Source: Clostridium sp. CAG:433
Lineage (GTDB): Bacteria > Bacillota_I > Bacilli_A > RF39 > UBA660
Direction of reading: 5' to 3'
Length of the DNA: 64,000 bases
Assembly (NCBI GenBank): GCA_000433675.1
Contig: FR893558.1
Coordinates: 17,547-81,546 of the forward strand
Each line of letters opens with the position of its first letter. Positions within the stretch are counted from its first letter, which is position 1. Both the position numbers and the translations under genes were made by a program. The notes beneath the pieces are model-generated. The model worked only from the letters and a program-made list of their open reading frames with translations. It did not search any database and had not been told where the DNA came from. This document shows positions 1 to 64,000 of the stretch, one piece after another.

Positions 1-315
1 AATTCATTTATTGTTAAAGCACATCCTACTTGGTTTAAAGAAGGTTTAGAAGAAGTATTTATTAGAAACTGCCTAGAAAAGATAATAACTATGAACAAGA
101 ATTTTGATTTAGAAAGATTTAATGATAGTATTTCTGCAATGATGGCATGTAAAGCATCTATTAAAGCAGGTGATCCAATCTCTATGGAAGAAATGAAGAC
201 TTTAATTGAAAGGTTAAAAAAGTGCGAGAATCCATTTAATTGCGCACATGGTAGACCAACAATAATACATTATCCAAAATATGAATTAGATAAATTATTT
301 AAAAGAGCGGTTTAA
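1..315 (+). CDS. mutL: DNA mismatch repair protein MutL, C-terminal ~100 codons (5' part upstream of window)
   Basis: Frame 1 open from base 1; tail ...FNCAHGRPTIIHYPKYELDKLFKRAV* matches the conserved MutL C-terminal endonuclease/dimerisation region (C-x-HGRP). Confidence 0.8.
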   Translation, partial: NSFIVKAHPTWFKEGLEEVFIRNCLEKIITMNKNFDLERFNDSISAMMACKASIKAGDPISMEEMKTLIERLKKCENPFNCAHGRPTIIHYPKYELDKLFKRAV

Positions 316-325
316 GGAGAAAAAA

Positions 326-946
326 ATATTAATATATGGTGATTCAAATACTTGGGGAGATAATTTTATATTAGGTAAAAGAATAGAAGATGAAAAACAG
401 TGGCCTAATATTCTTCAAAGAAAACTTGGAAGTGAATATAAAATTTTACAAGAAGGGTTACCTGGTAGGCTTGCAGGAAATGAAGAAACTTTAAAAACAT
501 ATAAGAATGGCAAGGAATCTTTTATATCAACTTTTAGGACCAATGCTCCTGTTGATACATTAATAATTTCTCTTGGAACAAATGATTTACAAATGAAATA
601 TAATAAAAGTTCAGAAAAAGTAATAGAGGATTTATTATGGTATAAAAAAACTATTTCTGATATGTATGAGGATATAGATGATAGAAAAAAGTATTTTAAT
701 AGTAAATTTCCAGATATTATTTATATTTTGCCAGCTAATTTTGATTATAAAGTAAATGCAAGTATAATTTTTGATGAAAACAGTGAAAATAAGAGGAAAG
801 AAATAATAGATTATTTTCAAAAAAATAATATTGAAAGCATATTTATAAATAATATTCCTTTATTTGATGATGGATTACATTATAATTTTGATGGACATAA
901 AATAATGAGTGAACTTGTATTTGAAGAGGTAAGTAACGATAAGTAA
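326..946 (+). CDS. SGNH/GDSL-family hydrolase (esterase/lipase-like); start codon unresolved
   Basis: Frame 2 open from 290; translation has ILIYGDSNTWGD (block I, GDSN catalytic Ser) and ISLGTNDL (block II). No ATG/GTG/TTG between in-frame TAG 287-289 and the GDSN block, only ATA/TTA codons after AAGGAG at 314-319. The tool ORF 593..946 is only the C-terminal part. Confidence 0.5.
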   Translation: MLIYGDSNTWGDNFILGKRIEDEKQWPNILQRKLGSEYKILQEGLPGRLAGNEETLKTYKNGKESFISTFRTNAPVDTLIISLGTNDLQMKYNKSSEKVIEDLLWYKKTISDMYEDIDDRKKYFNSKFPDIIYILPANFDYKVNASIIFDENSENKRKEIIDYFQKNNIESIFINNIPLFDDGLHYNFDGHKIMSELVFEEVSNDK

Positions 947-1034
947 ACTTGATGAATTAAGAGAGTTAAGAGAAAAATTAAACATAAGTGTAAATGGATT
1001 AGAGAATATTAAAGAAAATAAATCTGCAATTCTT

Positions 1035-1739
1035 GTGTCTAATCATAGTTGTTTAATGGATATATTTTATGTTCCATGTGTTATAGATAAAGATATTATT
1101 AGTTTGATAAGTTCAAGGTTGATGTATAAGAATGATACCTTAAGAAAAAATGTTGTAAATAAATATTTAAATGGTTTTCCAATAGAAGCACATGGTGGAA
1201 TAGTATACTCACAGATGTGTTTAGAATATTCGGCAAAGTTACTAAAGGATGGTCATATTCTTAGTATTTTTCCTGAAGGTGCCTATATTGAAGATGATGG
1301 GAATATTTATAAAGGTAGAACAGGAGCTGAAAGAATATTATTTTCTTCAATTGGTGATGAATTCAAACCAAGTATAATACCTGTCGCTATAAAAATAGAT
1401 GGAAAAATAGAAGAGTTAGATAACTATTTTCCTACAGATAATGAGGTAAAAATTAATATTTTAGAGCCTGTTAATTATGAAGAAATATATTATAATTATA
1501 TAAATACAGATAGTAGAAAAGAAAAAAATTTGTGCTTACATCAGGTAACTGAAACAGCAATGAGACGCATTGCAAACTCAATTGGAAAAAATTATATAGA
1601 TGAATATATAGAATTATTTCCTAAAAATAATGTTATATATCAAGATGGCGAAACAATAAAAACAGAACCAGCACAAAATGTTGAACATGTTTATAGATAT
1701 AAAAGAGAACTAGATAGTATTATTAAAAATTATTCATAA
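1035..1739 (+). CDS. PlsC/LPLAT-family acyltransferase domain protein; N-terminus unresolved (frame open from 933)
   Basis: HX4D motif VSNHSCLMD sits at the very first residues of the tool ORF (GTG 1035); FPEG block further on. No canonical start between TAA 930-932 and the motif. Confidence 0.5.
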   Translation: MSNHSCLMDIFYVPCVIDKDIISLISSRLMYKNDTLRKNVVNKYLNGFPIEAHGGIVYSQMCLEYSAKLLKDGHILSIFPEGAYIEDDGNIYKGRTGAERILFSSIGDEFKPSIIPVAIKIDGKIEELDNYFPTDNEVKINILEPVNYEEIYYNYINTDSRKEKNLCLHQVTETAMRRIANSIGKNYIDEYIELFPKNNVIYQDGETIKTEPAQNVEHVYRYKRELDSIIKNYS

Positions 1740-1793
1740 ATTCATTACTGAAATATGAAATAAATATATTGTTGAAAAAATTAAGGAGAAATT

Positions 1794-2306
1794 ATGGCGG
1801 GATTTGTAGTTCATTTAGCAGTCGTTGAAGAATATATTAGAAAACATGGTAATATTAAAAATCATAATGAATTTCTTTTGGGTGCAATTAAACCAGATTT
1901 GTATGAGGATAAAAAGGCATCACATTATGGTATTAAAACAAGTAAACCAAATTTAAAAAGGTATTTGGATGAGAATACATTGGATTCTGATTTGAATAAA
2001 GGATATTTATTACATTTAGTAACGGATTATTTATTTTATAATAATTATTTAGAATTCTTTTCTAACGATATTTATAATGATTATGATATAACAAATAAAG
2101 AACTAATAGATAAATATAATGTTACCATTTTAGATATAATTGAAGATAAAATTTTCTTTAAAGATGGCGATACAAAAGTAATGAGCATAGATTTGGCAAA
2201 GAAAGTAATAGATGAAGTTTCAGAATTAAATCTTGAAGAAATAATAAATGAAATAAATAATGATGATCCAAAATGGAAAACATTTAAGACATTAGAAAAA
2301 AGGTGA
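1794..2306 (+). CDS. hypothetical protein; weak likeness to metal-dependent (zinc phospholipase-C-like) hydrolase N-termini
   Basis: 170-aa ORF with AAGGAG RBS; N-terminus MAGFVVHLAVVEEYI with His/Asp-rich segments. Pattern-level guess only. Confidence 0.3.
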   Translation: MAGFVVHLAVVEEYIRKHGNIKNHNEFLLGAIKPDLYEDKKASHYGIKTSKPNLKRYLDENTLDSDLNKGYLLHLVTDYLFYNNYLEFFSNDIYNDYDITNKELIDKYNVTILDIIEDKIFFKDGDTKVMSIDLAKKVIDEVSELNLEEIINEINNDDPKWKTFKTLEKR

Positions 2307-2310
2307 AATT

Positions 2311-3189
2311 ATGATTATAGTAATAGCGGGACCAACGGGCGTAGGTAAAACAAAGTTAAGTATAGAACTTGCTAAAAAATATAATGCAGAAATAATTAAT
2401 GCAGATAGTGTGCAAGTATATAAAAAAATAGATATAGCGTCTGCAAAAGTAACAGAAGAAGAAAAAGAAGGTATTCCTCATCATTTATTTGATATAAAAG
2501 AATATGATGAAGATTATACAGTATATGATTATCAAATAGATGCTAGAAAGGTACTAGATAAATTACTAAAAGAAAATAAAAATGTAATTATTGTAGGTGG
2601 AACAGGACTTTATATCAAAGCATTATTATATGATTATAGATTTAATAAAGAAGAAGATAGTCATAAATATGATAATTTAACAAACTCTGAATTATTAGAT
2701 AAAATATATAAGATAAATCCGAATTCAATGGTAGACAAAAATAATAACAGAAGACTTATTCGTGAATTAATTAATTTAGAAAATAATGCAGAAAATAAAA
2801 CTGGTGATAATCTTTTATATGATAATGTTTATTTTATTGGTCTTACGGTCGATAGAAGCATTTTATATGATAGAATTAATAAAAGAGTAGATATAATGCT
2901 TAAAAATGGATTAGAAGATGAAGCTAAGTATTTTTATAATAAAAATAGAGATGCAAAAAGCTTAAGAACTGTTATAGGATATAAGGAATTATTTCTTTAC
3001 TTTGATAAAAAAATATCAAAAGAAGAAGCAGTTGACTTAATCAAAAAAAATAGTAGGCATTATGCCAAAAGACAATATACATGGTTTAATAATAAATTAA
3101 ATTTAAATTGGTTTAATGTAGATTTTAATAATTTTGATAATACTATAAATGATGTAGAAAATAAAATAAACGACTATTTTTTTAAATAG
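2311..3189 (+). CDS. miaA: tRNA dimethylallyltransferase
   Basis: MIIVIAGPTGVGKTKLSIELAKK P-loop; IINADSVQVYK..DI.SAK; length 292 aa; classical position after mutL. Confidence 0.85.
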   Translation: MIIVIAGPTGVGKTKLSIELAKKYNAEIINADSVQVYKKIDIASAKVTEEEKEGIPHHLFDIKEYDEDYTVYDYQIDARKVLDKLLKENKNVIIVGGTGLYIKALLYDYRFNKEEDSHKYDNLTNSELLDKIYKINPNSMVDKNNNRRLIRELINLENNAENKTGDNLLYDNVYFIGLTVDRSILYDRINKRVDIMLKNGLEDEAKYFYNKNRDAKSLRTVIGYKELFLYFDKKISKEEAVDLIKKNSRHYAKRQYTWFNNKLNLNWFNVDFNNFDNTINDVENKINDYFFK

Positions 3190-3195
3190 TCGTTT

Positions 3196-4128
3196 TTAAT
3201 ATAGAAAGTTATAAAATTCTTCATTAAAATTATGTTCACCATCATTTTTGTTTTTTAATTCATTTGTTGTTATTAAGAAATAATCATATATAACTACATC
3301 TTTACCAGTAGATACAATTGGATCATCCCAAGTTAAATCTATGTGATACCATTTATTATTTATGTTAACTACATTCCAAATATGATCACTTGTTGAAACT
3401 CTAGTATTATCTAAAGAAAGCATATTTAAGAATATTGCGAGTGTATCAGTATATCCACTACATATACTTTCACCTTCGAATAAAGTTCCAATTGCAGTAT
3501 CAGAATGATATATAGAATTTCCACCATCTTCTTTGTCTTTATCATATTTATTAGTTTCTGCTATATAATCATGAAATACTTTAATTTTGTCATTAACATC
3601 ATTATAAGAATTAATGTTTAGTTTTAAAGTTATTTCATTCATTTTATTTTTTATTTTCTCTATGTCTTCATTAGAATATTTTTTATTTATCTTGATATCT
3701 ATTCTTCCATTTGTACTATAATTTGTTTCAATTGTTTCAAATGTGTTAAAAGGGTGTACTAATTGGTTAATATAAGAAAACTTAGTTTTGCCTTTAGCAA
3801 GTTCTTCCATATCACTAATACATGTACTATAGCTTTTATCACAATAAAATGAAAAATTATCCCAACCATTGTTTAAGACAGTATAATATATATTTAACAA
3901 ATCTTGTTTTGATTTAGGGGAGAAGTCATTTGTTTCACTAACATATGAACTGAAATTTTTTTGTTTATATTCATTTGTTTCAAGTGCATTTAAATTAGTT
4001 ATAATTTTATAATCATTATTTAAAATAATTTTTTCTGCATAATCATGAACTCTATAATTTAAAAATTTAGCATCTACAATATTTAAACAGACTAGAAAAA
4101 AGATAATAGTAATAAGTTTCTTTTTCAT
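3196..4128 (-). CDS. secreted transglutaminase-like (Cys-His-Asp) domain protein
   Basis: N-terminal signal peptide MKKKLITIIFFLVCLNIVDA; C-terminal core GESICSGYTD...HIWNVV...WYHIDLTWDD typical of the transglutaminase-like cysteine peptidase fold. Confidence 0.5.
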   Translation of the reverse strand: MKKKLITIIFFLVCLNIVDAKFLNYRVHDYAEKIILNNDYKIITNLNALETNEYKQKNFSSYVSETNDFSPKSKQDLLNIYYTVLNNGWDNFSFYCDKSYSTCISDMEELAKGKTKFSYINQLVHPFNTFETIETNYSTNGRIDIKINKKYSNEDIEKIKNKMNEITLKLNINSYNDVNDKIKVFHDYIAETNKYDKDKEDGGNSIYHSDTAIGTLFEGESICSGYTDTLAIFLNMLSLDNTRVSTSDHIWNVVNINNKWYHIDLTWDDPIVSTGKDVVIYDYFLITTNELKNKNDGEHNFNEEFYNFLY

Positions 4129-4182
4129 GTAATCACCTAATATTATAATATCAGAAAATAAAAAAAATATCTATGAAAGATA

Positions 4183-4425
4183 TTAATTATTGTTATTTAA
4201 TTTTTTAGCTATACGAGATTTTTGTCTAGCTGCTTTATTTTTAGTAATAATTCCACTATTTAAAGCCTTGTCAATTTTTTTGTTTGCTTCTTTTAATGTT
4301 TCTTCACTTGGATTAACTAAAGCTTTCTTTATAGTTGTTTTCATAACAGATTTTACAGGTACATTATTAGCTCTTTTAGTTTCATTAACTTTAATTCTTT
4401 TTTTTGCACTCTTAATATTTGCCAT
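4183..4425 (-). CDS. rpsT: 30S ribosomal protein S20
   Basis: MANIKSAKKRIKVNETKRANN...KNKAARQKSRIAKK, 80 aa, basic; matches S20. Confidence 0.85.
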   Translation of the reverse strand: MANIKSAKKRIKVNETKRANNVPVKSVMKTTIKKALVNPSEETLKEANKKIDKALNSGIITKNKAARQKSRIAKKLNNNN

Positions 4426-4530
4426 TTTTTCACCTCCATGACCTTTAACTCACTTAATTTTATCAAATTTACAATAAAAAATCAATAATAATTGTGATTT
4501 TTGGTAAAAATAGTAAAGAGGTGATGAAAA
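4426..4530. promoter_or_regulatory. divergent promoter region rpsT(-)/gpr(+); forespore sigmaF/G-type -10-like element GGTAAAAATAG near 4506
   Basis: GGtaAaAATAg resembles sigmaF -10 (GGNNANAHTR) ~20 nt upstream of the gpr GTG start; -35 not convincing. Confidence 0.25.
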
Positions 4531-5559
4531 GTGAGTCATAATATTGATTTAAATGTTATGAATATGAGGACAGATTTAGCTATTGATGGAGTAAATAATG
4601 AAGAACTTGAAAAGTTAAAAGAAGAAAAAGAAAATGGAATAAAGGTATTTACAGTAGATGTAACAAAAGAAAATCAAGATAAGTTTAATAAAAAATGTGG
4701 CAAATATATAACAATAGCGTTTGATGATGTGACCGATTATAATAATTCTATAAATGTTGAAAAAGTTTTTACGAGTGAACTTAAAAAAATGATTGAAAGC
4801 AATAATATACCATCTAGTGCATCATGTATAATAATTGGTCTTGGAAATGAAAAAAGTACACCAGACTCACTAGGACCACTTTCTATTAATGATATAATAG
4901 TCACAAATCATTTGTTTTCTCTTGGAATAAATGTAGAAGATGGCTTTAGAGTAGTATCTGCATTTAATCCTGGTGTTATGGGACAAACAGGAATAGAAAC
5001 TAGTGATATTATATATGCACTTATAAAAGAAATAAAACCAGATTTTGTAATTGTGGTTGATGCACTAAAAGCATCCAATGTTGATAGAGTAAATAAAACA
5101 ATACAAATAACAGATGCTGGAATAAATCCTGGATCAGGAATTGGAAATACTAGAAAAGAAATTAGTAAGGATGTACTTAATATACCAGTATTTGCGGTTG
5201 GTGTTCCAACTGTAGTAGATACTGTAACAATAGTAAATGATACACTTAAATATTTAGAAAATTATATATGTTATATGAAAAATAATATGGATAATCCAAA
5301 AGAAAAATTAAAAATAGTAAGAACTAATATAGATAAAAATAATCTTGAAATTGATGAAAAAAATAATCTTTTTGGTTTAATTGGAACTTTAAAAGAAGAA
5401 GACTTTAAATCATTATTAATAGAGGCTATAAATCCAGTTGGATATAATATGATAGTTACACCAAAAGAAATAGATTTTGTTATTGATAGGCTCGCAAATG
5501 TAATATCAACTGGAATAAATAATGCACTTCATGACAAGGTTACACACTTAAAAGTGTAA
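4531..5559 (+). CDS. gpr: germination protease (spore SASP endopeptidase)
   Basis: GTG start with AGAGGTGA RBS; RTDLAIDG, CIIIGLGNEKSTPDSLGP, GVMGQTGIETSDII, INPGSGIGN blocks match Gpr. Confidence 0.85.
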   Translation: MSHNIDLNVMNMRTDLAIDGVNNEELEKLKEEKENGIKVFTVDVTKENQDKFNKKCGKYITIAFDDVTDYNNSINVEKVFTSELKKMIESNNIPSSASCIIIGLGNEKSTPDSLGPLSINDIIVTNHLFSLGINVEDGFRVVSAFNPGVMGQTGIETSDIIYALIKEIKPDFVIVVDALKASNVDRVNKTIQITDAGINPGSGIGNTRKEISKDVLNIPVFAVGVPTVVDTVTIVNDTLKYLENYICYMKNNMDNPKEKLKIVRTNIDKNNLEIDEKNNLFGLIGTLKEEDFKSLLIEAINPVGYNMIVTPKEIDFVIDRLANVISTGINNALHDKVTHLKV

Positions 5560-5632
5560 ACTTTTTAAATTATAATATATATCGACACTTTATTTAAAAT
5601 ACAGGGATTATTCTATTTATAGGGTGATTTCT

Positions 5633-6643
5633 ATGAAAAGGGCTAAATTAAAAAATCATAGTAAAAAAAAGAAGATTTTTCCTAAAAGAATATTTAAATT
5701 ATTAATTTTTATATTCGCAATATATCTGTCTTATTCATTTACATTTAATTTTTTATCAAAAAAAGACATAGATATAAAAGATAAGAAATATGTTGATTAT
5801 TTACTTAGTGCAGCATATAAAAAGGATAATAAAAAAATATTATTAGAGGAAAGTTTAAAAATGGTATCAAATATTGATTTAAAAGATCCTACGACACTTT
5901 TATCTAGTAATATAAAATCATCAAAAAGTGAAACAAAAAATAAATATACAAAAGATGCTGAAGCAAAAGAAGATGATTATAATGCATCTGTATATGAAAA
6001 GATAACATCATATGTTGAAAATCCATTAAAAGATAAAGAAAACCCTATTATATATTTATATAATACACATCAACTTGAAACATATTCTAATAGTGGATTT
6101 GAAAATTCTAATGTAAATCCAAATGTTCTTATGGCATCTTATTTACTTGCGGAAAGTCTAAATAAAAGTAATATAAATACTATTGTAGAAGATACTAATA
6201 TAAATGAATTTAATAGAGTATCCGGAATAAGTGATAATGATTTTTATAATACTACTAGAATATTTTTAAAAGAAAAAATAAATAAATATCAAAGTATTAA
6301 ATATTATATAGATATGCATAGAGATTCAGTTGATAAAAATATTTCAACATGTACAATAAATAATAAAAATTATGCAAGAGTTTTATTTGTATTAGGTACA
6401 AAAAATGAAAACTATTTAGAAAATAAGAAAAATATGACAGAATTAGATACATTAATGGATAAATATTATCCAGGATTATCTAGAGGTATTTATGAAAGAA
6501 AAGCGTATTATAACCAAGATTTAAATAAAAATATAATGTTAATTGAACTTGGTGCGAAAGAAAATACTATTGAAGAGGTAACAAATACAATTGATGCATT
6601 AACATTTATATTTAATAAATATATTAATGGTGATGATAAATGA
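5633..6643 (+). CDS. spoIIP: stage II sporulation protein P
   Basis: ATG 5633 preferred over GTG 5624 (RBS AGGGTGA 5 nt upstream). N-terminal TM; IYLYNTHQLETYS and C-terminal amidase-like region typical of SpoIIP; gpr-spoIIP adjacency as in Bacillus. Confidence 0.75.
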   Translation: MKRAKLKNHSKKKKIFPKRIFKLLIFIFAIYLSYSFTFNFLSKKDIDIKDKKYVDYLLSAAYKKDNKKILLEESLKMVSNIDLKDPTTLLSSNIKSSKSETKNKYTKDAEAKEDDYNASVYEKITSYVENPLKDKENPIIYLYNTHQLETYSNSGFENSNVNPNVLMASYLLAESLNKSNINTIVEDTNINEFNRVSGISDNDFYNTTRIFLKEKINKYQSIKYYIDMHRDSVDKNISTCTINNKNYARVLFVLGTKNENYLENKKNMTELDTLMDKYYPGLSRGIYERKAYYNQDLNKNIMLIELGAKENTIEEVTNTIDALTFIFNKYINGDDK

Positions 6644-6966
6644 AAATAAAACCTAAAAAAATCTTTAATACAATTATATTTGTTTTGTTTACGTTATATA
6701 TATCTTTTTATATAGCGTCTGTTTCTGGTTATTATGAATATGAGAAAAAAGAAGAAACAACTCTTACTAATGAAAAAATGAAAGAGTTTGAAAAAGATTT
6801 AAAGGAAGGGAAAAAAGTAGATATTAAGAAATATTTAACTGATAATACAAAAAAATATGATAATAAAGTAACAGATATAGGTAATACATTATCAGATATG
6901 ATTAATAATGGAATATCTGGTGGTCTTGAAAAAACGTTTAAAGTAGTAGAAAAATTAATTGAATAA
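6640..6966 (+). CDS. small membrane protein (YqxA-position)
   Basis: ATGA overlap with spoIIP stop; one N-terminal TM then a charged tail. Positional analogy to the gene following spoIIP in Bacillus. Confidence 0.35.
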   Translation: MKIKPKKIFNTIIFVLFTLYISFYIASVSGYYEYEKKEETTLTNEKMKEFEKDLKEGKKVDIKKYLTDNTKKYDNKVTDIGNTLSDMINNGISGGLEKTFKVVEKLIE

Positions 6967-7053
6967 TTTACATTATTTTACGATTAATACGATTATTTTA
7001 TTGAACACGCTTTTTTGATATGTTATTATGAAAAAGAAGATGGAGGTAAAAAT

Positions 7054-8628
7054 ATGGGAGATAAAAAAGGTTTAAGAAATATAATTTTAATTTTTATTGT
7101 AGTTTTGGTTGCCATTATAATTTCACTTATATTCCTTAGTAAGAAAAATAATAATATAATTCAAAATGAGAATAACAATGAAACTATATCAAATAAAAAT
7201 GCTTTTTGTATTTCTGATAATAATGGAAAATATGCTGTGTTTAATGCAGAAGGAAAACAAATAACAAAATTTGATTTTTCAAATGAATGTGATTTTTATA
7301 ATGGATCATCAGTTGTTAAAAATGATGATGGACAATATGGAATTATAAATACTAGTGGTAAATTTGTTGTAAAGTATGGTAAGTATTCTCATATATCACA
7401 AATTGAATCACTTTATAAAGCATCAAATGAAGGTGTAAATTATGTGTTAAATTCAAAAGGAAAAGAAGTTTTTAAAACAGATGATTATAAGTTTGATTTA
7501 GATGAATCATCAGATGATTCAAATATGTATAAAGCAATGTTAAGCAATGAAATTATATTATTTGACTATAATGGAAAAAAGCTAGATGAAATAAATAGCA
7601 ATTCAAAAACTTCGTATAATGACTTACGATGTAAAGATTTATTTTGTGAGATAGAAATTGATAATAAAACATATATATATAATTTAAAGGAAGGTAAAAG
7701 AATAATTACTTTAGATGGTGAAAATTATATTAATACACATAAAGGTGATATTTTAAGTGTTTATTTACAAAATAATAAATATAATGTATATAAAAACGAT
7801 AAGTTAATACTTGATGGTGTTGAAGCAAGTAATGGACTTGATATATTAGATGATGGATTTGCTGCTAGAAATAGCACGTATACATTATATGATAACGATG
7901 GTAACGTAGTAGATGATACAGTATTTTTCTACAAAGATACTAAAAATTATTTAAAAAAAGATGATTATACTAAGTCAACATATAGTTTTTATAAAGATGG
8001 TAAATTAAGTAAGAAAGATGATACATTAGTTTCACTATTTTCTAATAATGATATATCTTTACAAAATAATTATGACAATTCATTAATTATTATGAGTTCA
8101 AAAAAACAAATTCCTTGTTATGATAACTCAACTTGTTATGGATATAATTTTTACGATTTTTCAGGAAATGCTGTAAATAAAACATCTTATGCAAAAGTAA
8201 AAACTGGCTATTCTGATTATATGTTAGTTTCAGAGGATGGTAAAACAGAATACATAATAAATAAAAAGTTTGAAAAAGTAAGTGATGATTATGATTCAAT
8301 CACATCTATTATTACAAATGATAAGAAAATACATTTTTGGGAAGTATCTAAAGATGGCAAATATGCGATACTTGATGAAAATGGAAAGGTGTTAAAAGAA
8401 AATATTATAGAAAAAGTATTTGTATCATCATCAATACCTAGTGATATAATACAATTAAAATATGATGATAAGGTTGAGCTTTATAACATAAAAGAGAAAA
8501 AAGTTGTAGTAACGTTAGATAAGAATGTAACATTTAATTCATATAATGACTTATATATTAATGTAACAGAAAATGGTGTTAATAATTTTTATTCGTACAT
8601 TAATGGTAAAAAATTCTATAGTAAATAG
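7054..8628 (+). CDS. membrane-anchored protein with WG/YG-type beta repeats
   Basis: ATG 7054 behind GGAGGT RBS. TM helix IILIFIVVLVAIIISLIFL; recurring DG.YG.IN.SGK.V...Y repeats resembling WG-containing (KWG) repeats. Confidence 0.4.
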   Translation: MGDKKGLRNIILIFIVVLVAIIISLIFLSKKNNNIIQNENNNETISNKNAFCISDNNGKYAVFNAEGKQITKFDFSNECDFYNGSSVVKNDDGQYGIINTSGKFVVKYGKYSHISQIESLYKASNEGVNYVLNSKGKEVFKTDDYKFDLDESSDDSNMYKAMLSNEIILFDYNGKKLDEINSNSKTSYNDLRCKDLFCEIEIDNKTYIYNLKEGKRIITLDGENYINTHKGDILSVYLQNNKYNVYKNDKLILDGVEASNGLDILDDGFAARNSTYTLYDNDGNVVDDTVFFYKDTKNYLKKDDYTKSTYSFYKDGKLSKKDDTLVSLFSNNDISLQNNYDNSLIIMSSKKQIPCYDNSTCYGYNFYDFSGNAVNKTSYAKVKTGYSDYMLVSEDGKTEYIINKKFEKVSDDYDSITSIITNDKKIHFWEVSKDGKYAILDENGKVLKENIIEKVFVSSSIPSDIIQLKYDDKVELYNIKEKKVVVTLDKNVTFNSYNDLYINVTENGVNNFYSYINGKKFYSK

Positions 8629-8634
8629 TATTGT

Positions 8635-8678
8635 AAACTAACAAGTAAATGAAAACTTGTTAGTTTCTTTTATTTATT
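8635..8678 (+). terminator. rho-independent terminator
   Basis: AAACTAACAAGT-aaatgaaa-ACTTGTTAGTTT followed by CTTTTATTTATT. Confidence 0.6.
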
Positions 8679-8704
8679 GTATAATTATTTTTAGGTGAAG
8701 AAAT

Positions 8705-10486
8705 ATGAATCAAGATAAAATAAGAAATTTTTCAATAATTGCGCATATAGATCATGGAAAAAGTACAATAGCAGATAGAATGCTTGAGTTAACAGGAGCT
8801 GTTACAAAAAGAGAATCAAAAGATCAGATGCTTGATAATATGGATCTTGAAAGAGAAAGAGGAATAACAATAAAACTTAATGCAGTTAAGTTAAATTATA
8901 AGGGTTATACACTTCATTTAATAGATACTCCAGGTCATGTAGATTTTACATATGAAGTATCTAGAAGTTTAGCTGCCTGTGAAGGAGCAATTTTAGTAGT
9001 TGATGCAGCACAAGGAATAGAAGCACAAACACTAGCAAATGTATATTTAGCTTTAGAAAATGATTTAACTATAATACCAGTTATAAATAAGATAGATTTA
9101 CCTAATGCTGATGTTGATAAAGTAAAAAAAGAATTAAGAGAAGTACTTGGATTTAGTGATGATGAAATAATTTTGACAAGTGCAAAAACAGGTTTTGGTA
9201 TAGATAAATTACTTGATGCTGTAATAGACAGAATTCCATGCCCAAATGGTGAAATAAATTCTAATCTTAGAGGACTTATTTTTGATAGTGTATTTGATTC
9301 ATATAGAGGAGTAGTTATCCAAACTAGAATAGTAGATGGTAAATTAAAAGTAGGAGACAAGATAAGATTTATGAGTACAGGAGCAAGTCATGAAGTAACA
9401 GAACTTGGTGTATCAACTCCAAAAGAAGAAAAGGTAAAAGAACTTGTTTCTGGTGATGTTGGATATGTTTGTGCATCTATTAAAAAAATAAGTGATGTAA
9501 AAATAGGTGATACAATAACTCTTGATGATAATCCTGCTAAAGAAGTATTACCAGGTTATAAAGAAATAAAACCAATGGTATATTCAGGTATTTATCCAGT
9601 AGAAACAAATAAATATAATGATTTAAGGGATGCACTTGAAAAATTAAAACTAAATGATGCATCACTTACATTTGAACCTGAAACAAGTAAAGCTTTAGGA
9701 TTTGGTTTTAGATGTGGATTTTTAGGACTTCTTCATATGGATATAATAAAAGAAAGAATAGAAAGAGAATTTAATATTGAAATAATACTTACAAGTCCAT
9801 CAGTTATTTATACAGTAACGCTTACAAATGGTGATATAGTTTATGTTGATAATCCAACTAAACTTCCTGATAGACAGGTAATTAGTAAAATAGAAGAACC
9901 ATATATTAAAACAAATATTTTTGTACCAAGTGAATTTATAGGACCCGTTATGGAATTATGTCAAAATAAAAGAGGTAATTTTATAAATATGGATTATATT
10001 GATACAAGAGTAAATATACACTATGAACTTCCACTTTCTGAAATAGTATATGATTTCTTTGATAAATTAAAAAGTACAACAAAAGGTTATGCATCATTTG
10101 ATTATGAATTTATTGGTAATAAACAAAGTGATTTGGTTAAGGTTGATATAATGCTTAATGGTGATATAGTAGATGCATTTTCTATTATTACCCATAAAGA
10201 TTTTGCATATAAAAGAGGTAATGCAATTACTCAAAAATTAAAAGAAATAATCCCAAGACAATTATTTGAAGTACCTGTTCAAGCATGTTGTAATAATAAA
10301 GTTATTGCTAGATGTGATATAAAAGCAAATAGAAAAAATGTACTTGCTAAATGTTATGGTGGAGATATTTCAAGAAAAAGAAAATTACTAGAAAAACAAA
10401 AAGAAGGAAAAAAGAAAATGAAGACAATTGGAAGTGTAGAGCTTCCTCCTGAAGCATTCCTTGAAGTATTAAGTGTGGAGGATTAA
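8705..10486 (+). CDS. lepA: elongation factor 4
   Basis: [24 protein letters not shown]-motifs; 593 aa; LepA C-terminal domain. Confidence 0.9.
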
Positions 10487-10487
10487 C

Positions 10488-10805
10488 ATGGATAAAAACA
10501 TGGAAGAAAAAATAAGAGTAGTCGCAAATTATATAGTAGATAATAAAGCAACTATTATAAAAACTGCAGAACATTTTAATATGTCACCTAGTTCAATAAA
10601 AAAGTATATAAATAGTAAAGATAAACTTCAAAGTATTGATATAGAACTATTTAAAAAAGTAAAAGAAACACTAATGGGTATAACTTTAGTTGGACAAATA
10701 GATCATATTAACAAAGAAAAAAATAACAATTTAGAAGGAAAAGATATAATTTGCGGTATGCATGAAAATCATCAACAAAAAATCAAAGTATTAAAAAAAC
10801 TATAA
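10488..10805 (+). CDS. SpoIIID-like small HTH DNA-binding protein
   Basis: ATG 10488 after GTGGAGGA RBS. ~105 aa; EEKIRVVANYIVDNKATIIKTAEHFNMSPSSIKKYI has the architecture of the SpoIIID helix-turn-helix. Confidence 0.35.
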   Translation: MDKNMEEKIRVVANYIVDNKATIIKTAEHFNMSPSSIKKYINSKDKLQSIDIELFKKVKETLMGITLVGQIDHINKEKNNNLEGKDIICGMHENHQQKIKVLKKL

Positions 10806-10882
10806 AATATAATTAGAATATATTTTTGTAGTTTTTTTTCTTTTATTATGATATAATTTTTATTGAATAGAGGAAGATAGTT

Positions 10883-11962
10883 ATGGTAAAAAGTGCATAT
10901 ATACATATACCTTTTTGTAATAATATTTGTAGTTATTGTGATTTTTGTAAACTCTTATATAATAAAGATTTTGTTAAAAAATATTTAGATGCATTAGAAA
11001 AAGAAATTTCTAATAATTATAAGGGCGAAATATTAGATACAATTTATATTGGTGGTGGAACACCTTCCTCTTTAAGTATAGTAGAGTTAAATAAGTTATT
11101 TTCTATTATCAAAATATTTAAATTAAGTAAAGAATATGAATTTACTTTTGAAGTAAATATAGAAGATATAACAGAAGAAAAATTAGAAATATTAAAAGAA
11201 AATAAAGTAAATAGGTTAAGCATTGGAATAGAATCATTTAATGATAAATATTTAAAATATTTAGGTAGAAATTATACTTCTGATATAATAAATGAAAAGG
11301 TAGAATTTGCTAAAAAGTATTTTGATAATATAAATGTAGATTTAATGTATGCACTAAAAAATGAAAGTTTAGATGATTTAGAAGAAGACATAGATAAAAT
11401 ACTTAAACTTGATATAAAGCATATATCTTGCTATTCATTAATAATAGAAAAAAATACTAAACTTTATATTGATAATACAAAGTATATATCTGATGATCTT
11501 GATAGTGATATGTATGATCTTATAGATAAAAAATTAGAGAATAAATATCATAGATATGAAGTAAGTAATTATTCTATTAAACCTTATGAATCAAGGCATA
11601 ATTTAACATATTGGGAAAATAATGAATATTATGGATTTGGTTTGGGAGCAGCTGGTTATATAGGTAATATAAGATACACAAATACTAGAAATTTATCTAA
11701 ATATATATGCGGTAATTATGAAAGGCAAAATGAATTACTTACTAAAGAAGATAAAATAAAGTATGAATTTATATTAGGTTTAAGACTTACAAAGGGAATA
11801 AATAAAGATAATTTTAATAGAAAATATGATATAAATATAAATGAAATAGAAGTTATAAAAGAATTAATTAATAAAGGATTATTAATTGATGATAAAATAA
11901 ATATATATGTACCTAAAAAATATTTTTATGTATTAAACGATATATTAGTAAATTTTGTATAA
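10883..11962 (+). CDS. hemW: radical-SAM heme chaperone HemW (HemN-like)
   Basis: AYIHIPFCNNICSYCDFC (CxxxCxxC); YIGGGTPS; lepA-hemW adjacency; upstream TATAAT at ~10848. Confidence 0.85.
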   Translation: MVKSAYIHIPFCNNICSYCDFCKLLYNKDFVKKYLDALEKEISNNYKGEILDTIYIGGGTPSSLSIVELNKLFSIIKIFKLSKEYEFTFEVNIEDITEEKLEILKENKVNRLSIGIESFNDKYLKYLGRNYTSDIINEKVEFAKKYFDNINVDLMYALKNESLDDLEEDIDKILKLDIKHISCYSLIIEKNTKLYIDNTKYISDDLDSDMYDLIDKKLENKYHRYEVSNYSIKPYESRHNLTYWENNEYYGFGLGAAGYIGNIRYTNTRNLSKYICGNYERQNELLTKEDKIKYEFILGLRLTKGINKDNFNRKYDININEIEVIKELINKGLLIDDKINIYVPKKYFYVLNDILVNFV

Positions 11963-11976
11963 AGGAGAATAAAAAG

Positions 11977-12360
11977 ATGAATGAAGAAAAGAAATTGAAT
12001 GATGATTTTGAAATGATTGATTTTGAAGAGGCATCAGATGAAAATATAGAAACATTGGATGAAACTGATAATAATAGTGAAGAAATTAAGGGTACAATTT
12101 TTGATAATAATAGTACTCAAAATGATAATAAATTGCAAAATCAAAATACTGAAGGAACTGTTATTGATGTAAATAGACTATTTGATGTTCATGAAAAAGA
12201 AGAACAAATTGCAGAGGAAGAAATAAAAAAAGAAGAGAATAAAAAAGATAATAGAATATTAAAAATTCAAGTAGGTTTAATAGTTGCACTTATTTTAATC
12301 GCATCTTTAGTATATTTCTTTGGATATGATTTACTTGAACCATTTATTAAGGTAGATTAG
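11977..12360 (+). CDS. hypothetical acidic protein with C-terminal TM helix
   Basis: Asp/Glu/Asn-rich N-terminus, LKIQVGLIVALILIASLVYFFGY near the C-terminus; first gene of an insertion between hemW and hrcA. Confidence 0.4.
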   Translation: MNEEKKLNDDFEMIDFEEASDENIETLDETDNNSEEIKGTIFDNNSTQNDNKLQNQNTEGTVIDVNRLFDVHEKEEQIAEEEIKKEENKKDNRILKIQVGLIVALILIASLVYFFGYDLLEPFIKVD

Positions 12361-12372
12361 TGGAGAAGAAAA

Positions 12373-14382
12373 ATGAAATATAAAAATGGAGAAGAATTTT
12401 TAAATAAATTATATAGAGAAATGCATACAAGTAGTGAGGTTGTGTATAAAGCAAGTTCCAGTGATACACCAGAAGAAAAAATAAGAAAATATCTATCAAG
12501 ACTAGAACATACACATGAACTTTCTAAAAAGAATGAACATAGTTTAGAATTATTAAAAAAATTTTACTATGATAAGTATTTGATTAAAGAACTACCTGAA
12601 TCATATGTGAATCATCAAAAGGAAATAGCAAGAAAAGAAGGCTATGGAAATGTTTATGTTTCTGATGAAATGAAACAAGGAATGTTAGATCAAGTTAGGA
12701 AAGATCAAAAGTCTACACTTGACTTATGGATTGATTACTTTATAAGTGAAGACTCTATGTATCCAACATGGTTTAAAGTTTATGCGTTTAAGGGAATGTT
12801 AGGTTTAAGTGCATTTAATAAAGAAAAACAAGAGTTTGGTAAAAGAACAGATAAAACAACATTCCCATTTATTGATTTAAATATGGAAGCTTTATCAAAA
12901 GTATATGATATATTAAAAGACGAAATTGGTGAAAATAACCTAACTGATGAAGAACTAGAAATATTATCAAAAGGTGAAAGTTTTAAGAAACTATATACTT
13001 ACTATTTTACAAATCAAGATTCAAAAATAATAAATAATGATGAAACAGAAGGAATATGGGTTAAATATGATATGGGGTCTGATTATATGCCGTTATGGGA
13101 ATCACTACAAGGTAAAAATACAGGATGGTGTACCGCAGGAAAAGAAACCGCAAAAATTCAACTTGAGGGTGGGGACTTTTATGTATATTATACGAAAGAT
13201 GAAACTGATGAATATAAAAATCCAAGAATAGCAATAAGAATGAATGGAAAAAATGAAATTGCTGAAGTAAGAGGAACTAGTAAAAATCAAAATCTGGAAT
13301 CAAATATGGAACCAATACTTGATAAGAAATTAGAAGAATTCCATAACAAAGATAAATATAAAAAGAAAGTTCACGATATGAAACTTTTAACATTAATAGA
13401 AGAAAAGACAAAAAATAATCTAGAATTATCATTAGATGATTTAAAATTTTTATATGAGGTAGATTCAGAAATAGAAGGGTTTGGATATGAAAAAGATCCT
13501 AGAATTGAAGAAATTATTTCTAAAAGAGATAAAAGAAAAGATATTGCGAGGGTTTATAGTGTTAAAGAAGACGAAGTTGCGTTATCTCACAAAGAGTGGA
13601 AAGAAAATAAAGAAAAGGTAAAAATCTGTTGTGGGAATTTATATTTAAATGATTTAAAAAGTGCAAAAGGTTTAAAATTGCCAAACATAGTAATAGGTGG
13701 GGTATCTTTAGATAATTTAACGAGTTCTGAAGGTTTAGTATTACCAGATATAATAAAAGGGAATTTATATTTAGAAAATTTAACGAGTGCTAAAGGCTTA
13801 AAATTGCCGAGCACAATAATTGGGTATTTGAATTTAGAAAAGTTAATAAGCGCTGAAGGTTTAAAGTTACCAAACACAATAAATGGACGTTTATATTTAG
13901 ATAGCTTAACAAGTGCTGAAGGCTTAATATTGCCAGATACAATGAATGGATATTTATGTTTAAAGAGTTTAACGAGTGCTAAAGGCTTAAAATTACCAAA
14001 AACAATAACTGGACATTTAAATTTGAGTGGTTTAAAAAATGCTAAAGACTTAAAATTACCAGATACAATAAATGTGGATTTAAATTTAAGTGGATTGATA
14101 AGCGCTAAAGACTTAAAATTGCCAAACGTAATAAATGGAGATTTATATTTACATAGCTTAACAAGTGCCAAAGACTTAAAATTACCAAGAACAATAACTG
14201 GAGATTTATATTTAAAAGGTTTAACAAGCATCGAAGGTTTAGTATTACCAATTTCATTATTTGGTAGAGTTTATTCGAAAATTGATATTCCTGAAACATG
14301 TTTTATTCCTGATGAAGAATATTATAAATATATAAACGAAGATAAAAATAATGAAAATGATGAAAGAATAAGAAAAATATAA
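12373..14382 (+). CDS. large protein: N-terminal Cys-containing domain + ~14 tandem 20-residue leucine-rich-like repeats
   Basis: Repeat consensus G.LYL..LTSAKGLKLP.TI iterated from ~aa 415 to 630; N-domain motif NTGWCTAGKETAKIQLEGGDFYVYYTKDETDEYKNPRIAIRMNG. Confidence 0.6.
   Translation: MKYKNGEEFLNKLYREMHTSSEVVYKASSSDTPEEKIRKYLSRLEHTHELSKKNEHSLELLKKFYYDKYLIKELPESYVNHQKEIARKEGYGNVYVSDEMKQGMLDQVRKDQKSTLDLWIDYFISEDSMYPTWFKVYAFKGMLGLSAFNKEKQEFGKRTDKTTFPFIDLNMEALSKVYDILKDEIGENNLTDEELEILSKGESFKKLYTYYFTNQDSKIINNDETEGIWVKYDMGSDYMPLWESLQGKNTGWCTAGKETAKIQLEGGDFYVYYTKDETDEYKNPRIAIRMNGKNEIAEVRGTSKNQNLESNMEPILDKKLEEFHNKDKYKKKVHDMKLLTLIEEKTKNNLELSLDDLKFLYEVDSEIEGFGYEKDPRIEEIISKRDKRKDIARVYSVKEDEVALSHKEWKENKEKVKICCGNLYLNDLKSAKGLKLPNIVIGGVSLDNLTSSEGLVLPDIIKGNLYLENLTSAKGLKLPSTIIGYLNLEKLISAEGLKLPNTINGRLYLDSLTSAEGLILPDTMNGYLCLKSLTSAKGLKLPKTITGHLNLSGLKNAKDLKLPDTINVDLNLSGLISAKDLKLPNVINGDLYLHSLTSAKDLKLPRTITGDLYLKGLTSIEGLVLPISLFGRVYSKIDIPETCFIPDEEYYKYINEDKNNENDERIRKI
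13620..14260 (+). repeat. tandem 60-nt coding repeats (20-aa LRR-like units)
   Basis: Direct periodicity of 60 nt, in frame, inside CDS 12373..14382. Confidence 0.7.
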
Positions 14383-14396
14383 AATAAAGATAGATT

Positions 14397-14428
14397 AAAC
14401 ATTTAGAATTTTCTAAATGTTTTTTTAT
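14397..14428 (+). terminator. rho-independent terminator
   Basis: AAACATTTAGAA-tt-TTCTAAATGTTT then TTTTATT. Confidence 0.6.
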
Positions 14429-14484
14429 TGACTAATTTATCAAATTTCTATAAAATATATAACCGTGAAAAAGAGGTGCATTAT

Positions 14485-15402
14485 ATGAAAAATATAGAAG
14501 AATTATTACCTAAAAATATATGTGAGATAAATGGTAAAACAATTAAAATTACAAGTGATGAATTTTATGATTTTACTATTAATAAAAAATTTAATAATAT
14601 GGGTATGTTAAGCTTTGAAATATATGACGCAAGTAAAAGAAGTCATCAGAGTGTCATAAATGCTTATCAATTTATTAAATATTTAAATGAAAATAAAGTA
14701 AAAAGTATAAATATAAATGCATCTGATGAGTTAATTCCGGTTTATATTGATGTATTAAATAGATTAAATTATAATGGAAAATGTAATATATCATTATATA
14801 TAGAGAGAATGAATATGAATGAAAAGGAACATTTACCACTTGATTTAGATAATTCTAAAGACAAAATAGATATTCCAGCAAGAAGACTTATTTGGCAACC
14901 TAAACTTACAAAATTAGAAAATGTAATTGAAAATAGTACATTAAGTCAGGCAAAGATGTTAAAAAGACATATTCTTAGTATTTCAAATGATATAAATGAA
15001 AAGTATAATATTGATGATTTAAATTTTTATGACAGAATTTTATATATTTACAATTATATAAATAATCTTAATCTTGATGGTAAAGATTCTTTATATATAT
15101 CAAATTTAATAAGTGCACTTCTTAATAACCCTGTTTTAAAAGTAGATGCTAAAGTTATAACGGGCAAAGTTGATGATTCTGATTACTCAATTGTTGGAAT
15201 AGTAAATAGTGAGAGTGAGAACATTTTAGAATGCACCGCAATAACTAATAATCCATTTGAAAAAAAGAATATAGAAGTAGATAAACCAGAAATATTACTT
15301 TCAAAAACTCAAAATTTAGATTCTTATTTATATAGTCATTATAATATAGATAAAGATTCTGAAAAGAAATTAATAAAACATTTTGATAGTTTAAGAAAAT
15401 AA
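14485..15402 (+). CDS. hypothetical protein
   Basis: ATG 14485 behind AAGAGGTG RBS (tool start TTG 14428 lies inside the terminator); no recognisable motifs. Confidence 0.45.
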   Translation: MKNIEELLPKNICEINGKTIKITSDEFYDFTINKKFNNMGMLSFEIYDASKRSHQSVINAYQFIKYLNENKVKSININASDELIPVYIDVLNRLNYNGKCNISLYIERMNMNEKEHLPLDLDNSKDKIDIPARRLIWQPKLTKLENVIENSTLSQAKMLKRHILSISNDINEKYNIDDLNFYDRILYIYNYINNLNLDGKDSLYISNLISALLNNPVLKVDAKVITGKVDDSDYSIVGIVNSESENILECTAITNNPFEKKNIEVDKPEILLSKTQNLDSYLYSHYNIDKDSEKKLIKHFDSLRK

Positions 15403-15444
15403 AATATGATGTAAAATTCATATTTTTTTAATATTTCAAAATAA

Positions 15445-15486
15445 TTAGCACTCATCTATTGACATTGCTAAAATAAGTGCTATAAT
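15445..15486 (+). promoter_or_regulatory. hrcA sigmaA promoter (TTGACA-17-TATAAT) overlapped by an atypical CIRCE (HrcA operator)
   Basis: TTAGCACTC (15445-53) -9 nt- CATTGCTAA (7/9 to GAGTGCTAA), and a second right-half-like AAGTGCTATAA overlapping the -10. Confidence 0.5.
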
Positions 15487-15517
15487 TAGATTGTACACTT
15501 GGATTAGAGGTGAATAT

Positions 15518-16507
15518 ATGCTTACAGAAAGACAAAGTGCTATATTAAAAATTATAGTTGAAGAGTATATAAAAGTACCAAAGCCAGTTGGTTCAAAATC
15601 TATTTGTGATTCATTAAATGTATCTAGTGCGACAGTTAGAAATGAAATGGCTAACTTAGAAGATTTAGGATACTTAGAAAAAACACATGTATCATCAGGT
15701 AGAGTTCCATCTGAGAAAGGTTATAGATATTACGTTGATAATTTAATGAAGCCAAAAGAAATGAGTGGTGAAGATGTATTAAAACTTCAAACAATATTTC
15801 AAAATAATTCATTAGTATTAAGCGATGCAATAATAAAAAGCCTAGAGATAATATCTGAAATGACTAATTATACAGCAGTTATATTAAAGGATAATGCTTT
15901 GGAAAGTAAACTTAAAAAAGTTGAAGCAATTCCAATTGATGAAAATAATGTAACAGCTATCCTTGTAACAGATAAAGGACATGTTGAAAATAAAATAATT
16001 AATATAACAGGTTCTAATCTAGAGGAAGTAAATAAAACTGTTGAACTTATTAATAAACTTATTGTTGGTACTCCAATTGATGAAGTTACATCTAAACTAG
16101 AATTTGAAATTAAACCAATTATTAATCAATATGTAAAACATCATGAAATACTTTATAATGCGTTCTATAATGCATTTAATAATTTTAAAGATAGTGCAGA
16201 TATGACTATGAGGGGTAAAAATAATTTACTTGAACTTGATGAATTTTCATCTGATGCTAGAAAAATTAAAGATTTAGTTAATAAGTTTGATAATGAAAAT
16301 ATTGTTTCTAAGATTAAAGAAGATGACTCTGGTATAAATGTGTACATAGGTAATGAAAACAACATAGATGATGATTTGACAGTAATAAAAACAAAATATA
16401 ATGTAAATGGTAGAGAAGGAACACTTGCGATTCTAGGACCAAAAAGAATGGAATATGATAGAGTTGTAAGTTTACTTGAATACTTAAAAGAAGAGATTGA
16501 AAAGTAA
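15518..16507 (+). CDS. hrcA: heat-inducible transcription repressor HrcA
   Basis: MLTERQSAILKIIVEEYIK..PVGSKS N-terminal wHTH; ATG 15518 behind AGAGGTGA RBS; upstream CIRCE; precedes grpE-dnaK. Confidence 0.85.
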   Translation: MLTERQSAILKIIVEEYIKVPKPVGSKSICDSLNVSSATVRNEMANLEDLGYLEKTHVSSGRVPSEKGYRYYVDNLMKPKEMSGEDVLKLQTIFQNNSLVLSDAIIKSLEIISEMTNYTAVILKDNALESKLKKVEAIPIDENNVTAILVTDKGHVENKIINITGSNLEEVNKTVELINKLIVGTPIDEVTSKLEFEIKPIINQYVKHHEILYNAFYNAFNNFKDSADMTMRGKNNLLELDEFSSDARKIKDLVNKFDNENIVSKIKEDDSGINVYIGNENNIDDDLTVIKTKYNVNGREGTLAILGPKRMEYDRVVSLLEYLKEEIEK

Positions 16508-16519
16508 GGAGGTTTCTTT

Positions 16520-18891
<2,372 letters not shown>

Positions 18892-18901
18892 TAAATAGAA
18901 G

Positions 18902-18936
18902 TTTAGAAGTCCAATAGTGGGCTTCTAAATTTGTTT
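18902..18936 (+). terminator. weak hairpin/attenuating terminator between dnaK and pepF
   Basis: TTTAGAAG-12nt-CTTCTAAA then TTTGTTT. Confidence 0.35.
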
Positions 18937-18952
18937 AATAAAAGGAGAACAT

Positions 18953-20761
18953 ATGACTGAAATAATAAAAGATAGAAGTATGATTGATGATAAATATAAA
19001 TGGGATTTAACTAAGGTATATAAAACAAATGATGATTTTGAAAGTGACTGCAAGAAAGTAAAAAATTTAATTACAGAATATAGAAAAAAGTATGAAAATC
19101 ATACTATGGATAACGCTAAAATATTTTATGATTCTATAGTTGATGAAATAGAAATAGAAAGATTACTTGAAAAATTATATAGTTATTCAAATCTAAAAAA
19201 AGATGAAGATGTAGCAAATACAGAAAATCAAGAACTTAGAAGTAAGGTTGTTAATTTATATGATTATGCATCTAAGAACATGTTTTTTACAAGTACTGAA
19301 ATGTTAAAAAAAGATTATTCTTTAATAGAAGATTTTTATAAAGAGGAACCAAGACTTTTAGAACATGAAAATAATTTGAAAGATTCATTTAGATATAAAA
19401 AATATATGTTGTCTGATGAAGAAGAAAAATTATTATCAAATATATCAAAAGCATTTGGTAATGATGAAGAAACATATGGTTATTTAGTTGATTCTGATAT
19501 GACTTTTGGTGAAATTAAAGATGAAAATGGTAATATGGTAGAACTTACTGATACAAATTATAGTGTTTATATAGAGTCTAAAAATAGAAGTGTTAGAAAA
19601 GATGCTTTTGAATCATTATATAATCATTATAAACAATTTAAAAATACAATTACATCATTATTTAATGGTTCTATTAATGAAAGTGTTAGTATGGCAAAAT
19701 TAAGAGGATATCCTTCAGCATTTTTGGCATCACTTTATAAAGATGATATGAAAGAAAGTGTTTATAATACTTTAGTAGATACAATTCATAATAATTTAGA
19801 TGTATATCAAAAATATTATGAATTAAAAAAAGAAGTTCTTAATCTAGATGAATTACATTTATATGATATATATACTCCTATGATAGATGAAGGAGATAAA
19901 AAGTATTCATTTGAAGAAGCTAAAGAAATGGTTTTAAATGCACTTAGTGTTTTAGGTGATGATTACGTTAATAACTTTAAAAAAATCTTTGATGAAAAAT
20001 GGGTAGATGTTTATCCAAATAAAAATAAAAGAGGAGGAGCATACTCTGGTGGATGTTATGATACATATCCATATATTCTTTTAAACTATCAAGGATCACT
20101 TAATGATGTATCAACACTTGCACATGAAGGTGGACATTCTATGCATACTTACTATACTGTAAATAATCAGCCTATTCAGTATGGAAGTTATCCAATATTT
20201 GTGGCTGAAGTAGCAAGTACTGTAAATGAAATATTACTTTCAAAATATTTACTTAAAACAAGTAAAAATAAAGAAGAAAAACTAATTGTACTTAATAAAT
20301 TACTTGAATTATTTAAAGGTACAATATATCGTCAAGTTATGTTTTCTGAATTTGAAAAATACGCATATGATTTAATAGAAAATGATGATGTAATTACATC
20401 TGATAAATTATGTGATAAATACTATGAACTAAATAAATTATATTTTGGTGAAAATGTAGTAGTAGATGATTTAATTAGATATGAATGGGAAAAAGTTCCT
20501 CATTTCTATTATGATTTCTATGTATATAAATATGCGACAGGAATAAGTGCTGCATGTAAAATAGCAGAAGGTATTTTAAATAATGTAGAGGGAGCACTAG
20601 ATAATTATTTAAAAATGCTTAAAAATGGATGCAGAGAAAATCCTTTAAATACATTAAAAATTGCAGGAGTAGATATGGAAGATAAAGAAGTATACGAAAG
20701 TGCGATTAGAATGTTTGATGAAGCAATAGAAGAATTTAGAACTTTATCAAATGAAAAATAG
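18953..20761 (+). CDS. pepF: oligoendopeptidase F (M3B)
   Basis: HEGGHSMH zinc motif; 602 aa. Confidence 0.85.
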   Translation: MTEIIKDRSMIDDKYKWDLTKVYKTNDDFESDCKKVKNLITEYRKKYENHTMDNAKIFYDSIVDEIEIERLLEKLYSYSNLKKDEDVANTENQELRSKVVNLYDYASKNMFFTSTEMLKKDYSLIEDFYKEEPRLLEHENNLKDSFRYKKYMLSDEEEKLLSNISKAFGNDEETYGYLVDSDMTFGEIKDENGNMVELTDTNYSVYIESKNRSVRKDAFESLYNHYKQFKNTITSLFNGSINESVSMAKLRGYPSAFLASLYKDDMKESVYNTLVDTIHNNLDVYQKYYELKKEVLNLDELHLYDIYTPMIDEGDKKYSFEEAKEMVLNALSVLGDDYVNNFKKIFDEKWVDVYPNKNKRGGAYSGGCYDTYPYILLNYQGSLNDVSTLAHEGGHSMHTYYTVNNQPIQYGSYPIFVAEVASTVNEILLSKYLLKTSKNKEEKLIVLNKLLELFKGTIYRQVMFSEFEKYAYDLIENDDVITSDKLCDKYYELNKLYFGENVVVDDLIRYEWEKVPHFYYDFYVYKYATGISAACKIAEGILNNVEGALDNYLKMLKNGCRENPLNTLKIAGVDMEDKEVYESAIRMFDEAIEEFRTLSNEK

Positions 20762-20773
20762 AGGTGAAGTAAA

Positions 20774-21928
20774 TTGGCAAAAAGAGATTATTATGAGGTT
20801 TTAGGAGTATCTAAAACTGCAACTGATAAAGAAATAAAAAGTGCTTTTAGACGTTTAGCAAAAGAATACCATCCTGATTTAAATAAAGCACCAGATGCTG
20901 CTGAAAAATTTAAAGAAGTACAAGAAGCATATGAGGTATTATCTGATGAAAATAAAAGAAAGATGTATGATCAATATGGTCATTCTGCTTTTGATCAAAA
21001 TGGTAATGCTGGTTACGGAGGCTTTGGTGGTGGATTTAACGGAGGCTTCTCATCTTCATCATTTGGTTTTGATGATATAGATTTATCTGATATATTATCA
21101 GGTGTATTTGGCCAAGGTTTTGGCTTTGGTGGTGGAAGCAGAAAAAGTTCTAATAGAGCGCAAAAAGGTAAAGATTTATTATTTAACATGAAATTATCTT
21201 TTATGGAAGCAGTTTATGGATGTAAAAAAGATTTTACACTTGATGTATATGAAACTTGTGATAGCTGTAATGGTAAAGGTGGACATGGAGAAAAGAAATG
21301 TTCAAGATGTCATGGCTCTGGTACAGTAACAGAAGAACAAAGAACAATGTTTGGATCATTTGTTTCAAAAACAACATGTCCTGAGTGTTCAGGAAGAGGT
21401 AAATCATTTGATACTGTATGTTCTGATTGTAAAGGAACAGGTAAAGTAAAAAAGAGAAAAACAATTACAGTCACTGTCCCAGCAGGTATTGATGAAGGCC
21501 AACAAATTCGTATAAAAGAAAAAGGTGAAGCTGGAATTAACGGTGGACCTAATGGTGACGTTTATGTTGAATTTCATATTGAAGACCATCAAATATTTAA
21601 AAGAGATGGTAATGATGTTTATATGGAATTACCTATAAATATAGTTGAAGCAACTTTAGGATGTAAGAAAGATGTTCCATTAATGAAGGAAAGTATAGTA
21701 TTAAATATACCAGAAGGAACTCAAAACGGAGATAAACATAGAATTAAAGGAAAAGGTGTTCCATACATTAATTCATCAAAAGTTGGAGACATGTATATAG
21801 TTATAAAAGTTGTTATACCAACTAAACTTGACAAAAAACAAAGAGAATTATTTAATGAATTATCTAAAACTAATTTAGATGACAATAATGATTTCATAAC
21901 AAAATTTAAAAAATTCTTTAGAAGATAA
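20774..21928 (+). CDS. dnaJ: chaperone DnaJ
   Basis: TTG start; [12 protein letters not shown]-domain with HPD; Gly/Phe region; four CxxCxGxG zinc-finger repeats. Confidence 0.9.
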
Positions 21929-21931
21929 TTA

Positions 21932-21958
21932 AAAGTCCTTTAAAAAAGGACTTTTTTG
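21932..21958 (+). terminator. rho-independent terminator after dnaJ
   Basis: AAAGTCCTT-taaaa-AAGGACTTT then TTTTG. Confidence 0.6.
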
Positions 21959-22043
21959 TTGTAAACTATACGTTATTTTAAGAAAATCACTTGATAATAA
22001 ATGATTATAATTGTAAAATTATAAGTAGTAATAGGAGAGTAAT

Positions 22044-23210
22044 ATGAAGAAAAAAGGATTTACATTAATAGAATTATTAGCAGTAATAGTAATACTTGGA
22101 ATAATAACTGTAATAGCAGTACCAAAAGTATTAGATATTATAAATAAATCAAAGGAGAGTGCGTCAAGTAGTAGTATTAAACTTGTAAAAGATGCGATTA
22201 AAACACAAGTAGCTGCAAGTGAATTAACAAATTCAGCATTTACAAAAGAAACTGATGGATGTTATTTATTCAACTTTGATGATCAAACAAGTGGTAACGC
22301 AAAAGCACTAGAAATAAAAAATAAAGATAAAGTATCAGGAAGTATTAAATATTGTAATAATACTTTTACTGATGATACTTTAAAATTTGATGGTAATAGC
22401 ATTAGTAAAGGTGATACAAAAAAGGCAATATGTAAAAGAGCTACAGTACTTCATACAGAAGAATGTACACAAACAGATTCACAATATTATTGTTCCGGTG
22501 CAGGATACACAAATAGTGGTTCAAAAGGAACAAGTACAATCACATATGGTAATCTAGGAACAAATGGAATATTAACTTCGGGAGACGCATTTGATTGTGA
22601 TGTAAATGGTGATGGAATATATAATCCAGAAACAGAAAGATTTTATTATGTAACAGATATGGACGATATAACAGCAGTATTAATATACTATAATAACGTT
22701 AGCGCAGGTAATCCAAGTAATACAAAAAACTATGCATATGATAGTTCAGGAGAAAATTGGCACGGACCAAGAACTGCGATAGAACAATTACCAACAACAA
22801 GTCAATGGAGTAATGTAAGATTAACAAATAATGTAAGACCAATAACAACAAATACAGGGGGGAACACAACAGCAGGAGGGACATTACCAAGTAATTTTAG
22901 TTATGCAGGATATGCAGCAAGATTACTAACAATACAAGAAGTAAAAAAAGGAACAGGATTAAGTAATATACCAACATTGCAAGTAGGAGAATTAGATAAC
23001 TTTACTTATTTACTAGAAAACACAAAATTTGCAAATAATAGTAATGTTGCATGGGCATGGTGGTTAGAAAATTCTCTTTCCGATAATTCTGTGAATGCTT
23101 GGTTTACGTATGGTCATGGTCGCTATGTCAATTATAACACTGTTTCGGATGCTGTTGGCTATGCAGTTCGTCCAGCAATAGAAGTATCAAAAAGTAATAT
23201 AGAATATTAA
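22044..23210 (+). CDS. prepilin-type N-terminal cleavage/methylation domain protein with 360-aa Cys-rich globular domain
   Basis: MKKKGFTLIELLAVIVILGIITVIAVPKV class-III signal peptide; the rest is Thr/Ser/Asn-rich with multiple Cys. Confidence 0.6.
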   Translation: MKKKGFTLIELLAVIVILGIITVIAVPKVLDIINKSKESASSSSIKLVKDAIKTQVAASELTNSAFTKETDGCYLFNFDDQTSGNAKALEIKNKDKVSGSIKYCNNTFTDDTLKFDGNSISKGDTKKAICKRATVLHTEECTQTDSQYYCSGAGYTNSGSKGTSTITYGNLGTNGILTSGDAFDCDVNGDGIYNPETERFYYVTDMDDITAVLIYYNNVSAGNPSNTKNYAYDSSGENWHGPRTAIEQLPTTSQWSNVRLTNNVRPITTNTGGNTTAGGTLPSNFSYAGYAARLLTIQEVKKGTGLSNIPTLQVGELDNFTYLLENTKFANNSNVAWAWWLENSLSDNSVNAWFTYGHGRYVNYNTVSDAVGYAVRPAIEVSKSNIEY

Positions 23211-23244
23211 AAAGGTAAAACTTAAATTAAAGTTCTACCTTTTC
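23210..23244. terminator. bidirectional hairpin between convergent genes
   Basis: AAAAGGTAAAACT-loop-AGTTCTACCTTTT. Confidence 0.45.
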
Positions 23245-24177
23245 TTTTTCTAAAAATTCTTTAAATTCTTCTTTAAATTTTACTAATTCTTTTTGTACTA
23301 CATCAGGGTATACACTATTACAGTTTTTTATTGCTGCATATATATGTTTAAATGTAACTATATCTGAGTTTTCGAATCTAGCATATGTGAAGCATTTTGA
23401 TAAAAGTGCTAATGAAACATCTGGGTATCTTGAATTATTTTCATAAACTCTTTTATATTCACTTGTCATATCAACTATAAATTTACATACATTTTCTAAA
23501 ACCCAATTAGTATATGGCCATCTAACACCAGTTGATTTTTCAATTTTCTTTGTTGTACCCATAAGAATCTTTACAGTTGTTTCTTGATCTGGTTCAGCAA
23601 CTTCTATTCTTTCAAAACGTCTTAAGAATGCTTTATCTTTAAGTAAGTTTTCTTCAAATTCTTGAGTAGTAGTCGCACCAATTATTTTTATTTCACCTCT
23701 ATCAAGTCCAGGTTTTAACATGTTTAGAAAGTCAACATCACCATTTTTTGATGCAGTAACAAGTGTATGTATTTCATCAATAAATAGAATTATATCTTTT
23801 TTACCCATTATTTCATTAATTAAAAGTTGAAGTTTAGAATCTTCAACACCATCACTAGTGTATGTTCCAAGCAAAGAAGAAGTATTTATTTTATAAATCT
23901 TTGAATTAAGAAGTGCATTAGGTACTTCTTTTCTTTGAATTAAATAATTTAATCCTTCAACAATAGCAGTTTTACCTATACCTGGTTTACCTGTTAAAAC
24001 AGCAGACTTTTCAGGACTAAGTAATACAAGTATTAATTTTTTTATTTCTTCTTCTCTAGCAATAGCGGGATTAGTAACATATTCTTTTTTACTTAGATCT
24101 TCAGCATAATTACTAAGCATACTAAATCCATTTGAAAATGGGCTAGGATTATATTCCATAAAATCATTATTATCCAT
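23227..24177 (-). CDS. stand-alone ClpA/ClpB-type AAA+ ATPase, first nucleotide-binding domain (D1) only
   Basis: Walker A GKPGIGKTAIVEGL, Walker B ILFIDEIH, sensor-1 IIGATT, Arg-finger RRFER: collinear with Clp/Hsp100 NBD1. No N-domain, middle domain or NBD2; 316 aa. Confidence 0.6.
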   Translation of the reverse strand: MDNNDFMEYNPSPFSNGFSMLSNYAEDLSKKEYVTNPAIAREEEIKKLILVLLSPEKSAVLTGKPGIGKTAIVEGLNYLIQRKEVPNALLNSKIYKINTSSLLGTYTSDGVEDSKLQLLINEIMGKKDIILFIDEIHTLVTASKNGDVDFLNMLKPGLDRGEIKIIGATTTQEFEENLLKDKAFLRRFERIEVAEPDQETTVKILMGTTKKIEKSTGVRWPYTNWVLENVCKFIVDMTSEYKRVYENNSRYPDVSLALLSKCFTYARFENSDIVTFKHIYAAIKNCNSVYPDVVQKELVKFKEEFKEFLEKEKVEL

Positions 24178-24314
24178 ATATCATTCTCCTTAACAATATT
24201 AGTATACCAAAATATGACATTTTTTACTAGTAAAATTTTGTAAAGAAACATAAATGTTCGTAAAATTCATTGTATATTATTTTTTTCTAATTTATAATGA
24301 AAGTGGTGATAAAT

Positions 24315-25022
24315 ATGCAGAGATATTTTGCAGTAGATAAAGATTTAAATATTAGTGATAAAGATAAACATCATATAATAAATGTAATGAGGATGAAAAT
24401 AAATGACAGAATAGAAATTGTATATGATGAAAAAGTTTATTTGTGTGAAATAAAAGATATATCAAAAAAAGATGTAAGTTATAGTGTAAAAGATATTATT
24501 GATGTAAATAATGAACTTCCTGTAAAGGTAACAATAGCAGTTTCTTTAGTAAATGAAAAGAAACTTGATTTTATTTTACAAAAGTGTACAGAACTTGGTA
24601 TATATGATTTTATACTTGTAAGCTCTGATAGAAGTAAAATAAAAATTGATGGAAAAGAAAATAAGAAAATAGAGAGATGGAACACAATTACAAAGGAAGC
24701 AGCAGAACAATCTCATAGAAATATTAAGCCTATTATTAAAGGTATTATGTCTATAGATGAAGTATCAAAATTGAATTATGATTTAAAACTTACATGCTCA
24801 ACAAAAGAAAATGAAAAAACTATTAAAAATGTGTTACAAAATTCGACAAACTGTGATAGAATTATCATAGTGGTTGGTCCTGAAGGGGGCCTTACTATTT
24901 CTGAAGAAGAAAAATTAGAAAAAAATGGGTTTGTTCCAGTTACTTTAGGTAATTTAATTTTAAGAACTGAAACAGTTCCTATGTATATTATGAGTTTAAT
25001 AAATTATGAGGTGGCATTATGA
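24315..25022 (+). CDS. rsmE: 16S rRNA (uracil1498-N3)-methyltransferase
   Basis: MQRYF start typical of RsmE; SPOUT C-terminal GPEGG motif; ATG 24315 chosen (RBS AAGTGGTGA). Confidence 0.8.
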   Translation: MQRYFAVDKDLNISDKDKHHIINVMRMKINDRIEIVYDEKVYLCEIKDISKKDVSYSVKDIIDVNNELPVKVTIAVSLVNEKKLDFILQKCTELGIYDFILVSSDRSKIKIDGKENKKIERWNTITKEAAEQSHRNIKPIIKGIMSIDEVSKLNYDLKLTCSTKENEKTIKNVLQNSTNCDRIIIVVGPEGGLTISEEEKLEKNGFVPVTLGNLILRTETVPMYIMSLINYEVAL

Positions 25023-25822
25023 AAAATATGGGTTCAATATTATTTAAATTTTCAGATATGGATAAAAGTAGTCAAATATTATTATTTTTAATTGTGCTTG
25101 TATTTTTAATGCTTATAAGTATTACAGTTATTAATCTTATAACTAAAAAGAAAAATAACAAATATGATATGGAAAACAGAAATATTAAAAGATATTCAGA
25201 CTTAATAAAAGAAGAAGATAATGTGGAATCATCTATTACGCCAGCAAAAGTGGTTGAAGCAAAAAAAGAAATGCCAAAATTAATAGTTAAAGAAGAAAAG
25301 AAAAAAACTCCAGAAATTATAGAAAAATTAGATGAAGAAGAAATAGAATCTTTAGAAATAGAAGAACCAAAAGAAGAAGTAATTGTTACAAAACCAAGTA
25401 GTATTGAAGAAATATCAAAATTAATTGAAAATACACTAGAACAAGAACCTATTGATTTAACTAATTTTGAAGAAGAACAAGAAAAAGATGCGATTATAAG
25501 TTATGATGAACTTGTTAAAAGAGCGGGTGCTAAAAAAATAATTTATAGAGCGGAAACAAAAGCAGAAGAAAAGAAAGAGCCTGTTAAGGTTATTAAAACA
25601 GAAAAAAAACAGGAACCATTTATTAATAAAAAAGGAGAATATGCTGGAACATTTAAGGCATCTCAAATAGTTTCACCAATATATGGTGTTAAGAAAAATG
25701 ACGATATTAATGAAAATTTTATTGATTTAGAAGAGTTTAAATTAGATGAAACTAAAAGTGAAGAAGAAAGAGAAAATGAGTTTTTAGGAAACTTAAAAAC
25801 ATTTAGAAATAATCTTGACTAA
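25019..25822 (+). CDS. hypothetical membrane-anchored Lys/Glu-rich protein
   Basis: ATGA overlap with rsmE; TM ILLFLIVLVFLMLISITVINLI then a low-complexity KE-rich region. Confidence 0.4.
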   Translation: MKNMGSILFKFSDMDKSSQILLFLIVLVFLMLISITVINLITKKKNNKYDMENRNIKRYSDLIKEEDNVESSITPAKVVEAKKEMPKLIVKEEKKKTPEIIEKLDEEEIESLEIEEPKEEVIVTKPSSIEEISKLIENTLEQEPIDLTNFEEEQEKDAIISYDELVKRAGAKKIIYRAETKAEEKKEPVKVIKTEKKQEPFINKKGEYAGTFKASQIVSPIYGVKKNDDINENFIDLEEFKLDETKSEEERENEFLGNLKTFRNNLD

Positions 25823-25843
25823 TTAAAAAGTTATGATATCATA

Positions 25844-25870
25844 AAACAGTAATTATTTACTGTTTTTGTT
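25844..25870 (+). terminator. rho-independent terminator
   Basis: AAACAGTAA-ttat-TTACTGTTT then TTG TTTT. Confidence 0.5.
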
Positions 25871-25887
25871 TTAAGAGGAGGTATATT

Positions 25888-27192
25888 ATGAAAGTTGGAT
25901 TTTGTTCATTAGGTTGTAAAGTTAATGCATATGAAACAGAATACGCAATTAATGAATTTAAAAAAAGAGGTTATGAGATAGTATCTTTTGATGATTATGC
26001 AGATGTTTATGTAGTAAATACTTGTTCTGTTACTAATGCAAGTGATCAAAAAAGTAGAAAAATGCTTAGAAGTGCATGTAATAAAAATAAGAATGCTGTT
26101 GTTGTTGCAATGGGTTGTTATGCTCAGGTTAATTCAAAAGTAATAGAAGATATAGATGGTGTTTCAATAATTATAGGTAATAAAGATAAAAATAAAATAG
26201 TAGATTTAGTAGAAGAATATATAAAGAATAATAAAAAAATAGAAAATATTTATGATTTATTTCATACATCTTTTGAAGATATGTATTTAGATAAATTTGA
26301 AAATCATACAAGAGCATTTGTTAAGATTCAAGATGGATGTAATAACTTTTGTTCATATTGTATAATTCCATATACAAGAGGTAATGTAAGAAGTAAGAAA
26401 AAAGAAAATGTAATTAGTGAAATAAAAGCACTTGTTAAAAATGGTTATAAAGAAGTTGTATTAACTGGAATACATACAGGTCATTATGGTCAAGATTTAA
26501 AAGAATATGATTTTAGTGACTTACTTTTAGAGTTAGAACAAATAGATGGTTTAGAAAGAATTAGAATATCATCAATTGAAATAACAGAATTAACAGATAA
26601 ATTTATGGATGTACTTAAAACAAGCAAAAAAATAGTTAATCATATTCATATTCCTCTTCAAAGTGGTTGTGATAAGATTTTAAAAGCAATGAATAGAAAA
26701 TATGATATGCAGTATTTTATTAATAAAATAAATCAAATTAGAAGTATTAGAAAAGATATAGCAATAACAAGTGATGTTATAGTAGGTTTTCCAGGTGAAA
26801 CAGATGAAGATTTTAATATAACAAAAGAAAATATTAAGAAAATTAAATTTACTGAACTTCATGTATTTCCATATTCAAAAAGAGAAGGTACACCAGCTGC
26901 GATTATGAAAAAACAAATAGATGGAAATATTAAAAAGCAAAGAGTAAAAGAATTAATTGAAGTAAGTGAAGAATTAAAAAATGAATACTATAAAAAATTT
27001 ATAGGTAAATCTTTAGAAGTATTAGTTGAAACATATTCGGATGGATATTTAATTGGTCATTTATCAAACTATGGTAAAGTTAAATTTAAAGGTGATGAAA
27101 GTCTTTTACATAATCTAGTAATGGTTAAATTAAATGATTATATAAATGATGAATTTATGGGTGGACTTATAAAAGAAGAAGTACAGGTTTAA
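25888..27192 (+). CDS. mtaB: tRNA methylthiotransferase MtaB (MiaB-like radical SAM)
   Basis: N-terminal MTTase domain; CxxxCxxC (CNNFCSYC); C-terminal TRAM; rsmE-mtaB order as Bacillus yqeU-yqeV. Confidence 0.8.
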   Translation: MKVGFCSLGCKVNAYETEYAINEFKKRGYEIVSFDDYADVYVVNTCSVTNASDQKSRKMLRSACNKNKNAVVVAMGCYAQVNSKVIEDIDGVSIIIGNKDKNKIVDLVEEYIKNNKKIENIYDLFHTSFEDMYLDKFENHTRAFVKIQDGCNNFCSYCIIPYTRGNVRSKKKENVISEIKALVKNGYKEVVLTGIHTGHYGQDLKEYDFSDLLLELEQIDGLERIRISSIEITELTDKFMDVLKTSKKIVNHIHIPLQSGCDKILKAMNRKYDMQYFINKINQIRSIRKDIAITSDVIVGFPGETDEDFNITKENIKKIKFTELHVFPYSKREGTPAAIMKKQIDGNIKKQRVKELIEVSEELKNEYYKKFIGKSLEVLVETYSDGYLIGHLSNYGKVKFKGDESLLHNLVMVKLNDYINDEFMGGLIKEEVQV

Positions 27193-27272
27193 GAGGTTAC
27201 AAAACGTAATCTTTTTTTCTTGAATTAATAAGTTTTTTATTATATAATAATTTGCAAGAAAGAGATGATATT

Positions 27273-27749
27273 ATGAAATTGGTTACAAAATTTGTATGTA
27301 AATTTTTTAAAACTGACGACATAATACGTTATGTAATGGATTTTGATTCTGAACTTAATAGTGAAGAAATTGATATACTTGTTAAAAAAATATGTAGTTC
27401 TAATAATTTTACTTATATATATTGGTTTACTTATGTTACTAAAAATTTAAGTGAAGAAAATAAAAAGACTTTAGTAAATGCTGTTTGTAATATGGAAAAT
27501 TCAAAATCTATATATGTATTTGCAAAATATATCAAGGGTTTAAGTGAAGAAAATAAAAAGGCTTTAAAAAGTGCTATATTAAGTTTAAATGATACAGAAT
27601 TTATTGATAGATATGCATTATATGTTGATGAATCAATTATATTTGAAAAATATGGAACTATGGAAAACTTTCATATGCATTTAAATGAAGTAGAAACTAA
27701 TAAAAAAGATAGTATATTAAAACATAAAAAATATGTTTATAAAATATAA
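27273..27749 (+). CDS. hypothetical protein with internal LSEENKK[TA]L duplication
   Basis: ATG 27273 behind AGAAAGAG; no known motifs. Confidence 0.35.
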   Translation: MKLVTKFVCKFFKTDDIIRYVMDFDSELNSEEIDILVKKICSSNNFTYIYWFTYVTKNLSEENKKTLVNAVCNMENSKSIYVFAKYIKGLSEENKKALKSAILSLNDTEFIDRYALYVDESIIFEKYGTMENFHMHLNEVETNKKDSILKHKKYVYKI

Positions 27750-27750
27750 T

Positions 27751-27778
27751 AAGGTACTTAAAAAATGTACCTTTTTTT
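27751..27778 (+). terminator. rho-independent terminator
   Basis: AAGGTAC-ttaaaaaat-GTACCTT then TTTTTTG. Confidence 0.55.
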
Positions 27779-27806
27779 GATATAATTATGTTTAGTGAGG
27801 TTAAAT

Positions 27807-29999
27807 ATGAAAGACTATATAAAAGGAACATTTAAAAAAATTATATTTAAGTCAGATCAAAATTATATAATAGGTTTATTTAAAGTTAGTGATACAAATA
27901 CTGCTGATTTAGAAGAATATATTGGTTCAACTATAACATTTACTGGGTATTTTCATGAACTTACTATAGATGAAAAATACATGTTTTATGGTGAACTTGT
28001 AGATAATCCAAAATATGGACTTCAATATAAAGTAAATGAATATGAAAGAGTTAAACCAGAGGGAAAAGATGCAATTATTGATTTTTTATCAAGTGATTTA
28101 TTTCCTGGAGTAGGTGAAAAAAGTGCTAAACAAATAGTAAACATTTTAGGCGATGATACATTAAATTTAATAATGGAAGATTATTCTAACCTTTTACTTG
28201 TACCAAATATGAAAGAATCGAAAGCAAAGAATATACATGATATATTAAGTAAGTATAATGAAAGTTATGATACTATTATATATCTTACTTCAATAGGCTT
28301 TTCTATGAAAGATTCAATGCTTATATATAATAATTATAAAGAAATGACAAAATATATAATAGAAGAAGATGTATATGCTCTAATAGATGATATTGATGAA
28401 ATAAATTTTGCCAAAATAGAATTAGTTCGTAAAAATCTTAATATAAGTGATTTAGATGGAAGAAGAATTATGGCACTTGTTATATATGTAATGAACGATT
28501 TATGTTTTAAAAATGGAGATACGTTTCTTTACTTTGATGAAATATATGATGGAGTTATTAAGTTACTTGACTATGAATTTAGTAAAGACGAATTTTATGA
28601 TATTTTAATAGAAATTGCAAATACGGGTAAAATAAAAATTGAAGAAGATGAATATTACCTAAAAGAATATTTTGATTCAGAAAATAATATTGCAAATACA
28701 ATTTATCATTTAACAAATAAAAATGATACAAAGTATAAAAAAATCGAAAAAGAAATTGAGTCACTTGAAAATTATTTTGATGTTACTTATAACGAAAAAC
28801 AAATTTTAGCAATTAAAAATGCTTATGAAAAAAATTTTAGTATAATAACAGGTGGACCAGGAACAGGTAAAACAACTATAATAAAAGCAATTGTAGAACT
28901 TTATAGAAGACTACATAAATATAGTTATGATGAGCTTACTAGTAAACTTATATTACTTGCGCCAACTGGAAGAGCAGCTAAAAGAATGAGTGAATCATGT
29001 CTTCTTCCAGCGTATACAATACATAGGTTTTTAAAATGGAATAAAGAATCTAATAAGTTTTTAGTAAATGAAAGTAATAAATCTAATGCAGAATTTGTAA
29101 TAATAGATGAGGTAAGTATGATTGATGTTAACTTACTTGATAATTTATTTAAAGGTCTTAGTAAAAATATAAAAATAGTTATGATAGGTGATTATAATCA
29201 GCTTGAAAGCGTTGGACCTGGTAAAGTATTAAAAGATTTAATTGATAGTGATATGATTAATGTAACTTTTTTAAATGAACTTTATAGACAAGATGAAAAT
29301 TCTTATATAGCAACTCTTGCTTCAGAAATAAAGAAAAATGATTTAAGTGAAGACTTTTTAACTAAAAAAGAAGATTATAGTTTTATAGAGGCAAATGCAT
29401 CTAATTTAAAAAAATATATTGAAAAAGTATGTTTAATGGCAATAGAAAAAGGATATTCATCTGATGATATACAACTATTAGCGCCAATGTATAAAGGTGA
29501 AAATGGTATAGATAATTTAAATAAATTACTTCAAAGTATATTTAATCCTGATAGAGGACAAAATAGTATTGTATCAAAAGATGTAATTTATAGAGAAAAT
29601 GATAAAATTTTACAACTTGAAAATGATCCTGATAATAATGTATTTAATGGTGATATTGGTTATATTATGGATATTACTGGAAGTACAATAACTGTAGATT
29701 TTGATGGTAATATTGTAAAGTATACACCAAAGGATTTCATTAAAATTAAACATGGATACGCTATAAGTATTCATAAAGCACAAGGTAGTGAATTTAAACT
29801 TGTTATTTTACCAATAATCTTTTCATACAGAATTATGCTTTATAAAAAAATAATTTATACTGCAGTAACAAGAGCAAGAAATAATCTAACTATTATTGGT
29901 GATCCATCATCTTTTGTCTATGCAGTTAATAATGAAAATGTTTATGAAAGAAAAACTAAATTAAAAGATAGATTATTATCATATTTAATGAATATTTAA
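27807..29999 (+). CDS. recD2: ATP-dependent RecD-like DNA helicase
   Basis: GGPGTGKTT Walker A, IIDEVSM Walker B, RecD/TraA family C-terminus; 731 aa from ATG 27807 (RBS AGTGAGGT). Confidence 0.85.
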   Translation: MKDYIKGTFKKIIFKSDQNYIIGLFKVSDTNTADLEEYIGSTITFTGYFHELTIDEKYMFYGELVDNPKYGLQYKVNEYERVKPEGKDAIIDFLSSDLFPGVGEKSAKQIVNILGDDTLNLIMEDYSNLLLVPNMKESKAKNIHDILSKYNESYDTIIYLTSIGFSMKDSMLIYNNYKEMTKYIIEEDVYALIDDIDEINFAKIELVRKNLNISDLDGRRIMALVIYVMNDLCFKNGDTFLYFDEIYDGVIKLLDYEFSKDEFYDILIEIANTGKIKIEEDEYYLKEYFDSENNIANTIYHLTNKNDTKYKKIEKEIESLENYFDVTYNEKQILAIKNAYEKNFSIITGGPGTGKTTIIKAIVELYRRLHKYSYDELTSKLILLAPTGRAAKRMSESCLLPAYTIHRFLKWNKESNKFLVNESNKSNAEFVIIDEVSMIDVNLLDNLFKGLSKNIKIVMIGDYNQLESVGPGKVLKDLIDSDMINVTFLNELYRQDENSYIATLASEIKKNDLSEDFLTKKEDYSFIEANASNLKKYIEKVCLMAIEKGYSSDDIQLLAPMYKGENGIDNLNKLLQSIFNPDRGQNSIVSKDVIYRENDKILQLENDPDNNVFNGDIGYIMDITGSTITVDFDGNIVKYTPKDFIKIKHGYAISIHKAQGSEFKLVILPIIFSYRIMLYKKIIYTAVTRARNNLTIIGDPSSFVYAVNNENVYERKTKLKDRLLSYLMNI

Positions 30000-30068
30000 T
30001 TCTCTTTAGTAAATAATATAAATGGCATTATATTTTGCCAAAATCAGATTATTAAAGAGGTGAAACAA

Positions 30069-30227
30069 ATGAAAAAAACACTAGGCATGATGGTACTTGG
30101 AGCCGGTATGGGTGCTGGAGCAGTTTATATGTATGACCAATATAAATCTGGTAACTTAAATAAAATAGCTAAAAAGGTTAGTAAAGCCGGTAAAGATGTA
30201 TCAAAAATGATAGATGATCTGAACTAA
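30069..30227 (+). CDS. small Gly-rich membrane protein (52 aa)
   Basis: AAAGAGGTGA RBS; MKKTLGMMVLGAGMGAGAVYMY...; followed immediately by a terminator. Below the tool 60-aa cutoff. Confidence 0.35.
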   Translation: MKKTLGMMVLGAGMGAGAVYMYDQYKSGNLNKIAKKVSKAGKDVSKMIDDLN

Positions 30228-30257
30228 GAAAAAATCAAATGATTTTTTCTTTTTTTA
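30228..30257 (+). terminator. rho-independent terminator
   Basis: GAAAAAATCA-aa-TGATTTTTTC then TTTTTTTAT. Confidence 0.6.
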
Positions 30258-30309
30258 TAAAATAATATGTTATAATATATATCCGTGTGTAAAGGAGGAA
30301 AAAAATAAA

Positions 30310-41147: not shown

Positions 41148-42530
41148 ATGGAAAGAAAAGATATAATTAATAATAAGAAAACAGGTTGGTTAAACCTAAA
41201 TGAAGTAGAAAAAAAGAATGTATTTGAATTTTCTGAAGGATATATGGATTTTTTAAATAAATCTAAAACAGAAAGAGAATTTGCTAAAAATGCCAAAGAA
41301 TTACTTGATAATAATGGTTTTATTAATATTGAAGAAAAAAGTACTTTAAATATTGGTGATAAAGTATATTATATTAATAGAAATAAATGTGTATATATTG
41401 CTGTTATCGGTAAAGAAGTTTTATCTAATGGACTAAATATAGTAGGTTCTCATATAGATTCACCAAGGCTTGATTTAAAACCTAATCCGATATATGAAGA
41501 CGATGGTTTTGCATATTTTAAAACACAATATTATGGTGGAATAAAAAAATATCAATGGACTACAATTCCACTTTCAATTCATGGTGTTATTATAAAGAAA
41601 ACAGGTGAAAAAGTAGAAGTTAATATTGGAGAAGATGAAAGTGATCCAATATTTACAATAACTGATTTACTTCCACATTTAGCAAAAGAACAAGAAAAGA
41701 AAACCTTAGGTGATGGAATTGAAGGAGAAAACTTAGATTTATTAATTGGAAGTATTCCATTTGATGAAGAAAAGGATAGTATAAAATATAATATTCTTTC
41801 ATTACTAAATGAAAAATATGGAATAAAAGAAACTGATTTTTTAAGTTCTGAACTTGAAATTGTTCCAGCATTTAAAGCAAGAAGTTTAGGATTTGATAAA
41901 TCAATGGTTGCGGCATATGGCCAAGATGATAAAGTATGTTCTTATTGTAATTTAGAAGCAATATTAAATACTCAAAATCCAGAAAAAACATGTATAACAA
42001 TTTTGGCGGATAAAGAAGAAATAGGAAGTGTTGGAAATACTGGAATGTACTCTGAAACGTTTGATATGTTTATAAATGAACTATTAAATAAAAAGGATGA
42101 AAATTATCCAGGAGCATTAAATAAAGTATATAATAATTCTAAAATGTTATCTGCTGATGTTGATGCTGGATATGATCCAATATATAAAAATGCATCAGAA
42201 ATAAATAATGCATCATTCTTAGGAAGAGGTATTGTTTTAAATAAATACACAGGTTCAAGAGGTAAATCTGGAGCAAGTGATGCAAATGCTGAATATATGG
42301 CTTATGTAAGAAATATATTAGAAAAAAATAATATAAAATATCAAGTATCAACACTAGGTAAAATTGATTTAGGTGGTGGTGGAACTATTGCCTATATACT
42401 TGCAAATAAAGGAATAGAAGTAGTAGATGCTGGTATTGGAGTACTTTCAATGCATGCACCTTATGAAGTAACTAGTAAATTTGATATTTATTCTGCATAT
42501 AATTTTTATTATAAATTCTTTATGGACTAG
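41148..42530 (+). CDS. M18-family aminopeptidase
   Basis: IVGSHIDSPRLDLKP and downstream His/Asp/Glu metal ligands; 460 aa. Confidence 0.75.
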   Translation: MERKDIINNKKTGWLNLNEVEKKNVFEFSEGYMDFLNKSKTEREFAKNAKELLDNNGFINIEEKSTLNIGDKVYYINRNKCVYIAVIGKEVLSNGLNIVGSHIDSPRLDLKPNPIYEDDGFAYFKTQYYGGIKKYQWTTIPLSIHGVIIKKTGEKVEVNIGEDESDPIFTITDLLPHLAKEQEKKTLGDGIEGENLDLLIGSIPFDEEKDSIKYNILSLLNEKYGIKETDFLSSELEIVPAFKARSLGFDKSMVAAYGQDDKVCSYCNLEAILNTQNPEKTCITILADKEEIGSVGNTGMYSETFDMFINELLNKKDENYPGALNKVYNNSKMLSADVDAGYDPIYKNASEINNASFLGRGIVLNKYTGSRGKSGASDANAEYMAYVRNILEKNNIKYQVSTLGKIDLGGGGTIAYILANKGIEVVDAGIGVLSMHAPYEVTSKFDIYSAYNFYYKFFMD

Positions 42531-42550
42531 ATATTTCTAGTCCTTTTGTG
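42524..42550 (+). terminator. rho-independent terminator overlapping the stop codon
   Basis: GGACTAG-atattt-CTAGTCC then TTTTGTG. Confidence 0.5.
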
Positions 42551-42576
42551 TTATTATTGTTATAGTAGGTGGTTAT

Positions 42577-43167
42577 ATGAGTAACATAGAAATAAAAGTA
42601 ATTAAAAAAAAGAAAGAAAGTTTAATACTAAGTATAGTAATGATTATTTTATGTATAATTTCATTAATATTTTTCTCTTCAGATTATTTAAAAGTTTTAA
42701 ATAATGAATATGTTAATATAAATAATAGTAAATCACTTGATGATGCGATTAAAAATAAAGAAAGATATGTTAGGGCTGATTTAAGAAAAGCAAAGCTAGA
42801 GGTATATTCTTTAGAAAATAAAAATAAAAAAAAATTAAATCTATATACATTAGATTTTGATAATAAAAAAGTAATGATTTTTTTAAGAGATAATACAATT
42901 ATTACAGATAAAGTATATTTAAATATAGAATCATTTGATGGAAATAAAAAAAGTATTAAAGAACTATTAAATAATAGTGATTATTATGATGCTATTTTAT
43001 CAAATGAAAATTTTACACTTAATAGAGATATCGATTTAACTAAAATGTATGTAATATATATTCTTATAATATTATCTATAGTTACAATAATACTTGATAT
43101 ATACTACATAAATAATCCTAAAAAGACAAATACTTACAAAAAGTATATGAAAAAACTATATATATGA
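42577..43167 (+). CDS. hypothetical membrane protein (TM at both ends)
   Basis: N-terminal and C-terminal hydrophobic helices, Asn/Lys-rich middle. Confidence 0.4.
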   Translation: MSNIEIKVIKKKKESLILSIVMIILCIISLIFFSSDYLKVLNNEYVNINNSKSLDDAIKNKERYVRADLRKAKLEVYSLENKNKKKLNLYTLDFDNKKVMIFLRDNTIITDKVYLNIESFDGNKKSIKELLNNSDYYDAILSNENFTLNRDIDLTKMYVIYILIILSIVTIILDIYYINNPKKTNTYKKYMKKLYI

Positions 43168-43213
43168 TAGTTTTTTTTATTTTTTTATGATAAAATTAAA
43201 TAGGTGAAGAAAA

Positions 43214-43615
43214 ATGAATAGAACAGAACTTAGAAAAAAAATAATGACAATTTTATATCAAATATTTTTATATGAATCAAATCGTATTGATTATAAGGTA
43301 GAAGATGTTATAAAAGAATCTGTACCTGTAGAAAATGATTTTGTAAATGAAATAGTAAATGGTGTACTTGAATATAAAAATGATATTGATAGAATTGCAA
43401 ATAAACATTTAAAAGATTGGACAATTGATAGACTTGGTAAAACTGATCAAGCTATTTTAAGAATGGGTATTTATGAATTAGTTTACACTGATACTCCAGA
43501 AATAGTAGCAATTAATGAAGCAGTAGAACTTGCTAATGAATATTCAGATGAAAAAGTAAAAAGTATGATTAATGCTGTACTTGATAGTATATATCATGGA
43601 GAAGATAATGAATAA
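43214..43615 (+). CDS. nusB: transcription antitermination factor NusB
   Basis: MNRTELRKKIMTILYQ..., DR.A.IDRAILR-like core; precedes xseA. Confidence 0.85.
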   Translation: MNRTELRKKIMTILYQIFLYESNRIDYKVEDVIKESVPVENDFVNEIVNGVLEYKNDIDRIANKHLKDWTIDRLGKTDQAILRMGIYELVYTDTPEIVAINEAVELANEYSDEKVKSMINAVLDSIYHGEDNE

Positions 43616-44876
43616 TAATTATATCACTGTTGGTGCTCTAACAAGATATATTAAATATAAAATAGATAATGATGTTAATCTTCAAACTGTTTATATAAAG
43701 GGTGAGATATCAAATTTTAAACATCATTCAAGAGGTCACTTTTATTTTACTATTAAAGATGAAGAATCAAGAATTAATGCAATTATGTTTGCAAGTAGTA
43801 CAAAAAATATAAATTTTGAACCAGTAGATGGAATGAAAGTACTAGTAAAGGGAAGAATAAGTGTATTTGAACAAACTGGTAACTATCAAATATATGTAAC
43901 CGATATGACAGAAGATGGTGTTGGTAATCTCTATGCATTATATGAAAAATTAAAAAAACAACTTGCAGCTGAAGGATTATTTGATCAAAAATATAAAAAA
44001 GAAATACCAAAGATTCCAAAGAGAATAGGTGTTGTTACAGCGCCTACTGGAGCGGCTATTAAAGATATTATTTCAACTATTAATAGAAGATATCCACTTT
44101 GTGAAGTAATTTTATTTCCATCTTTAGTTCAAGGTAAAGAAGCAAAAGATGATATAGTAAAAAATATTAAAATAGCAGATACATATAATCTTGATACTTT
44201 AATTGTAGGTAGAGGTGGAGGATCACTTGAAGATTTATGGGCTTTTAATGAAGAAATAGTTGCAAGAGCAATATTTGAGTGTAAAACACCAGTAATTAGT
44301 GCTGTAGGTCATGAAATTGATTTTACAATTGCTGATTTTGTTGCGGATTATAGAGCAGCAACTCCAACAGGAGCAGCCGAAGTATCAGTTCCATCAAAAG
44401 AAGAATTAAAAAAACTTATCAATCAATATAGAATAAGAATGACAAAAAATATAAAAACTAAAATAGAAACTGATAAAAAATATTTAAATAAAATAATGGA
44501 TAGTTATATTTTAAAAAGTCCTATGAGTATATATGAAGTAAAAGAAGAAAAACTATCTAATTATATAGAAAGAAGTAAAAATGTAATTTTAAATATTATT
44601 AATTCAAATAAAATAAAATTAGATTCTATAAAATCAAGTTTTATATTTACAAGTCCAATTAAAATGATTGAGAAAAAATATAATGATTATAATGTTTTAG
44701 TTAATAAACTTGAAATATTAAATCCGTTAAATACTTTAAAAAGAGGTTATTCAATAACTAAGAAAGATAAAAAAGTATTAACAAGTATTAAAAATATTAA
44801 AACTAATGAAATGATTGAAGTAAATTTAAGTGATGGAATAATTAATGCTAAAGTAAATGAAATAAAGGAGAATTAA
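43608..44876 (+). CDS. xseA: exodeoxyribonuclease VII large subunit
   Basis: ATG 43608 overlaps nusB stop; OB-fold N-terminus (ISNFKHHSRGHFYFTIKD), coiled-coil C-terminus. Confidence 0.85.
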   Translation: MNNNYITVGALTRYIKYKIDNDVNLQTVYIKGEISNFKHHSRGHFYFTIKDEESRINAIMFASSTKNINFEPVDGMKVLVKGRISVFEQTGNYQIYVTDMTEDGVGNLYALYEKLKKQLAAEGLFDQKYKKEIPKIPKRIGVVTAPTGAAIKDIISTINRRYPLCEVILFPSLVQGKEAKDDIVKNIKIADTYNLDTLIVGRGGGSLEDLWAFNEEIVARAIFECKTPVISAVGHEIDFTIADFVADYRAATPTGAAEVSVPSKEELKKLINQYRIRMTKNIKTKIETDKKYLNKIMDSYILKSPMSIYEVKEEKLSNYIERSKNVILNIINSNKIKLDSIKSSFIFTSPIKMIEKKYNDYNVLVNKLEILNPLNTLKRGYSITKKDKKVLTSIKNIKTNEMIEVNLSDGIINAKVNEIKEN

Positions 44877-44877
44877 A

Positions 44878-45102
44878 ATGAGTAAAGAAGAAAAAAGTTT
44901 TGAAGAAAAATTAAGTGAACTTGAAGTAATTGTTAAAGAACTTGAATCAGGTAATGTTGATCTTGATAACGCAATTAATAAGTATACTGAAGCTATGAAA
45001 ATTGCGGGTGATTGTTCTAAAAAGTTAGATGAAGCAGAAAAAGCAGTTAATAAAATAGTAAATGAAAACGGTACAATGTCTGACTTTAATGTAGAAGAAT
45101 AG
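44878..45102 (+). CDS. xseB: exodeoxyribonuclease VII small subunit
   Basis: 74 aa, FEE.L.ELE.IV..LE.G...LD. pattern. Confidence 0.85.
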   Translation: MSKEEKSFEEKLSELEVIVKELESGNVDLDNAINKYTEAMKIAGDCSKKLDEAEKAVNKIVNENGTMSDFNVEE

Positions 45103-45125
45103 TTTTTTATTAATTGGAGGGTTTT

Positions 45126-46358
45126 ATGGAAATAAATGGTAAAGAAGTAGAAGTAAATAGAAAAGATGCTGTTGTTAGAGATTTTGATAAACAATATTGT
45201 GAGTTACTTAAAAAGATACTAGAAGAAGGAGAACTTTTTGAAAATAGAACTGGTGTAGATACTTTAAGTATTCCAGGTGGTGGATATGTATTTGATGTAG
45301 GTAATGAATTTCCTATCTTAGAAAGTAAAAAAGTAATATTAAGAAAAGCACTTAGTGAATTACTTTGGATTTATCAAGCACAAACTAATGATGTATCTTG
45401 GTTAAGAGAAAGAGGAAATGACATTTGGGATAAATGGGCAGTAGATTCAGATGGAATATATAGAGTCTATGAAGCAGATACTGAAAATTATGATGGTGAT
45501 AAAGAAGTAAATGTAAGAGATGTAGATGGTAATATTATAATTGGAATGAAGGCTAAATCACTTATTGAAGGTAAAAATATAAAAGAAGCAAAATTTTTCG
45601 GAAAAGAATATGCTGGTACAATTGCTAAAGGTTATGGTTATCTAATTGGTGAATATAAAAGATTTGATTATGTACGTAATTCTCTTGCTAATTATCCTAA
45701 TGATAGAAGAATGGTAATAAGTTTATGGCAAGATGCTGATTTAAGAATGGCAGTACTTCCACCTTGCGTTTGGAGTAATGAATATAAGGTTTATAAAGGA
45801 ACACTAAATTGTTTTGTTGATCAAAGAAGTGCAGATGTTCCTGTAGGTCTTCCATTTAATGTAAGCCAATATGCAATTTTAATGTCACTCCTTGCTAAAG
45901 AAGCAGGTTTACAACCTGGTAAATTATATTATAATATTGCTGACGCACATATTTATGTTAATCAAATTGATGGAATTAAAAAACAACTTAAAAATTATGA
46001 AAAAATGCTTAAATTTGAAAAAATTATTAGCGAAAAAAGTGATGTTTATTTAGAGGAAGTTCATGATGCACTTAAATCTACTAAAGCAAAAAAGGAAGAA
46101 TACTTAAATAATAATCCTGATAATGAAGAAGCACAAGCTGAATTTAATGATGCAAAAAAAGATCTTCAAATTTTTGAACTTATGGTTACTAAAAAGAAAC
46201 CAACATTAGAACTCGCAGATAAAAAGAATTTTTATGAGTTTAGTAATCAAGTAAATAATGATAAAGATTACTTAAAAGAAAATGTTACAGGAAATGAAGA
46301 CATAAAAGTATTAAATTATTCTTCAGCACCTTTTATTAAAATACCAGTTGTGCAGTAG
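45126..46358 (+). CDS. thyA: thymidylate synthase-family protein with two lineage-specific insertions
   Basis: ThyA catalytic set present: R in ENRTG, ELLW, IWDKW, RR in NDRRMVIS, PPC (catalytic Cys), QRSAD, PFN, DAHIY, C-terminal IKIPVVQ. ~60-aa insert in the small domain and ~70 extra residues near the C-terminus. Confidence 0.6.
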   Translation: MEINGKEVEVNRKDAVVRDFDKQYCELLKKILEEGELFENRTGVDTLSIPGGGYVFDVGNEFPILESKKVILRKALSELLWIYQAQTNDVSWLRERGNDIWDKWAVDSDGIYRVYEADTENYDGDKEVNVRDVDGNIIIGMKAKSLIEGKNIKEAKFFGKEYAGTIAKGYGYLIGEYKRFDYVRNSLANYPNDRRMVISLWQDADLRMAVLPPCVWSNEYKVYKGTLNCFVDQRSADVPVGLPFNVSQYAILMSLLAKEAGLQPGKLYYNIADAHIYVNQIDGIKKQLKNYEKMLKFEKIISEKSDVYLEEVHDALKSTKAKKEEYLNNNPDNEEAQAEFNDAKKDLQIFELMVTKKKPTLELADKKNFYEFSNQVNNDKDYLKENVTGNEDIKVLNYSSAPFIKIPVVQ

Positions 46359-46360
46359 TA

Positions 46361-46390
46361 AAAAATGCCAAAAAAATTGGTATTTTTTTA
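46361..46390 (+). terminator. rho-independent terminator
   Basis: AAAAATGCCAA-aaaaa-TTGGTATTTTT (one G.U). Confidence 0.5.
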
Positions 46391-46415
46391 TTGCTATATT
46401 ATTTTTTTAAATAAT

Positions 46416-46441
46416 CATAATAATAATGTAATCCGGATTAC
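46416..46441 (+). promoter_or_regulatory. sigmaG/F-like -10 (CATAATA) and 14-bp perfect palindrome GTAATCCGGATTAC immediately upstream of spoIVB RBS
   Basis: Palindrome 46428-46441 abuts AAGGAG 46443; GC-containing, stands out in the AT-rich context. Confidence 0.35.
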
Positions 46442-46455
46442 AAAGGAGCTTAATT

Positions 46456-47436
46456 ATGAAATTTAAAAAATTTTTTTTAACGCTTCTAATTTCATTAATT
46501 ATTATACCAATAAATGCATATGCTTATTCAGACAAATTGATTGTTGGCGGAAATAATATTGGTATAGAGGTTAAAACTAAAGGAATATTAGTTATTGGTA
46601 CATACGAAATAAATGGTGAATATATCAACAAAGATTCTAATGTAAAAGCAGGAGATTATATAACCAAAGTAAACAATAATAAAATAGAAAATATAAATGA
46701 TTTTACAAGTGAGATTAATAAAGACGATGATAAGACAAAAATAGATATAGAATATAATAGAAATGGTAAGAGTTATACAGGTTCTTTAAAACTAGTAGAA
46801 TCAAATGGTGAATATAAAACAGGTTTATATGTTAAAGATACAATAAATGGTGTTGGGACACTTACATTTATAGATCCAAACACTAAAATATTTGGAGCAT
46901 TAGGTCATGAAATCGCTGATAAAAATACAGAAAGTATCTTAAATATAGATGATGGTTCAATATACTACTCATATATTACCGGAATTACTAAAAGTGAAAA
47001 TGGTAATCCCGGTGAAAAGGAAGCTACTTATGATGATAAGTTAAAATATGGGGTAGTTAAAGAAAATACTAAAAGCGGAATATTTGGTAATTATACAAGT
47101 GATATAGATAATAGTAAGTTATATGATGTTGCTAAAAAAGGTGATGTAAAACTAGGTAATGCAAAAATACGAACAGTATTAGATGGAGAAGAGATAACAG
47201 AATATAATATTGAAATAGAAAAGATTAATTTAAATGATAAGACTAAAAATATTGTGTTTAAAATAACAGATGAAAATTTACTTAATAAAACTGGTGGTAT
47301 TGTGCAAGGAATGAGTGGATCACCTATAATTCAAGATAATAAAATAATAGGTGCAGTAACACATGTTATTGTAAATGATTGTACTAAAGGATACGGAATA
47401 TTTATAACTAATATGCTAGAGGAAGCAGAAAACTAA
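46456..47436 (+). CDS. spoIVB: SpoIVB peptidase (S55)
   Basis: Signal peptide; PDZ region; GTLTFIDP...FGALGH and GMSGSPI catalytic serine motif. Confidence 0.85.
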   Translation: MKFKKFFLTLLISLIIIPINAYAYSDKLIVGGNNIGIEVKTKGILVIGTYEINGEYINKDSNVKAGDYITKVNNNKIENINDFTSEINKDDDKTKIDIEYNRNGKSYTGSLKLVESNGEYKTGLYVKDTINGVGTLTFIDPNTKIFGALGHEIADKNTESILNIDDGSIYYSYITGITKSENGNPGEKEATYDDKLKYGVVKENTKSGIFGNYTSDIDNSKLYDVAKKGDVKLGNAKIRTVLDGEEITEYNIEIEKINLNDKTKNIVFKITDENLLNKTGGIVQGMSGSPIIQDNKIIGAVTHVIVNDCTKGYGIFITNMLEEAEN

Positions 47437-47460
47437 AAGGAGAAAAATTCTCCTTTTTTA
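47436..47460 (+). terminator. rho-independent terminator
   Basis: AAAGGAGAA-aaa-TTCTCCTTT then TTTTA. Confidence 0.55.
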
Positions 47461-47527
47461 TATTTGTATTGACTTTTTAGAAAAAATAAATATCATAGAT
47501 ATAGAAAAAGATTTAAGAGGTGTATTT

Positions 47528-48463
47528 ATGATAAAGATATATAAAACAAATGAAAGCAATATGATTGAAAGAGTAGATGAAGTTATTGATAATTGTTGGA
47601 TAGATTTAGTTTCACCAACAAAGGAAGAAATAGAAGTTGTTTCATTAAAAACAGGTATTGATAAAGATCTTATCTTAAAAATGCTAGATGAAGAAGAAAC
47701 TCCAAGATTTGAAAAGGAAGATGATTCAACTTTGATTGTAATAGATTCACCATATATTGGTGATGATAATGTTAAATATTCAACTCTTCCTCTTGGAATA
47801 ATTACCGGTAGTAATAAACATATACTTACAATATCATCGCAAAAACTAGAAGTTTTAAAACTTTTTAAAAGAGGAAAAATAAAAGATATAAATACATCAC
47901 TTAGATCAAGACTTACAATTCAAATATTATATGAAAATGCTAAATTATATTTAAAATACTTAAGAATGATAGATAAAGAAATTGATAAGACTGAAAAAGA
48001 ATTACATAGTTTATCAGAAAATGAAGAACTTATTAATGTACTTAATATTGAAAAAAGTTTAGTATATTTTATTACATCTTTAAAAGAAAATAAAAGGGTT
48101 ATTGAAAAGATTAATAGAGGGAATGTTATTCCTATGTATGAAGAAGATTTAGATCTTTTAGAAGATGCATCAATAGAAAATGAGCAAGCAAGTGAAATGG
48201 CTAATATTTATAGAGAAATATTAAGTAGTGTATCAGATACATATGCAACTTTAATATCTAACAATTTAAATATTGCTATGAAAATATTAACAAGTATAAC
48301 AATTATTTTCTCAGTTCCTACTATGGTAGCGTCTTTTCTTGGCATGAATGTTCATCTTGGAATTATTTCTGATTTAAAATACGGTTTTTTAATTATAATT
48401 GGTTTTTGCGTTATTGTTTCAATTATAATTGCACTTATATTTAAAAAGAAAAAATTATTATAA
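47528..48463 (+). CDS. corA: CorA-family Mg2+/Co2+ transporter
   Basis: Two C-terminal TM helices with GMN signature (FLGMNVHLG). Confidence 0.8.
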
Positions 48464-48530
48464 GACTTATGGTCTTTTTTTATTGCAAATAAAAATGTAT
48501 TTGAATAATTTATTAATAGAAGGTGTTAAA

Positions 48531-49091
48531 ATGATTAAACTAATTAAAGAACAAATTAAACTTATAAAAGAAAAAGATCCTGCGGTTAATAGTATTTTTG
48601 AAGCATTATTATATCCTAGTTTAAAAGTACAAATTTATTATAAAATATCACATTATTTATATTTAAAAAAACATTATTTTTTAGCAAGATTAATATCAGA
48701 AAAGGCAAAAAGAAAAACAGGTATTGAAATTCATCCAGGTGCTAAAATAGGTAAAAGGTTATTCATTGATCATGGTTTTGGTGTTGTTATAGGAGAAACT
48801 GCTATTATTGGTGATAATGTAACAATTTATCATGGCGTTACTTTAGGAGGAACTGGCAAAGAAAAAGGTAAAAGACATCCAACTGTAGAAAATAATGTAA
48901 TGATAGGAGCATCTGCTAAAGTACTTGGAAATATTGTTATTGGTGAAAATTCTAAAATAGGTGCAGGAGCAATAGTTTTAAATGACATACAAAAAAATGT
49001 AACTGCAGTAGGTGTTCCAGCAAAAGTTGTTAAAACGAATGATATTTCTTTTGATAAAGAAAGAATAAACGAAATAATAAAGCTTTTATAA
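48531..49091 (+). CDS. cysE: serine O-acetyltransferase
   Basis: N-terminal SATase helix domain + hexapeptide repeats ([44 protein letters not shown]). Confidence 0.8.
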
Positions 49092-49213
49092 AATCTTATT
49101 GTATATTTTTTATGTTGTGTTATAATATTTTTACATTGATTGACTTGCCAAGTGTCAATAGTTAAAATTTAGTCGATAATTTATATTTTTAGGCAAGAAA
49201 AATATATCTATTC

Positions 49214-49247
49214 GGGTACACTTTTTTAAAGGTGTACTCTTTTTTTG
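49214..49247 (+). terminator. rho-independent terminator (after cysE)
   Basis: GGGTACAC-10 nt-GTGTACTC then TTTTTTTG. Confidence 0.5.
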
Positions 49248-49265
49248 TTAAGAGGTTAATTTAGT

Positions 49266-49451
49266 ATGAATCAAATTATAGAAGTAGAAACCTTAAATAT
49301 ATAAGATATGATATATGAAATAAGAGGAAAACAAGTAATGTTAGATTCTGATTTGGCAAGATTATATGAATGTATAAACGGTAAAAATATTTGTGGTCCC
49401 AATTTGGGACCACAAGTTAATAGAATTCGAACAATGCTATATGCATTATAA
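49266..49451 (+). pseudogene. truncated tandem paralogue of the ORF6N-domain gene (in-frame TAA at codon 13, internal deletion, divergent tail)
   Basis: Own RBS AAGAGG; MNQIIEVETLNI* then MIYEIRGKQVMLDSDLARLYE..., about 85% nt identity to 49520-49590, then diverges at a 25-bp palindrome. Confidence 0.5.
49391..49415. repeat. 25-bp perfect palindrome TTGTGGTCCCAA-T-TTGGGACCACAA
   Basis: 12-bp GC-containing arms, single central base; located exactly where homology between the two ORF6N copies ends. Confidence 0.8.
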
Positions 49452-49483
49452 TAATAAAAATAATTAAAAATTGGAGGATATAA

Positions 49484-50257
49484 ATGTACAAACTAAAAGA
49501 AGATTTAAGTATAGAAAATATGATATATGAAATAAGAGGTAGGCAAGTAATGCTAGATTGTGATTTAGCAAAATTATATAATGTTGAAACTAAAAGAATA
49601 AATGAGGCGGTAAAAAATAATCCTGACAAATTTCCGGAAAGATTTTATTTTAGAATAAATGAAAATGAATTTTTTTCTTTGAAGTCGAAAATTTCGACTT
49701 CAAAAGGTGGTTCTAGAAAAGGACATAATGTATTCACAGAACAAGGGATTGCAATGCTATCTACAATATTAAAATCCAAAGTAGCAGTAGAAACAAGTAT
49801 AAGAATAATGGATGCATTTGTAAAAATGAGAAAATATATTTCAGCAAATTTAATAGAACAAGACAATATGAAAAATATGCTTATTAAACATGATAACGAA
49901 ATAAAATTACTTCAAGAATCATTTTCAAAATTAGAGGAAAAAGAAAAAATAAATCATATATTTTATGATGGACAAATATATGATGCATATTCACTATTAA
50001 TTGATATATTTAAAGGTGCAAAAGAAGAAATAATTATAATAGATAATTATGCAGACAAAAGTATTTTAAATATGATAACGAACCTAAATGTAAAAGTAAC
50101 TATTGTTACTAGAAAATTTAATTTATTAAAAGATATAGATATAAAAAAATATAATAGGCAATACCATAATTTGAAAGTAATATACAGTGATAAGTTTCAC
50201 GATAGATTCATAATACTTGATAAAAAAGTATTGTATCATTCAGGAGCGAGCTATTAA
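49484..50257 (+). CDS. ORF6N/KilA-N-like DNA-binding domain protein
   Basis: MIYEIRGRQVMLDCDLAKLYNVETKRINEAVKNN...FPERFYF...GHNVFTEQGIAMLSTILKS matches the ORF6N domain pattern. Confidence 0.55.
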   Translation: MYKLKEDLSIENMIYEIRGRQVMLDCDLAKLYNVETKRINEAVKNNPDKFPERFYFRINENEFFSLKSKISTSKGGSRKGHNVFTEQGIAMLSTILKSKVAVETSIRIMDAFVKMRKYISANLIEQDNMKNMLIKHDNEIKLLQESFSKLEEKEKINHIFYDGQIYDAYSLLIDIFKGAKEEIIIIDNYADKSILNMITNLNVKVTIVTRKFNLLKDIDIKKYNRQYHNLKVIYSDKFHDRFIILDKKVLYHSGASY

Positions 50258-50440
50258 TAATTTAAAAGTAATATGCAGTGATAAGTTTCATGATAGATTT
50301 ATAATAATTGATAGAACAGATTTATATCATTCATGAGCAAGTTATAAAGATTTAGGTAATAAATGTTTTGGAATTAACAAGATAAAAGATGATGAATATC
50401 TAGAAAATATATTAATAAAAACAGGTTTATAAAATATTTG
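50180..50440 (+). repeat. imperfect tandem duplication of the 3' end of the ORF6N gene
   Basis: ATAATTTGAAAGTAATATACAGTGATAAGTTTCACGATAGATTCATAATA (50180-50229) vs ATAATTTAAAAGTAATATGCAGTGATAAGTTTCATGATAGATTTATAATA (50260-50309); second copy has an internal TGA and a longer tail. Confidence 0.6.
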
Positions 50441-50495
50441 CATTATAAGCTGAATTATATTATAATATATGTGCTTCAAAAAAGGGGTGAATAAA

Positions 50496-51227
50496 ATGAA
50501 TTATAGTAAAAATAAAGAAATCTTAAATAATTTAATGTTAAAATATGGTTTATCTAAAGATGAAAGAAAAGAATTTTTTAAAATTATATATAAAATATTT
50601 AGACATAAAGAGTTCCAAAGAAGAATGACAAGTGAATTTAATCATCATAATGATATAACACTTGGTTATCATGTGCTTGAAGTAGCTCTTTGTACATACA
50701 AAACATGTAAAAAGAAAATAAAAAAGGGTATAAAAGTTAATACTGGTGTAGCAGTTAAAATAGCAATGCTTCATGATTTTTATGAATTACCTTGGCAGAA
50801 TAATAAAGAATCATCATCTAAGAATTTAATTCATAAACATGGATTTCGTCATCCAATAGAGGCCGCTATTAACGCTATATATTATTATCCATTTTTATTT
50901 AAAGATAGAAAAGAAAGTATGATGATAATAGATGGTATTGTTCATCATATGTATCCACTTGCAGTACCAGTACTTACAGGATTTGATACAAATGAAATAG
51001 AGCTTAAAAATTATGATAAGGTTAAAAAAATAGATAATGAATTATTAGAACAAATAATTTATTCTACAAATAGAGGAAGAATAATTAAATTATCATTATG
51101 CAAAAGTAGATATAAAGAAGGACGAATCGTATCAAATTCAGATACATTAGTATCAATTAATAACTATGAAAGTCTAAAAGGTATACCTGCTCTTATTACT
51201 GGAGTAAATAAAAATATAGAAGTGTAA
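50496..51227 (+). CDS. HD-domain metal-dependent phosphohydrolase-like protein
   Basis: H...HD...H...H...D spacing (GYHVLEVA, AMLHDFYE, IHKHGFRH, VHHMYP); ATG 50496 after AAAGGGGTGA. Confidence 0.45.
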   Translation: MNYSKNKEILNNLMLKYGLSKDERKEFFKIIYKIFRHKEFQRRMTSEFNHHNDITLGYHVLEVALCTYKTCKKKIKKGIKVNTGVAVKIAMLHDFYELPWQNNKESSSKNLIHKHGFRHPIEAAINAIYYYPFLFKDRKESMMIIDGIVHHMYPLAVPVLTGFDTNEIELKNYDKVKKIDNELLEQIIYSTNRGRIIKLSLCKSRYKEGRIVSNSDTLVSINNYESLKGIPALITGVNKNIEV

Positions 51228-51233
51228 AATAGG

Positions 51234-51262
51234 CGATAAAGAAATCTTTATCGTTTATTTAT
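51234..51262 (+). terminator. rho-independent terminator
   Basis: CGATAAAG-aaat-CTTTATCG then TTTATTT. Confidence 0.5.
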
Positions 51263-51306
51263 ATTTTTGTTAAAATATGGTATATTTTAGTATAGAGGTG
51301 AAAAAA

Positions 51307-51993
51307 ATGGTAGCACGATTAACAGAAGAACAATTAAATTATTTTGATAATCCGGACTTTTATCAAGATTATATGGAAATGTTTATATTTAGATTAACAT
51401 TTTCAAATATGGCAATAGAAAGAGATTTAGGTGAAATAGCAGATAGTAAAAATGCAATTAGATTAAGAGACAACTATAGAGCTTTTCAAAAATTGCTTAC
51501 TATGTTTTCGTACGATATGAGTGAAGATCTTATTATTGATATTGCAAATACAATAAATAAAAGTTCAATGTATATTTCAAATGGTTATAGAAAATTAGGT
51601 AGAACTTTAGGAGATACTAATGAACCAATATCAGATCCAAAAGATATAAAAAGTGATATGGAGAAATTACTTTATAATTATTATAATGAATGGAATAACT
51701 TAGATCCATATTTAAGAGAGGCAAAATTTAATATTGAATTTTTAAGAATACATCCATTTGAAGATGGTAATGGTAGAACAAGTAGACTTTTACTTAACTT
51801 TAATTTGATGAAACAAAAAATAGCACCTGTAATAATAACAGATGATTTAGTTGATGATTATTTTAACGCAAGAAATAATTTTGATGAAGAGTGGATTGCT
51901 AATATGTTTAGAGTTCAATCAGAAAAAGAAATTGAAGTAATAGATGGATTAACTAAAGAATTAAAAAAAGAAAATGAAGGACTAAAACTATGA
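51307..51993 (+). CDS. Fic/Doc-family protein (putative AMPylase/phosphocholinase)
   Basis: Canonical Fic motif HPFEDGNGRTSRLL; extended -10 TGGTATATT upstream. Confidence 0.75.
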   Translation: MVARLTEEQLNYFDNPDFYQDYMEMFIFRLTFSNMAIERDLGEIADSKNAIRLRDNYRAFQKLLTMFSYDMSEDLIIDIANTINKSSMYISNGYRKLGRTLGDTNEPISDPKDIKSDMEKLLYNYYNEWNNLDPYLREAKFNIEFLRIHPFEDGNGRTSRLLLNFNLMKQKIAPVIITDDLVDDYFNARNNFDEEWIANMFRVQSEKEIEVIDGLTKELKKENEGLKL

Positions 51994-53165
51994 GTAATGT
52001 TGGAATAATAGGTGGAGGAGTATCAGGTGTAATAAGCGCAATATATGCAAGTAAGAATGGTAATAAAGTAACTATTTTAGAAAAGAATAATGATATACTT
52101 AAGAAGCTTTTAATAACAGGTAGTGGTAGATGTAATTACTTTAATAGTGATCAAAATATAAATCATTATCATTCTAAAAACGAAGAATATTTAAAAGAAA
52201 TTATTACAAAAGAAAATACAAAAGAATTATGTAAATTTTATGACAGTATTGGTATTGTTCCTAAAATAAAAGATGGTTACTATTATCCATATTCAAATAT
52301 GGCAATAAGTGTTAAAAATGCACTTGTGACTGAAGTTTTAAAATTAAATATAAAAGTAATATGTAATTATGATGTAAAAAATATAGATTATAAAAATAAT
52401 GAGTTTATTATTAATAATGATAAACATTTTGATAAACTTATAATAAGTACAGGTTCTAAAGCATATCCAAAAACAGGATCAGATGGATTTGGATATAGTC
52501 TTGTTAAAAAATTAGGACACACTATAAATGAAGTAAAACCTGCACTTGTAAGTTTATGTTCAGATGATAAAATATTAAATATAATTTCGGGAGTAAGAGC
52601 AAATGCTAAAATATCCTTATATCACTTTGATGAATTATTAAAAGAAGAAATAGGTGAAGTACAATTTGTTAAAAATGAAGTATCTGGAATTTGTACATTT
52701 AATTTAAGTTATTTAGTTACTAAAAATAATAATGTAAGAATTAATTTTATGCCATTTATAAAAGTAGAAGAATATGATGACTTTATGTTTAAAAATAATA
52801 ATAAAAGAGTAAAAGAAATATTAAATGGAATATTAAATCCAAAACTAATACTAGCGATAATTAAAAGATGTAATATAAATGAAGAAAAGTATTTTTATGA
52901 ACTATCTAAAAAAGAAAAAGATTTATTAAAAGAAAATTTAACTAGTTTTAGAATTGATATAAAAGGCAAAGGACCATTTGATAAAGCACAAATATGTATG
53001 GGCGGTGTACCATTAAATGAAATTGACATAAAAAGTATGAAGTCAAAAATAAATGAAAACTTATATATAACAGGTGAAATGCTTGATGTAAATGGTGATT
53101 GTGGTGGATATAATTTAACCTTTGCATTTATTTCTGGATATCTTTCAGGAAAGGATATAAAATGA
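51990..53165 (+). CDS. HI0933/YhiN-family FAD-binding flavoprotein
   Basis: GIIGGGVSGVISA dinucleotide-binding fold; ATGA overlap with Fic stop. Confidence 0.65.
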   Translation: MSNVGIIGGGVSGVISAIYASKNGNKVTILEKNNDILKKLLITGSGRCNYFNSDQNINHYHSKNEEYLKEIITKENTKELCKFYDSIGIVPKIKDGYYYPYSNMAISVKNALVTEVLKLNIKVICNYDVKNIDYKNNEFIINNDKHFDKLIISTGSKAYPKTGSDGFGYSLVKKLGHTINEVKPALVSLCSDDKILNIISGVRANAKISLYHFDELLKEEIGEVQFVKNEVSGICTFNLSYLVTKNNNVRINFMPFIKVEEYDDFMFKNNNKRVKEILNGILNPKLILAIIKRCNINEEKYFYELSKKEKDLLKENLTSFRIDIKGKGPFDKAQICMGGVPLNEIDIKSMKSKINENLYITGEMLDVNGDCGGYNLTFAFISGYLSGKDIK

Positions 53166-54730
53166 TTAGAGTAAGACAAGTAAAAGTAAATATAGATGAT
53201 AATTCTTTAGAAAATATAAAAAAGTGTACTAGTAAAAAATTAAATATAAAAGATGAAGATATACATAATTTAAAAATAATTAAAGAGAGTATTGATGCTA
53301 GAGGAGAAGTAAATTATATTTATGAGGTAGAAATAGAAACTAATTTAGAAAATAAATTACTTAAAAATAAAGATGTATATATTCCAAAAGATGAAAGTTA
53401 TAAATTTGAAATAACAGGAACTAAACAAATGAAAGAAAGACCTATAATTGTAGGAAGTGGCCCTGCTGGATTATTTTCAGCATATATGCTTTCACAAAAT
53501 GGTTATAAACCTATAATTATAGAAAGAGGAGAAAAAGTAGAAGATAGAGTAAAAACTATAGAAAACTTTTGGAAAACTGGTAAATTAAATAAAAATTCTA
53601 ATGTACAATTTGGAGAAGGTGGCGCAGGTACTTTTTCTGATGGTAAGTTAAATACACTTGTTAAAGATAAAAACTATAGAATGAAAAAAGTATTTGAGAT
53701 ATTTGTAGAGTGTGGGGCACCAAGTGATATACTATATAAAAATAAACCACATATTGGTACTGATTTACTTAGAAATGTAATAATAAACATGAGAAATAAA
53801 ATTATAGATATGGGTGGAACATTTTATTATAATTCTTGTCTTACAGATATAGTTATAAATAATAATAAAGTAACAGAAATAATTATAAATGATAAAGAAA
53901 AAATCAAATGTGAAACACTTATTTTAGCGTTAGGTCATAGTGCAAGAGATACATTTAAAATGCTTTATGAAAAAGGTATTAATATGATTCAAAAACCATT
54001 TGCGGTAGGCGTTAGAATAGAACATAAACAAGATATAATTAATAAATCGCAATATGGAAAATATAGTAAGTATTTACCTAATGCAGATTATAAATTAACT
54101 CATACTTGCACCGATGGAAGAGGAGTATATTCATTTTGTATGTGCCCTGGTGGATTTGTAGTAAATGCATCAAGTGAAGAAAATCATTTAGTAATAAATG
54201 GAATGAGTAATCATAAAAGAAATGAAGAAAATTCAAATAGTGCGATAGTTGTTCAAGTATCAAATAAGGACTTTGGTAATAATATATTTGATGGTATGAA
54301 TTTTCAAAGACATTTAGAAGAAAAAGCATATAGTCTTGGTAATGGTTTAATTCCAGTTCAACTTTTTTCAGATTATGAAAACAATACTATTTCAAAAGAA
54401 TTTAAAAGTGTAAAACCAATATTTAAGGGTAATTATAAATTTACTAATATAAATGATATATTTCCAGAATTTATAAATAATGATCTAAAAGAAGCAATTA
54501 ATTATTTTAATAATAAAATAGATGGATTTAATAGTGGTGACGCTATTATCGCAGGTGTTGAAACAAGAACATCATCACCAATTAGAATAGTAAGAGACGA
54601 AAATGGAATGAGCAATATAGATGGGATTTATCCTATAGGAGAAGGTGCTGGTTATTCTGGAGGAATAACAACTAGCGCAATGGACGGAATAAAAATTTCA
54701 GAATTAATTGCTAAAATATATAAGAATTAA
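53162..54730 (+). CDS. FAD-dependent dehydrogenase (uncharacterised family, COG2509-like)
   Basis: IIVGSGPAGLFSA Rossmann motif after a ~90-aa N-terminal domain; ATGA overlap with preceding gene. Confidence 0.55.
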   Translation: MIRVRQVKVNIDDNSLENIKKCTSKKLNIKDEDIHNLKIIKESIDARGEVNYIYEVEIETNLENKLLKNKDVYIPKDESYKFEITGTKQMKERPIIVGSGPAGLFSAYMLSQNGYKPIIIERGEKVEDRVKTIENFWKTGKLNKNSNVQFGEGGAGTFSDGKLNTLVKDKNYRMKKVFEIFVECGAPSDILYKNKPHIGTDLLRNVIINMRNKIIDMGGTFYYNSCLTDIVINNNKVTEIIINDKEKIKCETLILALGHSARDTFKMLYEKGINMIQKPFAVGVRIEHKQDIINKSQYGKYSKYLPNADYKLTHTCTDGRGVYSFCMCPGGFVVNASSEENHLVINGMSNHKRNEENSNSAIVVQVSNKDFGNNIFDGMNFQRHLEEKAYSLGNGLIPVQLFSDYENNTISKEFKSVKPIFKGNYKFTNINDIFPEFINNDLKEAINYFNNKIDGFNSGDAIIAGVETRTSSPIRIVRDENGMSNIDGIYPIGEGAGYSGGITTSAMDGIKISELIAKIYKN

Positions 54731-54779
54731 TATTAATAAAATATTGATTCTTTTTTTAATATAAAAGTTAGTAAACTCA

Positions 54780-54815
54780 TTGACAAATAAGTGTAAAAAA
54801 TATATATTATTGTTA
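54780..54815 (+). promoter_or_regulatory. sigmaA-type promoter TTGACA-17-TATATT
   Basis: 54780 TTGACA ... TATATT ~25 nt before RBS AGAGGGG. Confidence 0.4.
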
Positions 54816-54839
54816 AGTACTAATCAGAGGGGCAAGTAT

Positions 54840-57062
54840 ATGACAATAGGTGTAAATTTAAAAACAATAGTAAAAAATTATTCATTATGTGAAAAGTTAT
54901 TTAGAGAAGATTGTAAAGACAATAATTATGTAAAAGGAATATTGGATTTTTTTTCTAATGTTGAAATAAATAGTGATATTATACGTGATTTAAAAAGACT
55001 AAAAAAAGAAGGGAATAAAATAGATTTATACGTACCTAATTATTTAGTTTATGATAATAAAATAATAATGGAAAAAGTTAAAAGATTATTAGAATTTGAT
55101 GAGTTTTCTTTTGACAATATAAAAAAATATAATTCATTAGATGAATTAAAAAATGATAATATAGATTGTTTTGTTTCTGATTTTAATATTGGTGGACAAG
55201 GAATAATTTTACCATATCAAGTAATTAAATTAGATAGTAGTGATTATGAAAAATTTGAATTAGTAAAAAAGGTTTATAACGCTAATTATGATATCAATTT
55301 AAGAAAAATTAATGAACTTGAATATAATACTCAAAAAGCAAGAACAGGTATTCCATCTGTAGATAAACCATGGAGAAAGTTTTATTCAGAAAAAGAAAAA
55401 AGTGTAGTAATGCCAAAGAAAACTATGTATGAATATTTAAGATGTGGCGCTGAAAAAATGTCTAATAAGACTGCTCTTATTTATTATGGAAGAAAATTTA
55501 CATATAAAGAATTGATGGAAAAAATTGATAAGTACGCATCATCATTTATAAGTTATGGAATAAAAGAAGGAGATGTTGTATCAATATGTATGCCAAATGC
55601 ACCAGAAGCAATTTTTATGGTATATGCATTAAATAAAATTGGTGCAATTGCAAATATGATACATCCTTTAAAAAGTCCTAATGAAATAAAAGAATATGTA
55701 AATAAAGTTGATTCTAAAATGTTACTTGTTTTAGATACGTCACTTCAAAATATAGAGGGTATAACAAATGAATTATGCACTGATAAAATAGTTTCGGTAT
55801 CAGTTGGTAATTCAATGCCTTTATATATGAAACTTATATTTGAAAAATCAAAAAAATTAAATTTAACAAAAGAATATATTTCTCTTAAAGATTTTGAAAA
55901 TAATGGAAAAAAAGTAAAAAATTCATTACAAGTAGATTATAAAGAAAATGCTGGCGCAGCAATAATGCATACTGGTGGTACAAGCGGTAAATCAAAGGCT
56001 GTTTTACTTACAAATGATAATCTTAATTCAATGGTTCATGCTCAAAGAGTAACAGCTAAAAACTTTGCTGAAGGTGATGTAATGCTTACAATAATGCCTG
56101 TATTCCATGGATTTGGATTATGCAGTTCTGTTCATATGCCTTTATCATATGGTGTATCAGTAGTTTTATGGCCAAAGTTTGAATCTAAAAAGTTAAAATC
56201 AATGTATGAAAAAAATAACGTTAATCACATGTTTGGAATACCAAAGTTATTTGAATGTTTAATAAAAGAAAATGTTGATTTAACTAATGCTGGATATCTT
56301 GTTTCAGGTGGGGAAAAAATTGAACAAAAAAGAGAACAAAAAATTAATAATGGGTTCTTGGAGAATGGTTCAAGATTTAACTTAAAAAAAGGTTATGGTT
56401 TAACAGAAGCAACAGCGGGTACAACTTTATCTGATGATTATAGTAATAGACTCGGAAGTATTGGAATACCACTTGTATGTAATGATTTTAAAGTAGTAAA
56501 ACCAGGAACAGAAGAAGAACTAGGATATTATGAAAAAGGTGAATTTTGTATTTCAGGCCCAACTGTTATGAAGTGTTACTATAATGATGAAGAAGAAACT
56601 AAAAAAACATTAAGAAAACATTCTGATGGAAAAATATGGCTTCATACAGGTGATATGGGATATATGGATGAATCTGGGCTTTTATATTACACAGATAGAT
56701 TAACAAGAATGTATACATCTGGAGGATTTAACGTATATCCACCACATATAGAAGAAGTTATATTAAAATTAGATGAAATAGAATCATGTGCAGTAGTACC
56801 AATGAAACACCCAAGTAAAAATATTAAAGTGCCAAAGGTATATATAATTATGAAAAAAGGTTATGAACTTAATGAAGATTTATTAAATAAAATAAAAAAT
56901 ATTTGTTCTTTAAATCTTGATTTATATCATCAACCATTTAGTATTGAGAGTATAGATTCATTCCCAATAACAAATTTAGGAGAAAATATTGGTAAAGTAG
57001 ATTATAAAAAATTAGAAGAAAATGCAAATGAAACAGTGAAGGTAAAAAAATTAGTAAAGTAA
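54840..57062 (+). CDS. AMP-dependent synthetase/ligase (acyl-CoA/acyl-ACP synthetase-like) with ~190-aa N-terminal domain of unknown function
   Basis: Adenylation motifs TGGTSGKSKAV, GYGLTEA, K-terminal lysine region; adenylation domain begins near residue 200. Confidence 0.7.
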   Translation: MTIGVNLKTIVKNYSLCEKLFREDCKDNNYVKGILDFFSNVEINSDIIRDLKRLKKEGNKIDLYVPNYLVYDNKIIMEKVKRLLEFDEFSFDNIKKYNSLDELKNDNIDCFVSDFNIGGQGIILPYQVIKLDSSDYEKFELVKKVYNANYDINLRKINELEYNTQKARTGIPSVDKPWRKFYSEKEKSVVMPKKTMYEYLRCGAEKMSNKTALIYYGRKFTYKELMEKIDKYASSFISYGIKEGDVVSICMPNAPEAIFMVYALNKIGAIANMIHPLKSPNEIKEYVNKVDSKMLLVLDTSLQNIEGITNELCTDKIVSVSVGNSMPLYMKLIFEKSKKLNLTKEYISLKDFENNGKKVKNSLQVDYKENAGAAIMHTGGTSGKSKAVLLTNDNLNSMVHAQRVTAKNFAEGDVMLTIMPVFHGFGLCSSVHMPLSYGVSVVLWPKFESKKLKSMYEKNNVNHMFGIPKLFECLIKENVDLTNAGYLVSGGEKIEQKREQKINNGFLENGSRFNLKKGYGLTEATAGTTLSDDYSNRLGSIGIPLVCNDFKVVKPGTEEELGYYEKGEFCISGPTVMKCYYNDEEETKKTLRKHSDGKIWLHTGDMGYMDESGLLYYTDRLTRMYTSGGFNVYPPHIEEVILKLDEIESCAVVPMKHPSKNIKVPKVYIIMKKGYELNEDLLNKIKNICSLNLDLYHQPFSIESIDSFPITNLGENIGKVDYKKLEENANETVKVKKLVK

Positions 57063-57074
57063 TGGAGGCTTTTT

Positions 57075-58649
57075 ATGGCAAATATAGCATTTGATGTAGA
57101 TGGAGTAATGACAAATTTAGCAAAATTCCAATTAGATACTGGAAGAAAATATTTTGGGGAAGATTCTGTTAAGGATCCTACAAAATATGATGTAAAGGAT
57201 ATTTTTGATGTTAGTAAAGAAGAAAGAGAAAAATATTGGTTAAAATATATATGGCCATATTGTATAACTGAAGAAATGAGAAAAAACTTAAGCGAATTAC
57301 CTAAAAAGTTAAAGGCAGATGGCCATAAAATTTATATAATAACTGGCAGAGTTCACACAACAGAAGATGGAATTAGAGGTAAATTATTTAGAAAAATGCT
57401 TTTATCTTGGCTTAAAAAAAATGGCTTTGAATATGATGAAATCATTTATGTTAATGAAAACAATAGTGCAGAGGAAAAACTTAATGCATGTAAAGAAAAT
57501 AATATTGATTTAATGATAGAAGATAAAACAGAAAATATTGAGGTAATCAAAGATGTATCAAGTGTAATATGTGTTAATGCAGAATATAATGAAAATGCAG
57601 ATTTTGGTGATATTGTTAGAATAGATAATTTTGATAATGGTTATGAAGTAATTAATTCTGTTTTAGAAAAAGATAATAAAAATTTTAAATTGTTATCTAA
57701 TGAAGAGATGGATGAATTATCACAAGATGAATTAAAAAAATATTATGAAAAAATGAGAGAATATTATAAAAATAGACCATTAGATCCAAATTTAAAAAAA
57801 CAAGAAAAAACATATCAAGTAACTAGTAAAGTTGGAATACCTTTATTTAAACTTGTTTTTAAACCTCATATGTTTGGCAAAGAAAATATACCAAAAGAAA
57901 AAAAAGGTAATATTTATGTTAGTAATCATTTAGGTTCACTTGATCAATTTCCAATTATAAGTATGCTTGGACCTGATTCACCAATGCATTTTTTAGCAGC
58001 ATCAACACTTTTAGGTTTAAAAAGAGCGCTTCTTTATACAAAAACAGGTGCAATATTTGTAGATAGAAATGATCCACAAAGTAGAAAAGAATCAAAAGAA
58101 AAAATGATGCAGATATTATTAAATGGTGGTAATGTATTCTTATTTCCAGAAGGAACAAGGAATTATTTAAGAGAAGGACAAGCAAAAGAAATATTTGAAA
58201 AATATATAAACGATGATATTCCATTTGAAGATTTTTATGAAAAAGTAAAAAAGAATAAAACATCACAAGTAAATTATTTAGAAGAATTATTAAAAAATAA
58301 TACAATAACAAAAGAAGAATTTGTTAAAAATATTTATGATGTTGATAGTTTCTTGAAGGAATTAGTAACAGATAAAAGAATAAATGAATCAGATTATTAC
58401 GAAAATATTTTCTTACCATTCAAATATGGAGCTGTCGCAATGGCAAAAGAAACAGGTGCAACAATTGTTCCATTCGCAGTAAATAATAATTACTTTAATT
58501 CTGATCCTCTTTTAGTACGTGCTGGAAAACCAATGAAAGTAAATGTAGAAGATGATTTAGAAGAAAAAACTTCTGAACTTAGAGATGAAATAAAAACTAT
58601 GGTTTGGGAAAATGCGGAATATGAGAAAACATTAAAATTAAGAAAATAA
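57075..58649 (+). CDS. fusion protein: HAD-like (5'-nucleotidase-type) domain + PlsC/LPLAT acyltransferase domain
   Basis: N-terminus IAFDVDGVMTN (HAD motif I DxDG); C-half VSNHLGSLDQFPI (HX4D) and FPEGTRN block III. Confidence 0.6.
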   Translation: MANIAFDVDGVMTNLAKFQLDTGRKYFGEDSVKDPTKYDVKDIFDVSKEEREKYWLKYIWPYCITEEMRKNLSELPKKLKADGHKIYIITGRVHTTEDGIRGKLFRKMLLSWLKKNGFEYDEIIYVNENNSAEEKLNACKENNIDLMIEDKTENIEVIKDVSSVICVNAEYNENADFGDIVRIDNFDNGYEVINSVLEKDNKNFKLLSNEEMDELSQDELKKYYEKMREYYKNRPLDPNLKKQEKTYQVTSKVGIPLFKLVFKPHMFGKENIPKEKKGNIYVSNHLGSLDQFPIISMLGPDSPMHFLAASTLLGLKRALLYTKTGAIFVDRNDPQSRKESKEKMMQILLNGGNVFLFPEGTRNYLREGQAKEIFEKYINDDIPFEDFYEKVKKNKTSQVNYLEELLKNNTITKEEFVKNIYDVDSFLKELVTDKRINESDYYENIFLPFKYGAVAMAKETGATIVPFAVNNNYFNSDPLLVRAGKPMKVNVEDDLEEKTSELRDEIKTMVWENAEYEKTLKLRK

Positions 58650-58657
58650 AATAAATA

Positions 58658-58692
58658 AGACAAAATTTAATAAAAAATTTGTCTTTTTTTAT
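58658..58692 (+). terminator. rho-independent terminator
   Basis: AGACAAAATTT-aataaa-AAATTTGTCT then TTTTTTTAT. Confidence 0.5.
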
Positions 58693-58734
58693 ATAAAATA
58701 TGTTATCATTATAATGGATGGAGGTAGATAAAAT

Positions 58735-60573
58735 ATGTATAGTTCATTATATTTTCAAATATGTAGTTTATTTTATATTGTATTACTTATGGTAATATTT
58801 TTCTCAAAAGACAAAATAAAAAGTAAAGAAAATAAAATATTCTCAATATTGATAGTTACAAATTTTGTAGGATTGTTACTTGATTTAGCAAGTACATATA
58901 TGGCATTAACAGATTTGAACAATCCATTATTAAACTTTATATCAAAATTATATTTGGTTTATTTATTAACTTGGATTTCGTTATTTACATTTTATACATT
59001 TGTTATATCATATAGTAAAAATAATAGTACGGAGTTTTCTAAAACTACAAAGTATAAAAATGTGAAACAGGTGTCACTTATTTTATATTTTGTAATGGCA
59101 CTTTTATTATTAGTATTACCATTATATAACTTTAGCGAAAATGGAGTCATATATACATATGGACCAGGAGCTAACATTTCATATATAATTGGTGGTTTAT
59201 TAGATGTTGTATCAGTAATTATGATTATTTCTAATATAAGAAGAGTAAAGAAAATAAAATATTTACCACTTATATTTTATATCGCAGCATCAGCATCAGT
59301 AATATTAATACAAAAACTTCAACCTGAAATACTTTTAGTAACTGCAGTTGAATCATTTGTTACATTCTTACTTTACTTTACAATTGAAAACCCTGATGTT
59401 AAATTAATTGAACAACTCAATTTAGCTAAAGAACAAGCAGAAAGAGCAAACAGAGCAAAAACAGAGTTTTTAAGTAGTATGTCACATGAAATAAGAACAC
59501 CACTTAATGCTATTGTTGGATTTAGTAATTCATTAAGTGATAACAAAAATATACCAGATGAAGCAAAATCAGATGTAAAAGACATATTAGTTGCATCAGA
59601 TAGTTTACTAGAAATAGTAAATGGTGTACTTGATATTTCAAAAATTGAAGCAAACAAAATAGAAATAGTAAAAAAAGAATATGATACTAAAAAGATGTTT
59701 GATGAACTTGCAAAATTAACAAAAGTTAGAATAGGTGATAAACCAATTGATTTTATAACTAAGTTTGATGAAACTTTACCTAGAGTATTATATGGTGATC
59801 AAACAAGAACAAAACAAGTAATATTAAATATTTTAACAAATGCTGCTAAATATACAGATAAGGGTAAAATTATATTTAGCGTTCAGTCAGTAGTTAAAGA
59901 TAATGTATGTAGAATGATTATATCTGTAGAAGATACTGGTCGTGGAATAAAGAAAGATAGTATAAATAAATTATTTACTAAGTTTGAAAGATTAGATGAA
60001 GAAAATAATACAACAATAGAAGGAACAGGTCTTGGACTTGCAATTACAAAAAAATTATTAGAGATGATGCATGGTAAAATTGTTGTACAAAGTGAATATG
60101 GAAAAGGATCTAAATTTACTATATCTTTAGATCAAAGAATTGTAAAAAATCCAACTATTAAATTAGATGAAGAAAAGACAGATGATATAGAAATTATTGA
60201 TTTATCTTCTAAAAAAGTATTAGTTGTAGATGATAATAAATTAAATATAAAAGTTGCAACTAGATTATTATCACCATACAATGTAGAAATAGTATCAGCT
60301 GAATCAGGTATGGATTCAATTGAAATACTTAAAAAAGATAAAAAGATTGATCTTGTTCTTATGGATGATATGATGCCAAAAATGAGCGGAACAGAAACAT
60401 TAAAAGAAATAAAGAAAAACAATCTATATGATGGACCTATAATCGCTCTTACTGCAAATGCACTTACTGGTATGAGAGAGAAATATATTGAACATGGGTT
60501 TACAGATTATTTATCAAAACCAATAGAAAAACCAGAATTAAATAGAATTTTAAAAACTTATTTGACAAAATAA
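58735..60573 (+). CDS. hybrid sensor histidine kinase (7-TM sensor + HisKA + HATPase + receiver)
   Basis: Seven hydrophobic helices; H-box SHEIRTPLNAI; N/G1/G2 boxes (GTGLGLAI); C-terminal REC with DD...D...K. Confidence 0.8.
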   Translation: MYSSLYFQICSLFYIVLLMVIFFSKDKIKSKENKIFSILIVTNFVGLLLDLASTYMALTDLNNPLLNFISKLYLVYLLTWISLFTFYTFVISYSKNNSTEFSKTTKYKNVKQVSLILYFVMALLLLVLPLYNFSENGVIYTYGPGANISYIIGGLLDVVSVIMIISNIRRVKKIKYLPLIFYIAASASVILIQKLQPEILLVTAVESFVTFLLYFTIENPDVKLIEQLNLAKEQAERANRAKTEFLSSMSHEIRTPLNAIVGFSNSLSDNKNIPDEAKSDVKDILVASDSLLEIVNGVLDISKIEANKIEIVKKEYDTKKMFDELAKLTKVRIGDKPIDFITKFDETLPRVLYGDQTRTKQVILNILTNAAKYTDKGKIIFSVQSVVKDNVCRMIISVEDTGRGIKKDSINKLFTKFERLDEENNTTIEGTGLGLAITKKLLEMMHGKIVVQSEYGKGSKFTISLDQRIVKNPTIKLDEEKTDDIEIIDLSSKKVLVVDDNKLNIKVATRLLSPYNVEIVSAESGMDSIEILKKDKKIDLVLMDDMMPKMSGTETLKEIKKNNLYDGPIIALTANALTGMREKYIEHGFTDYLSKPIEKPELNRILKTYLTK

Positions 60574-60615
60574 TATAGAAGTATGCTATAATCATAATAG
60601 GAAAGGATTGTAGAT

Positions 60616-60969
60616 ATGGACAGAAGTTATTTAGAAGAAAATGGCGTAGATGTAAATGCTGGGCTTGAATTACTTGGTGATATGGATATGTATAATGAAA
60701 CAATGGGTGATTTTTTAGAAGAAATAAATGAAAAATTACCAAAACTTGTTGAATACAAAAATAATAATGATATGCCAAATTATGCTATCATTGTTCATTC
60801 AATAAAAAGTGATTCAAAATATTTAGGATTTACTAAACTTGCAGAACTTGCATACAATCATGAGATGAAAAGCAAAGCAAATGATACATCTTATGTTAAT
60901 GCAAACTATGATGAATTACAAAAGGAAATTGATCGTATAATTAAAATTATTAAAGAATATTTAGGATAA
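60616..60969 (+). CDS. histidine phosphotransfer (Hpt) protein
   Basis: VHSIKSDSKYLGFTKLAELA fits Hpt H-x-x-K-G-s-a-x-x-l-G; 117 aa. Confidence 0.55.
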   Translation: MDRSYLEENGVDVNAGLELLGDMDMYNETMGDFLEEINEKLPKLVEYKNNNDMPNYAIIVHSIKSDSKYLGFTKLAELAYNHEMKSKANDTSYVNANYDELQKEIDRIIKIIKEYLG

Positions 60970-60987
60970 TTGGAGGTATTTAAATTT

Positions 60988-61392
60988 ATGGGCGAAAAAT
61001 TAGTTTTAATGCCGGATGTTAGAGAACAAACTATTCTTGTGGTAGATGATTCAAACATTACAAGGAGTTTGATTGAAAGAGTTTATAAAGATCAATATAA
61101 AATTCTTATGGCATCAAATGGAAGAGAGGCTATTGATATAGTAGATACTATGCCAGAAGGTGTTATAGTAGCAATTTTACTTGATTTAAACATGTCGGAT
61201 CTTGATGGCTTTGCAGTGCTTGATTACTTCAAAGAAAAAGATTTATTTAATAAGATACCAGTATCGATAATTACTGGTGATAGTACGAAGGAAACTATAA
61301 ATAGATGTTTATCATATAATATAGTTGACATATTAATTAAACCATTTAGTGGATTTGATATTGAAAGAGTAGTCGCAAAAATGGTAAAATAG
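60988..61392 (+). CDS. single-domain response regulator (receiver only)
   Basis: VVDDS, LLDLNM (phospho-Asp), ITG, IKPF; no output domain; ATG 60988 behind TTGGAGGT. Confidence 0.75.
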   Translation: MGEKLVLMPDVREQTILVVDDSNITRSLIERVYKDQYKILMASNGREAIDIVDTMPEGVIVAILLDLNMSDLDGFAVLDYFKEKDLFNKIPVSIITGDSTKETINRCLSYNIVDILIKPFSGFDIERVVAKMVK

Positions 61393-61411
61393 ATTTAAAG
61401 GAGGAAAAAGT

Positions 61412-61765
61412 ATGAAAAAAACAACAGTAACAGGGTTAGAAGAAAAATGGGAGGTATTCTTAGTTTATATTATAGGAATCTTAGGATTTATATTTTCATT
61501 CATGAAATATGATTATCTATCAAGTAATATTAAGTTCCAATATAGACAAGCAGGTACAATATGGCTTGTAAATATGATATTTTCAATTGCTAAAATAATT
61601 TTAGCATATACAATAAATATTGCATTTATTGGTTATATATTCAATATGCTTTCACTTGTACTTTGGGTATTCTCAATCATAACAATTGTAAAAGCATTTA
61701 GCAATGAAACATATGAAATCCCTGTAATCGCAGATTTATCTAAAAAGATATTTGGAGAAAAGTAG
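61412..61765 (+). CDS. small 3-TM membrane protein
   Basis: AGGAGG RBS; three hydrophobic segments. Confidence 0.4.
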   Translation: MKKTTVTGLEEKWEVFLVYIIGILGFIFSFMKYDYLSSNIKFQYRQAGTIWLVNMIFSIAKIILAYTINIAFIGYIFNMLSLVLWVFSIITIVKAFSNETYEIPVIADLSKKIFGEK

Positions 61766-61785
61766 AATTATCTACTTTTTTTATT
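61761..61785 (+). terminator. rho-independent terminator
   Basis: AGTAGA-atta-TCTACT then TTTTTTTATTTT. Confidence 0.55.
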
Positions 61786-61820
61786 TTGTAAAGTAATTAT
61801 ATATTGATTGACACTTTTAA

Positions 61821-61850
61821 TTACTAAGTTGTATACTTAAAATATAGTAG
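61821..61850 (+). promoter_or_regulatory. sigmaA-type promoter TTGACA-18-TATACT
   Basis: TTGACActtttaattactaagttgTATACT upstream of the pilin-like gene. Confidence 0.4.
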
Positions 61851-61859
61851 GAGAGTAAT

Positions 61860-64000
61860 ATGAAGAAAAAAGGATTTACATTAATAGAGTTATTAGCGGT
61901 ATTAATATTAATTTCTATTATCGTAGTAATTTCAATGCCAAAGATTCTTAATGTAATAGAGCAAAGTAAGATAAAAGCATATGAACAAAGTGCAAATGGT
62001 ATTTCTGATGCAGCAAAATTTAAACAAAATTCAGAAATTTCTAAAAATGGTGAATTTACAAGTGATTATTCATTTGCCGGTGGAAATTACGCTGATGAAA
62101 GTGAAAAATTACCATTTAAAGGAGATACACCATACTCAGGAATGTTACATTTAAATAAAAATGGCGAAACAGCATTAGCATTTGCTTTTAAAGATAATAA
62201 AAAATATTATTGCGTTACAAAGAATTATAGTGATAAAAAATCTAGTGGTACAAAAATAAGAATTGGTGATGATTGTTCTATAACTTTGCCTGAAGGACTT
62301 GTACTTTCTGCTGAAATAGAAGAAATAGAAGAATTTGTTCAAGTGGAAGATTCTAATCCAGGAATTATTTGTGGTGAAGAAAAAGAAGAAAATTATAATA
62401 ATGTAAATGAATGTCATATAAAAAGTGTTGAAGATTTTGTTGAATTGTCAGTACTTGTTAATTCTGGTAAAGATTTTAACGGTAAAAATGTTGTACTAGA
62501 TAATAATATAGATTTTAATAATGATTTATCTTATATCAACCCAAATAGTACTAATTTTGGTGATTTTAATGAAGATGGTGCCACTCAAAGTATAAAAAAA
62601 GAAGTATCTGAAAGCTATGGGTTCAAACCTATTGGAAATAATACCAAAAATTTTAAAGGAGTCTTTTTAGGAAACAACAATAAAATTAAAGGTATTTATA
62701 TAAATAGAACTGAACAAGATTATGTAGGACTATTTGGTTTTATTTCAGGCAATATAAAAAATGTTTCTATTGAATCTGCTAATGTAAAAGGAAAAAATTA
62801 TGTTGGAACACTTGCTGGTAAGTTATCAGGAGTAAATAGTAATGGTTTTACAGTAAATAATTTAAATGTTTCTGGTAGTGGTAGTATTGGTTCTATTTTT
62901 GGTGATGCACCTAAAGTTCTTTCAATTTATGCTGAGAATGTAAATGTAAAAGGTGATACATCAGTAGGTGGAATAATTGGAAATGGAGGATATTCAAAAT
63001 ATTCAGATAGTGTAATAATAAAAAATTCTACAGTAACAGGGACAACTAATACAAAAATGATAAGTGGTGGACAATATGGTTCAGTAAAAAACTATTTGGC
63101 TGTAAATGTAAAGTTAAATGATGAAGATGTATCTAATTCGACGTTAGAAATGATTGAGGATATAAACGGACTAGAAGCTGCAGGAATAGATACATATATT
63201 GGCGGTGACAATGATAGTGACGGATTTTATTTTGATTATAATAAAAAAAATAAAATAGTAATAACAAATACAGAAGATAATCCAATTATCGGTCTTACAA
63301 CTGGAACAGGGACAAAAATAGATCCTTACTTAATATCGAGTGAAGAAGATTGGAAAAAAGCAACATCAATGTTAAATAATACAACATATTATTTTAAACT
63401 AACGAAGGATTTGGATTTTTCAAATAAGAAGTTTTATATGTTTGGAAGTAAAACAATTCCATTCAATGGAATACTAGATGGGAATAATAAAAAAATATCA
63501 TCAGTAACATTAAATTTAGAAAAAAGTAGTTATATAGGTTTATCTGGATATGCAAGTAATGGAGTTATAAAAAATATAAATATAGATAAGTTTATTGTTA
63601 AAGGAGACTCATACGTAGGAACATTAACAGGAGAACAAAGAGTAGATATAAATGCATCTGCAAATGTAACTAATTCAAATGTAAGCGGTAATTCGTATGT
63701 TGGAGGAGTATATGGAGCTGCAAGAACGCTATCATATGTGACAATAGATAATGTAAATGTAAAAGGTGATACGTCGGTTGGTGGAATAGTTGGCAATGTT
63801 GGATCTTCAAAATATACAAGTAATACAGTAATGAAGAATTCTATGGTAACAGGAACGACGTACACAAAAGCAATAAATGGTGGACAATATGGTTCCTCTA
63901 GAAACTATTTATTATTAAATATAAAATTAAATAATGAGGATGTATCTAATTCAACAAGCAATACAATTAATGACATAAATTCTTATGAAGTTGCAGGAAT
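61860..64000 (+). CDS. giant pilin-like protein: prepilin-type N-terminus fused to GLUG/beta-helix repeat adhesin body (3' end beyond window)
   Basis: MKKKGFTLIELLAVLILISIIVV class-III signal peptide; then repeated modules with I.S.EDF..L....Y.L..DIDF ... F.PIG....F.G.F.GNN..I.......YVGLFG and NVKGDTSVGGI.GN beta-helix-like segments. Confidence 0.6.
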   Translation, partial: MKKKGFTLIELLAVLILISIIVVISMPKILNVIEQSKIKAYEQSANGISDAAKFKQNSEISKNGEFTSDYSFAGGNYADESEKLPFKGDTPYSGMLHLNKNGETALAFAFKDNKKYYCVTKNYSDKKSSGTKIRIGDDCSITLPEGLVLSAEIEEIEEFVQVEDSNPGIICGEEKEENYNNVNECHIKSVEDFVELSVLVNSGKDFNGKNVVLDNNIDFNNDLSYINPNSTNFGDFNEDGATQSIKKEVSESYGFKPIGNNTKNFKGVFLGNNNKIKGIYINRTEQDYVGLFGFISGNIKNVSIESANVKGKNYVGTLAGKLSGVNSNGFTVNNLNVSGSGSIGSIFGDAPKVLSIYAENVNVKGDTSVGGIIGNGGYSKYSDSVIIKNSTVTGTTNTKMISGGQYGSVKNYLAVNVKLNDEDVSNSTLEMIEDINGLEAAGIDTYIGGDNDSDGFYFDYNKKNKIVITNTEDNPIIGLTTGTGTKIDPYLISSEEDWKKATSMLNNTTYYFKLTKDLDFSNKKFYMFGSKTIPFNGILDGNNKKISSVTLNLEKSSYIGLSGYASNGVIKNINIDKFIVKGDSYVGTLTGEQRVDINASANVTNSNVSGNSYVGGVYGAARTLSYVTIDNVNVKGDTSVGGIVGNVGSSKYTSNTVMKNSMVTGTTYTKAINGGQYGSSRNYLLLNIKLNNEDVSNSTSNTINDINSYEVAG
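62400..64000 (+). repeat. ~810-bp intragenic tandem repeat (two copies, second truncated by window end)
   Basis: 62941-63190 aligns with 63751-64000 (e.g. TGTAAATGTAAAAGGTGATAC...GGTGGACAATATGGTTC...GATGTATCTAATTC). Confidence 0.7.

Follow-up and report, generated by a model that had tools for sequence, protein, structure and literature searches.

In clusters of the Bacillus subtilis type, lepA, hemN (hemW), hrcA, grpE, dnaK and dnaJ are neighbours under the control of CIRCE and HrcA. The stretch of DNA analysed here (64 kb, referred to as the window) comes from Clostridium sp. CAG:433, an uncultured bacterium of the human gut, and contains this classical Firmicute cluster in the order gpr-spoIIP-lepA-hemW...hrcA-grpE-dnaK...dnaJ, loosened by lineage-specific additions. 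As in the B. subtilis type, the hrcA promoter and a CIRCE inverted repeat overlap. In contrast to that type, g1, which is clade-wide, and g2 and g3, which are lineage-specific, lie between hemW and hrcA; pepF stands between dnaK and dnaJ, and in most species related to CAG:433 hemW is not found near hrcA. Database entries CDD29327.1, CDD29329.1 and CDD29330.1, annotated as hypothetical proteins from Clostridium sp. CAG:433, match the products of g1, g2 and g3 exactly. The features of the locus are as follows.

10883-11962, + strand: hemW, radical-SAM haem chaperone, left core flank (TIGR00539 HemW, E 1.8e-88; Radical_SAM and HemN_C)
11977-12360, + strand: g1, 127-aa acidic, C-terminally anchored membrane protein (AAGGAG ribosome-binding site, charge, hydrophobic segment)
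12373-14382, + strand: g2, 669-aa two-module protein (open reading frame; >3,246 homologues)
12373-13632, + strand: N-terminal conserved domain of g2, residues 1-420 (phmmer family, invariant columns)
13042-13497, + strand: core module of g2, about residues 224-375, common to phage polyvalent virion proteins (IMG/VR matches)
13569-14309, + strand: C-terminal array of g2, ~10 LRR-like 21-aa repeats (TRF, direct-repeat family, AlphaFold2)
14397-14427, + strand: intrinsic terminator closing the hemW-g1-g2 unit (11-bp stem and U7)
14428-14456, + strand: putative promoter-like site for g3, TTGACT-17-TAAAAT (consensus scan, 10/12)
14485-15402, + strand: g3, 305-aa orphan, own transcription unit (open reading frame, homologue lengths)
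15401-15427, + strand: weak hairpin and U7 after g3 (-6.4 kcal/mol, z -2.05)
15445-15486, + strand: CIRCE-like operator (15445-15471) overlapping the hrcA sigma-70 promoter (15459-15486) (motif scans)
15518-16507, + strand: hrcA, right core flank, ATG at 15518, followed by grpE, dnaK, pepF and dnaJ (TIGR00331, E 8.1e-90)

Genes and signals between hemW and hrcA

The presence of three genes at this place had been noted in a sequence-only reading, which took them for a lineage-specific island. All three are real genes; each is conserved in other assemblies with low dN/dS. Purifying selection (0.12-0.41 overall) was seen for g1 (0.27-0.41), the N-terminal domain of g2 (0.12-0.17) and g3 (0.16-0.31). 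In synonymous divergence g2 and g3 exceeded the flanking core genes by a factor of 3-5: dS was 0.43-0.51 for the N-terminal domain of g2 and up to 0.67 for g3, compared with 0.07-0.15 for lepA, hemW and hrcA in most comparisons (hrcA up to 0.27 in locus L091).

The ribosome-binding site of g1 is located 14 nt past the hemW stop codon. As had been described, the protein is acidic (33 D/E versus 13 K/R) and tail-anchored, with a single hydrophobic segment at the C-terminus (KD 2.58 at residue 94). Searches of g1 against Pfam, NCBIfam, PHROGs and PADLOC returned nothing significant; a PADLOC match to Cas4 at E 0.023 was taken as chance. A g1-type gene, either a homologue or a positional equivalent, directly follows hemW in 9/9 related species-representative loci that have hemW beside hrcA (L003, L004, L007, L008, L013, L016, L017, L018 and L021), and g1 is also behind hemW in all CAG-433 loci; for the more distant g1-type proteins, homology to the close ones has weak support (hhalign: probability 66%, 19 residues). 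By this constancy g1 is a conserved partner of hemW and not cargo. Occurrence at this junction throughout the wider clade, which the sequence-only reading had itself named as evidence against an island, was thus found for g1.

The 669-aa repeat protein was confirmed in g2. Its tandem repeat has a period of 63 bp (21 aa) and ~9.4 copies at 13637-14251 (TRF); a direct-repeat search gave family D1 with 8 copies, and the consensus is L-x-L-x-x-L-T-S-A-E-G-L-x-L-P-x-T-I-N-G-x. Repeat number differs between strains, and orthologues at the hemW-hrcA locus are 588 to 767 aa long. Since g2 starts 12 nt past the stop codon of g1, it is probably co-transcribed with hemW and g1. The hairpin reported at 14397 was recovered as a terminator (-12.3 kcal/mol, z = -4.95; kept in L089), located after g2 and before g3.

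The third gene had been described as a 306-aa orphan; the gene and its orphan status stood, the length being 305 aa. The mechanical open reading frame from TTG 14428 would give 324 aa, while homologues have 302-306 aa, and the start was placed at ATG 14485, preceded by AAAGAGGTG. Only 25 clusters of homologues were found, all at least 67% identical, and g3 is a genus-level orphan. There was no family match for g3 in Pfam, NCBIfam, PHROGs or PADLOC. AlphaFold2 modelled it at a pLDDT of 43; it may be a soluble alpha/beta protein.

The hrcA promoter and CIRCE were found as previously read. The CIRCE-like operator has two mismatches (chance expectation 0.00 matches) and the overlapping sigma-70 promoter scores 12/12 with a TG extension; the region is kept in L001-L004, L007 and L117. 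This is the sole CIRCE of the window, downstream of g3 and its hairpin; it serves hrcA only, and g1-g3 are outside the HrcA/CIRCE regulon. Sporulation genes are abundant nearby (gpr, spoIIP and a spoIIID-like gene).

The deviating base composition that might mark an island was not found, GC, GC3 and codon distance of all three genes being within the range of the window. GC was 0.241 (g1), 0.271 (g2) and 0.216 (g3) versus a window mean of 0.249 ± 0.030, and codon distances were 0.138, 0.103 and 0.087, respectively, versus 0.102 ± 0.035, all within about 1 sd; in GC3 only g2 was mildly high (z +1.85). No target-site duplications, flanking repeats or inverted repeats were detected at the g2+g3 segment, where the repeat search picked up the 63-bp array inside g2 and otherwise nothing but short matches due to chance. 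Family scans of the locus revealed no integrase, recombinase or transposase domain, scanning the entire window with Rfam produced no match and no tRNA, and the PADLOC defence-system models matched neither g2 nor g3.

The hemW-hrcA site in related genomes

The hemW-hrcA junction had been assumed to be conserved. Of 55 related species-representative loci, just 11 have hemW in the 10 kb upstream of hrcA, so this clade has not conserved the junction; the genomes compared are mostly MAGs, in which mis-binning or chimeric contigs could create some of the apparent rearrangements. The next relatives, L004 (HrcA 85% identical) and L007 (72%), have hemW-g1-hrcA with nothing in between, and in L004 51 bp stand in for window positions 12360-15444. 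The slot is likewise empty in L016, L017 and L021. It contains g2 and g3 in the window, L081, L084, L091, L092, L119 and L089/L090, and g2 without g3 in L117 and probably in L001, whose contig starts inside g2. In L117 a 3' remnant of g3 is retained, pointing to its deletion there. Other cargo was found in L003 (an HTH_3 protein and two open reading frames), L008 (369 aa), L013 (a BspA LRR_5 protein) and L018 (an APH-like kinase). A g1-type gene is present in every locus of the comparison, whether the slot is empty, g2-bearing or filled with other cargo.

The variable unit is g2+g3, about 12361-15444, and at this site it is confined to the CAG-433 species complex. Of the proposed three-gene island, the part that stood is the absence of g2 and g3 from the close relatives L004 and L007; the part that did not is the inclusion of g1, found in 9/9 loci, and the unity of the segment, as g3 varies independently of g2.

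In HRGM_Genome_2006 the order is hemW-g1-g2-g3, followed by a C39 ABC transporter and rpsU, and the hrcA operon is located behind RNase R, yvcK and an HD-domain gene, 97.9% identical in nucleotide sequence from window position 15421 onward. Homology with L089/L090 stops at 15428 and homology with L002 starts at 15421; the L089 arrangement is present in two independent assemblies. These end points suggest a rearrangement breakpoint just inside and after the g3 hairpin (15401-15427). A slot that has been remodelled recurrently and is also a rearrangement breakpoint describes the site better than a single insertion does.

The g2 family and its phage relatives

An exhaustive phmmer search with the N-terminal domain of g2 yielded 1,870 clusters (50% identity) with a cut-off of E<=1e-3, and 1,010 with one of E<=1e-30. 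The invariant residues include T250, W252, C253, G267, D268, P284, R285, E298, R300, G301 and Q306, giving the signature TGWC...GD...PR...ExRG...Q. The g2 sequence had no match in Pfam, NCBIfam, PHROG, PADLOC or PDB, and a 23-sequence profile of the N-terminal domain found nothing in PDB or Pfam. Across the family the C-terminal partner of this domain varies, being LRR-like 21-mers, LRR_5 or DUF4116; relative P0183 matches LRR_5 at 2.2e-8. Literature searches on DUF4116 and CAG-433 returned nothing functional. Many members from other phyla have N-terminal signal peptides or lipoboxes. Neither a signal peptide nor a transmembrane segment was found in g2 or its Firmicute relatives, nor any wall-anchor or S-layer-homology domain detectable with Pfam. 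We conclude that g2 is a member of a large undescribed family, set against otherwise ordinary genome plasticity at the locus.

In near-identical genomes a g2 paralogue was found at the mutS-pepM18 junction. When the flanks were compared to test for a cassette, the two sites had the open reading frame alone in common and differed around it. The gene following the paralogue is a GH5 cellulase and not a g3 homologue.

The repeats of g2 resemble those of BspA/TpLRR (LRR_5) and IpaH/SspH proteins in their tandem Leu-rich units of ~21 aa, the 'LxLP...I.G' strand motif and a predicted solenoid. AlphaFold2 (62 homologues) modelled the array at pLDDT ~90 with one short strand per repeat, whereas residues 125-337 of the N-terminal domain remained below 50, where the model is unreliable. 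As in IpaH/SspH (LRR and NEL), the repeat module is combined with a conserved domain in which a Cys is invariant, and genuine LRR_5 of the BspA/TpLRR kind is present in relatives of g2, though not in g2. Unlike known LRR proteins, g2 had no LRR match in Pfam (none for the whole protein at E<=1, none for the C-terminal 254 aa at E<=0.1), and Foldseek of the model against PDB gave nothing at E<1 and no LRR structure; scattered Foldseek matches to E2 ubiquitin-conjugases (probability 0.01-0.02) were judged to be noise. In contrast to IpaH, the domain order is reversed and a secretion signal is missing, and no kinship of the N-terminal domain with NEL, or with any other family in PDB or Pfam, could be detected.

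The core module of g2 was seen at 22 IMG/VR loci. Its A3 profile scored 40-82 bits on 18 IMG/VR open reading frames of 853-3,370 aa, defined mechanically from stop to stop, and three of the four core-bearing viral frames scanned contain LPD38 or LPD39. Iyer et al. (2017, PMC5512222) list LPD38 as confined to polyvalent proteins of the phage type; when their paper was searched for LRR, leucine-rich repeats and PcfJ, none of these terms turned up. The shared core is ~95-150 aa long (TGWCTAG...GDFYVYY...PRIAIRM...EVRG..QN), and in some viral frames it is followed by LRR-like repeats. When the N-terminal domain was compared by tblastn with collections of phages and plasmids, nothing matched. The g2 protein shares its core with giant phage polyvalent proteins but differs from the polyvalent proteins of phages and conjugative elements in being a stand-alone chromosomal protein of 669 aa with no LPD or MPTase domain, and no Pfam LPD model matched the core.

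In the order and spacing of its motifs the core resembles, by eye, the PcfJ-like domain (PF14284, pCF10 PcfJ): HCVG/WCTAG, a beta hairpin and I.Q.RG..N / I.EVRG..QN, in the same register as in hhalign over 67 columns. The hhalign probability was 0.3% (E 0.21; 1.3% against the single sequence), and the assignment is unsupported. In hmmscan the Pfam PcfJ model recognized PcfJ at 9e-27 but neither g2 nor the phage cores. The PcfJ profile is thin because its homologue search gave near-identical Enterococcus fragments only, which leaves room for remote kinship.

Explanations and proposed history

A single, recently acquired horizontal island of g1, g2 and g3 splitting a conserved junction is distinctly unlikely. 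The missing g2+g3 in the next relatives, their greater divergence than the flanks between conspecific genomes and the paralogue at mutS-pepM18 would all fit such an event, but the clade-wide g1 largely refutes it for that gene, g3 varies independently of g2 (L117, L001), and hemW and hrcA are neighbours in only a minority of loci. Native composition and codon use also speak against it, as do the missing duplications, inverted repeats, integrase and tRNA and the negative searches of phage and plasmid collections. Even less probable is a two-gene conflict module of g2 and g3 (toxin and immunity, or anti-phage sensor and effector). The pair is adjacent, strain-variable and fast-diverging, g2 has a domain in common with phage polyvalent proteins, and its hypervariable repeats joined to a conserved domain would, by analogy, resemble immune sensors. 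Against this, g3 is missing beside g2 in two loci, the mutS-locus paralogue is followed by the cellulase, g2 and g3 appear to be separated by a terminator and a promoter-like site, PADLOC matched neither, and g3 has 25 homologous clusters where g2 has thousands.

It is also unlikely that g2 is a surface or spore-surface adhesin-like LRR protein (cf. BspA, internalin-type) whose repeat number tunes binding to host or substrate. This idea draws on the LRR-like repeats, the BspA-type LRR_5 of relatives and of other proteins at variable junctions of the clade (the L013 slot; window 30310-32208), the signal peptides or lipoboxes of many members in other phyla and the sporulation genes around the locus. 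However, g2 and its Firmicute relatives are signal-less and anchorless, so that g2 would have to reach the surface by deposition on the spore from the mother cell or by a non-classical route; its apparent co-transcription with the housekeeping gene hemW and the presence of its core inside phage-ejected proteins are also at odds with an adhesin.

The account that we consider reasonably probable starts from hemW-g1-hrcA as the ancestral local order of the clade, with g1 translated directly behind hemW. The ~50-120 bp from the g1 stop codon to the CIRCE and promoter of hrcA would form a permissive slot, in which added genes would leave the hemW-g1 transcript and HrcA autoregulation undisturbed, and which may have been repeatedly filled, emptied and refilled. 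In the CAG-433 species complex g2 and g3 would have come to occupy it, g2 as an addition to the hemW-g1 transcript with its own terminator at the end and g3 as a putative monocistronic gene equipped with a separate promoter-like site and terminator. Both would be native genes, inherited and recombined within the complex with no mobile element as carrier; g3 would later have been deleted in some strains, and one type of genome would have had its entire hrcA operon relocated, with the breakpoint just after g3. We infer the direction of change, with the CAG-433 lineage gaining genes as opposed to other lineages losing them, from about 20 loci compared without a species tree. The two-module g2 protein would be cytoplasmic, as it is signal-less, with its conserved 420-aa domain followed by a predicted solenoid built from the LRR-like 21-aa units. 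We suggest with low confidence that these units may be a rapidly evolving target-binding module that steers the conserved domain to a partner, perhaps in inter-organism or phage-host conflict.

A more specific proposal, which we regard as doubtful, is that the 'TGWCT' N-terminal domain is an undescribed and very widespread module acting, through its invariant Cys and Asp/Arg/Glu, as a catalytic or target-engaging conflict effector, with the repeats providing specificity. Its members would fall into signal-less LRR/DUF4116 fusions of gut Firmicutes, secreted or lipoprotein forms of other phyla and giant phage-ejected polyvalent proteins, and the hemW-hrcA slot would be one of several chromosomal sites with divergent strain alleles.

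The locus illustrates how uncultured gut Bacilli remodel the textbook-conserved lepA-hemW-hrcA-dnaK neighbourhood: a short spacer close to a promoter serves as a site of recurrent landing and loss and as a breakpoint for rearrangements. Annotation based on pangenomes and synteny can profit from this example, though it is unsurprising. The more valuable lead is g2, with its huge unannotated family, its conserved domain joined to hypervariable LRR/DUF4116 repeats and a core reused by phage. Characterization of the domain could annotate thousands of hypothetical proteins and might expose a new effector activity at work between phage and host or between microbe and host.

Genes and signals between hemW and hrcA

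The ORFs, the terminator hairpin, the CIRCE (the HrcA operator) and the hrcA promoter described for this interval in the sequence-only reading are all present at the expected positions. The features are the following:

8705-10486: lepA
10488-10805: SpoIIID-like HTH gene, between lepA and hemW
10883-11962: hemW
11977-12360: g1, with an AAGGAG ribosome-binding site; starts 14 nt past the hemW stop
12373-14382: g2, with GGAG upstream; starts 12 nt past the g1 stop
14397-14427: hairpin (11-bp stem) and U7 after g2; -12.3 kcal/mol, z = -4.95
14485-15402: g3, ATG start at 14485 with AAAGAGGTG just before it
after g3: a weaker hairpin and U7; -6.4 kcal/mol, z = -2.05
15445-15471: CIRCE-like inverted repeat, 2 mismatches; 0 expected by chance
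15459-15486: sigma-70 promoter with TG extension, score 12/12; overlaps the CIRCE-like repeat
15518-16507: hrcA, followed by grpE, dnaK, pepF and dnaJ

Because the ATG at 14485 lies behind AAAGAGGTG, g3 is 305 aa long, and not 306 as first read; its homologues have 302-306 aa. All three ORFs are real genes, conserved across many assemblies with low pairwise dN/dS (0.27-0.41 for g1, 0.12-0.17 for the N-domain of g2 and 0.16-0.31 for g3). Identical proteins are on record under Clostridium sp. CAG:433, annotated as hypothetical (CDD29327.1, CDD29329.1 and CDD29330.1), and the human-gut contigs that encode the same sequences number in the tens to hundreds. The description of g1 as acidic and tail-anchored holds: it has an acidic N-terminus and a single C-terminal transmembrane segment. 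Family scans with g1 gave no match. A 214-aa antisense ORF (13587-14231, minus strand) within the g2 repeat array, with a periodic sequence of its own, is no gene but arises from the 63-bp repeat.

Variable occupancy of the g1-hrcA gap

An HrcA scan with one genome per species yielded 80 loci (59-99% identity) from a wider clade of uncultured, very AT-rich gut Bacilli, whose MAGs are labelled Bacilli, Tenericutes or Mycoplasmatota. In 55 loci the upstream sequence reached 5 kb or more, and in only 11 of these was hemW located within 10 kb upstream of hrcA, showing that the junction, which had been taken as conserved, is already dissolved in most of the clade. In L059 lepA-hemW lies downstream of hrcA-grpE-dnaK-pepF, in reversal of the usual order, which is further evidence of rearrangement of this neighbourhood across the clade. 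The oligoendopeptidase F gene pepF (M3; 18953-20761) is located between dnaK and dnaJ, a layout seen in most related loci; in L001 and L003 the copy has diverged strongly or been replaced.

At the loci that retain the junction, the gene next after hemW invariably encodes a g1-type protein with an acidic N-terminus and one C-terminal transmembrane segment. The tail ...YFFGYD(L/F)xEPFIK(I/V/L)(D/E) is conserved in L003, L004, L007, L008 and all CAG-433 loci. In L013, L016, L017, L018 and L021 the protein is an architectural equivalent with the tail ...Y(I/M/L)IG(I/F)(E/D)(K/R)(V/I)(I/F)(S/T)FIK, and its homology to g1 is weakly supported.

What differs between loci is the content of the slot between the g1 stop and the hrcA promoter. 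It is empty in L004, where 51 bp stand in place of 12360-15444, and L007, L016, L017 and L021 have nothing there. Both g2 and g3 occupy it in the window, L081, L084, L091, L092, L119 and L089/L090, g2 without g3 in L117, and probably g2 alone in L001, whose contig begins inside g2. As L117 keeps about 45 nt of the 3' end of g3, g3 was deleted there. Unrelated cargo was found in L003 (an HTH_3 protein and two ORFs), L008 (a 369-aa ORF), L013 (a BspA-type LRR_5 protein) and L018 (an APH-like kinase). The alternative cargo of L003 (6896-9440; 546 aa, with the HTH_3 domain, and 296 aa) and L008 (8794-9903) has a common C-terminal motif, '...(I/L)(N/S)EEY(I/V)...(V/I)Y...(C/G)LE/N..K', and resembles a small family of paralogues with a putative DNA-binding role. 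Of the three genes in the proposed lineage-specific island, g1 is not part of the variable content.

Gene flux versus a mobile island

GC, GC3 and synonymous-codon distance of g1-g3 were within the window's distribution, the sole mild deviation being a high GC3 of g2 (z +1.85), and zero direct or inverted repeats border the segment. Neither a recombinase nor a tRNA was found with it, and phage and plasmid collections gave no match. In other genomes, with flanks 94-98% identical to the window, a g2 paralogue (904/820 aa) followed by a GH5 cellulase gene sits at the junction of mutS with a peptidase-M18 gene; at this position the window has an unannotated 316-aa ORF (40136-41086). This junction is a second variable slot (L085-L088, L115, L116). 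The two g2 sites have the ORF alone in common, their upstream leaders and terminators being unlike. Taken together, the native composition, the lack of repeats, recombinase, tRNA and phage or plasmid matches, and the ORF-only sharing disfavour a discrete mobile island. Acquisition of g1-g2-g3 as a single horizontally transferred island is therefore less well supported, and the results speak rather for genes being duplicated, recombined and deleted in permissive inter-operon gaps. The observation behind the island proposal was accurate and its interpretation partly right only: the locus is a hot spot of ordinary accessory-gene flux, with native composition and without mobility signature.

The loci compared point to hemW-g1-hrcA as the ancestral order, with a gap from g1 to the hrcA CIRCE/promoter that has been filled and emptied over and over; in the CAG-433 complex its occupants are g2 and g3. 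g2 is apparently expressed by read-through from hemW-g1, with termination at 14427, and g3 would be a separate transcription unit. Autoregulation of hrcA should be unaffected, since CIRCE and promoter are intact and conserved. The slot may be tolerated because the upstream operon is terminator-free and the downstream promoter self-contained.

Synonymous divergence between the window and conspecific contigs was 0.07-0.15 for lepA, hemW and hrcA in most comparisons (up to 0.27 for hrcA in L091). For the N-domain of g2, five comparisons out of six gave 0.43-0.51, the exception being L091 with 0.26, and in some pairs g3 and g1 reached values as high as 0.67. This excess over the core flanks points to much older or imported alleles in the accessory segment.

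Both HRGM_Genome_2006 and, as an independent case, contig L089 have a C39 ABC transporter and rpsU-yqeY-yabP-yqfD after hemW-g1-g2-g3, and in HRGM_Genome_2006 the run goes on to ybeY-era-recO. The hrcA operon of HRGM_Genome_2006, 97.9% identical (nt) to the window from 15421 on, is preceded by RNase R, yvcK and an HD-domain gene. The breakpoint, as read from L002, L089 and L090, lies between the g3 hairpin and CIRCE (15421-15428), and the translocated block is hrcA-grpE-dnaK-pepF-dnaJ. hrcA-grpE-dnaK (15397-19063) shows 97-98% nt identity in L001, L002 and L003, three GTDB species representatives, with flanks that are unrelated or far more diverged (in L003, hemW has 72% nt and 61% aa identity and the downstream pepF 29% aa identity). 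This suggests that the chaperone operon was recently swapped between species as a cassette, with one boundary at the CIRCE/promoter and the other shortly after dnaK, unless the MAGs are chimeric.

Smaller differences were also seen. The 537-aa ORF at 7004-8669, between a yqxA-like gene and lepA, has no significant Pfam match and, read by eye, a hydrophobic segment near its N-terminus as a possible membrane anchor; the window, L081 and L091 have it and L084 and L089 do not, which makes it a further strain-level indel. The SpoIIID-like HTH gene encodes 105 aa in the window and L091 and 155 aa in L084, L117 and L119, and is deleted in L081 and L089 (10499-10756 gone). About 7 kb between recD2 and mutS (30258-37369), comprising a 632-aa BspA-type LRR_5 protein, an rlmN-like radical-SAM gene, a PASTA Ser/Thr kinase and three further ORFs, are missing at that position in L086, which indicates local rearrangement of core genes along with another LRR protein.

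The g2 family, its phage relatives and g3

The main remaining interest is in the large unannotated domain family of g2 and its link to phage polyvalent proteins. A word-indexed search counted more than 3,246 g2 homologues, and exhaustive phmmer with residues 1-420 gave 1,870 50%-identity clusters, of which 1,010 reached E<=1e-30. Neither g2 nor a 23-sequence N-domain profile matched anything in Pfam, NCBIfam, PHROG, PADLOC or PDB. Invariants among members 38-58% identical include Q112, W119, Y122, W133, R158, E172, T250, W252, C253, G267, D268, P284, R285, E298, R300, G301, Q306 and an FGY..DPR motif. A kinship with the PcfJ domain (PF14284), suggested by a resemblance, is unsupported: hhalign found the expected register with a probability of only 0.3%.

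About ten units of 21 aa (63-bp period, 9.4 copies) make up the C-terminal half, which AlphaFold2 modelled as a regular solenoid (pLDDT ~90); the N-domain had no confident model. Orthologues at the hemW locus have 588-767 aa, mostly from changes in repeat number, and other family members carry BspA-type LRR_5 or 12 DUF4116 repeats instead. As no LRR Pfam model or PDB structure matches g2, the term LRR-like is based on the pattern of the repeats, on the model and on the LRR_5-bearing relatives.

On IMG/VR viral contigs, 18 ORFs with lengths of 853-3,370 aa matched a core segment of the N-domain (profile positions ~258-353) at 40-82 bits. Of four such ORFs scanned, three contain LPD38 or LPD39, which belong to the domains of polyvalent proteins in phages, and in some phage ORFs LRR-like repeats follow the core, as in g2. 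L093, an IMG/VR contig classed as viral, encodes a full-length N-domain homologue (5989-8028; 473 bits) with a non-repetitive C-terminal half unrelated to the g2 repeats.

We suppose that the variable solenoid of g2 binds a changing target on which the conserved Cys-bearing domain would act, possibly in some conflict or interaction context. A role as surface or spore adhesin is less well supported; a signal peptide and a transmembrane segment were looked for in g2 and neither was found, and N-terminal signal peptides or lipoboxes do occur in many family members of other phyla. A toxin-immunity or defence pair formed by g2 and g3 also has less in its favour, as g3 is missing beside g2 in L117 and L001 and beside the mutS-locus paralogue and is thus not an obligate partner. 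g3 itself has 25 homologous clusters only, each at least 67% identical and all from the same locus type; scans gave no family match, and its AlphaFold2 model (pLDDT 43) was unusable.

Follow-up and report, generated by a model that had tools for sequence, protein, structure and literature searches.

A stand-alone Hsp100 first-ring (D1) ATPase and a pilin-like gene behind dnaJ in Clostridium sp. CAG:433

Two convergent genes in the place of prmA

What stands in the place of prmA behind dnaJ in Clostridium sp. CAG:433, and do the genes found there belong to each other or to the chaperone operon? Homuth et al. (1997) reportedly described the dnaK operon of Bacillus subtilis as heptacistronic, with the order hrcA-grpE-dnaK-dnaJ-yqeT/prmA-yqeU/rsmE-yqeV/mtaB. 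In the window (the whole 64-kb stretch of DNA analysed here) the order is hrcA-grpE-dnaK-pepF-dnaJ, then two genes facing each other, then rsmE-orf267-mtaB. The preliminary description of this DNA had noted that prmA was missing after dnaJ and that two convergent open reading frames filled the slot, and both observations held. A pilin-like gene (nucleotides 22,044-23,210, + strand) and a gene for an AAA+ ATPase (23,227-24,177, - strand) were found at exactly the positions reported. A search with a regular expression for SAM motif I, a weak test that covered the 64-kb window only, turned up no methyltransferase like PrmA.

The TAA stop codons of the two genes are 16 bp apart, and a hairpin with a 15-pair stem (23,209-23,244), resembling a bidirectional terminator, is common to both. 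The adjoining, convergent arrangement and this common hairpin could suggest that the genes form one functional module, for example with the protein acting as the ATPase of a pilus or secretion filament. However, the ATPases of type IV filaments belong to the PilB/GspE family and not to Hsp100, and the pilin-like gene is missing in relatives whose ATPase gene is 93-95% identical to this one. Paralogues of the pilin-like gene also stand alone between greA and tig and near murG, without such an ATPase. The gap from dnaJ to the ATPase gene is a variable slot of 0.1-4.7 kb among relatives, in which a HerA-like, HD-domain, P-type ATPase or SpoIIGA/sigma gene is found, or nothing at all. Because the slot holds other genes in close relatives, the pilin-like and ATPase genes are not a pair, and their earlier treatment as one feature had to be given up; a joint module is hardly credible. 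As gene order indicates, the pilin-like gene is best taken as cargo of the variable slot, with no functional relation to the ATPase.

The preliminary description had also considered, from adjacency, that a chaperone-accessory role was conceivable. The ATPase would then assist the DnaK system, either sharing the regulation of the hrcA-grpE-dnaK-dnaJ operon or acting on it. Hsp100 proteins are chaperones, and the gene lies beside the dnaK operon throughout its immediate clade (loci L007-L017). However, it is on the opposite strand, the operon has its own terminator-like hairpin past dnaJ (21,931-21,955, + strand), and the variable slot lies between. The single CIRCE copy in the window (15,445-15,471) is upstream of hrcA, and no CtsR box was found for the ATPase gene at up to 2 mismatches. 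By match to consensus, this gene carries an extended -10 element, TGgTATACT (24,209-24,201, - strand), and a ribosome binding site, AAGGAGA (24,191-24,185). Since it has these signals of its own, ends at the hairpin common to both genes and lacks CIRCE as well as a CtsR box, the gene is predicted to be an independent transcription unit. The M-domain, which couples ClpB to DnaK, is missing from the protein. The ATPase-rsmE adjacency is kept down to about 73% identity and lost past that, and for members of the family defined below (Group A) with less than about 60% identity the surroundings are unrelated: their genes neighbour ftsY, tex, glmS and others, not dnaK. At L021-L024, L016 and L018 no neighbour common to the Group A genes was found except glmS, which is downstream in two. 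Taken together, these observations argue against the accessory role, which we consider quite unlikely.

The pilin-like gene and its hypervariable block

The pilin-like gene (BN654_00879 of 'Clostridium sp. CAG:433') encodes a 388-aa surface protein resembling modular pilins. Its designation as type-IV-pilin-like was borne out by the N-terminus MKKKG/FTLIELL, with matches to Pfam N_methyl (2.5e-7) and TIGR02532 (7.6e-8) that are both above the cut-offs. The class III (prepilin) signal and hydrophobic alpha1-N, MKKKG/FTLIELLAVIVILGIITVIAV, are encoded at 22,044-22,121 (+ strand), and the protein has the basic leader, the Gly/Phe site, Glu at +5 and a predicted helix at residues 8-57. A promoter-like site, TTGATA-17-TAAAAT (21,991-22,019, + strand, by consensus match), is followed by the ribosome binding site GGAGAG. 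The AF2 model shows only the N-terminal alpha1 helix and a small sheet (residues 8-120), with an overall pLDDT of 40.8. The 'Cys-rich head' of the preliminary description was an overstatement, because six Cys make up 1.5% of the protein against a median of 0.7% for the ORFs of the window; all six are invariant or nearly so in 27 relatives.

The gene belongs to a scattered, multi-copy and strain-variable family of 'Clostridium sp. CAG:433'. PilB and PilC of Streptococcus sanguinis consist of a pilin module and a large C-terminal module that is presumed to bind ligands (PMC8179133, PMC9934059). The present protein is similarly built from a prepilin signal, a pilin module and a large C-terminal extra module. 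Unlike the PilB and PilC genes, its gene is an orphan in a scattered family with no pilus machinery within 64 kb; no prepilin peptidase or filament assembly gene was recognised by eye among the ORFs of the window or beside a paralogue. Its extra module is DUF6273-like with a hypervariable block, in place of a vWA or lectin module. Relatives of the protein match PF19789.

The hypervariable block covers 31 codons (23,073-23,165, + strand) between invariant WWLEN and VRPAIEV. Among alleles and paralogues it varies mostly at positions 1 and 2 of NNY codons, with a repertoire rich in Asn, Ser, Tyr, Asp and Gly. Third codon positions also differ, and each allele is identical across independent samples. 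DUF6273 has been reported as a DGR target domain (PMC10743442, PMC11792537). As in DGR targets with DUF6273 or C-type-lectin-fold variable regions, the block is C-terminal and lies between WW..N and VRP. Unlike in those targets, neither a template repeat nor a reverse transcriptase was detected for the gene, and its alleles are fixed across samples. Searches for a template repeat by blastn and for a reverse transcriptase by motif scan found none in the window or in 27 loci, and a scan of the viral_contigs collection gave 0 matches. A metagenome scan gave 58 matches, which were variable-region alleles in pilin-like ORFs or unrelated sequences; neither an A-rich template nor a reverse transcriptase turned up at any of them. 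A DGR acting on the pilin-like gene is therefore not supported by the window, the loci and the metagenome matches, although an element in trans is possible. Orphan, scattered modular pilins that carry a DGR-like hypervariable block with no detectable retroelement are of interest in their own right for surface variation between host and microbe.

An intact D1-only ATPase and its family

The ATPase gene (ATG start, TAA stop) encodes a 316-aa protein. The view that this is a complete Hsp100 NBD1 (D1) without N-domain, M-domain and NBD2 was confirmed by matches limited to the D1 of ClpA, ClpB and ClpV models and PDB chains, and by an AF2 model containing a full D1. The ClpA model was matched at positions 165-413 of 734 (179 bits against a cut-off of 993). 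As a single sequence against PDB, the protein matched residues 150-356 of Thermus thermophilus ClpB with E = 5.5e-39; a profile gave PDB matches down to E = 1e-53, and the Pfam AAA match was 2.3e-13. No Hsp100 subfamily is clearly nearest, since ClpB, Hsp104, ClpC1, ClpC and ClpA all score 176-184 bits, and identity to the D1 of two-ring proteins is about 30-36%. ClpX and HslU models gave no match at E≤0.01. PADLOC returned only weak generic AAA matches (IetA, TRIP13) and PHROGs a generic 'ATP-dependent protease' D1 match, and a defence or phage origin was set aside.

The AF2 model (pLDDT 84.5, pTM 0.79) consists of the D1 large subdomain and a ClpA-type lid. Its best Foldseek matches are the D1 of ClpC1, ClpA, ClpC, ClpB and Hsp104, over 270-300 columns with TMq of 0.65-0.71. 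D1 starts at the motif 'L..Y..DLT', as in ClpB, and the protein ends right past the last lid helix. No Clp_N domain was matched in the protein, and only a disordered N-terminus of 17 residues precedes D1. The lid, a small helical subdomain with a terminal helix and the motifs TSEYKRVYE..SRYPD, is encoded at 23,230-23,586 (- strand) and has no M-domain insertion. Its helices, predicted at residues 198-311 with a pLDDT of about 90, superpose on D1 lids. The lid is contiguous: the ClpA alignment is unbroken to ClpA residue 433, ClpB alignments end at about residue 360, ahead of the M-domain, and the model has no long coiled coil. The [LIV]G[FL] loop that docks ClpP is located in D2; because D2 is absent, so is this loop.

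We then asked whether a full-length clpB or clpC could have lost D2 by 3' truncation and left this gene behind as a remnant or pseudogene. The D1 of two-ring proteins is the sole region matched, JGI labels relatives 'ClpA', and in one survey Clp-like sequences of smaller length count as 'possibly fragmentary genes' (PMC10149685). The preliminary description had named residual D2 coding sequence downstream of 23,227 on the - strand as the sign of such a loss. However, tblastn with two full-length Hsp100 queries matched only the D1 of this gene; the sequence downstream and the rest of the window gave no match, so that the 64 kb hold no other Hsp100. The stop codon sits 16 bp from the end of the convergent gene. 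Length is stable in hundreds of contigs: it is 314-317 aa among the 120 close relatives listed, and the exact 316-aa sequence is indexed in 214 blocks of a metagenome contig collection. The gene is under purifying selection, with dN/dS of 0.09-0.20. The invariant motifs and the tips described below are specific to the family and point to an old and coherent one. The gene is not a remnant by these data, and we give that explanation virtually no credence. The label 'ClpA' given by pipelines, or the dismissal of such proteins as fragments, is misleading.

The motifs listed previously were all confirmed. Walker A, GKPGIGKT (23,968-23,991), is invariant in Group A and has Lys at position 2, where Glu or Asp is usual in the other Hsp100-type D1 sequences compared. 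In Walker B, ILFIDEIH (23,767-23,790), D134 and E135 are invariant, as are sensor-1, IGATT (23,668-23,682), and the arginine-finger pair R186 and R187 (23,617-23,622), which aligns with the ERRF motif of ClpB (all - strand). NPAIAR (the DP.IGR box), GKPGIGKT, LRRFE and SRYPD align with the D1 of ClpB and ClpA as a D1 signature. What had been overlooked is the altered aromatic pore loop. By ClpB alignment and the family table, GTYTSDGVEDS (23,836-23,868, - strand) stands where a canonical Ar-phi-Gly pore-1 loop (e.g. GAKYRGEFEER, with KYRG) would be. The 11 close orthologues compared retain the Tyr of this loop, which has acidic surroundings and lies 2 residues upstream of where the canonical aromatic residue falls. 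In most Group A members the loop reads GT[ML]P[ST]GE[ST]K and is 3 residues shorter. Because the Tyr is kept across the immediate clade, the 316-aa protein may still thread substrates.

The protein is a member of a large, unnamed and uncharacterised family of host-associated low-GC Bacilli. We call it Group A and define it by a D1 core of about 300 aa, GKPGIGKT, TSEYKR..SRYPD, (I/V)YPD and at least 48% identity, a definition that the 316-aa protein fits. The preliminary description had raised the question of D1-only homologues and their distribution but missed this family and its hallmarks. No stand-alone Clp D1 has been characterised as far as we could establish, as had been supposed: NCBIfam, Pfam and PADLOC hold no curated family for it, and a literature search on stand-alone NBD1 Hsp100 proteins and on CAG-433 biology found nothing relevant. 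Group A is vertically inherited and its members are 307-1022 aa long. A representative search gave 1430 clusters at E<1e-30, with Group A, Group B (below) and two-ring proteins taken together. A profile search gave at least 8000 candidates, all at E≤1e-20, of which the 120 listed are 307-526 aa long.

Most Group A members have a disordered tail whose tip combines acidic with aromatic or hydrophobic residues, such as DDFFEE, DYLYE, DFFFE or DDIEIL. This was found in 97 of the 113 C-tailed members (86%), against 2/48 and 2/121 in controls. The 316-aa protein itself lacks both the tail and the tip at its C-terminus. Its disordered N-terminus, MDNNDFMEYNPSPFSNG (24,127-24,177, - strand; pLDDT below 50 for residues 1-11), is acidic and aromatic, and orthologues have similar N-tails of varying length (MNNDQYFDDFFDNDEN, MSDKDFSDFEPNN). 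A tip-like motif is N-terminal in the clade of this protein and in Group A members with long N-tails. The start MDNNDFMEY resembles a Group A tip, with the reservation that such a motif has little specificity at the N-terminus (16/41 against a background of 10-12%); the similarity is only suggestive of an N-terminal counterpart of the tip.

Group B (about 500 aa; P0152, P0155 and the 528-aa protein of L019) likewise has a D1-only core, 35-47% identical to the protein of the window, and is uncharacterised like Group A. Unlike that protein, its members carry a structured N-terminal extension of about 200 aa, with weak ankyrin hints in L019; Pfam gave no support for Clp_N there. Group B keeps the canonical aromatic pore loop G.[YF][VR]G.FEE and has terminal tips in 2 of 121 cases.

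Possible functions and relation to known Clp systems

The ATPase probably works as a single ring that remodels a specific client. In related AAA+ proteins, Arg fingers act in trans at subunit interfaces. Ring assembly is the simplest reason for Arg fingers that are invariant and act in trans, and the 316-aa protein would thus assemble as a single ATP-hydrolysing ring. Such a Group A ring would remodel, or clamp and release, a specific client or partner, and the tethered tip could serve as a docking or autoregulatory element. The protein would be neither a DnaK-coupled disaggregase of the ClpB type nor a ClpP-coupled unfoldase. As to the client, no conserved operon partner was seen at the distant Group A loci examined. 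On balance we lean towards an intact first-ring module of Group A that works as a ring ATPase on a specific client, with the pilin-like gene as unrelated cargo.

Two other arrangements have to be weighed against such a self-contained ring. The protein might co-assemble with, cap or titrate a full-length Hsp100 (ClpC, ClpE or ClpB) encoded elsewhere in the genome, serving as a decoy or as a subunit that regulates it. It retains the residues of the D1 interface, the Arg fingers among them, no conserved operon partner was found, and the long and short isoforms of Escherichia coli ClpB, which form mixed oligomers, offer an analogy. However, an identity of about 30-36% to two-ring D1 makes precise packing in a mixed ring less likely, the tails and tips of Group A have no counterpart in two-ring proteins, and there is no full-length Hsp100 within the 64 kb; we regard a mixed ring as rather doubtful. 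The protein could also serve a peptidase (HslV/ClpQ-like or other) as activator or unfoldase, with the hydrophobic tip at its terminus as the docking element, in the manner of HslU C-tails or proteasomal HbYX motifs. The C-terminal end of HslU activates HslV, and a Tyr or Phe is the key determinant there (PMC6429459, PMC4106860), HbYX motifs have been catalogued (PMC11475706), and many Group A tips have the form Hb-[YF]-X or phi-E-phi-L at a free C-terminus (DYLYE, DFFFE, DDIEIL). Against this, the clade of the window and the members with long N-tails bear the motif N-terminally, with no free carboxylate. No peptidase gene is among the conserved neighbours, and a strict HbYX pattern leaves no room for tips that close with two or three acidic residues. 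We think that a peptidase partner is unlikely for this protein.

A bolder form of the single-ring reading can be entertained tentatively. Group A might be an unrecognised class derived from Hsp100, in which a single NBD1-type ring docks or is gated through the tip against a dedicated partner. That partner could be a peptidase, a nucleic-acid-binding protein or a sporulation factor. Such a class might perhaps partly replace the two-ring ClpB and ClpC in gut Bacilli with small genomes.

The 316-aa protein shares the whole D1 fold and sequence with class-I Hsp100 proteins (ClpA, ClpB/Hsp104, ClpC/ClpC1, ClpE and ClpL), including Walker A and B, sensor-1, the double Arg finger, the 'DP.IGR' box and an 'R.LPD'-like lid motif. 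Its lid is contiguous like that of ClpA. It differs from them by having no N-domain, M-domain, D2 or ClpP-binding loop, and Group A differs further by the remodelled Ar-phi-Gly of pore loop 1, the Lys in Walker A and, mostly, the disordered tails with tips. To our knowledge, the first ring has been studied solely in engineered fragments or within two-ring machines. A D1-only family that is natural, widespread and under purifying selection would be a ready-made system for asking what D1 does alone, and the altered pore loop and the conserved tip raise its value for that question. In uncultured bacteria that are abundant in the human and animal gut, Group A also points to a component of proteostasis or remodelling that is uncharacterised. 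The single-module Clp ATPases that we know to have been described (ClpX, HslU and Skd3) are all of the NBD2 type and have aromatic pore loops, whereas Group A is of the NBD1 type. Like the 316-aa protein, ClpX, HslU (ClpY) and human CLPB/Skd3 have one AAA+ module per subunit, and theirs act as hexameric rings. Among these, HslU engages its partner by a terminal tail (PMC6429459), and in Skd3 a single NBD is joined to ankyrin repeats (PMC7343390, PMC9934407).

The stand-alone D1 protein

When the 316-aa product of the AAA+ gene (23227-24177, minus strand; the window protein) was compared with ClpA, ClpB, ClpV, ClpG and ClpK models, only the first nucleotide-binding domain was matched. The match to the ClpA model covers positions 165-413 of 734 and scores 179 bits, the family cut-off being 993. 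Forty-four distinct PDB Hsp100 sequences were matched in D1 only, the best being T. thermophilus ClpB (E ~1e-39). The protein starts with the '..L..Y..DL(S/T)' motif, which opens D1 in ClpB, and ends one helix past the 'V..(I/V)YP' element closing the D1 lid in ClpA. Its Walker A (GKPGIGKT), Walker B (ILFIDEIH), sensor-1 (IGATT) and double Arg finger (R186/R187) are all invariant among relatives. AlphaFold2, given an alignment of 40 sequences, produced a confident model (pLDDT 84.5, pTM 0.79) that superposes on D1 of ClpC1, ClpA, ClpC, ClpB and Hsp104 across 270-300 columns, with TM-scores, normalised to the query, of 0.65-0.71. The lid is contiguous and ClpA-like; the profile alignment to ClpA extends to residue 433, and those to ClpB and ClpC end before their M-domains. 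The D1-only matches, the intact motifs and the model bear out the preliminary description of a complete Hsp100 NBD1 and nothing else. The stand-alone D1 is real, and its NBD1-type AAA+ module was shown to be intact, with all catalytic residues conserved.

That the gene is the remnant of a full-length Hsp100 is hardly credible. A tblastn search of the whole window with two full-length Hsp100 proteins aligned the D1 of both queries to the AAA+ gene alone and found nothing else, and hence no D2 remnant, at E<0.01, so the earlier claim that the module stands alone survives. Also against a remnant are the TAA stop, 16 bp away from where the convergent gene ends, and the conserved length of 314-317 aa, found in 120 of 120 close relatives among the matches listed. 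The gene was further shown to be under purifying selection (dN/dS 0.09-0.20 against four orthologues). The exact window protein was found in 214 blocks of the contig collection.

Gene order and the variable slot after dnaJ

The window has a low GC content (~25%), and its lineage, uncultured, host-associated Bacilli, is recorded as 'Clostridium sp. CAG:433', 'uncultured Tenericutes UMGS855' and 'Bacilli bacterium'. The order is hrcA, grpE, dnaK, pepF, dnaJ, pilin-like gene, AAA+ gene, rsmE, orf267, mtaB, orf165 and recD2, with gpr, spoIIP, lepA and hemW identified by eye upstream of hrcA. In B. subtilis the order, as reportedly described by Homuth and colleagues in 1997, is gpr-spoIIP-...-lepA-hemN-hrcA-grpE-dnaK-dnaJ-prmA-rsmE-mtaB. 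Because the window otherwise mirrors this region from gpr to mtaB, two convergent genes, the pilin-like gene (22044-23210, plus strand) and the AAA+ gene, occupy the place of prmA between dnaJ (20774-21928) and rsmE (24297-25022), as the preliminary description had correctly stated.

Several other features of the region were recorded. The oligoendopeptidase F gene pepF (18953-20761, Peptidase_M3) interrupts the heat-shock operon between dnaK and dnaJ, and has the same position in relatives. Between rsmE and mtaB, in relatives as well, lies orf267 (25019-25822), with a 4-nt overlap at the rsmE stop. A membrane helix is predicted at the N-terminus of its product; the protein is E/K-rich over a long stretch, its C-terminus is conserved, and it has no Pfam match. 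The sporulation genes gpr and spoIIP were located by eye at 4531-6643, though some records label the lineage 'Tenericutes'. Two large repeat-protein genes lie at 30310-32208 and 12373-14382; one has BspA-type leucine-rich repeats (Pfam LRR_5), and the other encodes about 12 tandem 'L(T/K)SAKGLKLP'-type repeats with no Pfam match. A long antisense ORF across the latter is probably an artefact of the repeats. In otherwise housekeeping surroundings, 49484-50257 encodes a protein with an ORF6N domain (Pfam 4e-31), which is typical of phage anti-repressor-like genes.

The sole CIRCE element of the window (15445-15471) precedes hrcA (15491-16507). A terminator-like hairpin (21931-21955) follows dnaJ, and a hairpin of 15 pairs (23209-23244) is common to both convergent genes. 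Consensus matches point to a separate promoter-like site and RBS for the pilin-like gene, and to an extended -10 (TGgTATACT) and the RBS AAGGAGA for the AAA+ gene; no CIRCE or CtsR operator was found near the latter. In relatives with ~73% identity or more, the AAA+ gene still adjoins rsmE or orf267 and faces dnaJ. Because members at 54-60% identity adjoin ftsY/ylxM, tex, glmS, a radical-SAM gene and others, and no such operator is present, adjacency to the dnaK operon is lineage-specific synteny and not functional evidence. The chaperone-accessory role that this adjacency had made conceivable is thus not supported, and it is very unlikely that the protein is an accessory of DnaK, since the M-domain is absent as well. 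The AAA+ gene was shown to be independent of its neighbours.

Among relatives, the gap from dnaJ to the AAA+ gene measures about 20 bp to 4.6 kb, ORF to ORF. Positions 21929-23226 of the window and the equivalent gap in the related loci L007-L017 form a variable cargo slot, in which some occupants are unrecognised ORFs. By Pfam, the slot holds a HerA-like helicase in L007 (AAA+ protein 95% identical), an HD-domain protein in L008, a PP-loop protein and a heavy-metal P-type ATPase in L010, and SpoIIGA with a sigma factor, again sporulation genes, in L017 (9017-10487). In L009 it holds a 380-aa ORF resembling the HD-domain protein of L008 by sequence alone, and in L013 nothing. Since relatives carry other contents or none, the proposal that the pilin-like gene and the ATPase form a pair is not upheld; the pilin-like gene is a separate, variable cargo.

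In the window the occupant is BN654_00879 of 'Clostridium sp. CAG:433'. It carries a class III signal peptide, and AlphaFold2 could model no more than its pilin alpha1 helix and a small sheet. It belongs to a multi-copy family with six conserved cysteines. The paralogue BN654_00737 (74% identical) stands alone between greA and tig (loci L025-L027), and further paralogues lie near murG (L042, L048, L049, L085). Each of these paralogues (380-480 aa) is a lone gene flanked by housekeeping genes, and the lineage has them at several loci. No pilus assembly genes were found near the paralogues, and no pilus machinery was recognisable by eye among the window ORFs. Among described proteins, those most like the window's pilin-like protein are the 'modular pilins' of Streptococcus sanguinis (PMC8179133, PMC9934059).

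The pilin-like gene contains a hypervariable block of 31 codons (23073-23165) between invariant WWLEN and VRPAIEV. Between alleles and paralogues (L005, L025-L027, L028-L085), the block varies mostly at positions 1-2 of NNY codons, a pattern resembling DGR variable regions. Some pilin-like relatives match DUF6273, reported as a DGR target domain (PMC10743442, PMC11792537). The alleles recovered by a metagenome-wide pattern scan, at least 20 distinct ones, all lie within pilin-like ORFs, with no A-rich template copy among them. Active DGR targeting is not supported: the block is identical in six independent samples, alleles sampled more than once recur unchanged, and neither template repeat nor reverse transcriptase was found in the window or the fetched loci. 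Past or trans-acting DGR activity on the block is possible but unproven.

Two families of single-D1 proteins

Searched against 1.84 billion representative proteins, the window protein matched 1430 clusters at E<1e-30, a figure that includes Group A, Group B and two-ring proteins. Group A, the top tier (at least 48% identity to the window protein), shares the motifs GKPGIGKT, TSEYKR..SRYPD and (I/V)YPD. Its members range from 307 to 1022 aa, and this variation is confined to tails of low complexity, rich in N, E, D and S. Group B, the next tier, comprises proteins of ~500 aa with an N-terminal extension of ~200 aa, which is not Clp_N by Pfam. The groups are told apart by the pore-1 loop: Group B retains the canonical aromatic motif G.[YF][VR]G.FEE, whereas most Group A loops read GT[ML]P[ST]GE[ST]K and are three residues shorter. 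In the window's immediate clade the loop is G[TNK]Y[TNE].[DE]G, and all 11 close orthologues keep its Tyr, which stands in acidic surroundings two residues N-terminal to the canonical position.

Group B (representatives P0150-P0270) is the larger set and is likewise uncharacterised. One such single-D1 gene, at 7335-8921 of locus L019, encodes a protein with weak ankyrin matches and has a ParB-like ORF upstream, seen by eye.

These proteins are publicly annotated as 'AAA family ATPase' or 'ClpA', and the latter label is wrong. NCBIfam, Pfam and PADLOC hold no family specific to them, and a literature search for NBD1-only Hsp100 proteins found no description. In one survey, Clp-like sequences of shorter length were left out of account as 'possibly fragmentary genes' (PMC10149685). 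The window protein is a member of a large, coherent family without a name. What is new here is an uncharacterised, probably single-ring, NBD1-type branch of the Hsp100 family, which is abundant and has unexpected hallmarks; its function is approached by inference.

Terminal tips and proposed mode of action

Among 156 Group A proteins whose core is complete, 113 extend at the C-terminus by a tail of 30 residues or more (median 86), and 97 of these (86%) carry a tip within the last 12 residues. The tip is acidic-aromatic ([DEN]DD[FY]phi[FY][DE], e.g. DDDFFEE, EDYLYEE, DKDYFFD) in 54 proteins and acidic-hydrophobic ([DE][DE]IE[IL]L) in 43. The same test picked out 2 ORFs among 48 from the window and 2 proteins among 121 relatives (Group B or other). 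Group A tails are disordered, ending for example in DDFFEE, DYLYE or DDIEIL, and an (I/L)DL(N/D)LD element often stands just before the tip. Where the long tail is N-terminal, the protein opens with a similar motif ('NRFIFSDDFYE'); the tip thus lies at whichever terminus carries the tail (Group A representatives P0271-P0387 and P0122-P0149). The window's clade has no C-terminal tail, and its N-termini are short and acidic-aromatic (MDNNDFMEY..., MNNDQYFDDFFDNDEN...). At 16 of 41 against a background of 10-12%, the N-terminal motif is no more than suggestive, and the N-terminus (24127-24177) is a possible counterpart of the Group A tip.

In related AAA+ proteins, Arg fingers act in trans, where one subunit meets the next. 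Because those of the window protein are invariant, and assembly is the simplest reason for keeping them, we infer that it would form a homo-oligomeric ring and hydrolyse ATP. That it instead serves a full-length Hsp100 as subunit or regulator is unlikely. Since it has no M-domain, D2 or ClpP loop, the protein would be expected to work neither with DnaK in the manner of ClpB nor with ClpP in the manner of ClpA or ClpC. A role as peptidase activator is quite improbable. The remodelled pore loop and the tethered tip are most economically read as those of a dedicated remodeller or ATP-gated clamp acting on a specific client or partner, with the tip possibly acting in docking or autoinhibition. Hydrophobic or aromatic terminal tips on flexible tethers serve several AAA+ ATPases in partner docking. 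Examples are the C-tails by which HslU docks on HslV (PMC6429459, PMC4106860) and, in proteasomal ATPases, the HbYX motifs (PMC11475706); the likeness of the Group A tips to them is one of analogy rather than demonstrated homology.

Follow-up and report, generated by a model that had tools for sequence, protein, structure and literature searches.

A putative operon pairing an adenylating ligase with a HAD phosphatase-acyltransferase fusion in an uncultured gut bacterium

Introduction

In Escherichia coli free fatty acid is re-esterified into glycerolipid by Aas, a single membrane polypeptide in which a PlsC-type lysophospholipid acyltransferase precedes an ANL adenylating enzyme that acts as synthetase, with ACP as acyl carrier and a 2-acyl-lysophospholipid as acceptor. 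Another bacterial fusion is annotated in Mycobacterium tuberculosis, where Rv2483c ("PlsC") combines a phosphoserine phosphatase-like HAD domain with a 1-acylglycerol-3-phosphate acyltransferase; we know of no characterization of the role of its phosphatase. In Chlamydia trachomatis the lysophospholipid acyltransferase CT775 and the acyl-ACP synthase AasC (CT776) are encoded by adjacent separate genes, representing a split Aas (PMC5693948). In land plants, GPAT4, GPAT6 and GPAT8 carry an N-terminal HAD-type phosphatase followed by a PlsC-superfamily sn-2 glycerol-3-phosphate acyltransferase, and the phosphatase acts after acyl transfer, dephosphorylating the lysophosphatidate made by the enzyme itself to monoacylglycerol, while the paralogues GPAT5 and GPAT7 retain an inactive phosphatase domain (PMC11127019).

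Many uncultured gut Bacilli have small genomes, which raises the question of how they build membranes out of lipids supplied by the host or its diet; members of the uncultured gut order RF39 (Bacilli) lack fatty-acid synthesis and depend on exogenous fatty acids (PMC6784871). Here, a pair of putative lipid genes is described in a 64,000-nt stretch of DNA from Clostridium sp. CAG:433 (hereafter the window), assigned to this order.

Gene organization and genomic neighborhood

The two activities of Aas had been attributed in an earlier note to adjacent genes of the window, and this layout was recovered: an ANL-type ligase of 740 aa (54840-57062, forward strand) and a HAD-PlsC fusion of 524 aa (57075-58649, forward strand) are separated by 12 nt and look co-transcribed. 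The ligase ORF was called from 54780 to 57062; however, the TTG that opens it belongs to the -35 hexamer of a promoter-like site (TTGACA-17-TATATT, 54780-54808, forward strand), and the start codon is most likely the ATG at 54840, which is preceded by the ribosome binding site AGAGGGG. This promoter-like site, identified by consensus match only, was the top-scoring one in a scan of 54.5-61.8 kb (11/12 matches). The fusion gene, which starts 12 nt past the ligase stop codon, has the ribosome binding site GGAGG and is followed by a terminator-like AT-rich hairpin with a run of seven U (58651-58692, forward strand; folding dG -7.9 kcal/mol, z -3.05 vs shuffled sequences). Thus, judged by its sequence signals, the pair appears to be a single operon of two genes, equipped with a promoter-like site of its own, ribosome binding sites and a terminator-like hairpin.

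Downstream on the same strand, genes for a hybrid histidine kinase (58735-60573), an Hpt protein (60616-60969) and a receiver protein (60970-61392) were assigned by Pfam, the first with its own promoter-like site and ribosome binding site. The kinase also lies downstream of the pair in related loci (L002-L005, L007, L013, L085-88, L091-93), though the upstream flanks differ; a functional link between kinase and operon is something we only infer. The connection drawn previously to a "GDSL/PlsC pair" at 0.3-1.7 kb was not borne out, as ORF 593-946 gave no family hit and the PlsC-like ORF 1035-1739 is 53 kb away.

The ligase and its decayed N-terminal domain

The catalytic core of the ligase (55350-57059, forward strand) belongs to the ANL superfamily of adenylating enzymes on the basis of its Pfam scores and core motifs: AMP-binding (PF00501) was matched over residues 204-581 (E 4e-69, 233.6 bits vs a gathering score of 29.9) and AMP-binding_C (PF13193) over residues 637-714 (27.5 vs 24.5 bits), and motifs A3, A5, A8 and A10 are all found (TGGTSGKSK, GYGLTE, DRLTRM and GKVDYK), so that the predicted catalytic motifs are intact. 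By sequence the protein is nearest to FadD-type acyl-CoA ligases. Its top NCBIfam matches are long-chain-fatty-acid--CoA ligase models and two of its relatives are named "long-chain fatty acid--CoA ligase" by NCBI; the similarity is at family level only, since the cut-offs of the FadD equivalogs (NF004114, NF006523 and others) were missed (best 284.3 bits vs 766). The top PDB sequence matches comprise 4-coumarate-CoA ligases, luciferases and fatty-acyl-CoA synthetases. A cluster 97% identical to the ligase (P0159) contains 918 members, and the core shows a dN/dS of 0.13. A crude regular-expression search of the 64,000-nt window found no ACP-like motif.

The segment preceding the core (residues 1-170; 54840-55349, forward strand) had been considered a novel domain. 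It is instead a degenerate NT5C-like HAD copy, the remnant of a HAD-ligase fusion. Pfam detected no family in these residues and a sequence search alone gave 7 hits among 1.84 billion proteins, but profile comparison with hhalign matched the segment to the HAD profile with a probability of 90.8% (E 1.2e-6). The closest ligase relatives (50-55% identity) are HAD-ligase fusions of 777-808 aa with an intact DIDG motif, against whose N-termini the segment aligns, and intermediates between the intact and the decayed state exist, among them P0160 (E 2e-23 to an intact HAD). An AF2 model (pLDDT 78.5) retrieved HAD-superfamily proteins as nearly all of its leading Foldseek hits; with E values near 0.01 and TM scores of 0.4-0.5 these hits are weak, and the model was built from an alignment that included HAD homologues. 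The possibility of an active phosphatase was rejected from the four catalytic motifs: DxDG of motif I has become NLKT (N6-L-K8), motif II has P66 in place of Thr, no motif III is left and D114 is the sole remnant of motif IV, in addition to a shortened cap. The domain is therefore homologous to HAD phosphatases and predicted to be catalytically dead. Even so, its dN/dS of 0.41 is that of a segment which appears to be still under purifying selection, and it is probably kept for a structural role.

The HAD-PlsC fusion

The whole fusion was modeled with high confidence by AF2 (pLDDT 91.7, pTM 0.80), and Foldseek searches with this model returned the PlsC of Thermotoga maritima (TmPlsC, 5kym) and C1-capped HAD phosphatases. 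The proposed DxDG-type HAD domain on the acyltransferase was confirmed (residues 1-195; 57075-57659, forward strand): motif I is DVDGV (residues 7-11), and motifs II to IV, which the earlier note had left to be checked, are represented by T90, K135 and D150. These residues, together with the rest of the set D7, D9, T90, R92, K135 and E149-D150, are invariant among 27 homologues down to 27% identity. The four motifs, which follow the HAD scheme DxDx[TV], S/T, K/R and DD or ED, and the fold match to capped HADs place the domain in the HAD superfamily of phosphatases, and it looks catalytically competent; its dN/dS is 0.23. The helices of a C1-type cap are visible in the model, and among the structures that the domain resembles are the deoxyribonucleotidase-like protein 3bwv (TM 0.74), beta-phosphoglucomutase and AphA.

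With respect to its affiliation, the domain matches Pfam NT5C (PF06941) over residues 4-193 (E 3e-5) with 24.3 bits vs a gathering score of 24.8, and a precomputed PF06941 hit is present on most family members. Stand-alone NT5C relatives in Clostridia reach 36-44 bits, above the threshold, and have no lipid context; the next-nearest relatives are fusions of NT5C with inosine-uridine nucleoside hydrolase. The domain shares four catalytic motifs and a helical cap with the 5'(3')-deoxyribonucleotidases of the NT5C family, differing from them in its fusion to lipid enzymes, and PDB sequence comparison found no solved nucleotidase that matches it closely.

The C-terminal domain (residues 263-524; 57861-58646, forward strand) belongs to the PlsC/LPLAT acyltransferases, as judged from its Pfam score (PF01553, residues 268-469, E 5e-19, 68.9 bits vs a gathering score of 23), its motifs and its predicted fold, 5kym being the best match both by sequence and by fold. 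The motifs NHxxxxD (284-290, containing the HX4D catalytic dyad), G325..R331 (motif II) and FPEG (357-360, within FPEGTR) are present, and N284, H285, D290, G325, R331 and F357-G360 are invariant among the 27 homologues. The cut-off of TIGR00530 (1-acylglycerol-3-phosphate O-acyltransferase; 102.95 bits) was missed with 67.8 bits, the match being limited to profile positions 6-103 because an insert of about 80 aa interrupts the domain. This insert (residues 364-445; 58164-58409, forward strand), with six helices according to the model, lies between FPEGTR and block IV, occurs in about half of the family, is missing from the 450-aa forms and gave no match in a family search. In GPAT/LPAAT enzymes the motif II Arg binds the acceptor phosphate; the invariance of R331 thus fits a phosphorylated acceptor that is dephosphorylated afterwards better than dephosphorylation first.

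Conservation of the pair and mobility of the HAD domain

Co-conservation of the two genes, which the earlier note had named as a check, was observed in MAGs of uncultured gut Bacilli, some of the related loci being labelled Tenericutes, Mollicutes or "Clostridium sp. CAG": of 80 genome loci, about 36 have a ligase and a PlsC homologue as direct neighbors, and 11 of 12 HAD-PlsC lineages have a ligase within the same gene cluster. One HAD-PlsC locus, L003, has no ligase within 6 kb. The index of a metagenome assembly collection lists the exact HAD-PlsC protein in 141 blocks, so that it is widely recovered in assemblies.

The position of the HAD domain varies among these loci. A HAD-ligase accompanies a plain PlsC in L007, L091 and L093, a plain ligase accompanies HAD-PlsC in L002, L004, L005 and L085-88, and both HADs are intact in L096. 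In all four lineages with a dead-HAD ligase (the window, L013, L094 and L095) this adjoins an intact HAD-PlsC, and every HAD-carrying operon examined encodes at least one intact HAD, on either the ligase or the acyltransferase. These sequences indicate that the HAD domain was fused independently to two partners of one operon, a movement that was taken as a Rosetta-stone argument for coupled function; the copy on the ligase would have become redundant once the acyltransferase carried an active one. In related MAGs, operons of the type PlsC-ligase-PlsC mostly lack a HAD altogether, which suggests that the phosphatase is an accessory step.

Proposed function and alternative explanations

Based on the available evidence, we tentatively favor, with a probability of about 0.45, a function in which an ANL ligase for fatty acids, an acyltransferase of the PlsC type and a HAD phosphatase dependent on Mg are joined in one operon and work in the order activation, acyl transfer and dephosphorylation. 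The ligase would convert scavenged fatty acid and ATP through acyl-AMP into acyl-CoA or acyl-ACP, the PlsC domain would use this donor to acylate a glycerol acceptor that bears a phosphate, either glycerol-3-phosphate or lysophosphatidate, and the HAD domain would take the phosphate off the acylated product, so that mono- or diacylglycerol is left. As neutral lipids, these might be used, for example, as glycolipid precursors. We infer by analogy that this acylate-then-dephosphorylate scheme follows the logic of plant GPAT4/6/8. Two features count against a lipid phosphatase: the NT5C-type, nucleotidase-like descent of the HAD domain and its closed helical C1 cap, typical for small soluble substrates and not for membrane lipids.

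Both features lead to the alternative that survives best, though we consider it unlikely, namely that the HAD is a true nucleotidase acting on a nucleotide of the acyl-activation cycle, most obviously the AMP released by the ligase or else the 3'- or 5'-phosphate of a CoA-derived nucleotide, pulling the reaction forward or relieving product inhibition while the lipid product stays phosphorylated (phosphatidate or phospholipid), as in Aas. NT5C is the best Pfam HAD family for the domain, its stand-alone relatives exceed the NT5C threshold, the fusions with nucleoside hydrolase represent a nucleotide-degradation architecture, the C1-type cap contains many conserved aromatic side chains (F27, F44, Y58 and Y62), as in nucleotidases, and the HAD is able to sit on an AMP-producing ligase. 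Moreover, yeast Phm8 was first described as a lysophosphatidate phosphatase and then shown to be a nucleotidase in vivo (PMC4039369), a case which illustrates that HAD substrates assigned from context can mislead. Conversely, the destruction of AMP would be costly to a genome-reduced scavenger, acyl activation is already irreversible through pyrophosphate hydrolysis, and the domain is often fused to the acyltransferase, where no nucleoside monophosphate is made or used if the donor is acyl-ACP; in addition, it is only 30-39% identical to nucleotidase-type relatives and has no close sequence match among solved nucleotidases.

Less probable still is a reversed order, in which the HAD would act first, on glycerol-3-phosphate, lysophosphatidate or a scavenged lysophospholipid derivative, and PlsC would then acylate the product, for instance monoacylglycerol to diacylglycerol. 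The order of the domains, HAD before acyltransferase, and the confident joint model of both (pTM 0.80) agree with this sequence of events, and the gut is rich in monoacylglycerols and free fatty acids from lipid digestion. However, R331 and FPEGTR, which bind phosphate in characterized GPAT/LPAAT enzymes, are invariant and point to a phosphorylated acceptor, and in plant GPAT4/6/8 the phosphatase follows acyl transfer (PMC11127019).

The activation, acyl transfer and dephosphorylation scheme also has a stronger, improbable form: a physical assembly line of the three activities that turns fatty acids scavenged in the gut into neutral glycerolipid and would be a main membrane-building route in gut Bacilli without fatty-acid synthesis. 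The dead HAD of the ligase would pair with the live HAD of the acyltransferase as a tether, producing a non-covalent Aas-like complex, and the adjacent membrane-embedded hybrid histidine kinase would act as a lipid sensor of the state altered by the operon. HADs of this type are commonly dimers.

Most improbable is that an ordinary housekeeping ligase lies beside an ordinary PlsC, with the HADs as evolutionary baggage and the adjacency due to shared ancestry only: ligase-PlsC pairs without HAD do occur in many related MAGs and the HAD on the window's ligase has decayed, but the four catalytic motifs of the PlsC-fused HAD are invariant, its dN/dS is low, in every case the dead HAD comes with a live one, every HAD-carrying operon examined has an intact copy, and fusion of the domain took place twice independently, to different partners of one operon.

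A conserved operon for activation, acyl transfer and dephosphorylation would represent a concrete candidate for a membrane route based on exogenous lipids. In addition, the locus offers a natural example of a domain that moves between two pathway partners, in which the redundant copy has decayed and a pseudo-enzyme domain has been kept, and corrects an annotation blind spot, an apparent orphan N-domain of a ligase being a decayed HAD.

Comparison with known systems

The window pair resembles E. coli Aas in its combination of a PlsC-type acyltransferase with an ANL adenylating enzyme for the predicted re-esterification of free fatty acid, and differs from it in being encoded by two genes with the ligase first, in the added HAD phosphatase and in that no transmembrane segments were noticed. 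The description of the pair as Aas-like in the earlier note therefore holds in part: a division of labor in which one protein activates and the other transfers is the natural reading, whereas orthology was rejected, since the scores to the Aas model NF006386 (acyl-[ACP]--phospholipid O-acyltransferase, cut-off 1221 bits) are too low for the ligase (158.8 bits, C-terminal half only) and the fusion (18.8 bits). Compared by description, CT775/CT776 of C. trachomatis lack the HAD phosphatase domain and belong to another phylum, and Rv2483c of M. tuberculosis is likewise a bacterial HAD-acyltransferase fusion, from an actinobacterium and with a HAD of the IB (phosphoserine phosphatase-like) type. 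No description of a three-step lipid-building unit of this kind was found in the literature searched.

The architecture of plant GPAT4/6/8 is matched, by analogy, by the window fusion with its N-terminal HAD with intact motifs followed by PlsC, and the inactive phosphatase of GPAT5/7 parallels the dead HAD of the window, although the dead copy lies on an acyltransferase paralogue in plants and on the ligase here. Unlike the window pair, the plant proteins are enzymes of the eukaryotic ER membrane that serve cutin and suberin formation and have no dedicated ligase partner, and to our knowledge they do not contain an NT5C-type HAD. Altogether, these comparisons suggest that the system would act as an Aas divided over two proteins and supplemented by a phosphatase, plant GPAT4/6/8 being its closest precedent by analogy.

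Organization of the operon and its surroundings

Judged from sequence signals, the genes of the 740-aa ligase (54840-57062) and of the 524-aa HAD-PlsC fusion (57075-58649) look like a single two-gene operon. The second gene starts 12 nt past the ligase stop, behind a GGAGG site, and its stop is followed by an AT-rich hairpin with seven U (dG -7.9 kcal/mol, z -3.05), downstream of which a hybrid histidine kinase gene has its own promoter-like site and ribosome-binding site. G+C content is about 25% and strand bias is uniform over the whole window. The ligase ORF extends from 54780 to 57062; since the best promoter-like site of the region (TTGACA-17-TATATT) uses the TTG at 54780 in its -35 hexamer and an AGAGGGG ribosome-binding site lies ahead of the ATG at 54840, translation most likely begins at this ATG. 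Pfam matches were AMP-binding (residues 204-581, E 4e-69) and AMP-binding_C (637-714) in the ligase, residues 1-170 of which (the N-domain) matched no Pfam family, and an NT5C-like HAD domain (residues 4-193, E 3e-5, 24.3 bits vs a cut-off of 24.8) and a PlsC-type Acyltransferase domain (268-469, E 5e-19) in the fusion. These ORFs and matches bear out the layout proposed in an earlier note, in which the ligase gene directly precedes a HAD-acyltransferase gene. The pair genetically welds together three catalytic modules, of which two are clearly of lipid type.

The pair is followed (58735-61392) by genes for the hybrid histidine kinase (58735-60573), an Hpt protein and a receiver-only protein. 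This trio follows the pair without exception in the close members of the HAD-type clade (L002-L005, L007, L013, L085-88 and L091-93), i.e., of related loci with a HAD domain on the ligase, the PlsC or both; the upstream flanks of such loci vary (RNase J, DNA polymerase III/LspA, flavoproteins). The multi-pass sensor region of the kinase (~6-7 transmembrane segments) gave no Pfam family match, and a functional link to the operon, such as sensing of the membrane lipid state, would be speculation.

Directly upstream of the operon (51990-54730) lie two flavoprotein genes with ends overlapping by four bases, encoding an aminoacetone-oxidase-family (HI0933-like) protein and a 522-aa FAD-dependent protein with FAD-depend_C; neither is conserved beside the operon in other loci. 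When 47528-51993 was compared with positions 1-4919 of the related loci L082-L084, the fusion and the genes called around it were the same and the sequence further upstream differed: CorA and a hexapeptide transferase occupy, in the window, the place that mraY-ftsW takes in L082-84; ORF6N and Fic genes lie between, and the entire block is flanked in L082-84 by mraY-ftsW and murG-murB. This is a variable region and may have a mobile origin.

At 0.3-1.7 kb, the GDSL protein claimed previously beside a PlsC is not supported, as ORF 593-946 has no family match and is in another frame than the PlsC-like ORF (1035-1739). The frame of the latter is open from 933 and contains no ATG, GTG or TTG ahead of the catalytic motif NHSCLMD, suggesting a non-canonical start or a frameshift. 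ORF 1794-2306 showed a weak zinc phospholipase C match (E 0.0015).

The HAD-PlsC fusion family

Protein searches retrieved about 60 clusters with the same HAD-PlsC architecture, and no source gives a name to any of these clusters. Across 27 aligned members, down to 27% identity, the HAD residues D7 and D9 (DVDGV), T90, R92, K135 and D150 are invariant, as are N284-H285...D290, G325...R331 and F357-P-E-G360 of the acyltransferase. The DxDG-type HAD domain on the acyltransferase thus has motifs II-IV in place as well, and, on this conservation, HAD-PlsC is a real, conserved and catalytically intact family. The AlphaFold model of the fusion (pLDDT 91.7, pTM 0.80) matched best Thermotoga maritima PlsC (5kym) and capped HAD phosphatases in the PDB, the latter including the deoxyribonucleotidase-like 3bwv (TM 0.74), beta-phosphoglucomutase and AphA. 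A charged six-helix insert of 80 aa (residues 364-445, 58164-58409), without any family match, separates FPEGTR from the last acyltransferase block of the protein; about half of the HAD-PlsC family shares it, as does the stand-alone PlsC of L007, and the 450-aa forms lack it.

Decay of a HAD domain at the ligase N-terminus

The main new result of this analysis is the identity of the ligase N-domain together with a rule of at least one live HAD per operon. Searches with the N-domain itself were uninformative: a word-index search retrieved only fragments of close relatives, corresponding to assembly frameshifts, and HMMER, run exhaustively over 1.84 billion representative proteins, yielded seven matches, one of them diverged (cluster P0155), which did not reveal its identity. 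As a single sequence it reached only 21% probability against the fusion family in hhalign, and pairwise BLASTP against HAD domains gave E values of 0.013-0.037, suggestive yet insufficient. A 224-aa cluster (P0121) in which the domain appeared as a separate gene was discarded, being a frameshifted low-coverage contig; the 740-aa form has 918 member sequences.

The nearest relatives of the whole ligase (50-55% identity, 777-790 aa) combine PF06941 with PF00501 and all have DIDG at the N-terminus. Genomic context was the key to the identity of the N-domain: the orthologous operon of L007 encodes an 808-aa ligase with an intact N-terminal HAD (MRIGIDIDGVLT...), after which come a plain PlsC of 268 aa and the same histidine kinase. 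Intermediates were also found: in P0160 (50% identity, 99% coverage) motif I is gone (INLGT) and the N-domain matches intact HAD at E 2e-23, the P0155 ligase has a shortened cap, and the L013 ligase begins VVFNLNLIL. The identification required a profile built with L013 and P0155; over 78 co-linear columns, this four-sequence profile of decayed domains aligned to that of HAD at a probability of 90.8% (E 1.2e-6). In the window, motif I reads NLKT instead of DxDG, the motif II Thr is replaced by Pro, motif III is gone and only D114 is left of motif IV. From this evidence the N-domain is a decayed HAD domain, and the intact HAD-ligase relatives, the intermediates and the profile match refute its earlier description as novel. 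A model built with HAD homologues (pLDDT 78.5) had almost exclusively HAD-superfamily proteins as top PDB matches, although weak (E 0.009-0.1, TM 0.4-0.5); given that the alignment behind it held HAD domains, the model is supporting rather than independent evidence.

In a single pairwise comparison with the 82%-identical L001, a low-coverage assembly, the N-domain had a dN/dS of 0.41, compared with 0.23 in the active HAD and 0.13 in the ligase core, suggesting that the pseudo-HAD is under relaxed constraint and that selection on it appears to persist.

Co-conservation and placement of the HAD domain

Eighty loci from species-representative genomes were surveyed, all MAGs but one Borrelia isolate record. 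A ligase directly adjoins a PlsC homolog in about 36 of them, often as PlsC-ligase-PlsC, under the labels Bacilli, Erysipelotrichaceae, 'Tenericutes', 'Mollicutes' and 'Clostridium sp. CAG', and in 11 of the 12 HAD-PlsC lineages, all but L003, the ligase belongs to the same cluster, so that the pair is indeed co-conserved. Other arrangements include the complete unit in two tandem copies (ligase-PlsC-ligase-PlsC; L054, 1924-6561), a tandem pair of ligase genes (L011, 105-3538) and, in many Clostridia MAGs (Acutalibacteraceae), tandem PlsC-PlsC without ligase.

The HAD domain occurs in four configurations. An intact HAD-ligase accompanies a plain PlsC in L007, L091/92 and L093; a ligase with only a 42-aa extension accompanies HAD-PlsC in L002, L004, L005 and L085-88, and in L089/90 with an extra PlsC between; a dead-HAD ligase accompanies an intact HAD-PlsC in the window (with an identical fusion in L082-84 and a close relative in L001), L013, L094 and L095; and both proteins carry an intact HAD in L096. 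At least one intact HAD is retained in every HAD-clade operon examined, and a dead HAD was never seen beside a HAD-less PlsC, its partner being a live HAD-PlsC in four of four lineages. A stricter rule, never two intact HADs per operon, was overturned by the metagenomic L096 (4001-7735), where the motifs are apparently intact in both copies and the ligase-borne one has Gly in place of the Arg that follows motif II and is otherwise invariant; this locus looks like a transitional state preceding the decay of one copy. The overall pattern reads as one accessory activity fused to either partner of the pathway, with redundancy followed by decay of the surplus copy.

The 42-aa extension is helical and conserved (…LSELSEKEKKLRNxYL…G.IQGP) in the ligases of L002, L004, L005 and L045, which are paired with a HAD-PlsC and have no HAD remnant, and is loosely similar to the HAD-PlsC linker of the fusion.

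Proposed function

The best family matches of the ligase are FadD-type CoA ligases, all under the equivalog cut-offs, and its PDB matches are generic ANL CoA ligases; the enzyme would activate a scavenged long-chain fatty acid. The PlsC domain may then acylate a phosphorylated glycerol acceptor. GPAT/LPAAT enzymes bind phosphate through the arginine of motif II and the FPEGTR block, and the invariance of both elements here points to a phosphorylated acceptor. Finally, the HAD domain would strip the phosphate, giving mono- or diacylglycerol. In RF39, an order of uncultured gut Bacilli, fatty-acid synthesis is entirely absent and exogenous fatty acids are needed (PMC6784871), and a scavenging role would fit this biology.

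The key point is the substrate of the phosphatase. Against PDB sequences the HAD profile found no characterized close relative (best match 1xpj, a hypothetical protein, E 4e-4), so that no substrate can be inferred from solved structures. The domain could act instead on a nucleotide, e.g., the AMP released by the ligase. In Clostridia, its stand-alone relatives clearly belong to NT5C and lack lipid neighbors, its next-nearest relatives are NT5C-nucleoside hydrolase fusions, and its modeled helical cap is closed, as is typical for small soluble substrates. Yeast Phm8, first described as a lysophosphatidate phosphatase, was later shown to be a nucleotidase in vivo (PMC4039369). NT5C descent and the closed cap make a nucleotide substrate a serious rival, and the acylation-dephosphorylation mechanism as a whole is therefore proposed with only moderate confidence.

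The HAD domain's nearest non-lipid relatives, the nucleoside hydrolase fusions (P0065-P0120), form a large family of ~480-aa proteins with an NT5C-like HAD and an inosine-uridine nucleoside hydrolase, some adding PF07632, and presumably constitute a nucleotide-to-base degradation module.

Comparison with known systems

The likeness to Escherichia coli Aas put forward in the earlier note stands for the functional logic and not for the family: the pair would work similarly, but as two proteins encoded in the opposite gene order, and under the Aas equivalog model, which has a cut-off of 1221 bits, the ligase scored 158.8 and the fusion 18.8. Chlamydia already provides a known case of a split Aas (CT775/CT776; PMC5693948). 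No description of the three-part ligase-phosphatase-acyltransferase module, of a HAD domain alternating between ligase and acyltransferase, or of a pseudo-HAD remnant on a ligase was found in the literature searched. Rv2483c of Mycobacterium tuberculosis is also a HAD-acyltransferase fusion, with a HAD of a different type. In land plants, the N-terminal HAD-type phosphatase of GPAT4/6/8 turns the lysophosphatidate produced by the same protein into monoacylglycerol, and the GPAT5/7 paralogs retain an inactive phosphatase domain (PMC11127019). GPAT4/6/8 are thus a precedent both for the fusion of HAD and acyltransferase and for the order of acylation followed by dephosphorylation.

Follow-up and report, generated by a model that had tools for sequence, protein, structure and literature searches.

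The described systems closest to the genes considered here are mostly relays in which a hybrid kinase passes phosphoryl groups to an Hpt protein or its counterpart. In the P. aeruginosa HptB network (PA1611, ErcS' and SagS to HptB to HsbR), hybrid kinases supply a stand-alone Hpt of about 115 aa, and no DNA-binding regulator forms the output, as is also the case for the locus of ‘Clostridium sp. CAG:433’ described below. In structure, HptB (7c1i) ranks second among the matches to the Hpt of this locus (TM 0.74; sequence identity only about 18%), and the convergence there of several hybrid kinases on one Hpt has a parallel in seven related loci where a second hybrid kinase lies beside the Hpt gene. 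However, HsbR drives a partner switch and has effector domains of the PP2C phosphatase and kinase types, whereas the acceptor here is a bare receiver, and the sensor domains of the network are unrelated to the seven-transmembrane (7-TM) sensor here. Hybrid kinases together with an Hpt of about 114 aa that has a gene of its own are likewise features of the Vibrio pathway from LuxQ/LuxN via LuxU to LuxO, with LuxU being among the sequence matches of the Hpt (NCBIfam 20.1 bits; PDB 1y6d, E 0.34). LuxO, though, has AAA+ and HTH output domains, and Vibrio sensing is periplasmic or ligand-based, not by a 7-TM bundle. The succession of hybrid kinase, phosphotransferase and receiver-only protein is also that of Caulobacter CckA, ChpT and CtrA/CpdR, where the receiver-only protein, CpdR, works by protein contact (ClpXP priming) and its allosteric switching is in doubt (PMC9981736). 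Points of difference are that ChpT is a DHp-like dimer and not a four-helix Hpt, that Caulobacter adds a DNA-binding branch, CtrA, and that CpdR and CckA-Rec have the FATGUY motif (T/S-G-Y) where the receiver here has T/S-G-D/E.

The unorthodox kinases ArcB, BarA and TorS are pertinent in that the Hpt-fused kinase of 22 related loci has exactly their tripartite architecture, and the Hpt of BarA (3iqt) matches that considered here (TM 0.79). In the window, by which is meant the whole 64,000-nucleotide stretch of DNA analysed, the Hpt is instead a separate gene and the sensor is a 7-TM bundle, as opposed to periplasmic or PAS modules; ArcA, UvrY and TorR, the cognate regulators of the three kinases, bind DNA. 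Among spore-forming Bacilli, a relay of several steps is likewise known from B. subtilis (KinA-E to Spo0F to Spo0B to Spo0A), and Spo0F, like the receiver here, is a receiver-only protein without an aromatic switch residue. The B. subtilis kinases are not hybrids, however, the bare receiver is the second step there and the last here, Spo0B does not have the Hpt fold, and the endpoint, Spo0A, binds DNA. A sensor consisting purely of transmembrane helices joined directly to the kinase helix is that of DesK, a kinase associated with lipid homeostasis in which five TM helices are combined with a HisKA_3 core and whose classical one-step partner, DesR, binds DNA; its comparison with the relay here is an analogy, with no sequence or fold likeness detected.

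The locus itself consists of four consecutive genes, all on the + strand (58735-61765), for a 7-TM hybrid kinase, an Hpt, a receiver-only protein and a protein with three transmembrane segments, an architecture that confirms an earlier, sequence-only reading of the window. The kinase (612 aa, 58735..60573; delineated by Pfam, residue positions and the helices of an AF2 model) scores 61.6 bits for HisKA, 93.5 bits for HATPase_c and 86.7 bits for Response_reg. Its sensor occupies aa 1-218 (58735-59388, + strand), HisKA aa 241-306, with H251 (59485-59487) within SHEIRTPLN, and HATPase_c aa 354-467, the ATP-binding domain being complete (N box at 367, G1 at 400, G2 at 430). In the internal receiver (aa 495-605) the pocket formed by D499/D500, D544 (60364-60366), T573, Y592 and K595 is invariant in 49/49 relatives, the switch position being Tyr in every one. 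Seven transmembrane segments are evident both from hydropathy and as seven helices of the AF2 model (pLDDT 84.7), and neither a PAS nor a HAMP domain intervenes between the bundle and the kinase core, which are joined directly. Apart from a spurious DUF4501 (11 bits), no Pfam family matches aa 1-220 at E up to 1; bacterial multi-TM sensors represented in Pfam (7TMR-DISM_7TM, 5TM-5TMR_LYT, MASE) were considered and set aside as none matches the sensor, and a Foldseek search of the PDB returned generic GPCR bundles only (TM 0.55-0.60, none with E <= 1e-3). The sensor belongs to a large family that has no Pfam model, with 1,037 representatives, always N-terminal to a hybrid kinase, and HisKA-HATPase-REC follows in 10/10 of the members sampled. 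For the kinase core the best NCBIfam matches are TorS (305 bits), BarA (281) and ArcB (278); equivalence to these was rejected, as the scores fall below cut-offs of 676-890 bits and the match is to the kinase-receiver core only. Public annotation calls the kinase a ‘PAS/PAC sensor’ and the 117-aa Hpt a ‘multi-sensor hybrid histidine kinase’, both of which are corrected here.

The stand-alone Hpt (117 aa, 60616..60969, + strand; recognized by PF01627, AF2 and Foldseek) has His61 (60796-60798), within H-S-I-K-S-D-S-K-Y-L-G-F, as its phosphorylatable residue. The proposal that this small protein is an Hpt is borne out by a PF01627 score of 31.2 bits (gathering cut-off 24.6; E 2.7e-7) and by the invariance of His61, which sits in the helix spanning residues 53-70. 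Most of the 120 Hpt homologues listed have a precomputed PF01627 match, H61, K64 and D66-F72 are invariant among 23 homologues, and the helix motif H-x-x-K-G/S-x-x-x-x-x-G is satisfied, with H61, K64 and G71 invariant. The AF2 model (pLDDT 96.3) is a four-helix bundle (helices 23-49, 53-70, 73-87 and 91-116) whose top Foldseek matches in the PDB are all Hpt domains (3myf at TM 0.83, HptB 7c1i, 8rqj and BarA 3iqt), and a profile-versus-PDB search aligned the His with the phospho-His of fungal HPt. The family is found in 312 species genomes. Identity as LuxU itself (NCBIfam NF041948) was rejected, the 20.1 bits comparing with a curated cut-off of 140.

The receiver-only protein (134 aa, 60988..61392, + strand) matches Response_reg (67.9 bits) and no other Pfam domain, in agreement with the earlier claim that the terminal regulator lacks a DNA-binding output. 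Its ORF opens at TTG 60970 (140 aa), and gene callers take ATG 60988, after GGAGG (134 aa). D20/D21, the phospho-acceptor D66 (61183-61185), T96 and K118-P119 are invariant in 34/34 relatives; the switch position, a beta5 residue three places ahead of the conserved Lys and here the non-aromatic I115, has an aromatic Y/F for T-Y coupling in 0/34 receivers (V in 15, M in 12, I in 7). Such a pattern speaks against allosteric output of the classical CheY kind, and with the aromatic residue missing throughout the family the output mode is uncertain. Loss of this residue is associated with intermediary or hub receivers (PMC9981736). Assignment to receivers of the FATGUY type (Sma0114, SdrG, MrrA, CpdR), as that motif is defined in the same paper (PMC9981736), was rejected since T/S-G-Y is absent from the end of beta4; the family motif is T/S-G-(D/E), Gly being invariant and D or E coming next in 33/34. 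Among solved structures the receiver is nearest to single-domain CheY (6azr, 50.9 bits) and RR468 (50.7 bits), with Spo0F (6ifh) at 39.8 bits, and Spo0F is not in the receiver's top 25 NCBIfam matches. In some relatives the receiver has an N-terminal extension of 65-110 aa.

The last gene of the unit (61412..61765, + strand) encodes a small 3-TM membrane protein of 117 aa with three hydrophobic segments; its match to DUF4870/MamF_MmsF (PF09685) is sub-threshold at 17.7 bits (E 0.0036; cut-off 25), and is ‘weak’ in the precomputed annotation as well. Intergenic spacing within the unit is 18-42 nt, and hairpins followed by U-runs stand at both of its ends (z about -3.1). That at the upstream end, AT-rich and terminator- or attenuator-like (58651..58692, + strand; dG -7.9 kcal/mol, z -3.13 versus shuffles), is between the acyltransferase gene and the kinase gene, and the corresponding spacers of 39 related loci are short (median 70 nt), contain T-runs and often include hairpins. 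The terminator-like structure at the other end (61755..61787, + strand; 12 bp hairpin and U-run, dG -10.9 kcal/mol, z -3.11) overlaps the stop codon of the fourth gene, and the gene after the unit has its own strong promoter-like site (61808-61837, 11/12 consensus match). Ahead of the kinase gene is a promoter-like site (58688..58715, + strand; TTTATA-16-TATAAT, 10/12), a consensus match only and of a type not enriched in this AT-rich region. A candidate internal promoter for the Hpt, receiver and membrane genes (60562..60592, + strand) combines TTGACA (60562-60567) with an extended -10 element, TGcTATAAT (60584-60592), at a spacing of 19 nt by the full hexamer definition, and was therefore missed by a promoter scan that allows spacers of 16-18 nt only. 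On alignment, TATGnTATAAT ahead of the Hpt gene is invariant in seven species, with the flanking spacer and the -35 element varying, and 8/15 + strand copies of TGnTATAAT in the window precede the start of a long ORF by 5-35 nt. The conserved TGnTATAAT suggests an internal promoter, so that transcription of the four genes may be only partly coupled, and the last three genes are probably also under a promoter of their own. Their products could then be made independently of the kinase, and may serve the additional hybrid kinases that lie beside Hpt in some relatives.

The same gene order is present on 6/6 inspected human-gut metagenome contigs with the exact kinase, and the same arrangement is present in eight other species-level genomes; the four-gene arrangement is more than a chance juxtaposition. 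The four genes as a whole are not the conserved unit, though: the membrane gene follows the receiver gene only in the closest relatives (L007-L013 and L069, 8-9/80 related loci), and often the receiver either forms one chain with Hpt or has no gene in the vicinity. Kinase and Hpt are a single chain in 22/80 related loci and Hpt and receiver in 14/80, natural fusions that point to the three signalling proteins being one pathway. On the other hand, sixteen loci with 7-TM kinase and Hpt have no adjacent receiver, so the true acceptor may lie elsewhere, and in seven loci a second hybrid kinase is next to Hpt. Inspection of the neighbourhoods of variant loci revealed no DNA-binding or effector-bearing regulator, and no architecture in the relatives supplies a DNA-binding domain.

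Upstream of the kinase gene are two acyl-lipid genes. The AMP-binding (ANL-type acyl-activating) enzyme (740 aa, 54840..57062, + strand; Pfam AMP-binding 233.5 bits), the ORF for which opens at TTG 54780 with gene callers using ATG 54840, is extended at the N-terminus by about 180 aa without annotation. Its best NCBIfam matches are long-chain fatty-acid-CoA ligases, all below cut-off, and among solved structures it is nearest to 4-coumarate-CoA ligase, luciferase and FadD, the substrate not being readable from sequence. The second gene (57075..58649, + strand) encodes a HAD/NT5C-like domain fused to a PlsC-type acyltransferase (NT5C 24-27 bits, Acyltransferase 68.9 bits), for which T. maritima PlsC (5kym, E 5e-6) is the sole solved relative; in 19 related loci an acyltransferase homologue precedes the kinase gene, and in L016, L018 and L070 the HAD domain is on the AMP-binding protein instead. 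The two genes are directly upstream in 33/36 loci with a 7-TM kinase as against 1/7 with other kinases (Fisher p 9e-5), and the AMP-binding cluster is the commonest neighbour of the relay (34 loci, with other non-module neighbours at <=12 loci each). Given the terminator-like spacer between them, the adjacency of acyl genes and kinase could be inherited synteny and not co-regulation. On the opposite flank a prepilin-type gene (N_methyl 25.7 bits) begins 95 nt downstream of the unit; this neighbour is in all inspected strains of the species and missing from the closest other species, and in type-A relatives murG, ftsQ, ftsA and ftsZ are downstream of the relay unit. The placement between acyl genes and a pilin-like adhesin to which attention had been drawn is strongly conserved on the acyl side, but species-specific on the pilin side.

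The label ‘Clostridia-type’ originally given to the host is wrong: the encoded proteins match those of ‘Clostridium sp. CAG:433’ exactly, and this organism is of GTDB order RF39, class Bacilli. RF39 contains family CAG-433 (PMC8035907), the genus-to-family step in this placement being GTDB naming convention, and is assigned to class Bacilli (PMC6784871; PMC10868615); relatives carrying related loci are labelled Bacilli, Tenericutes or Mollicutes. RF39 bacteria are frequent in human and animal guts and still uncultured. Theirs is a reduced-genome lineage without fatty-acid biosynthesis (PMC6784871), for which sporulation is predicted ‘with markedly different ... regulation’ in a paper that makes no mention of spo0F or spo0B (PMC10868615). 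Description of the host as a spore-former is consistent with the presence of gpr, spoIIP and spoIVB in the window, and the claimed rarity of such relays is in keeping with hybrid kinases being <1% of Firmicutes two-component proteins (PMC4558063).

On balance, the locus is predicted to be a working His-Asp-His-Asp phosphorelay that most likely monitors a lipid-related cue and has an output other than DNA binding, a reading with a reasonable probability of being correct. The membrane-embedded 7-TM sensor would govern autophosphorylation of H251, from which the phosphoryl group would pass to D544 in the kinase's own receiver, then to H61 of the 117-aa Hpt, and finally to D66 of the 134-aa stand-alone receiver. 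The relay domains and catalytic residues are all present and are invariant across the family, and the Hpt fold is confirmed. Since the 7-TM kinase is almost always just downstream of acyl genes in a lineage without fatty-acid synthesis, what is sensed is most likely a membrane or lipid cue, which might be fatty-acid or lysolipid supply or the state of the bilayer, and the relay would tune lipid scavenging or envelope physiology. As a DNA-binding domain is absent from the architectures of relatives, the phosphorylated receiver is thought to act by protein contacts or phosphate drain and not by binding DNA. A far more specific proposal, that the GPCR-like 7-TM kinase senses exogenous fatty acids, lysolipids or bilayer state and, via Hpt and the ‘switch-less’ receiver, controls the acyl enzymes post-translationally, is rather unlikely as it stands; if true, it would constitute a lipid-scavenging phosphorelay with non-transcriptional output, conserved across RF39-related gut Bacilli.

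That the relay is ‘complete’ and read out by protein-protein contact had been inferred at the outset, and the receiver might just as well be a sink or hub for phosphate. An appreciable minority chance is given to its being a sink, buffer or hub for Hpt~P, with the real output an effector regulator encoded elsewhere. A switch residue that is non-aromatic in 34/34 stand-alone receivers as compared to Tyr in 49/49 kinase receivers would suit such a role, loss of this residue going with intermediary or hub receivers (PMC9981736), as would the 16 kinase and Hpt loci without an adjacent receiver, seven having a second hybrid kinase instead, and an internal promoter by which receiver level could be set separately. 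However, the 14 Hpt-receiver fusions make the receiver an obligatory first acceptor, no effector-bearing regulator is near any variant locus, and the N-terminal extensions of 65-110 aa on some receivers are a feature more usual in a module for output or targeting.

It is improbable that the relay is the lineage's route to Spo0A, with Hpt in the place of Spo0B and a Spo0F-like receiver linking nutrient or lipid status to sporulation. The sporulation genes in the window (gpr, spoIIP, spoIVB), the markedly different regulation of sporulation predicted for RF39 with spo0F and spo0B unmentioned (PMC10868615), and the resemblance to Spo0F, both in having no aromatic switch residue and as a solved relative (39.8 bits), have to be set against a receiver that is nearer CheY and RR468 (50.9 bits), a monomeric four-helix Hpt that does not have the Spo0B fold, conserved neighbours that are acyl-lipid and not sporulation genes, and no Spo0A gene near any locus examined. 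That the relay controls the giant prepilin-type adhesin genes beside it, the receiver having the role that CheY proteins of the PilG/PilH type play in pilus systems, is very improbable: the prepilin-type gene 95 nt downstream is indeed in all inspected strains of the species, but the adjacency is limited to that species, with murG, ftsQ, ftsA and ftsZ there in type-A relatives, and a terminator-like hairpin and separate strong promoter-like site lie between relay and pilin gene. Though genome reduction is ongoing in the lineage (PMC6784871) and relay architecture is highly variable between species, the view of these genes as decaying or non-functional remnants is scarcely credible with catalytic residues all invariant across 34-49 homologues, ORFs intact on hundreds of contigs, the Hpt family in 312 species genomes and confident AF2 models.

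The preferred reading, of a relay responsive to a lipid-related cue, is of a genuine but conventional multi-step system; as its mechanism is textbook, its value is in context and in generating hypotheses and not in a new principle. The 7-TM sensor family, with about 1,000 representatives, is previously undescribed and could receive a profile model. Most informative is that across dozens of species the relay stays beside acyl-lipid genes and not the adhesin. It is one of few signalling systems visible in a reduced genome, linked through its conserved gene neighbourhood to those enzymes that would most probably install acyl chains of exogenous origin, and the analysis defines a set of proteins and point mutants with which it may be probed. 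With fatty-acid synthesis reportedly lost, the sensing and management of borrowed lipids in RF39 bears directly on cultivation of these bacteria.

The four genes at 58735-61765 all lie on the plus strand, exactly where the sequence-only reading had placed them. The first (58735-60573) encodes 612 aa with Pfam matches to HisKA (61.6 bits), HATPase_c (93.5 bits) and Response_reg (86.7 bits) and, by hydropathy, seven transmembrane (TM) segments in residues 5-217, so that the proposed 7-TM hybrid kinase of HisKA-HATPase-REC type is borne out. Its H-box histidine is H251, in SHEIRTPLN, the N, G1 and G2 boxes are all there, and the internal receiver has D499/D500, D544, T573, Y592 and K595. No PAS or HAMP domain is detectable in it with Pfam, and since PAS is lacking the public name of CDD29382.1, 'PAS/PAC sensor hybrid histidine kinase', is inaccurate and misleading, as is 'multi-sensor hybrid histidine kinase' for CDD29383.1, the 117-aa product of the second gene (60616-60969). 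The third gene (60970-61392) yields 140 aa if read from a TTG, though the likelier start is ATG 60988, 11 nt past a GGAGG, giving the 134 aa of the gene callers; its product has a Response_reg domain (67.9 bits) and no other Pfam domain. The fourth (61412-61765) encodes 117 aa with three hydropathy TM segments and a sub-threshold match to DUF4870/MamF_MmsF (17.7 bits, threshold 25). The layout is compact, with spacers of 42, 18 and 19 nt. In public assemblies 651 indexed blocks contain the exact kinase, and at all six places inspected, in human-gut metagenomes, the gene order is the same.

The assignment of the second protein as an Hpt holds, because PF01627 scores above the cut-off (31.2 bits, gathering score 24.6), the relevant histidine is conserved within a helix, and the fold is that of an Hpt domain. 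H61, K64 and D66-S-K-Y-L-G-F72 are invariant in 23 sequences with 61-94% identity to the window protein. An AF2 model built from that alignment (mean pLDDT 96.3) folds into four long helices, H61 being midway along the one at 53-70, and its closest PDB structures by Foldseek are all Hpt domains, headed by Shewanella 3myf (TM 0.83, rmsd 1.7 A), with P. aeruginosa HptB 7c1i, fungal HPt 8rqj/8pbw and BarA 3iqt among the others. A profile search of PDB sequences aligned H61 with the phospho-histidine of fungal HPt. At 90% identity the family falls into 440 clusters, and 312 of 185,579 species genomes have a member. Some members elsewhere carry added low-complexity sequence: at locus L086 (6969-8357) an E/K-rich array of ~340 aa is N-terminal to the Hpt, and at locus L040 (7968-8801) a P-A-P-V-Q repeat of ~150 aa is C-terminal, with a receiver gene directly after.

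When the domains of the window are mapped to 80 related loci, a series of arrangements emerges. The window type, kinase then Hpt, receiver and membrane protein, is found at eight, the nearest relatives. At 22 the Hpt is fused to the kinase C-terminus, recalling ArcB, BarA and TorS, and in five of these a bare receiver is next. Fourteen have an Hpt-receiver fusion of ~265 aa, both domains being confirmed by Pfam, and four of these fusions are beside a 7TM kinase. Another 16 have 7TM kinase and Hpt with the receiver not nearby, seven with a second PAS-less hybrid kinase past the Hpt, and in three the receiver after the Hpt has ~105 unannotated residues added at its N-terminus. These 'Rosetta-stone' fusions are strong evidence that kinase, Hpt and receiver belong to one pathway. 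Of the four-gene module proposed earlier the kinase-Hpt-receiver link thus stands; the fourth gene is not part of a conserved core, the whole unit being present in just 8/80 loci. An all-in-one kinase-REC-Hpt-REC form was considered and discarded: two 7TM-kinase-family proteins, P0330 (907 aa) and P0362 (922 aa), are TM7-kinase-REC-REC-Hpt, with the internal receiver tandemly duplicated before the Hpt, and lack the terminal one. Pfam found nothing significant in the receiver extensions (L014, L031) or in that of the AMP-binding enzyme dealt with below.

The working scheme is that of Proteobacterial hybrid-kinase/Hpt relays such as HptB and LuxU, and the bare-receiver end has its counterpart in the CpdR branch of CckA-ChpT. 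The relay belongs to no named equivalog, since NCBIfam scores for LuxU, TorS, ArcB and BarA, and likewise RcsC, are far under the cut-offs. With complete and conserved parts, the locus very probably constitutes a functional four-step relay, in which the phosphoryl group would pass from H251 to D544, H61 and finally D66 of the receiver.

What that last protein does is less settled. D20/D21, D66, T/S96 and K118-P119 are invariant in 34 terminal receivers. At the beta5 'switch' position all of them have V, M or I, never an aromatic residue; in the internal receiver of the kinase that position is Tyr in 49/49. The FATGUY motif is absent, the family having T/S-G-D/E instead. The switch position of Spo0F is His, and the window receiver does not appear to be specifically Spo0F-like. 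Receivers without a switch residue, e.g. CckA-Rec and Sma0114, are described as shuttling phosphate without allosteric change, and Spo0F is treated as a single-domain intermediary (PMC9981736). Among relatives the terminal receiver has no architecture that adds a DNA-binding or enzymatic domain, and a DNA-binding regulator was sought near four variant loci (L018, L051, L035 and L064) and found in none. The earlier view that there is no DNA-binding output therefore stands, Response_reg being alone, and output would be non-transcriptional; the protein-protein readout deduced from it is one of two readings. Lack of an aromatic switch residue brings both into consideration. By analogy with what is proposed for CpdR, the receiver may make contacts that depend on phosphorylation, in or close to its active site, or it may serve as a phosphate sink or hub. 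That it is a true protein-contact output and not a sink is put forward tentatively, at somewhat short of even confidence.

The unit is flanked by two hairpins with U-runs, one after the upstream acyltransferase gene (58651-58692, dG -7.9, z -3.13) and one across the fourth gene's stop codon (61755-61782, dG -10.9, z -3.11); folding of the receiver/membrane-gene spacer gave no structure. Around the kinase/Hpt spacer are TTGACA (60562-60567) and an extended -10, TGcTATAAT (60584-60592). TATGnTATAAT is invariant across seven species whose kinases are just 60-87% identical, with spacer and -35 variable and, in one species, a 40-nt insertion just upstream. TGnTATAAT is not significantly enriched across the window (20 found, 15.2 expected), so what argues for an internal promoter is that the element is conserved between species, and where it sits with respect to start codons. 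Eight of the 15 plus-strand copies are 5-35 nt upstream of long ORF starts (10849, 15478, 27778, 30268, 32304, 37396, 41122 and 60584), making this the usual promoter layout here and implying that very short leaders are probably the norm in this genome; for the mechanically listed GTG/TTG starts at 15491, 27795 and 37417, the true start probably lies further downstream. From the conserved element, its position and the compactness of the unit, we infer read-through from the kinase promoter together with initiation at an internal promoter ahead of the Hpt, receiver and membrane-protein genes, which would let Hpt and receiver serve further hybrid kinases. Transcriptional independence, which had been suggested as counting against the module, is consequently not a clean test, and an internal promoter leaves the functional link, set by the fusions, intact. 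An Rfam scan of the window gave nothing at gathering threshold, so no riboswitch or known leader is tied to the unit.

As to the input, residues 1-218 of the kinase have no Pfam match. Their AF2 model (pLDDT 84.7, pTM 0.84) has seven helices, and the loop between TM4 and TM5 includes a small beta-hairpin (131-142) and bears a conserved Y-x-Y-G-P-S; the last helix leads through a conserved juxtamembrane motif, M-Y-F-T-I-E-N-P-D, into the DHp helix. The only PDB structures that Foldseek matches to it are GPCR bundles of the generic seven-helix kind, at TM 0.55-0.60 and never at E <= 1e-3; the likeness is one of common topology and no evidence of homology. A word-indexed protein search gave 22 matches, mostly gene fragments, and an exhaustive search was therefore used: among 1.84 billion representatives there are 1,037 matches with E <= 1e-3, of which 475 reach E <= 1e-10, always with the sensor N-terminal. 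All ten proteins sampled are HisKA-HATPase-REC, four with a C-terminal Hpt and two with a duplicated internal receiver before it. By these searches the sensor is a sizeable, undescribed family dedicated to hybrid kinases, and it may sense a membrane or lipid-related cue within the bilayer.

The sequence-only reading had set the relay between lipid-acylation genes and a giant pilin-like adhesin, and here the two sides fare differently. Upstream are plus-strand genes for an AMP-binding enzyme (54840-57062) and a PlsC-type acyltransferase (57075-58649), and this adjacency is conserved: of all neighbours the AMP-binding enzyme recurs most often, at 34 loci, others outside the module reaching at most 12 each. 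Where upstream sequence sufficed, one or both were directly upstream on the same strand at 33/36 7TM-kinase loci, as against 1/7 loci with an other-sensor kinase beside the Hpt (Fisher p 9e-5). The acyl gene-kinase spacer in relatives has a median of 70 nt and usually a T-run, often with a hairpin, like the window. In NCBIfam the AMP-binding enzyme comes closest to long-chain fatty-acid-CoA ligases and Aas-type enzymes, with every score under its cut-off, and its nearest solved structures range over coumarate ligases, luciferases and FadD; the sole solved relative of the acyltransferase is PlsC. Because the HAD/NT5C-like domain is shuffled, being on the acyltransferase in the window (57075-57800) and on the AMP-binding enzyme in L016 (397-2784), L018 (2761-5262) and L070 (925-3303), domain arrangement suggests that phosphatase-like, acyl-activating and acyl-transfer modules work together as one pathway. 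The enzyme's ~180-aa N-terminal extension (54840-55400), kept only in the closest species (L001-L007) and without a Pfam match, is a candidate regulatory or docking domain. Whether the relay is functionally tied to lipid acylation we rate as evenly balanced; the composite statement of relay, lipid tie and receiver output is held with modest confidence, a little above even.

A pilin link is rejected: the pilin gene is a neighbour only within the species, with a hairpin and its own promoter between. In type-A relatives murG, ftsQ, ftsA and ftsZ come after the relay unit, and since the closest other species (L013 9207-10283; clusters C6, C13, C14 and C15) have murG, ftsQ/divIB, ftsA and ftsZ directly past it, the window's pilin-like genes appear to be an insert that separates the relay from the end of a division/cell-wall cluster. 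The giant prepilin-type protein, with the N-terminal methylation motif KGFTLIELL, is encoded from 61860 and runs off the window end at 64000 (loci L001 9126-12992 and L003 9126-13805 have it too); most strains have a 1,288-aa form and one a form of 1,559 aa. Its gene has a strong promoter-like site at 61808-61837 and is followed by one for a second protein with N_methyl and DUF6273. Far from it, a further prepilin-type protein (22044-23210, 388 aa, N_methyl 30.4 bits) adjoins an oppositely oriented AAA ATPase gene (23227-24177). Elsewhere in the window are a BspA-type leucine-rich-repeat surface protein (30310-32208), a PrkC-like PASTA Ser/Thr kinase (34112-35893) and an ORF6N protein, often phage-associated (49484-50257).

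The host is not what its name implies. The window proteins match GenBank CDD29379-CDD29385 of Clostridium sp. CAG:433 exactly, a name that is a leftover from a metagenome binning project, and from GTDB naming convention we take the genus CAG-433 to lie within the family CAG-433. GTDB has that family in order RF39 (PMC8035907), an uncultivated order of class Bacilli with highly reduced genomes and fatty-acid biosynthesis wholly lost (PMC6784871), so the description 'Clostridia-type' was wrong. The placement agrees with the titles of 80 related species genomes, nearly all uncultured Bacilli, Tenericutes, Mollicutes or Erysipelotrichaceae, and with their median GC of 26.8%. 'Spore-former' is probably right. 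The window holds gpr (4531-5559, 354 bits), spoIIP (5624-6643, 173 bits) and spoIVB (46456-47436, 258 bits), consistent with the prediction that RF39 can sporulate (PMC10868615), and these together dispose of RF39 membership as a contradiction; their setting is the classical gpr-spoIIP-lepA-hemN-hrcA-dnaK-dnaJ synteny. The rarity claimed for such relays is upheld in spirit, with the class amended from Clostridia to Bacilli: hybrid kinases account for <1% of the two-component proteins of Firmicutes, and the Tenericutes covered by a 2015 survey had none (PMC4558063).

The relay grammar itself is textbook, and the Hpt is already an 'Hpt domain-containing protein' in public records. The novelty is one of context: a corrected taxonomy, a 7-TM sensor family not described before, a series of gene fusions, a terminal receiver that lacks the switch residue, and a conserved coupling of relay and acyl-lipid genes in an organism auxotrophic for fatty acids. 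Surprise to a specialist would be modest, but the locus gives tangible access to how an abundant, uncultured lineage of the gut senses lipids, and possibly also to its developmental signalling.
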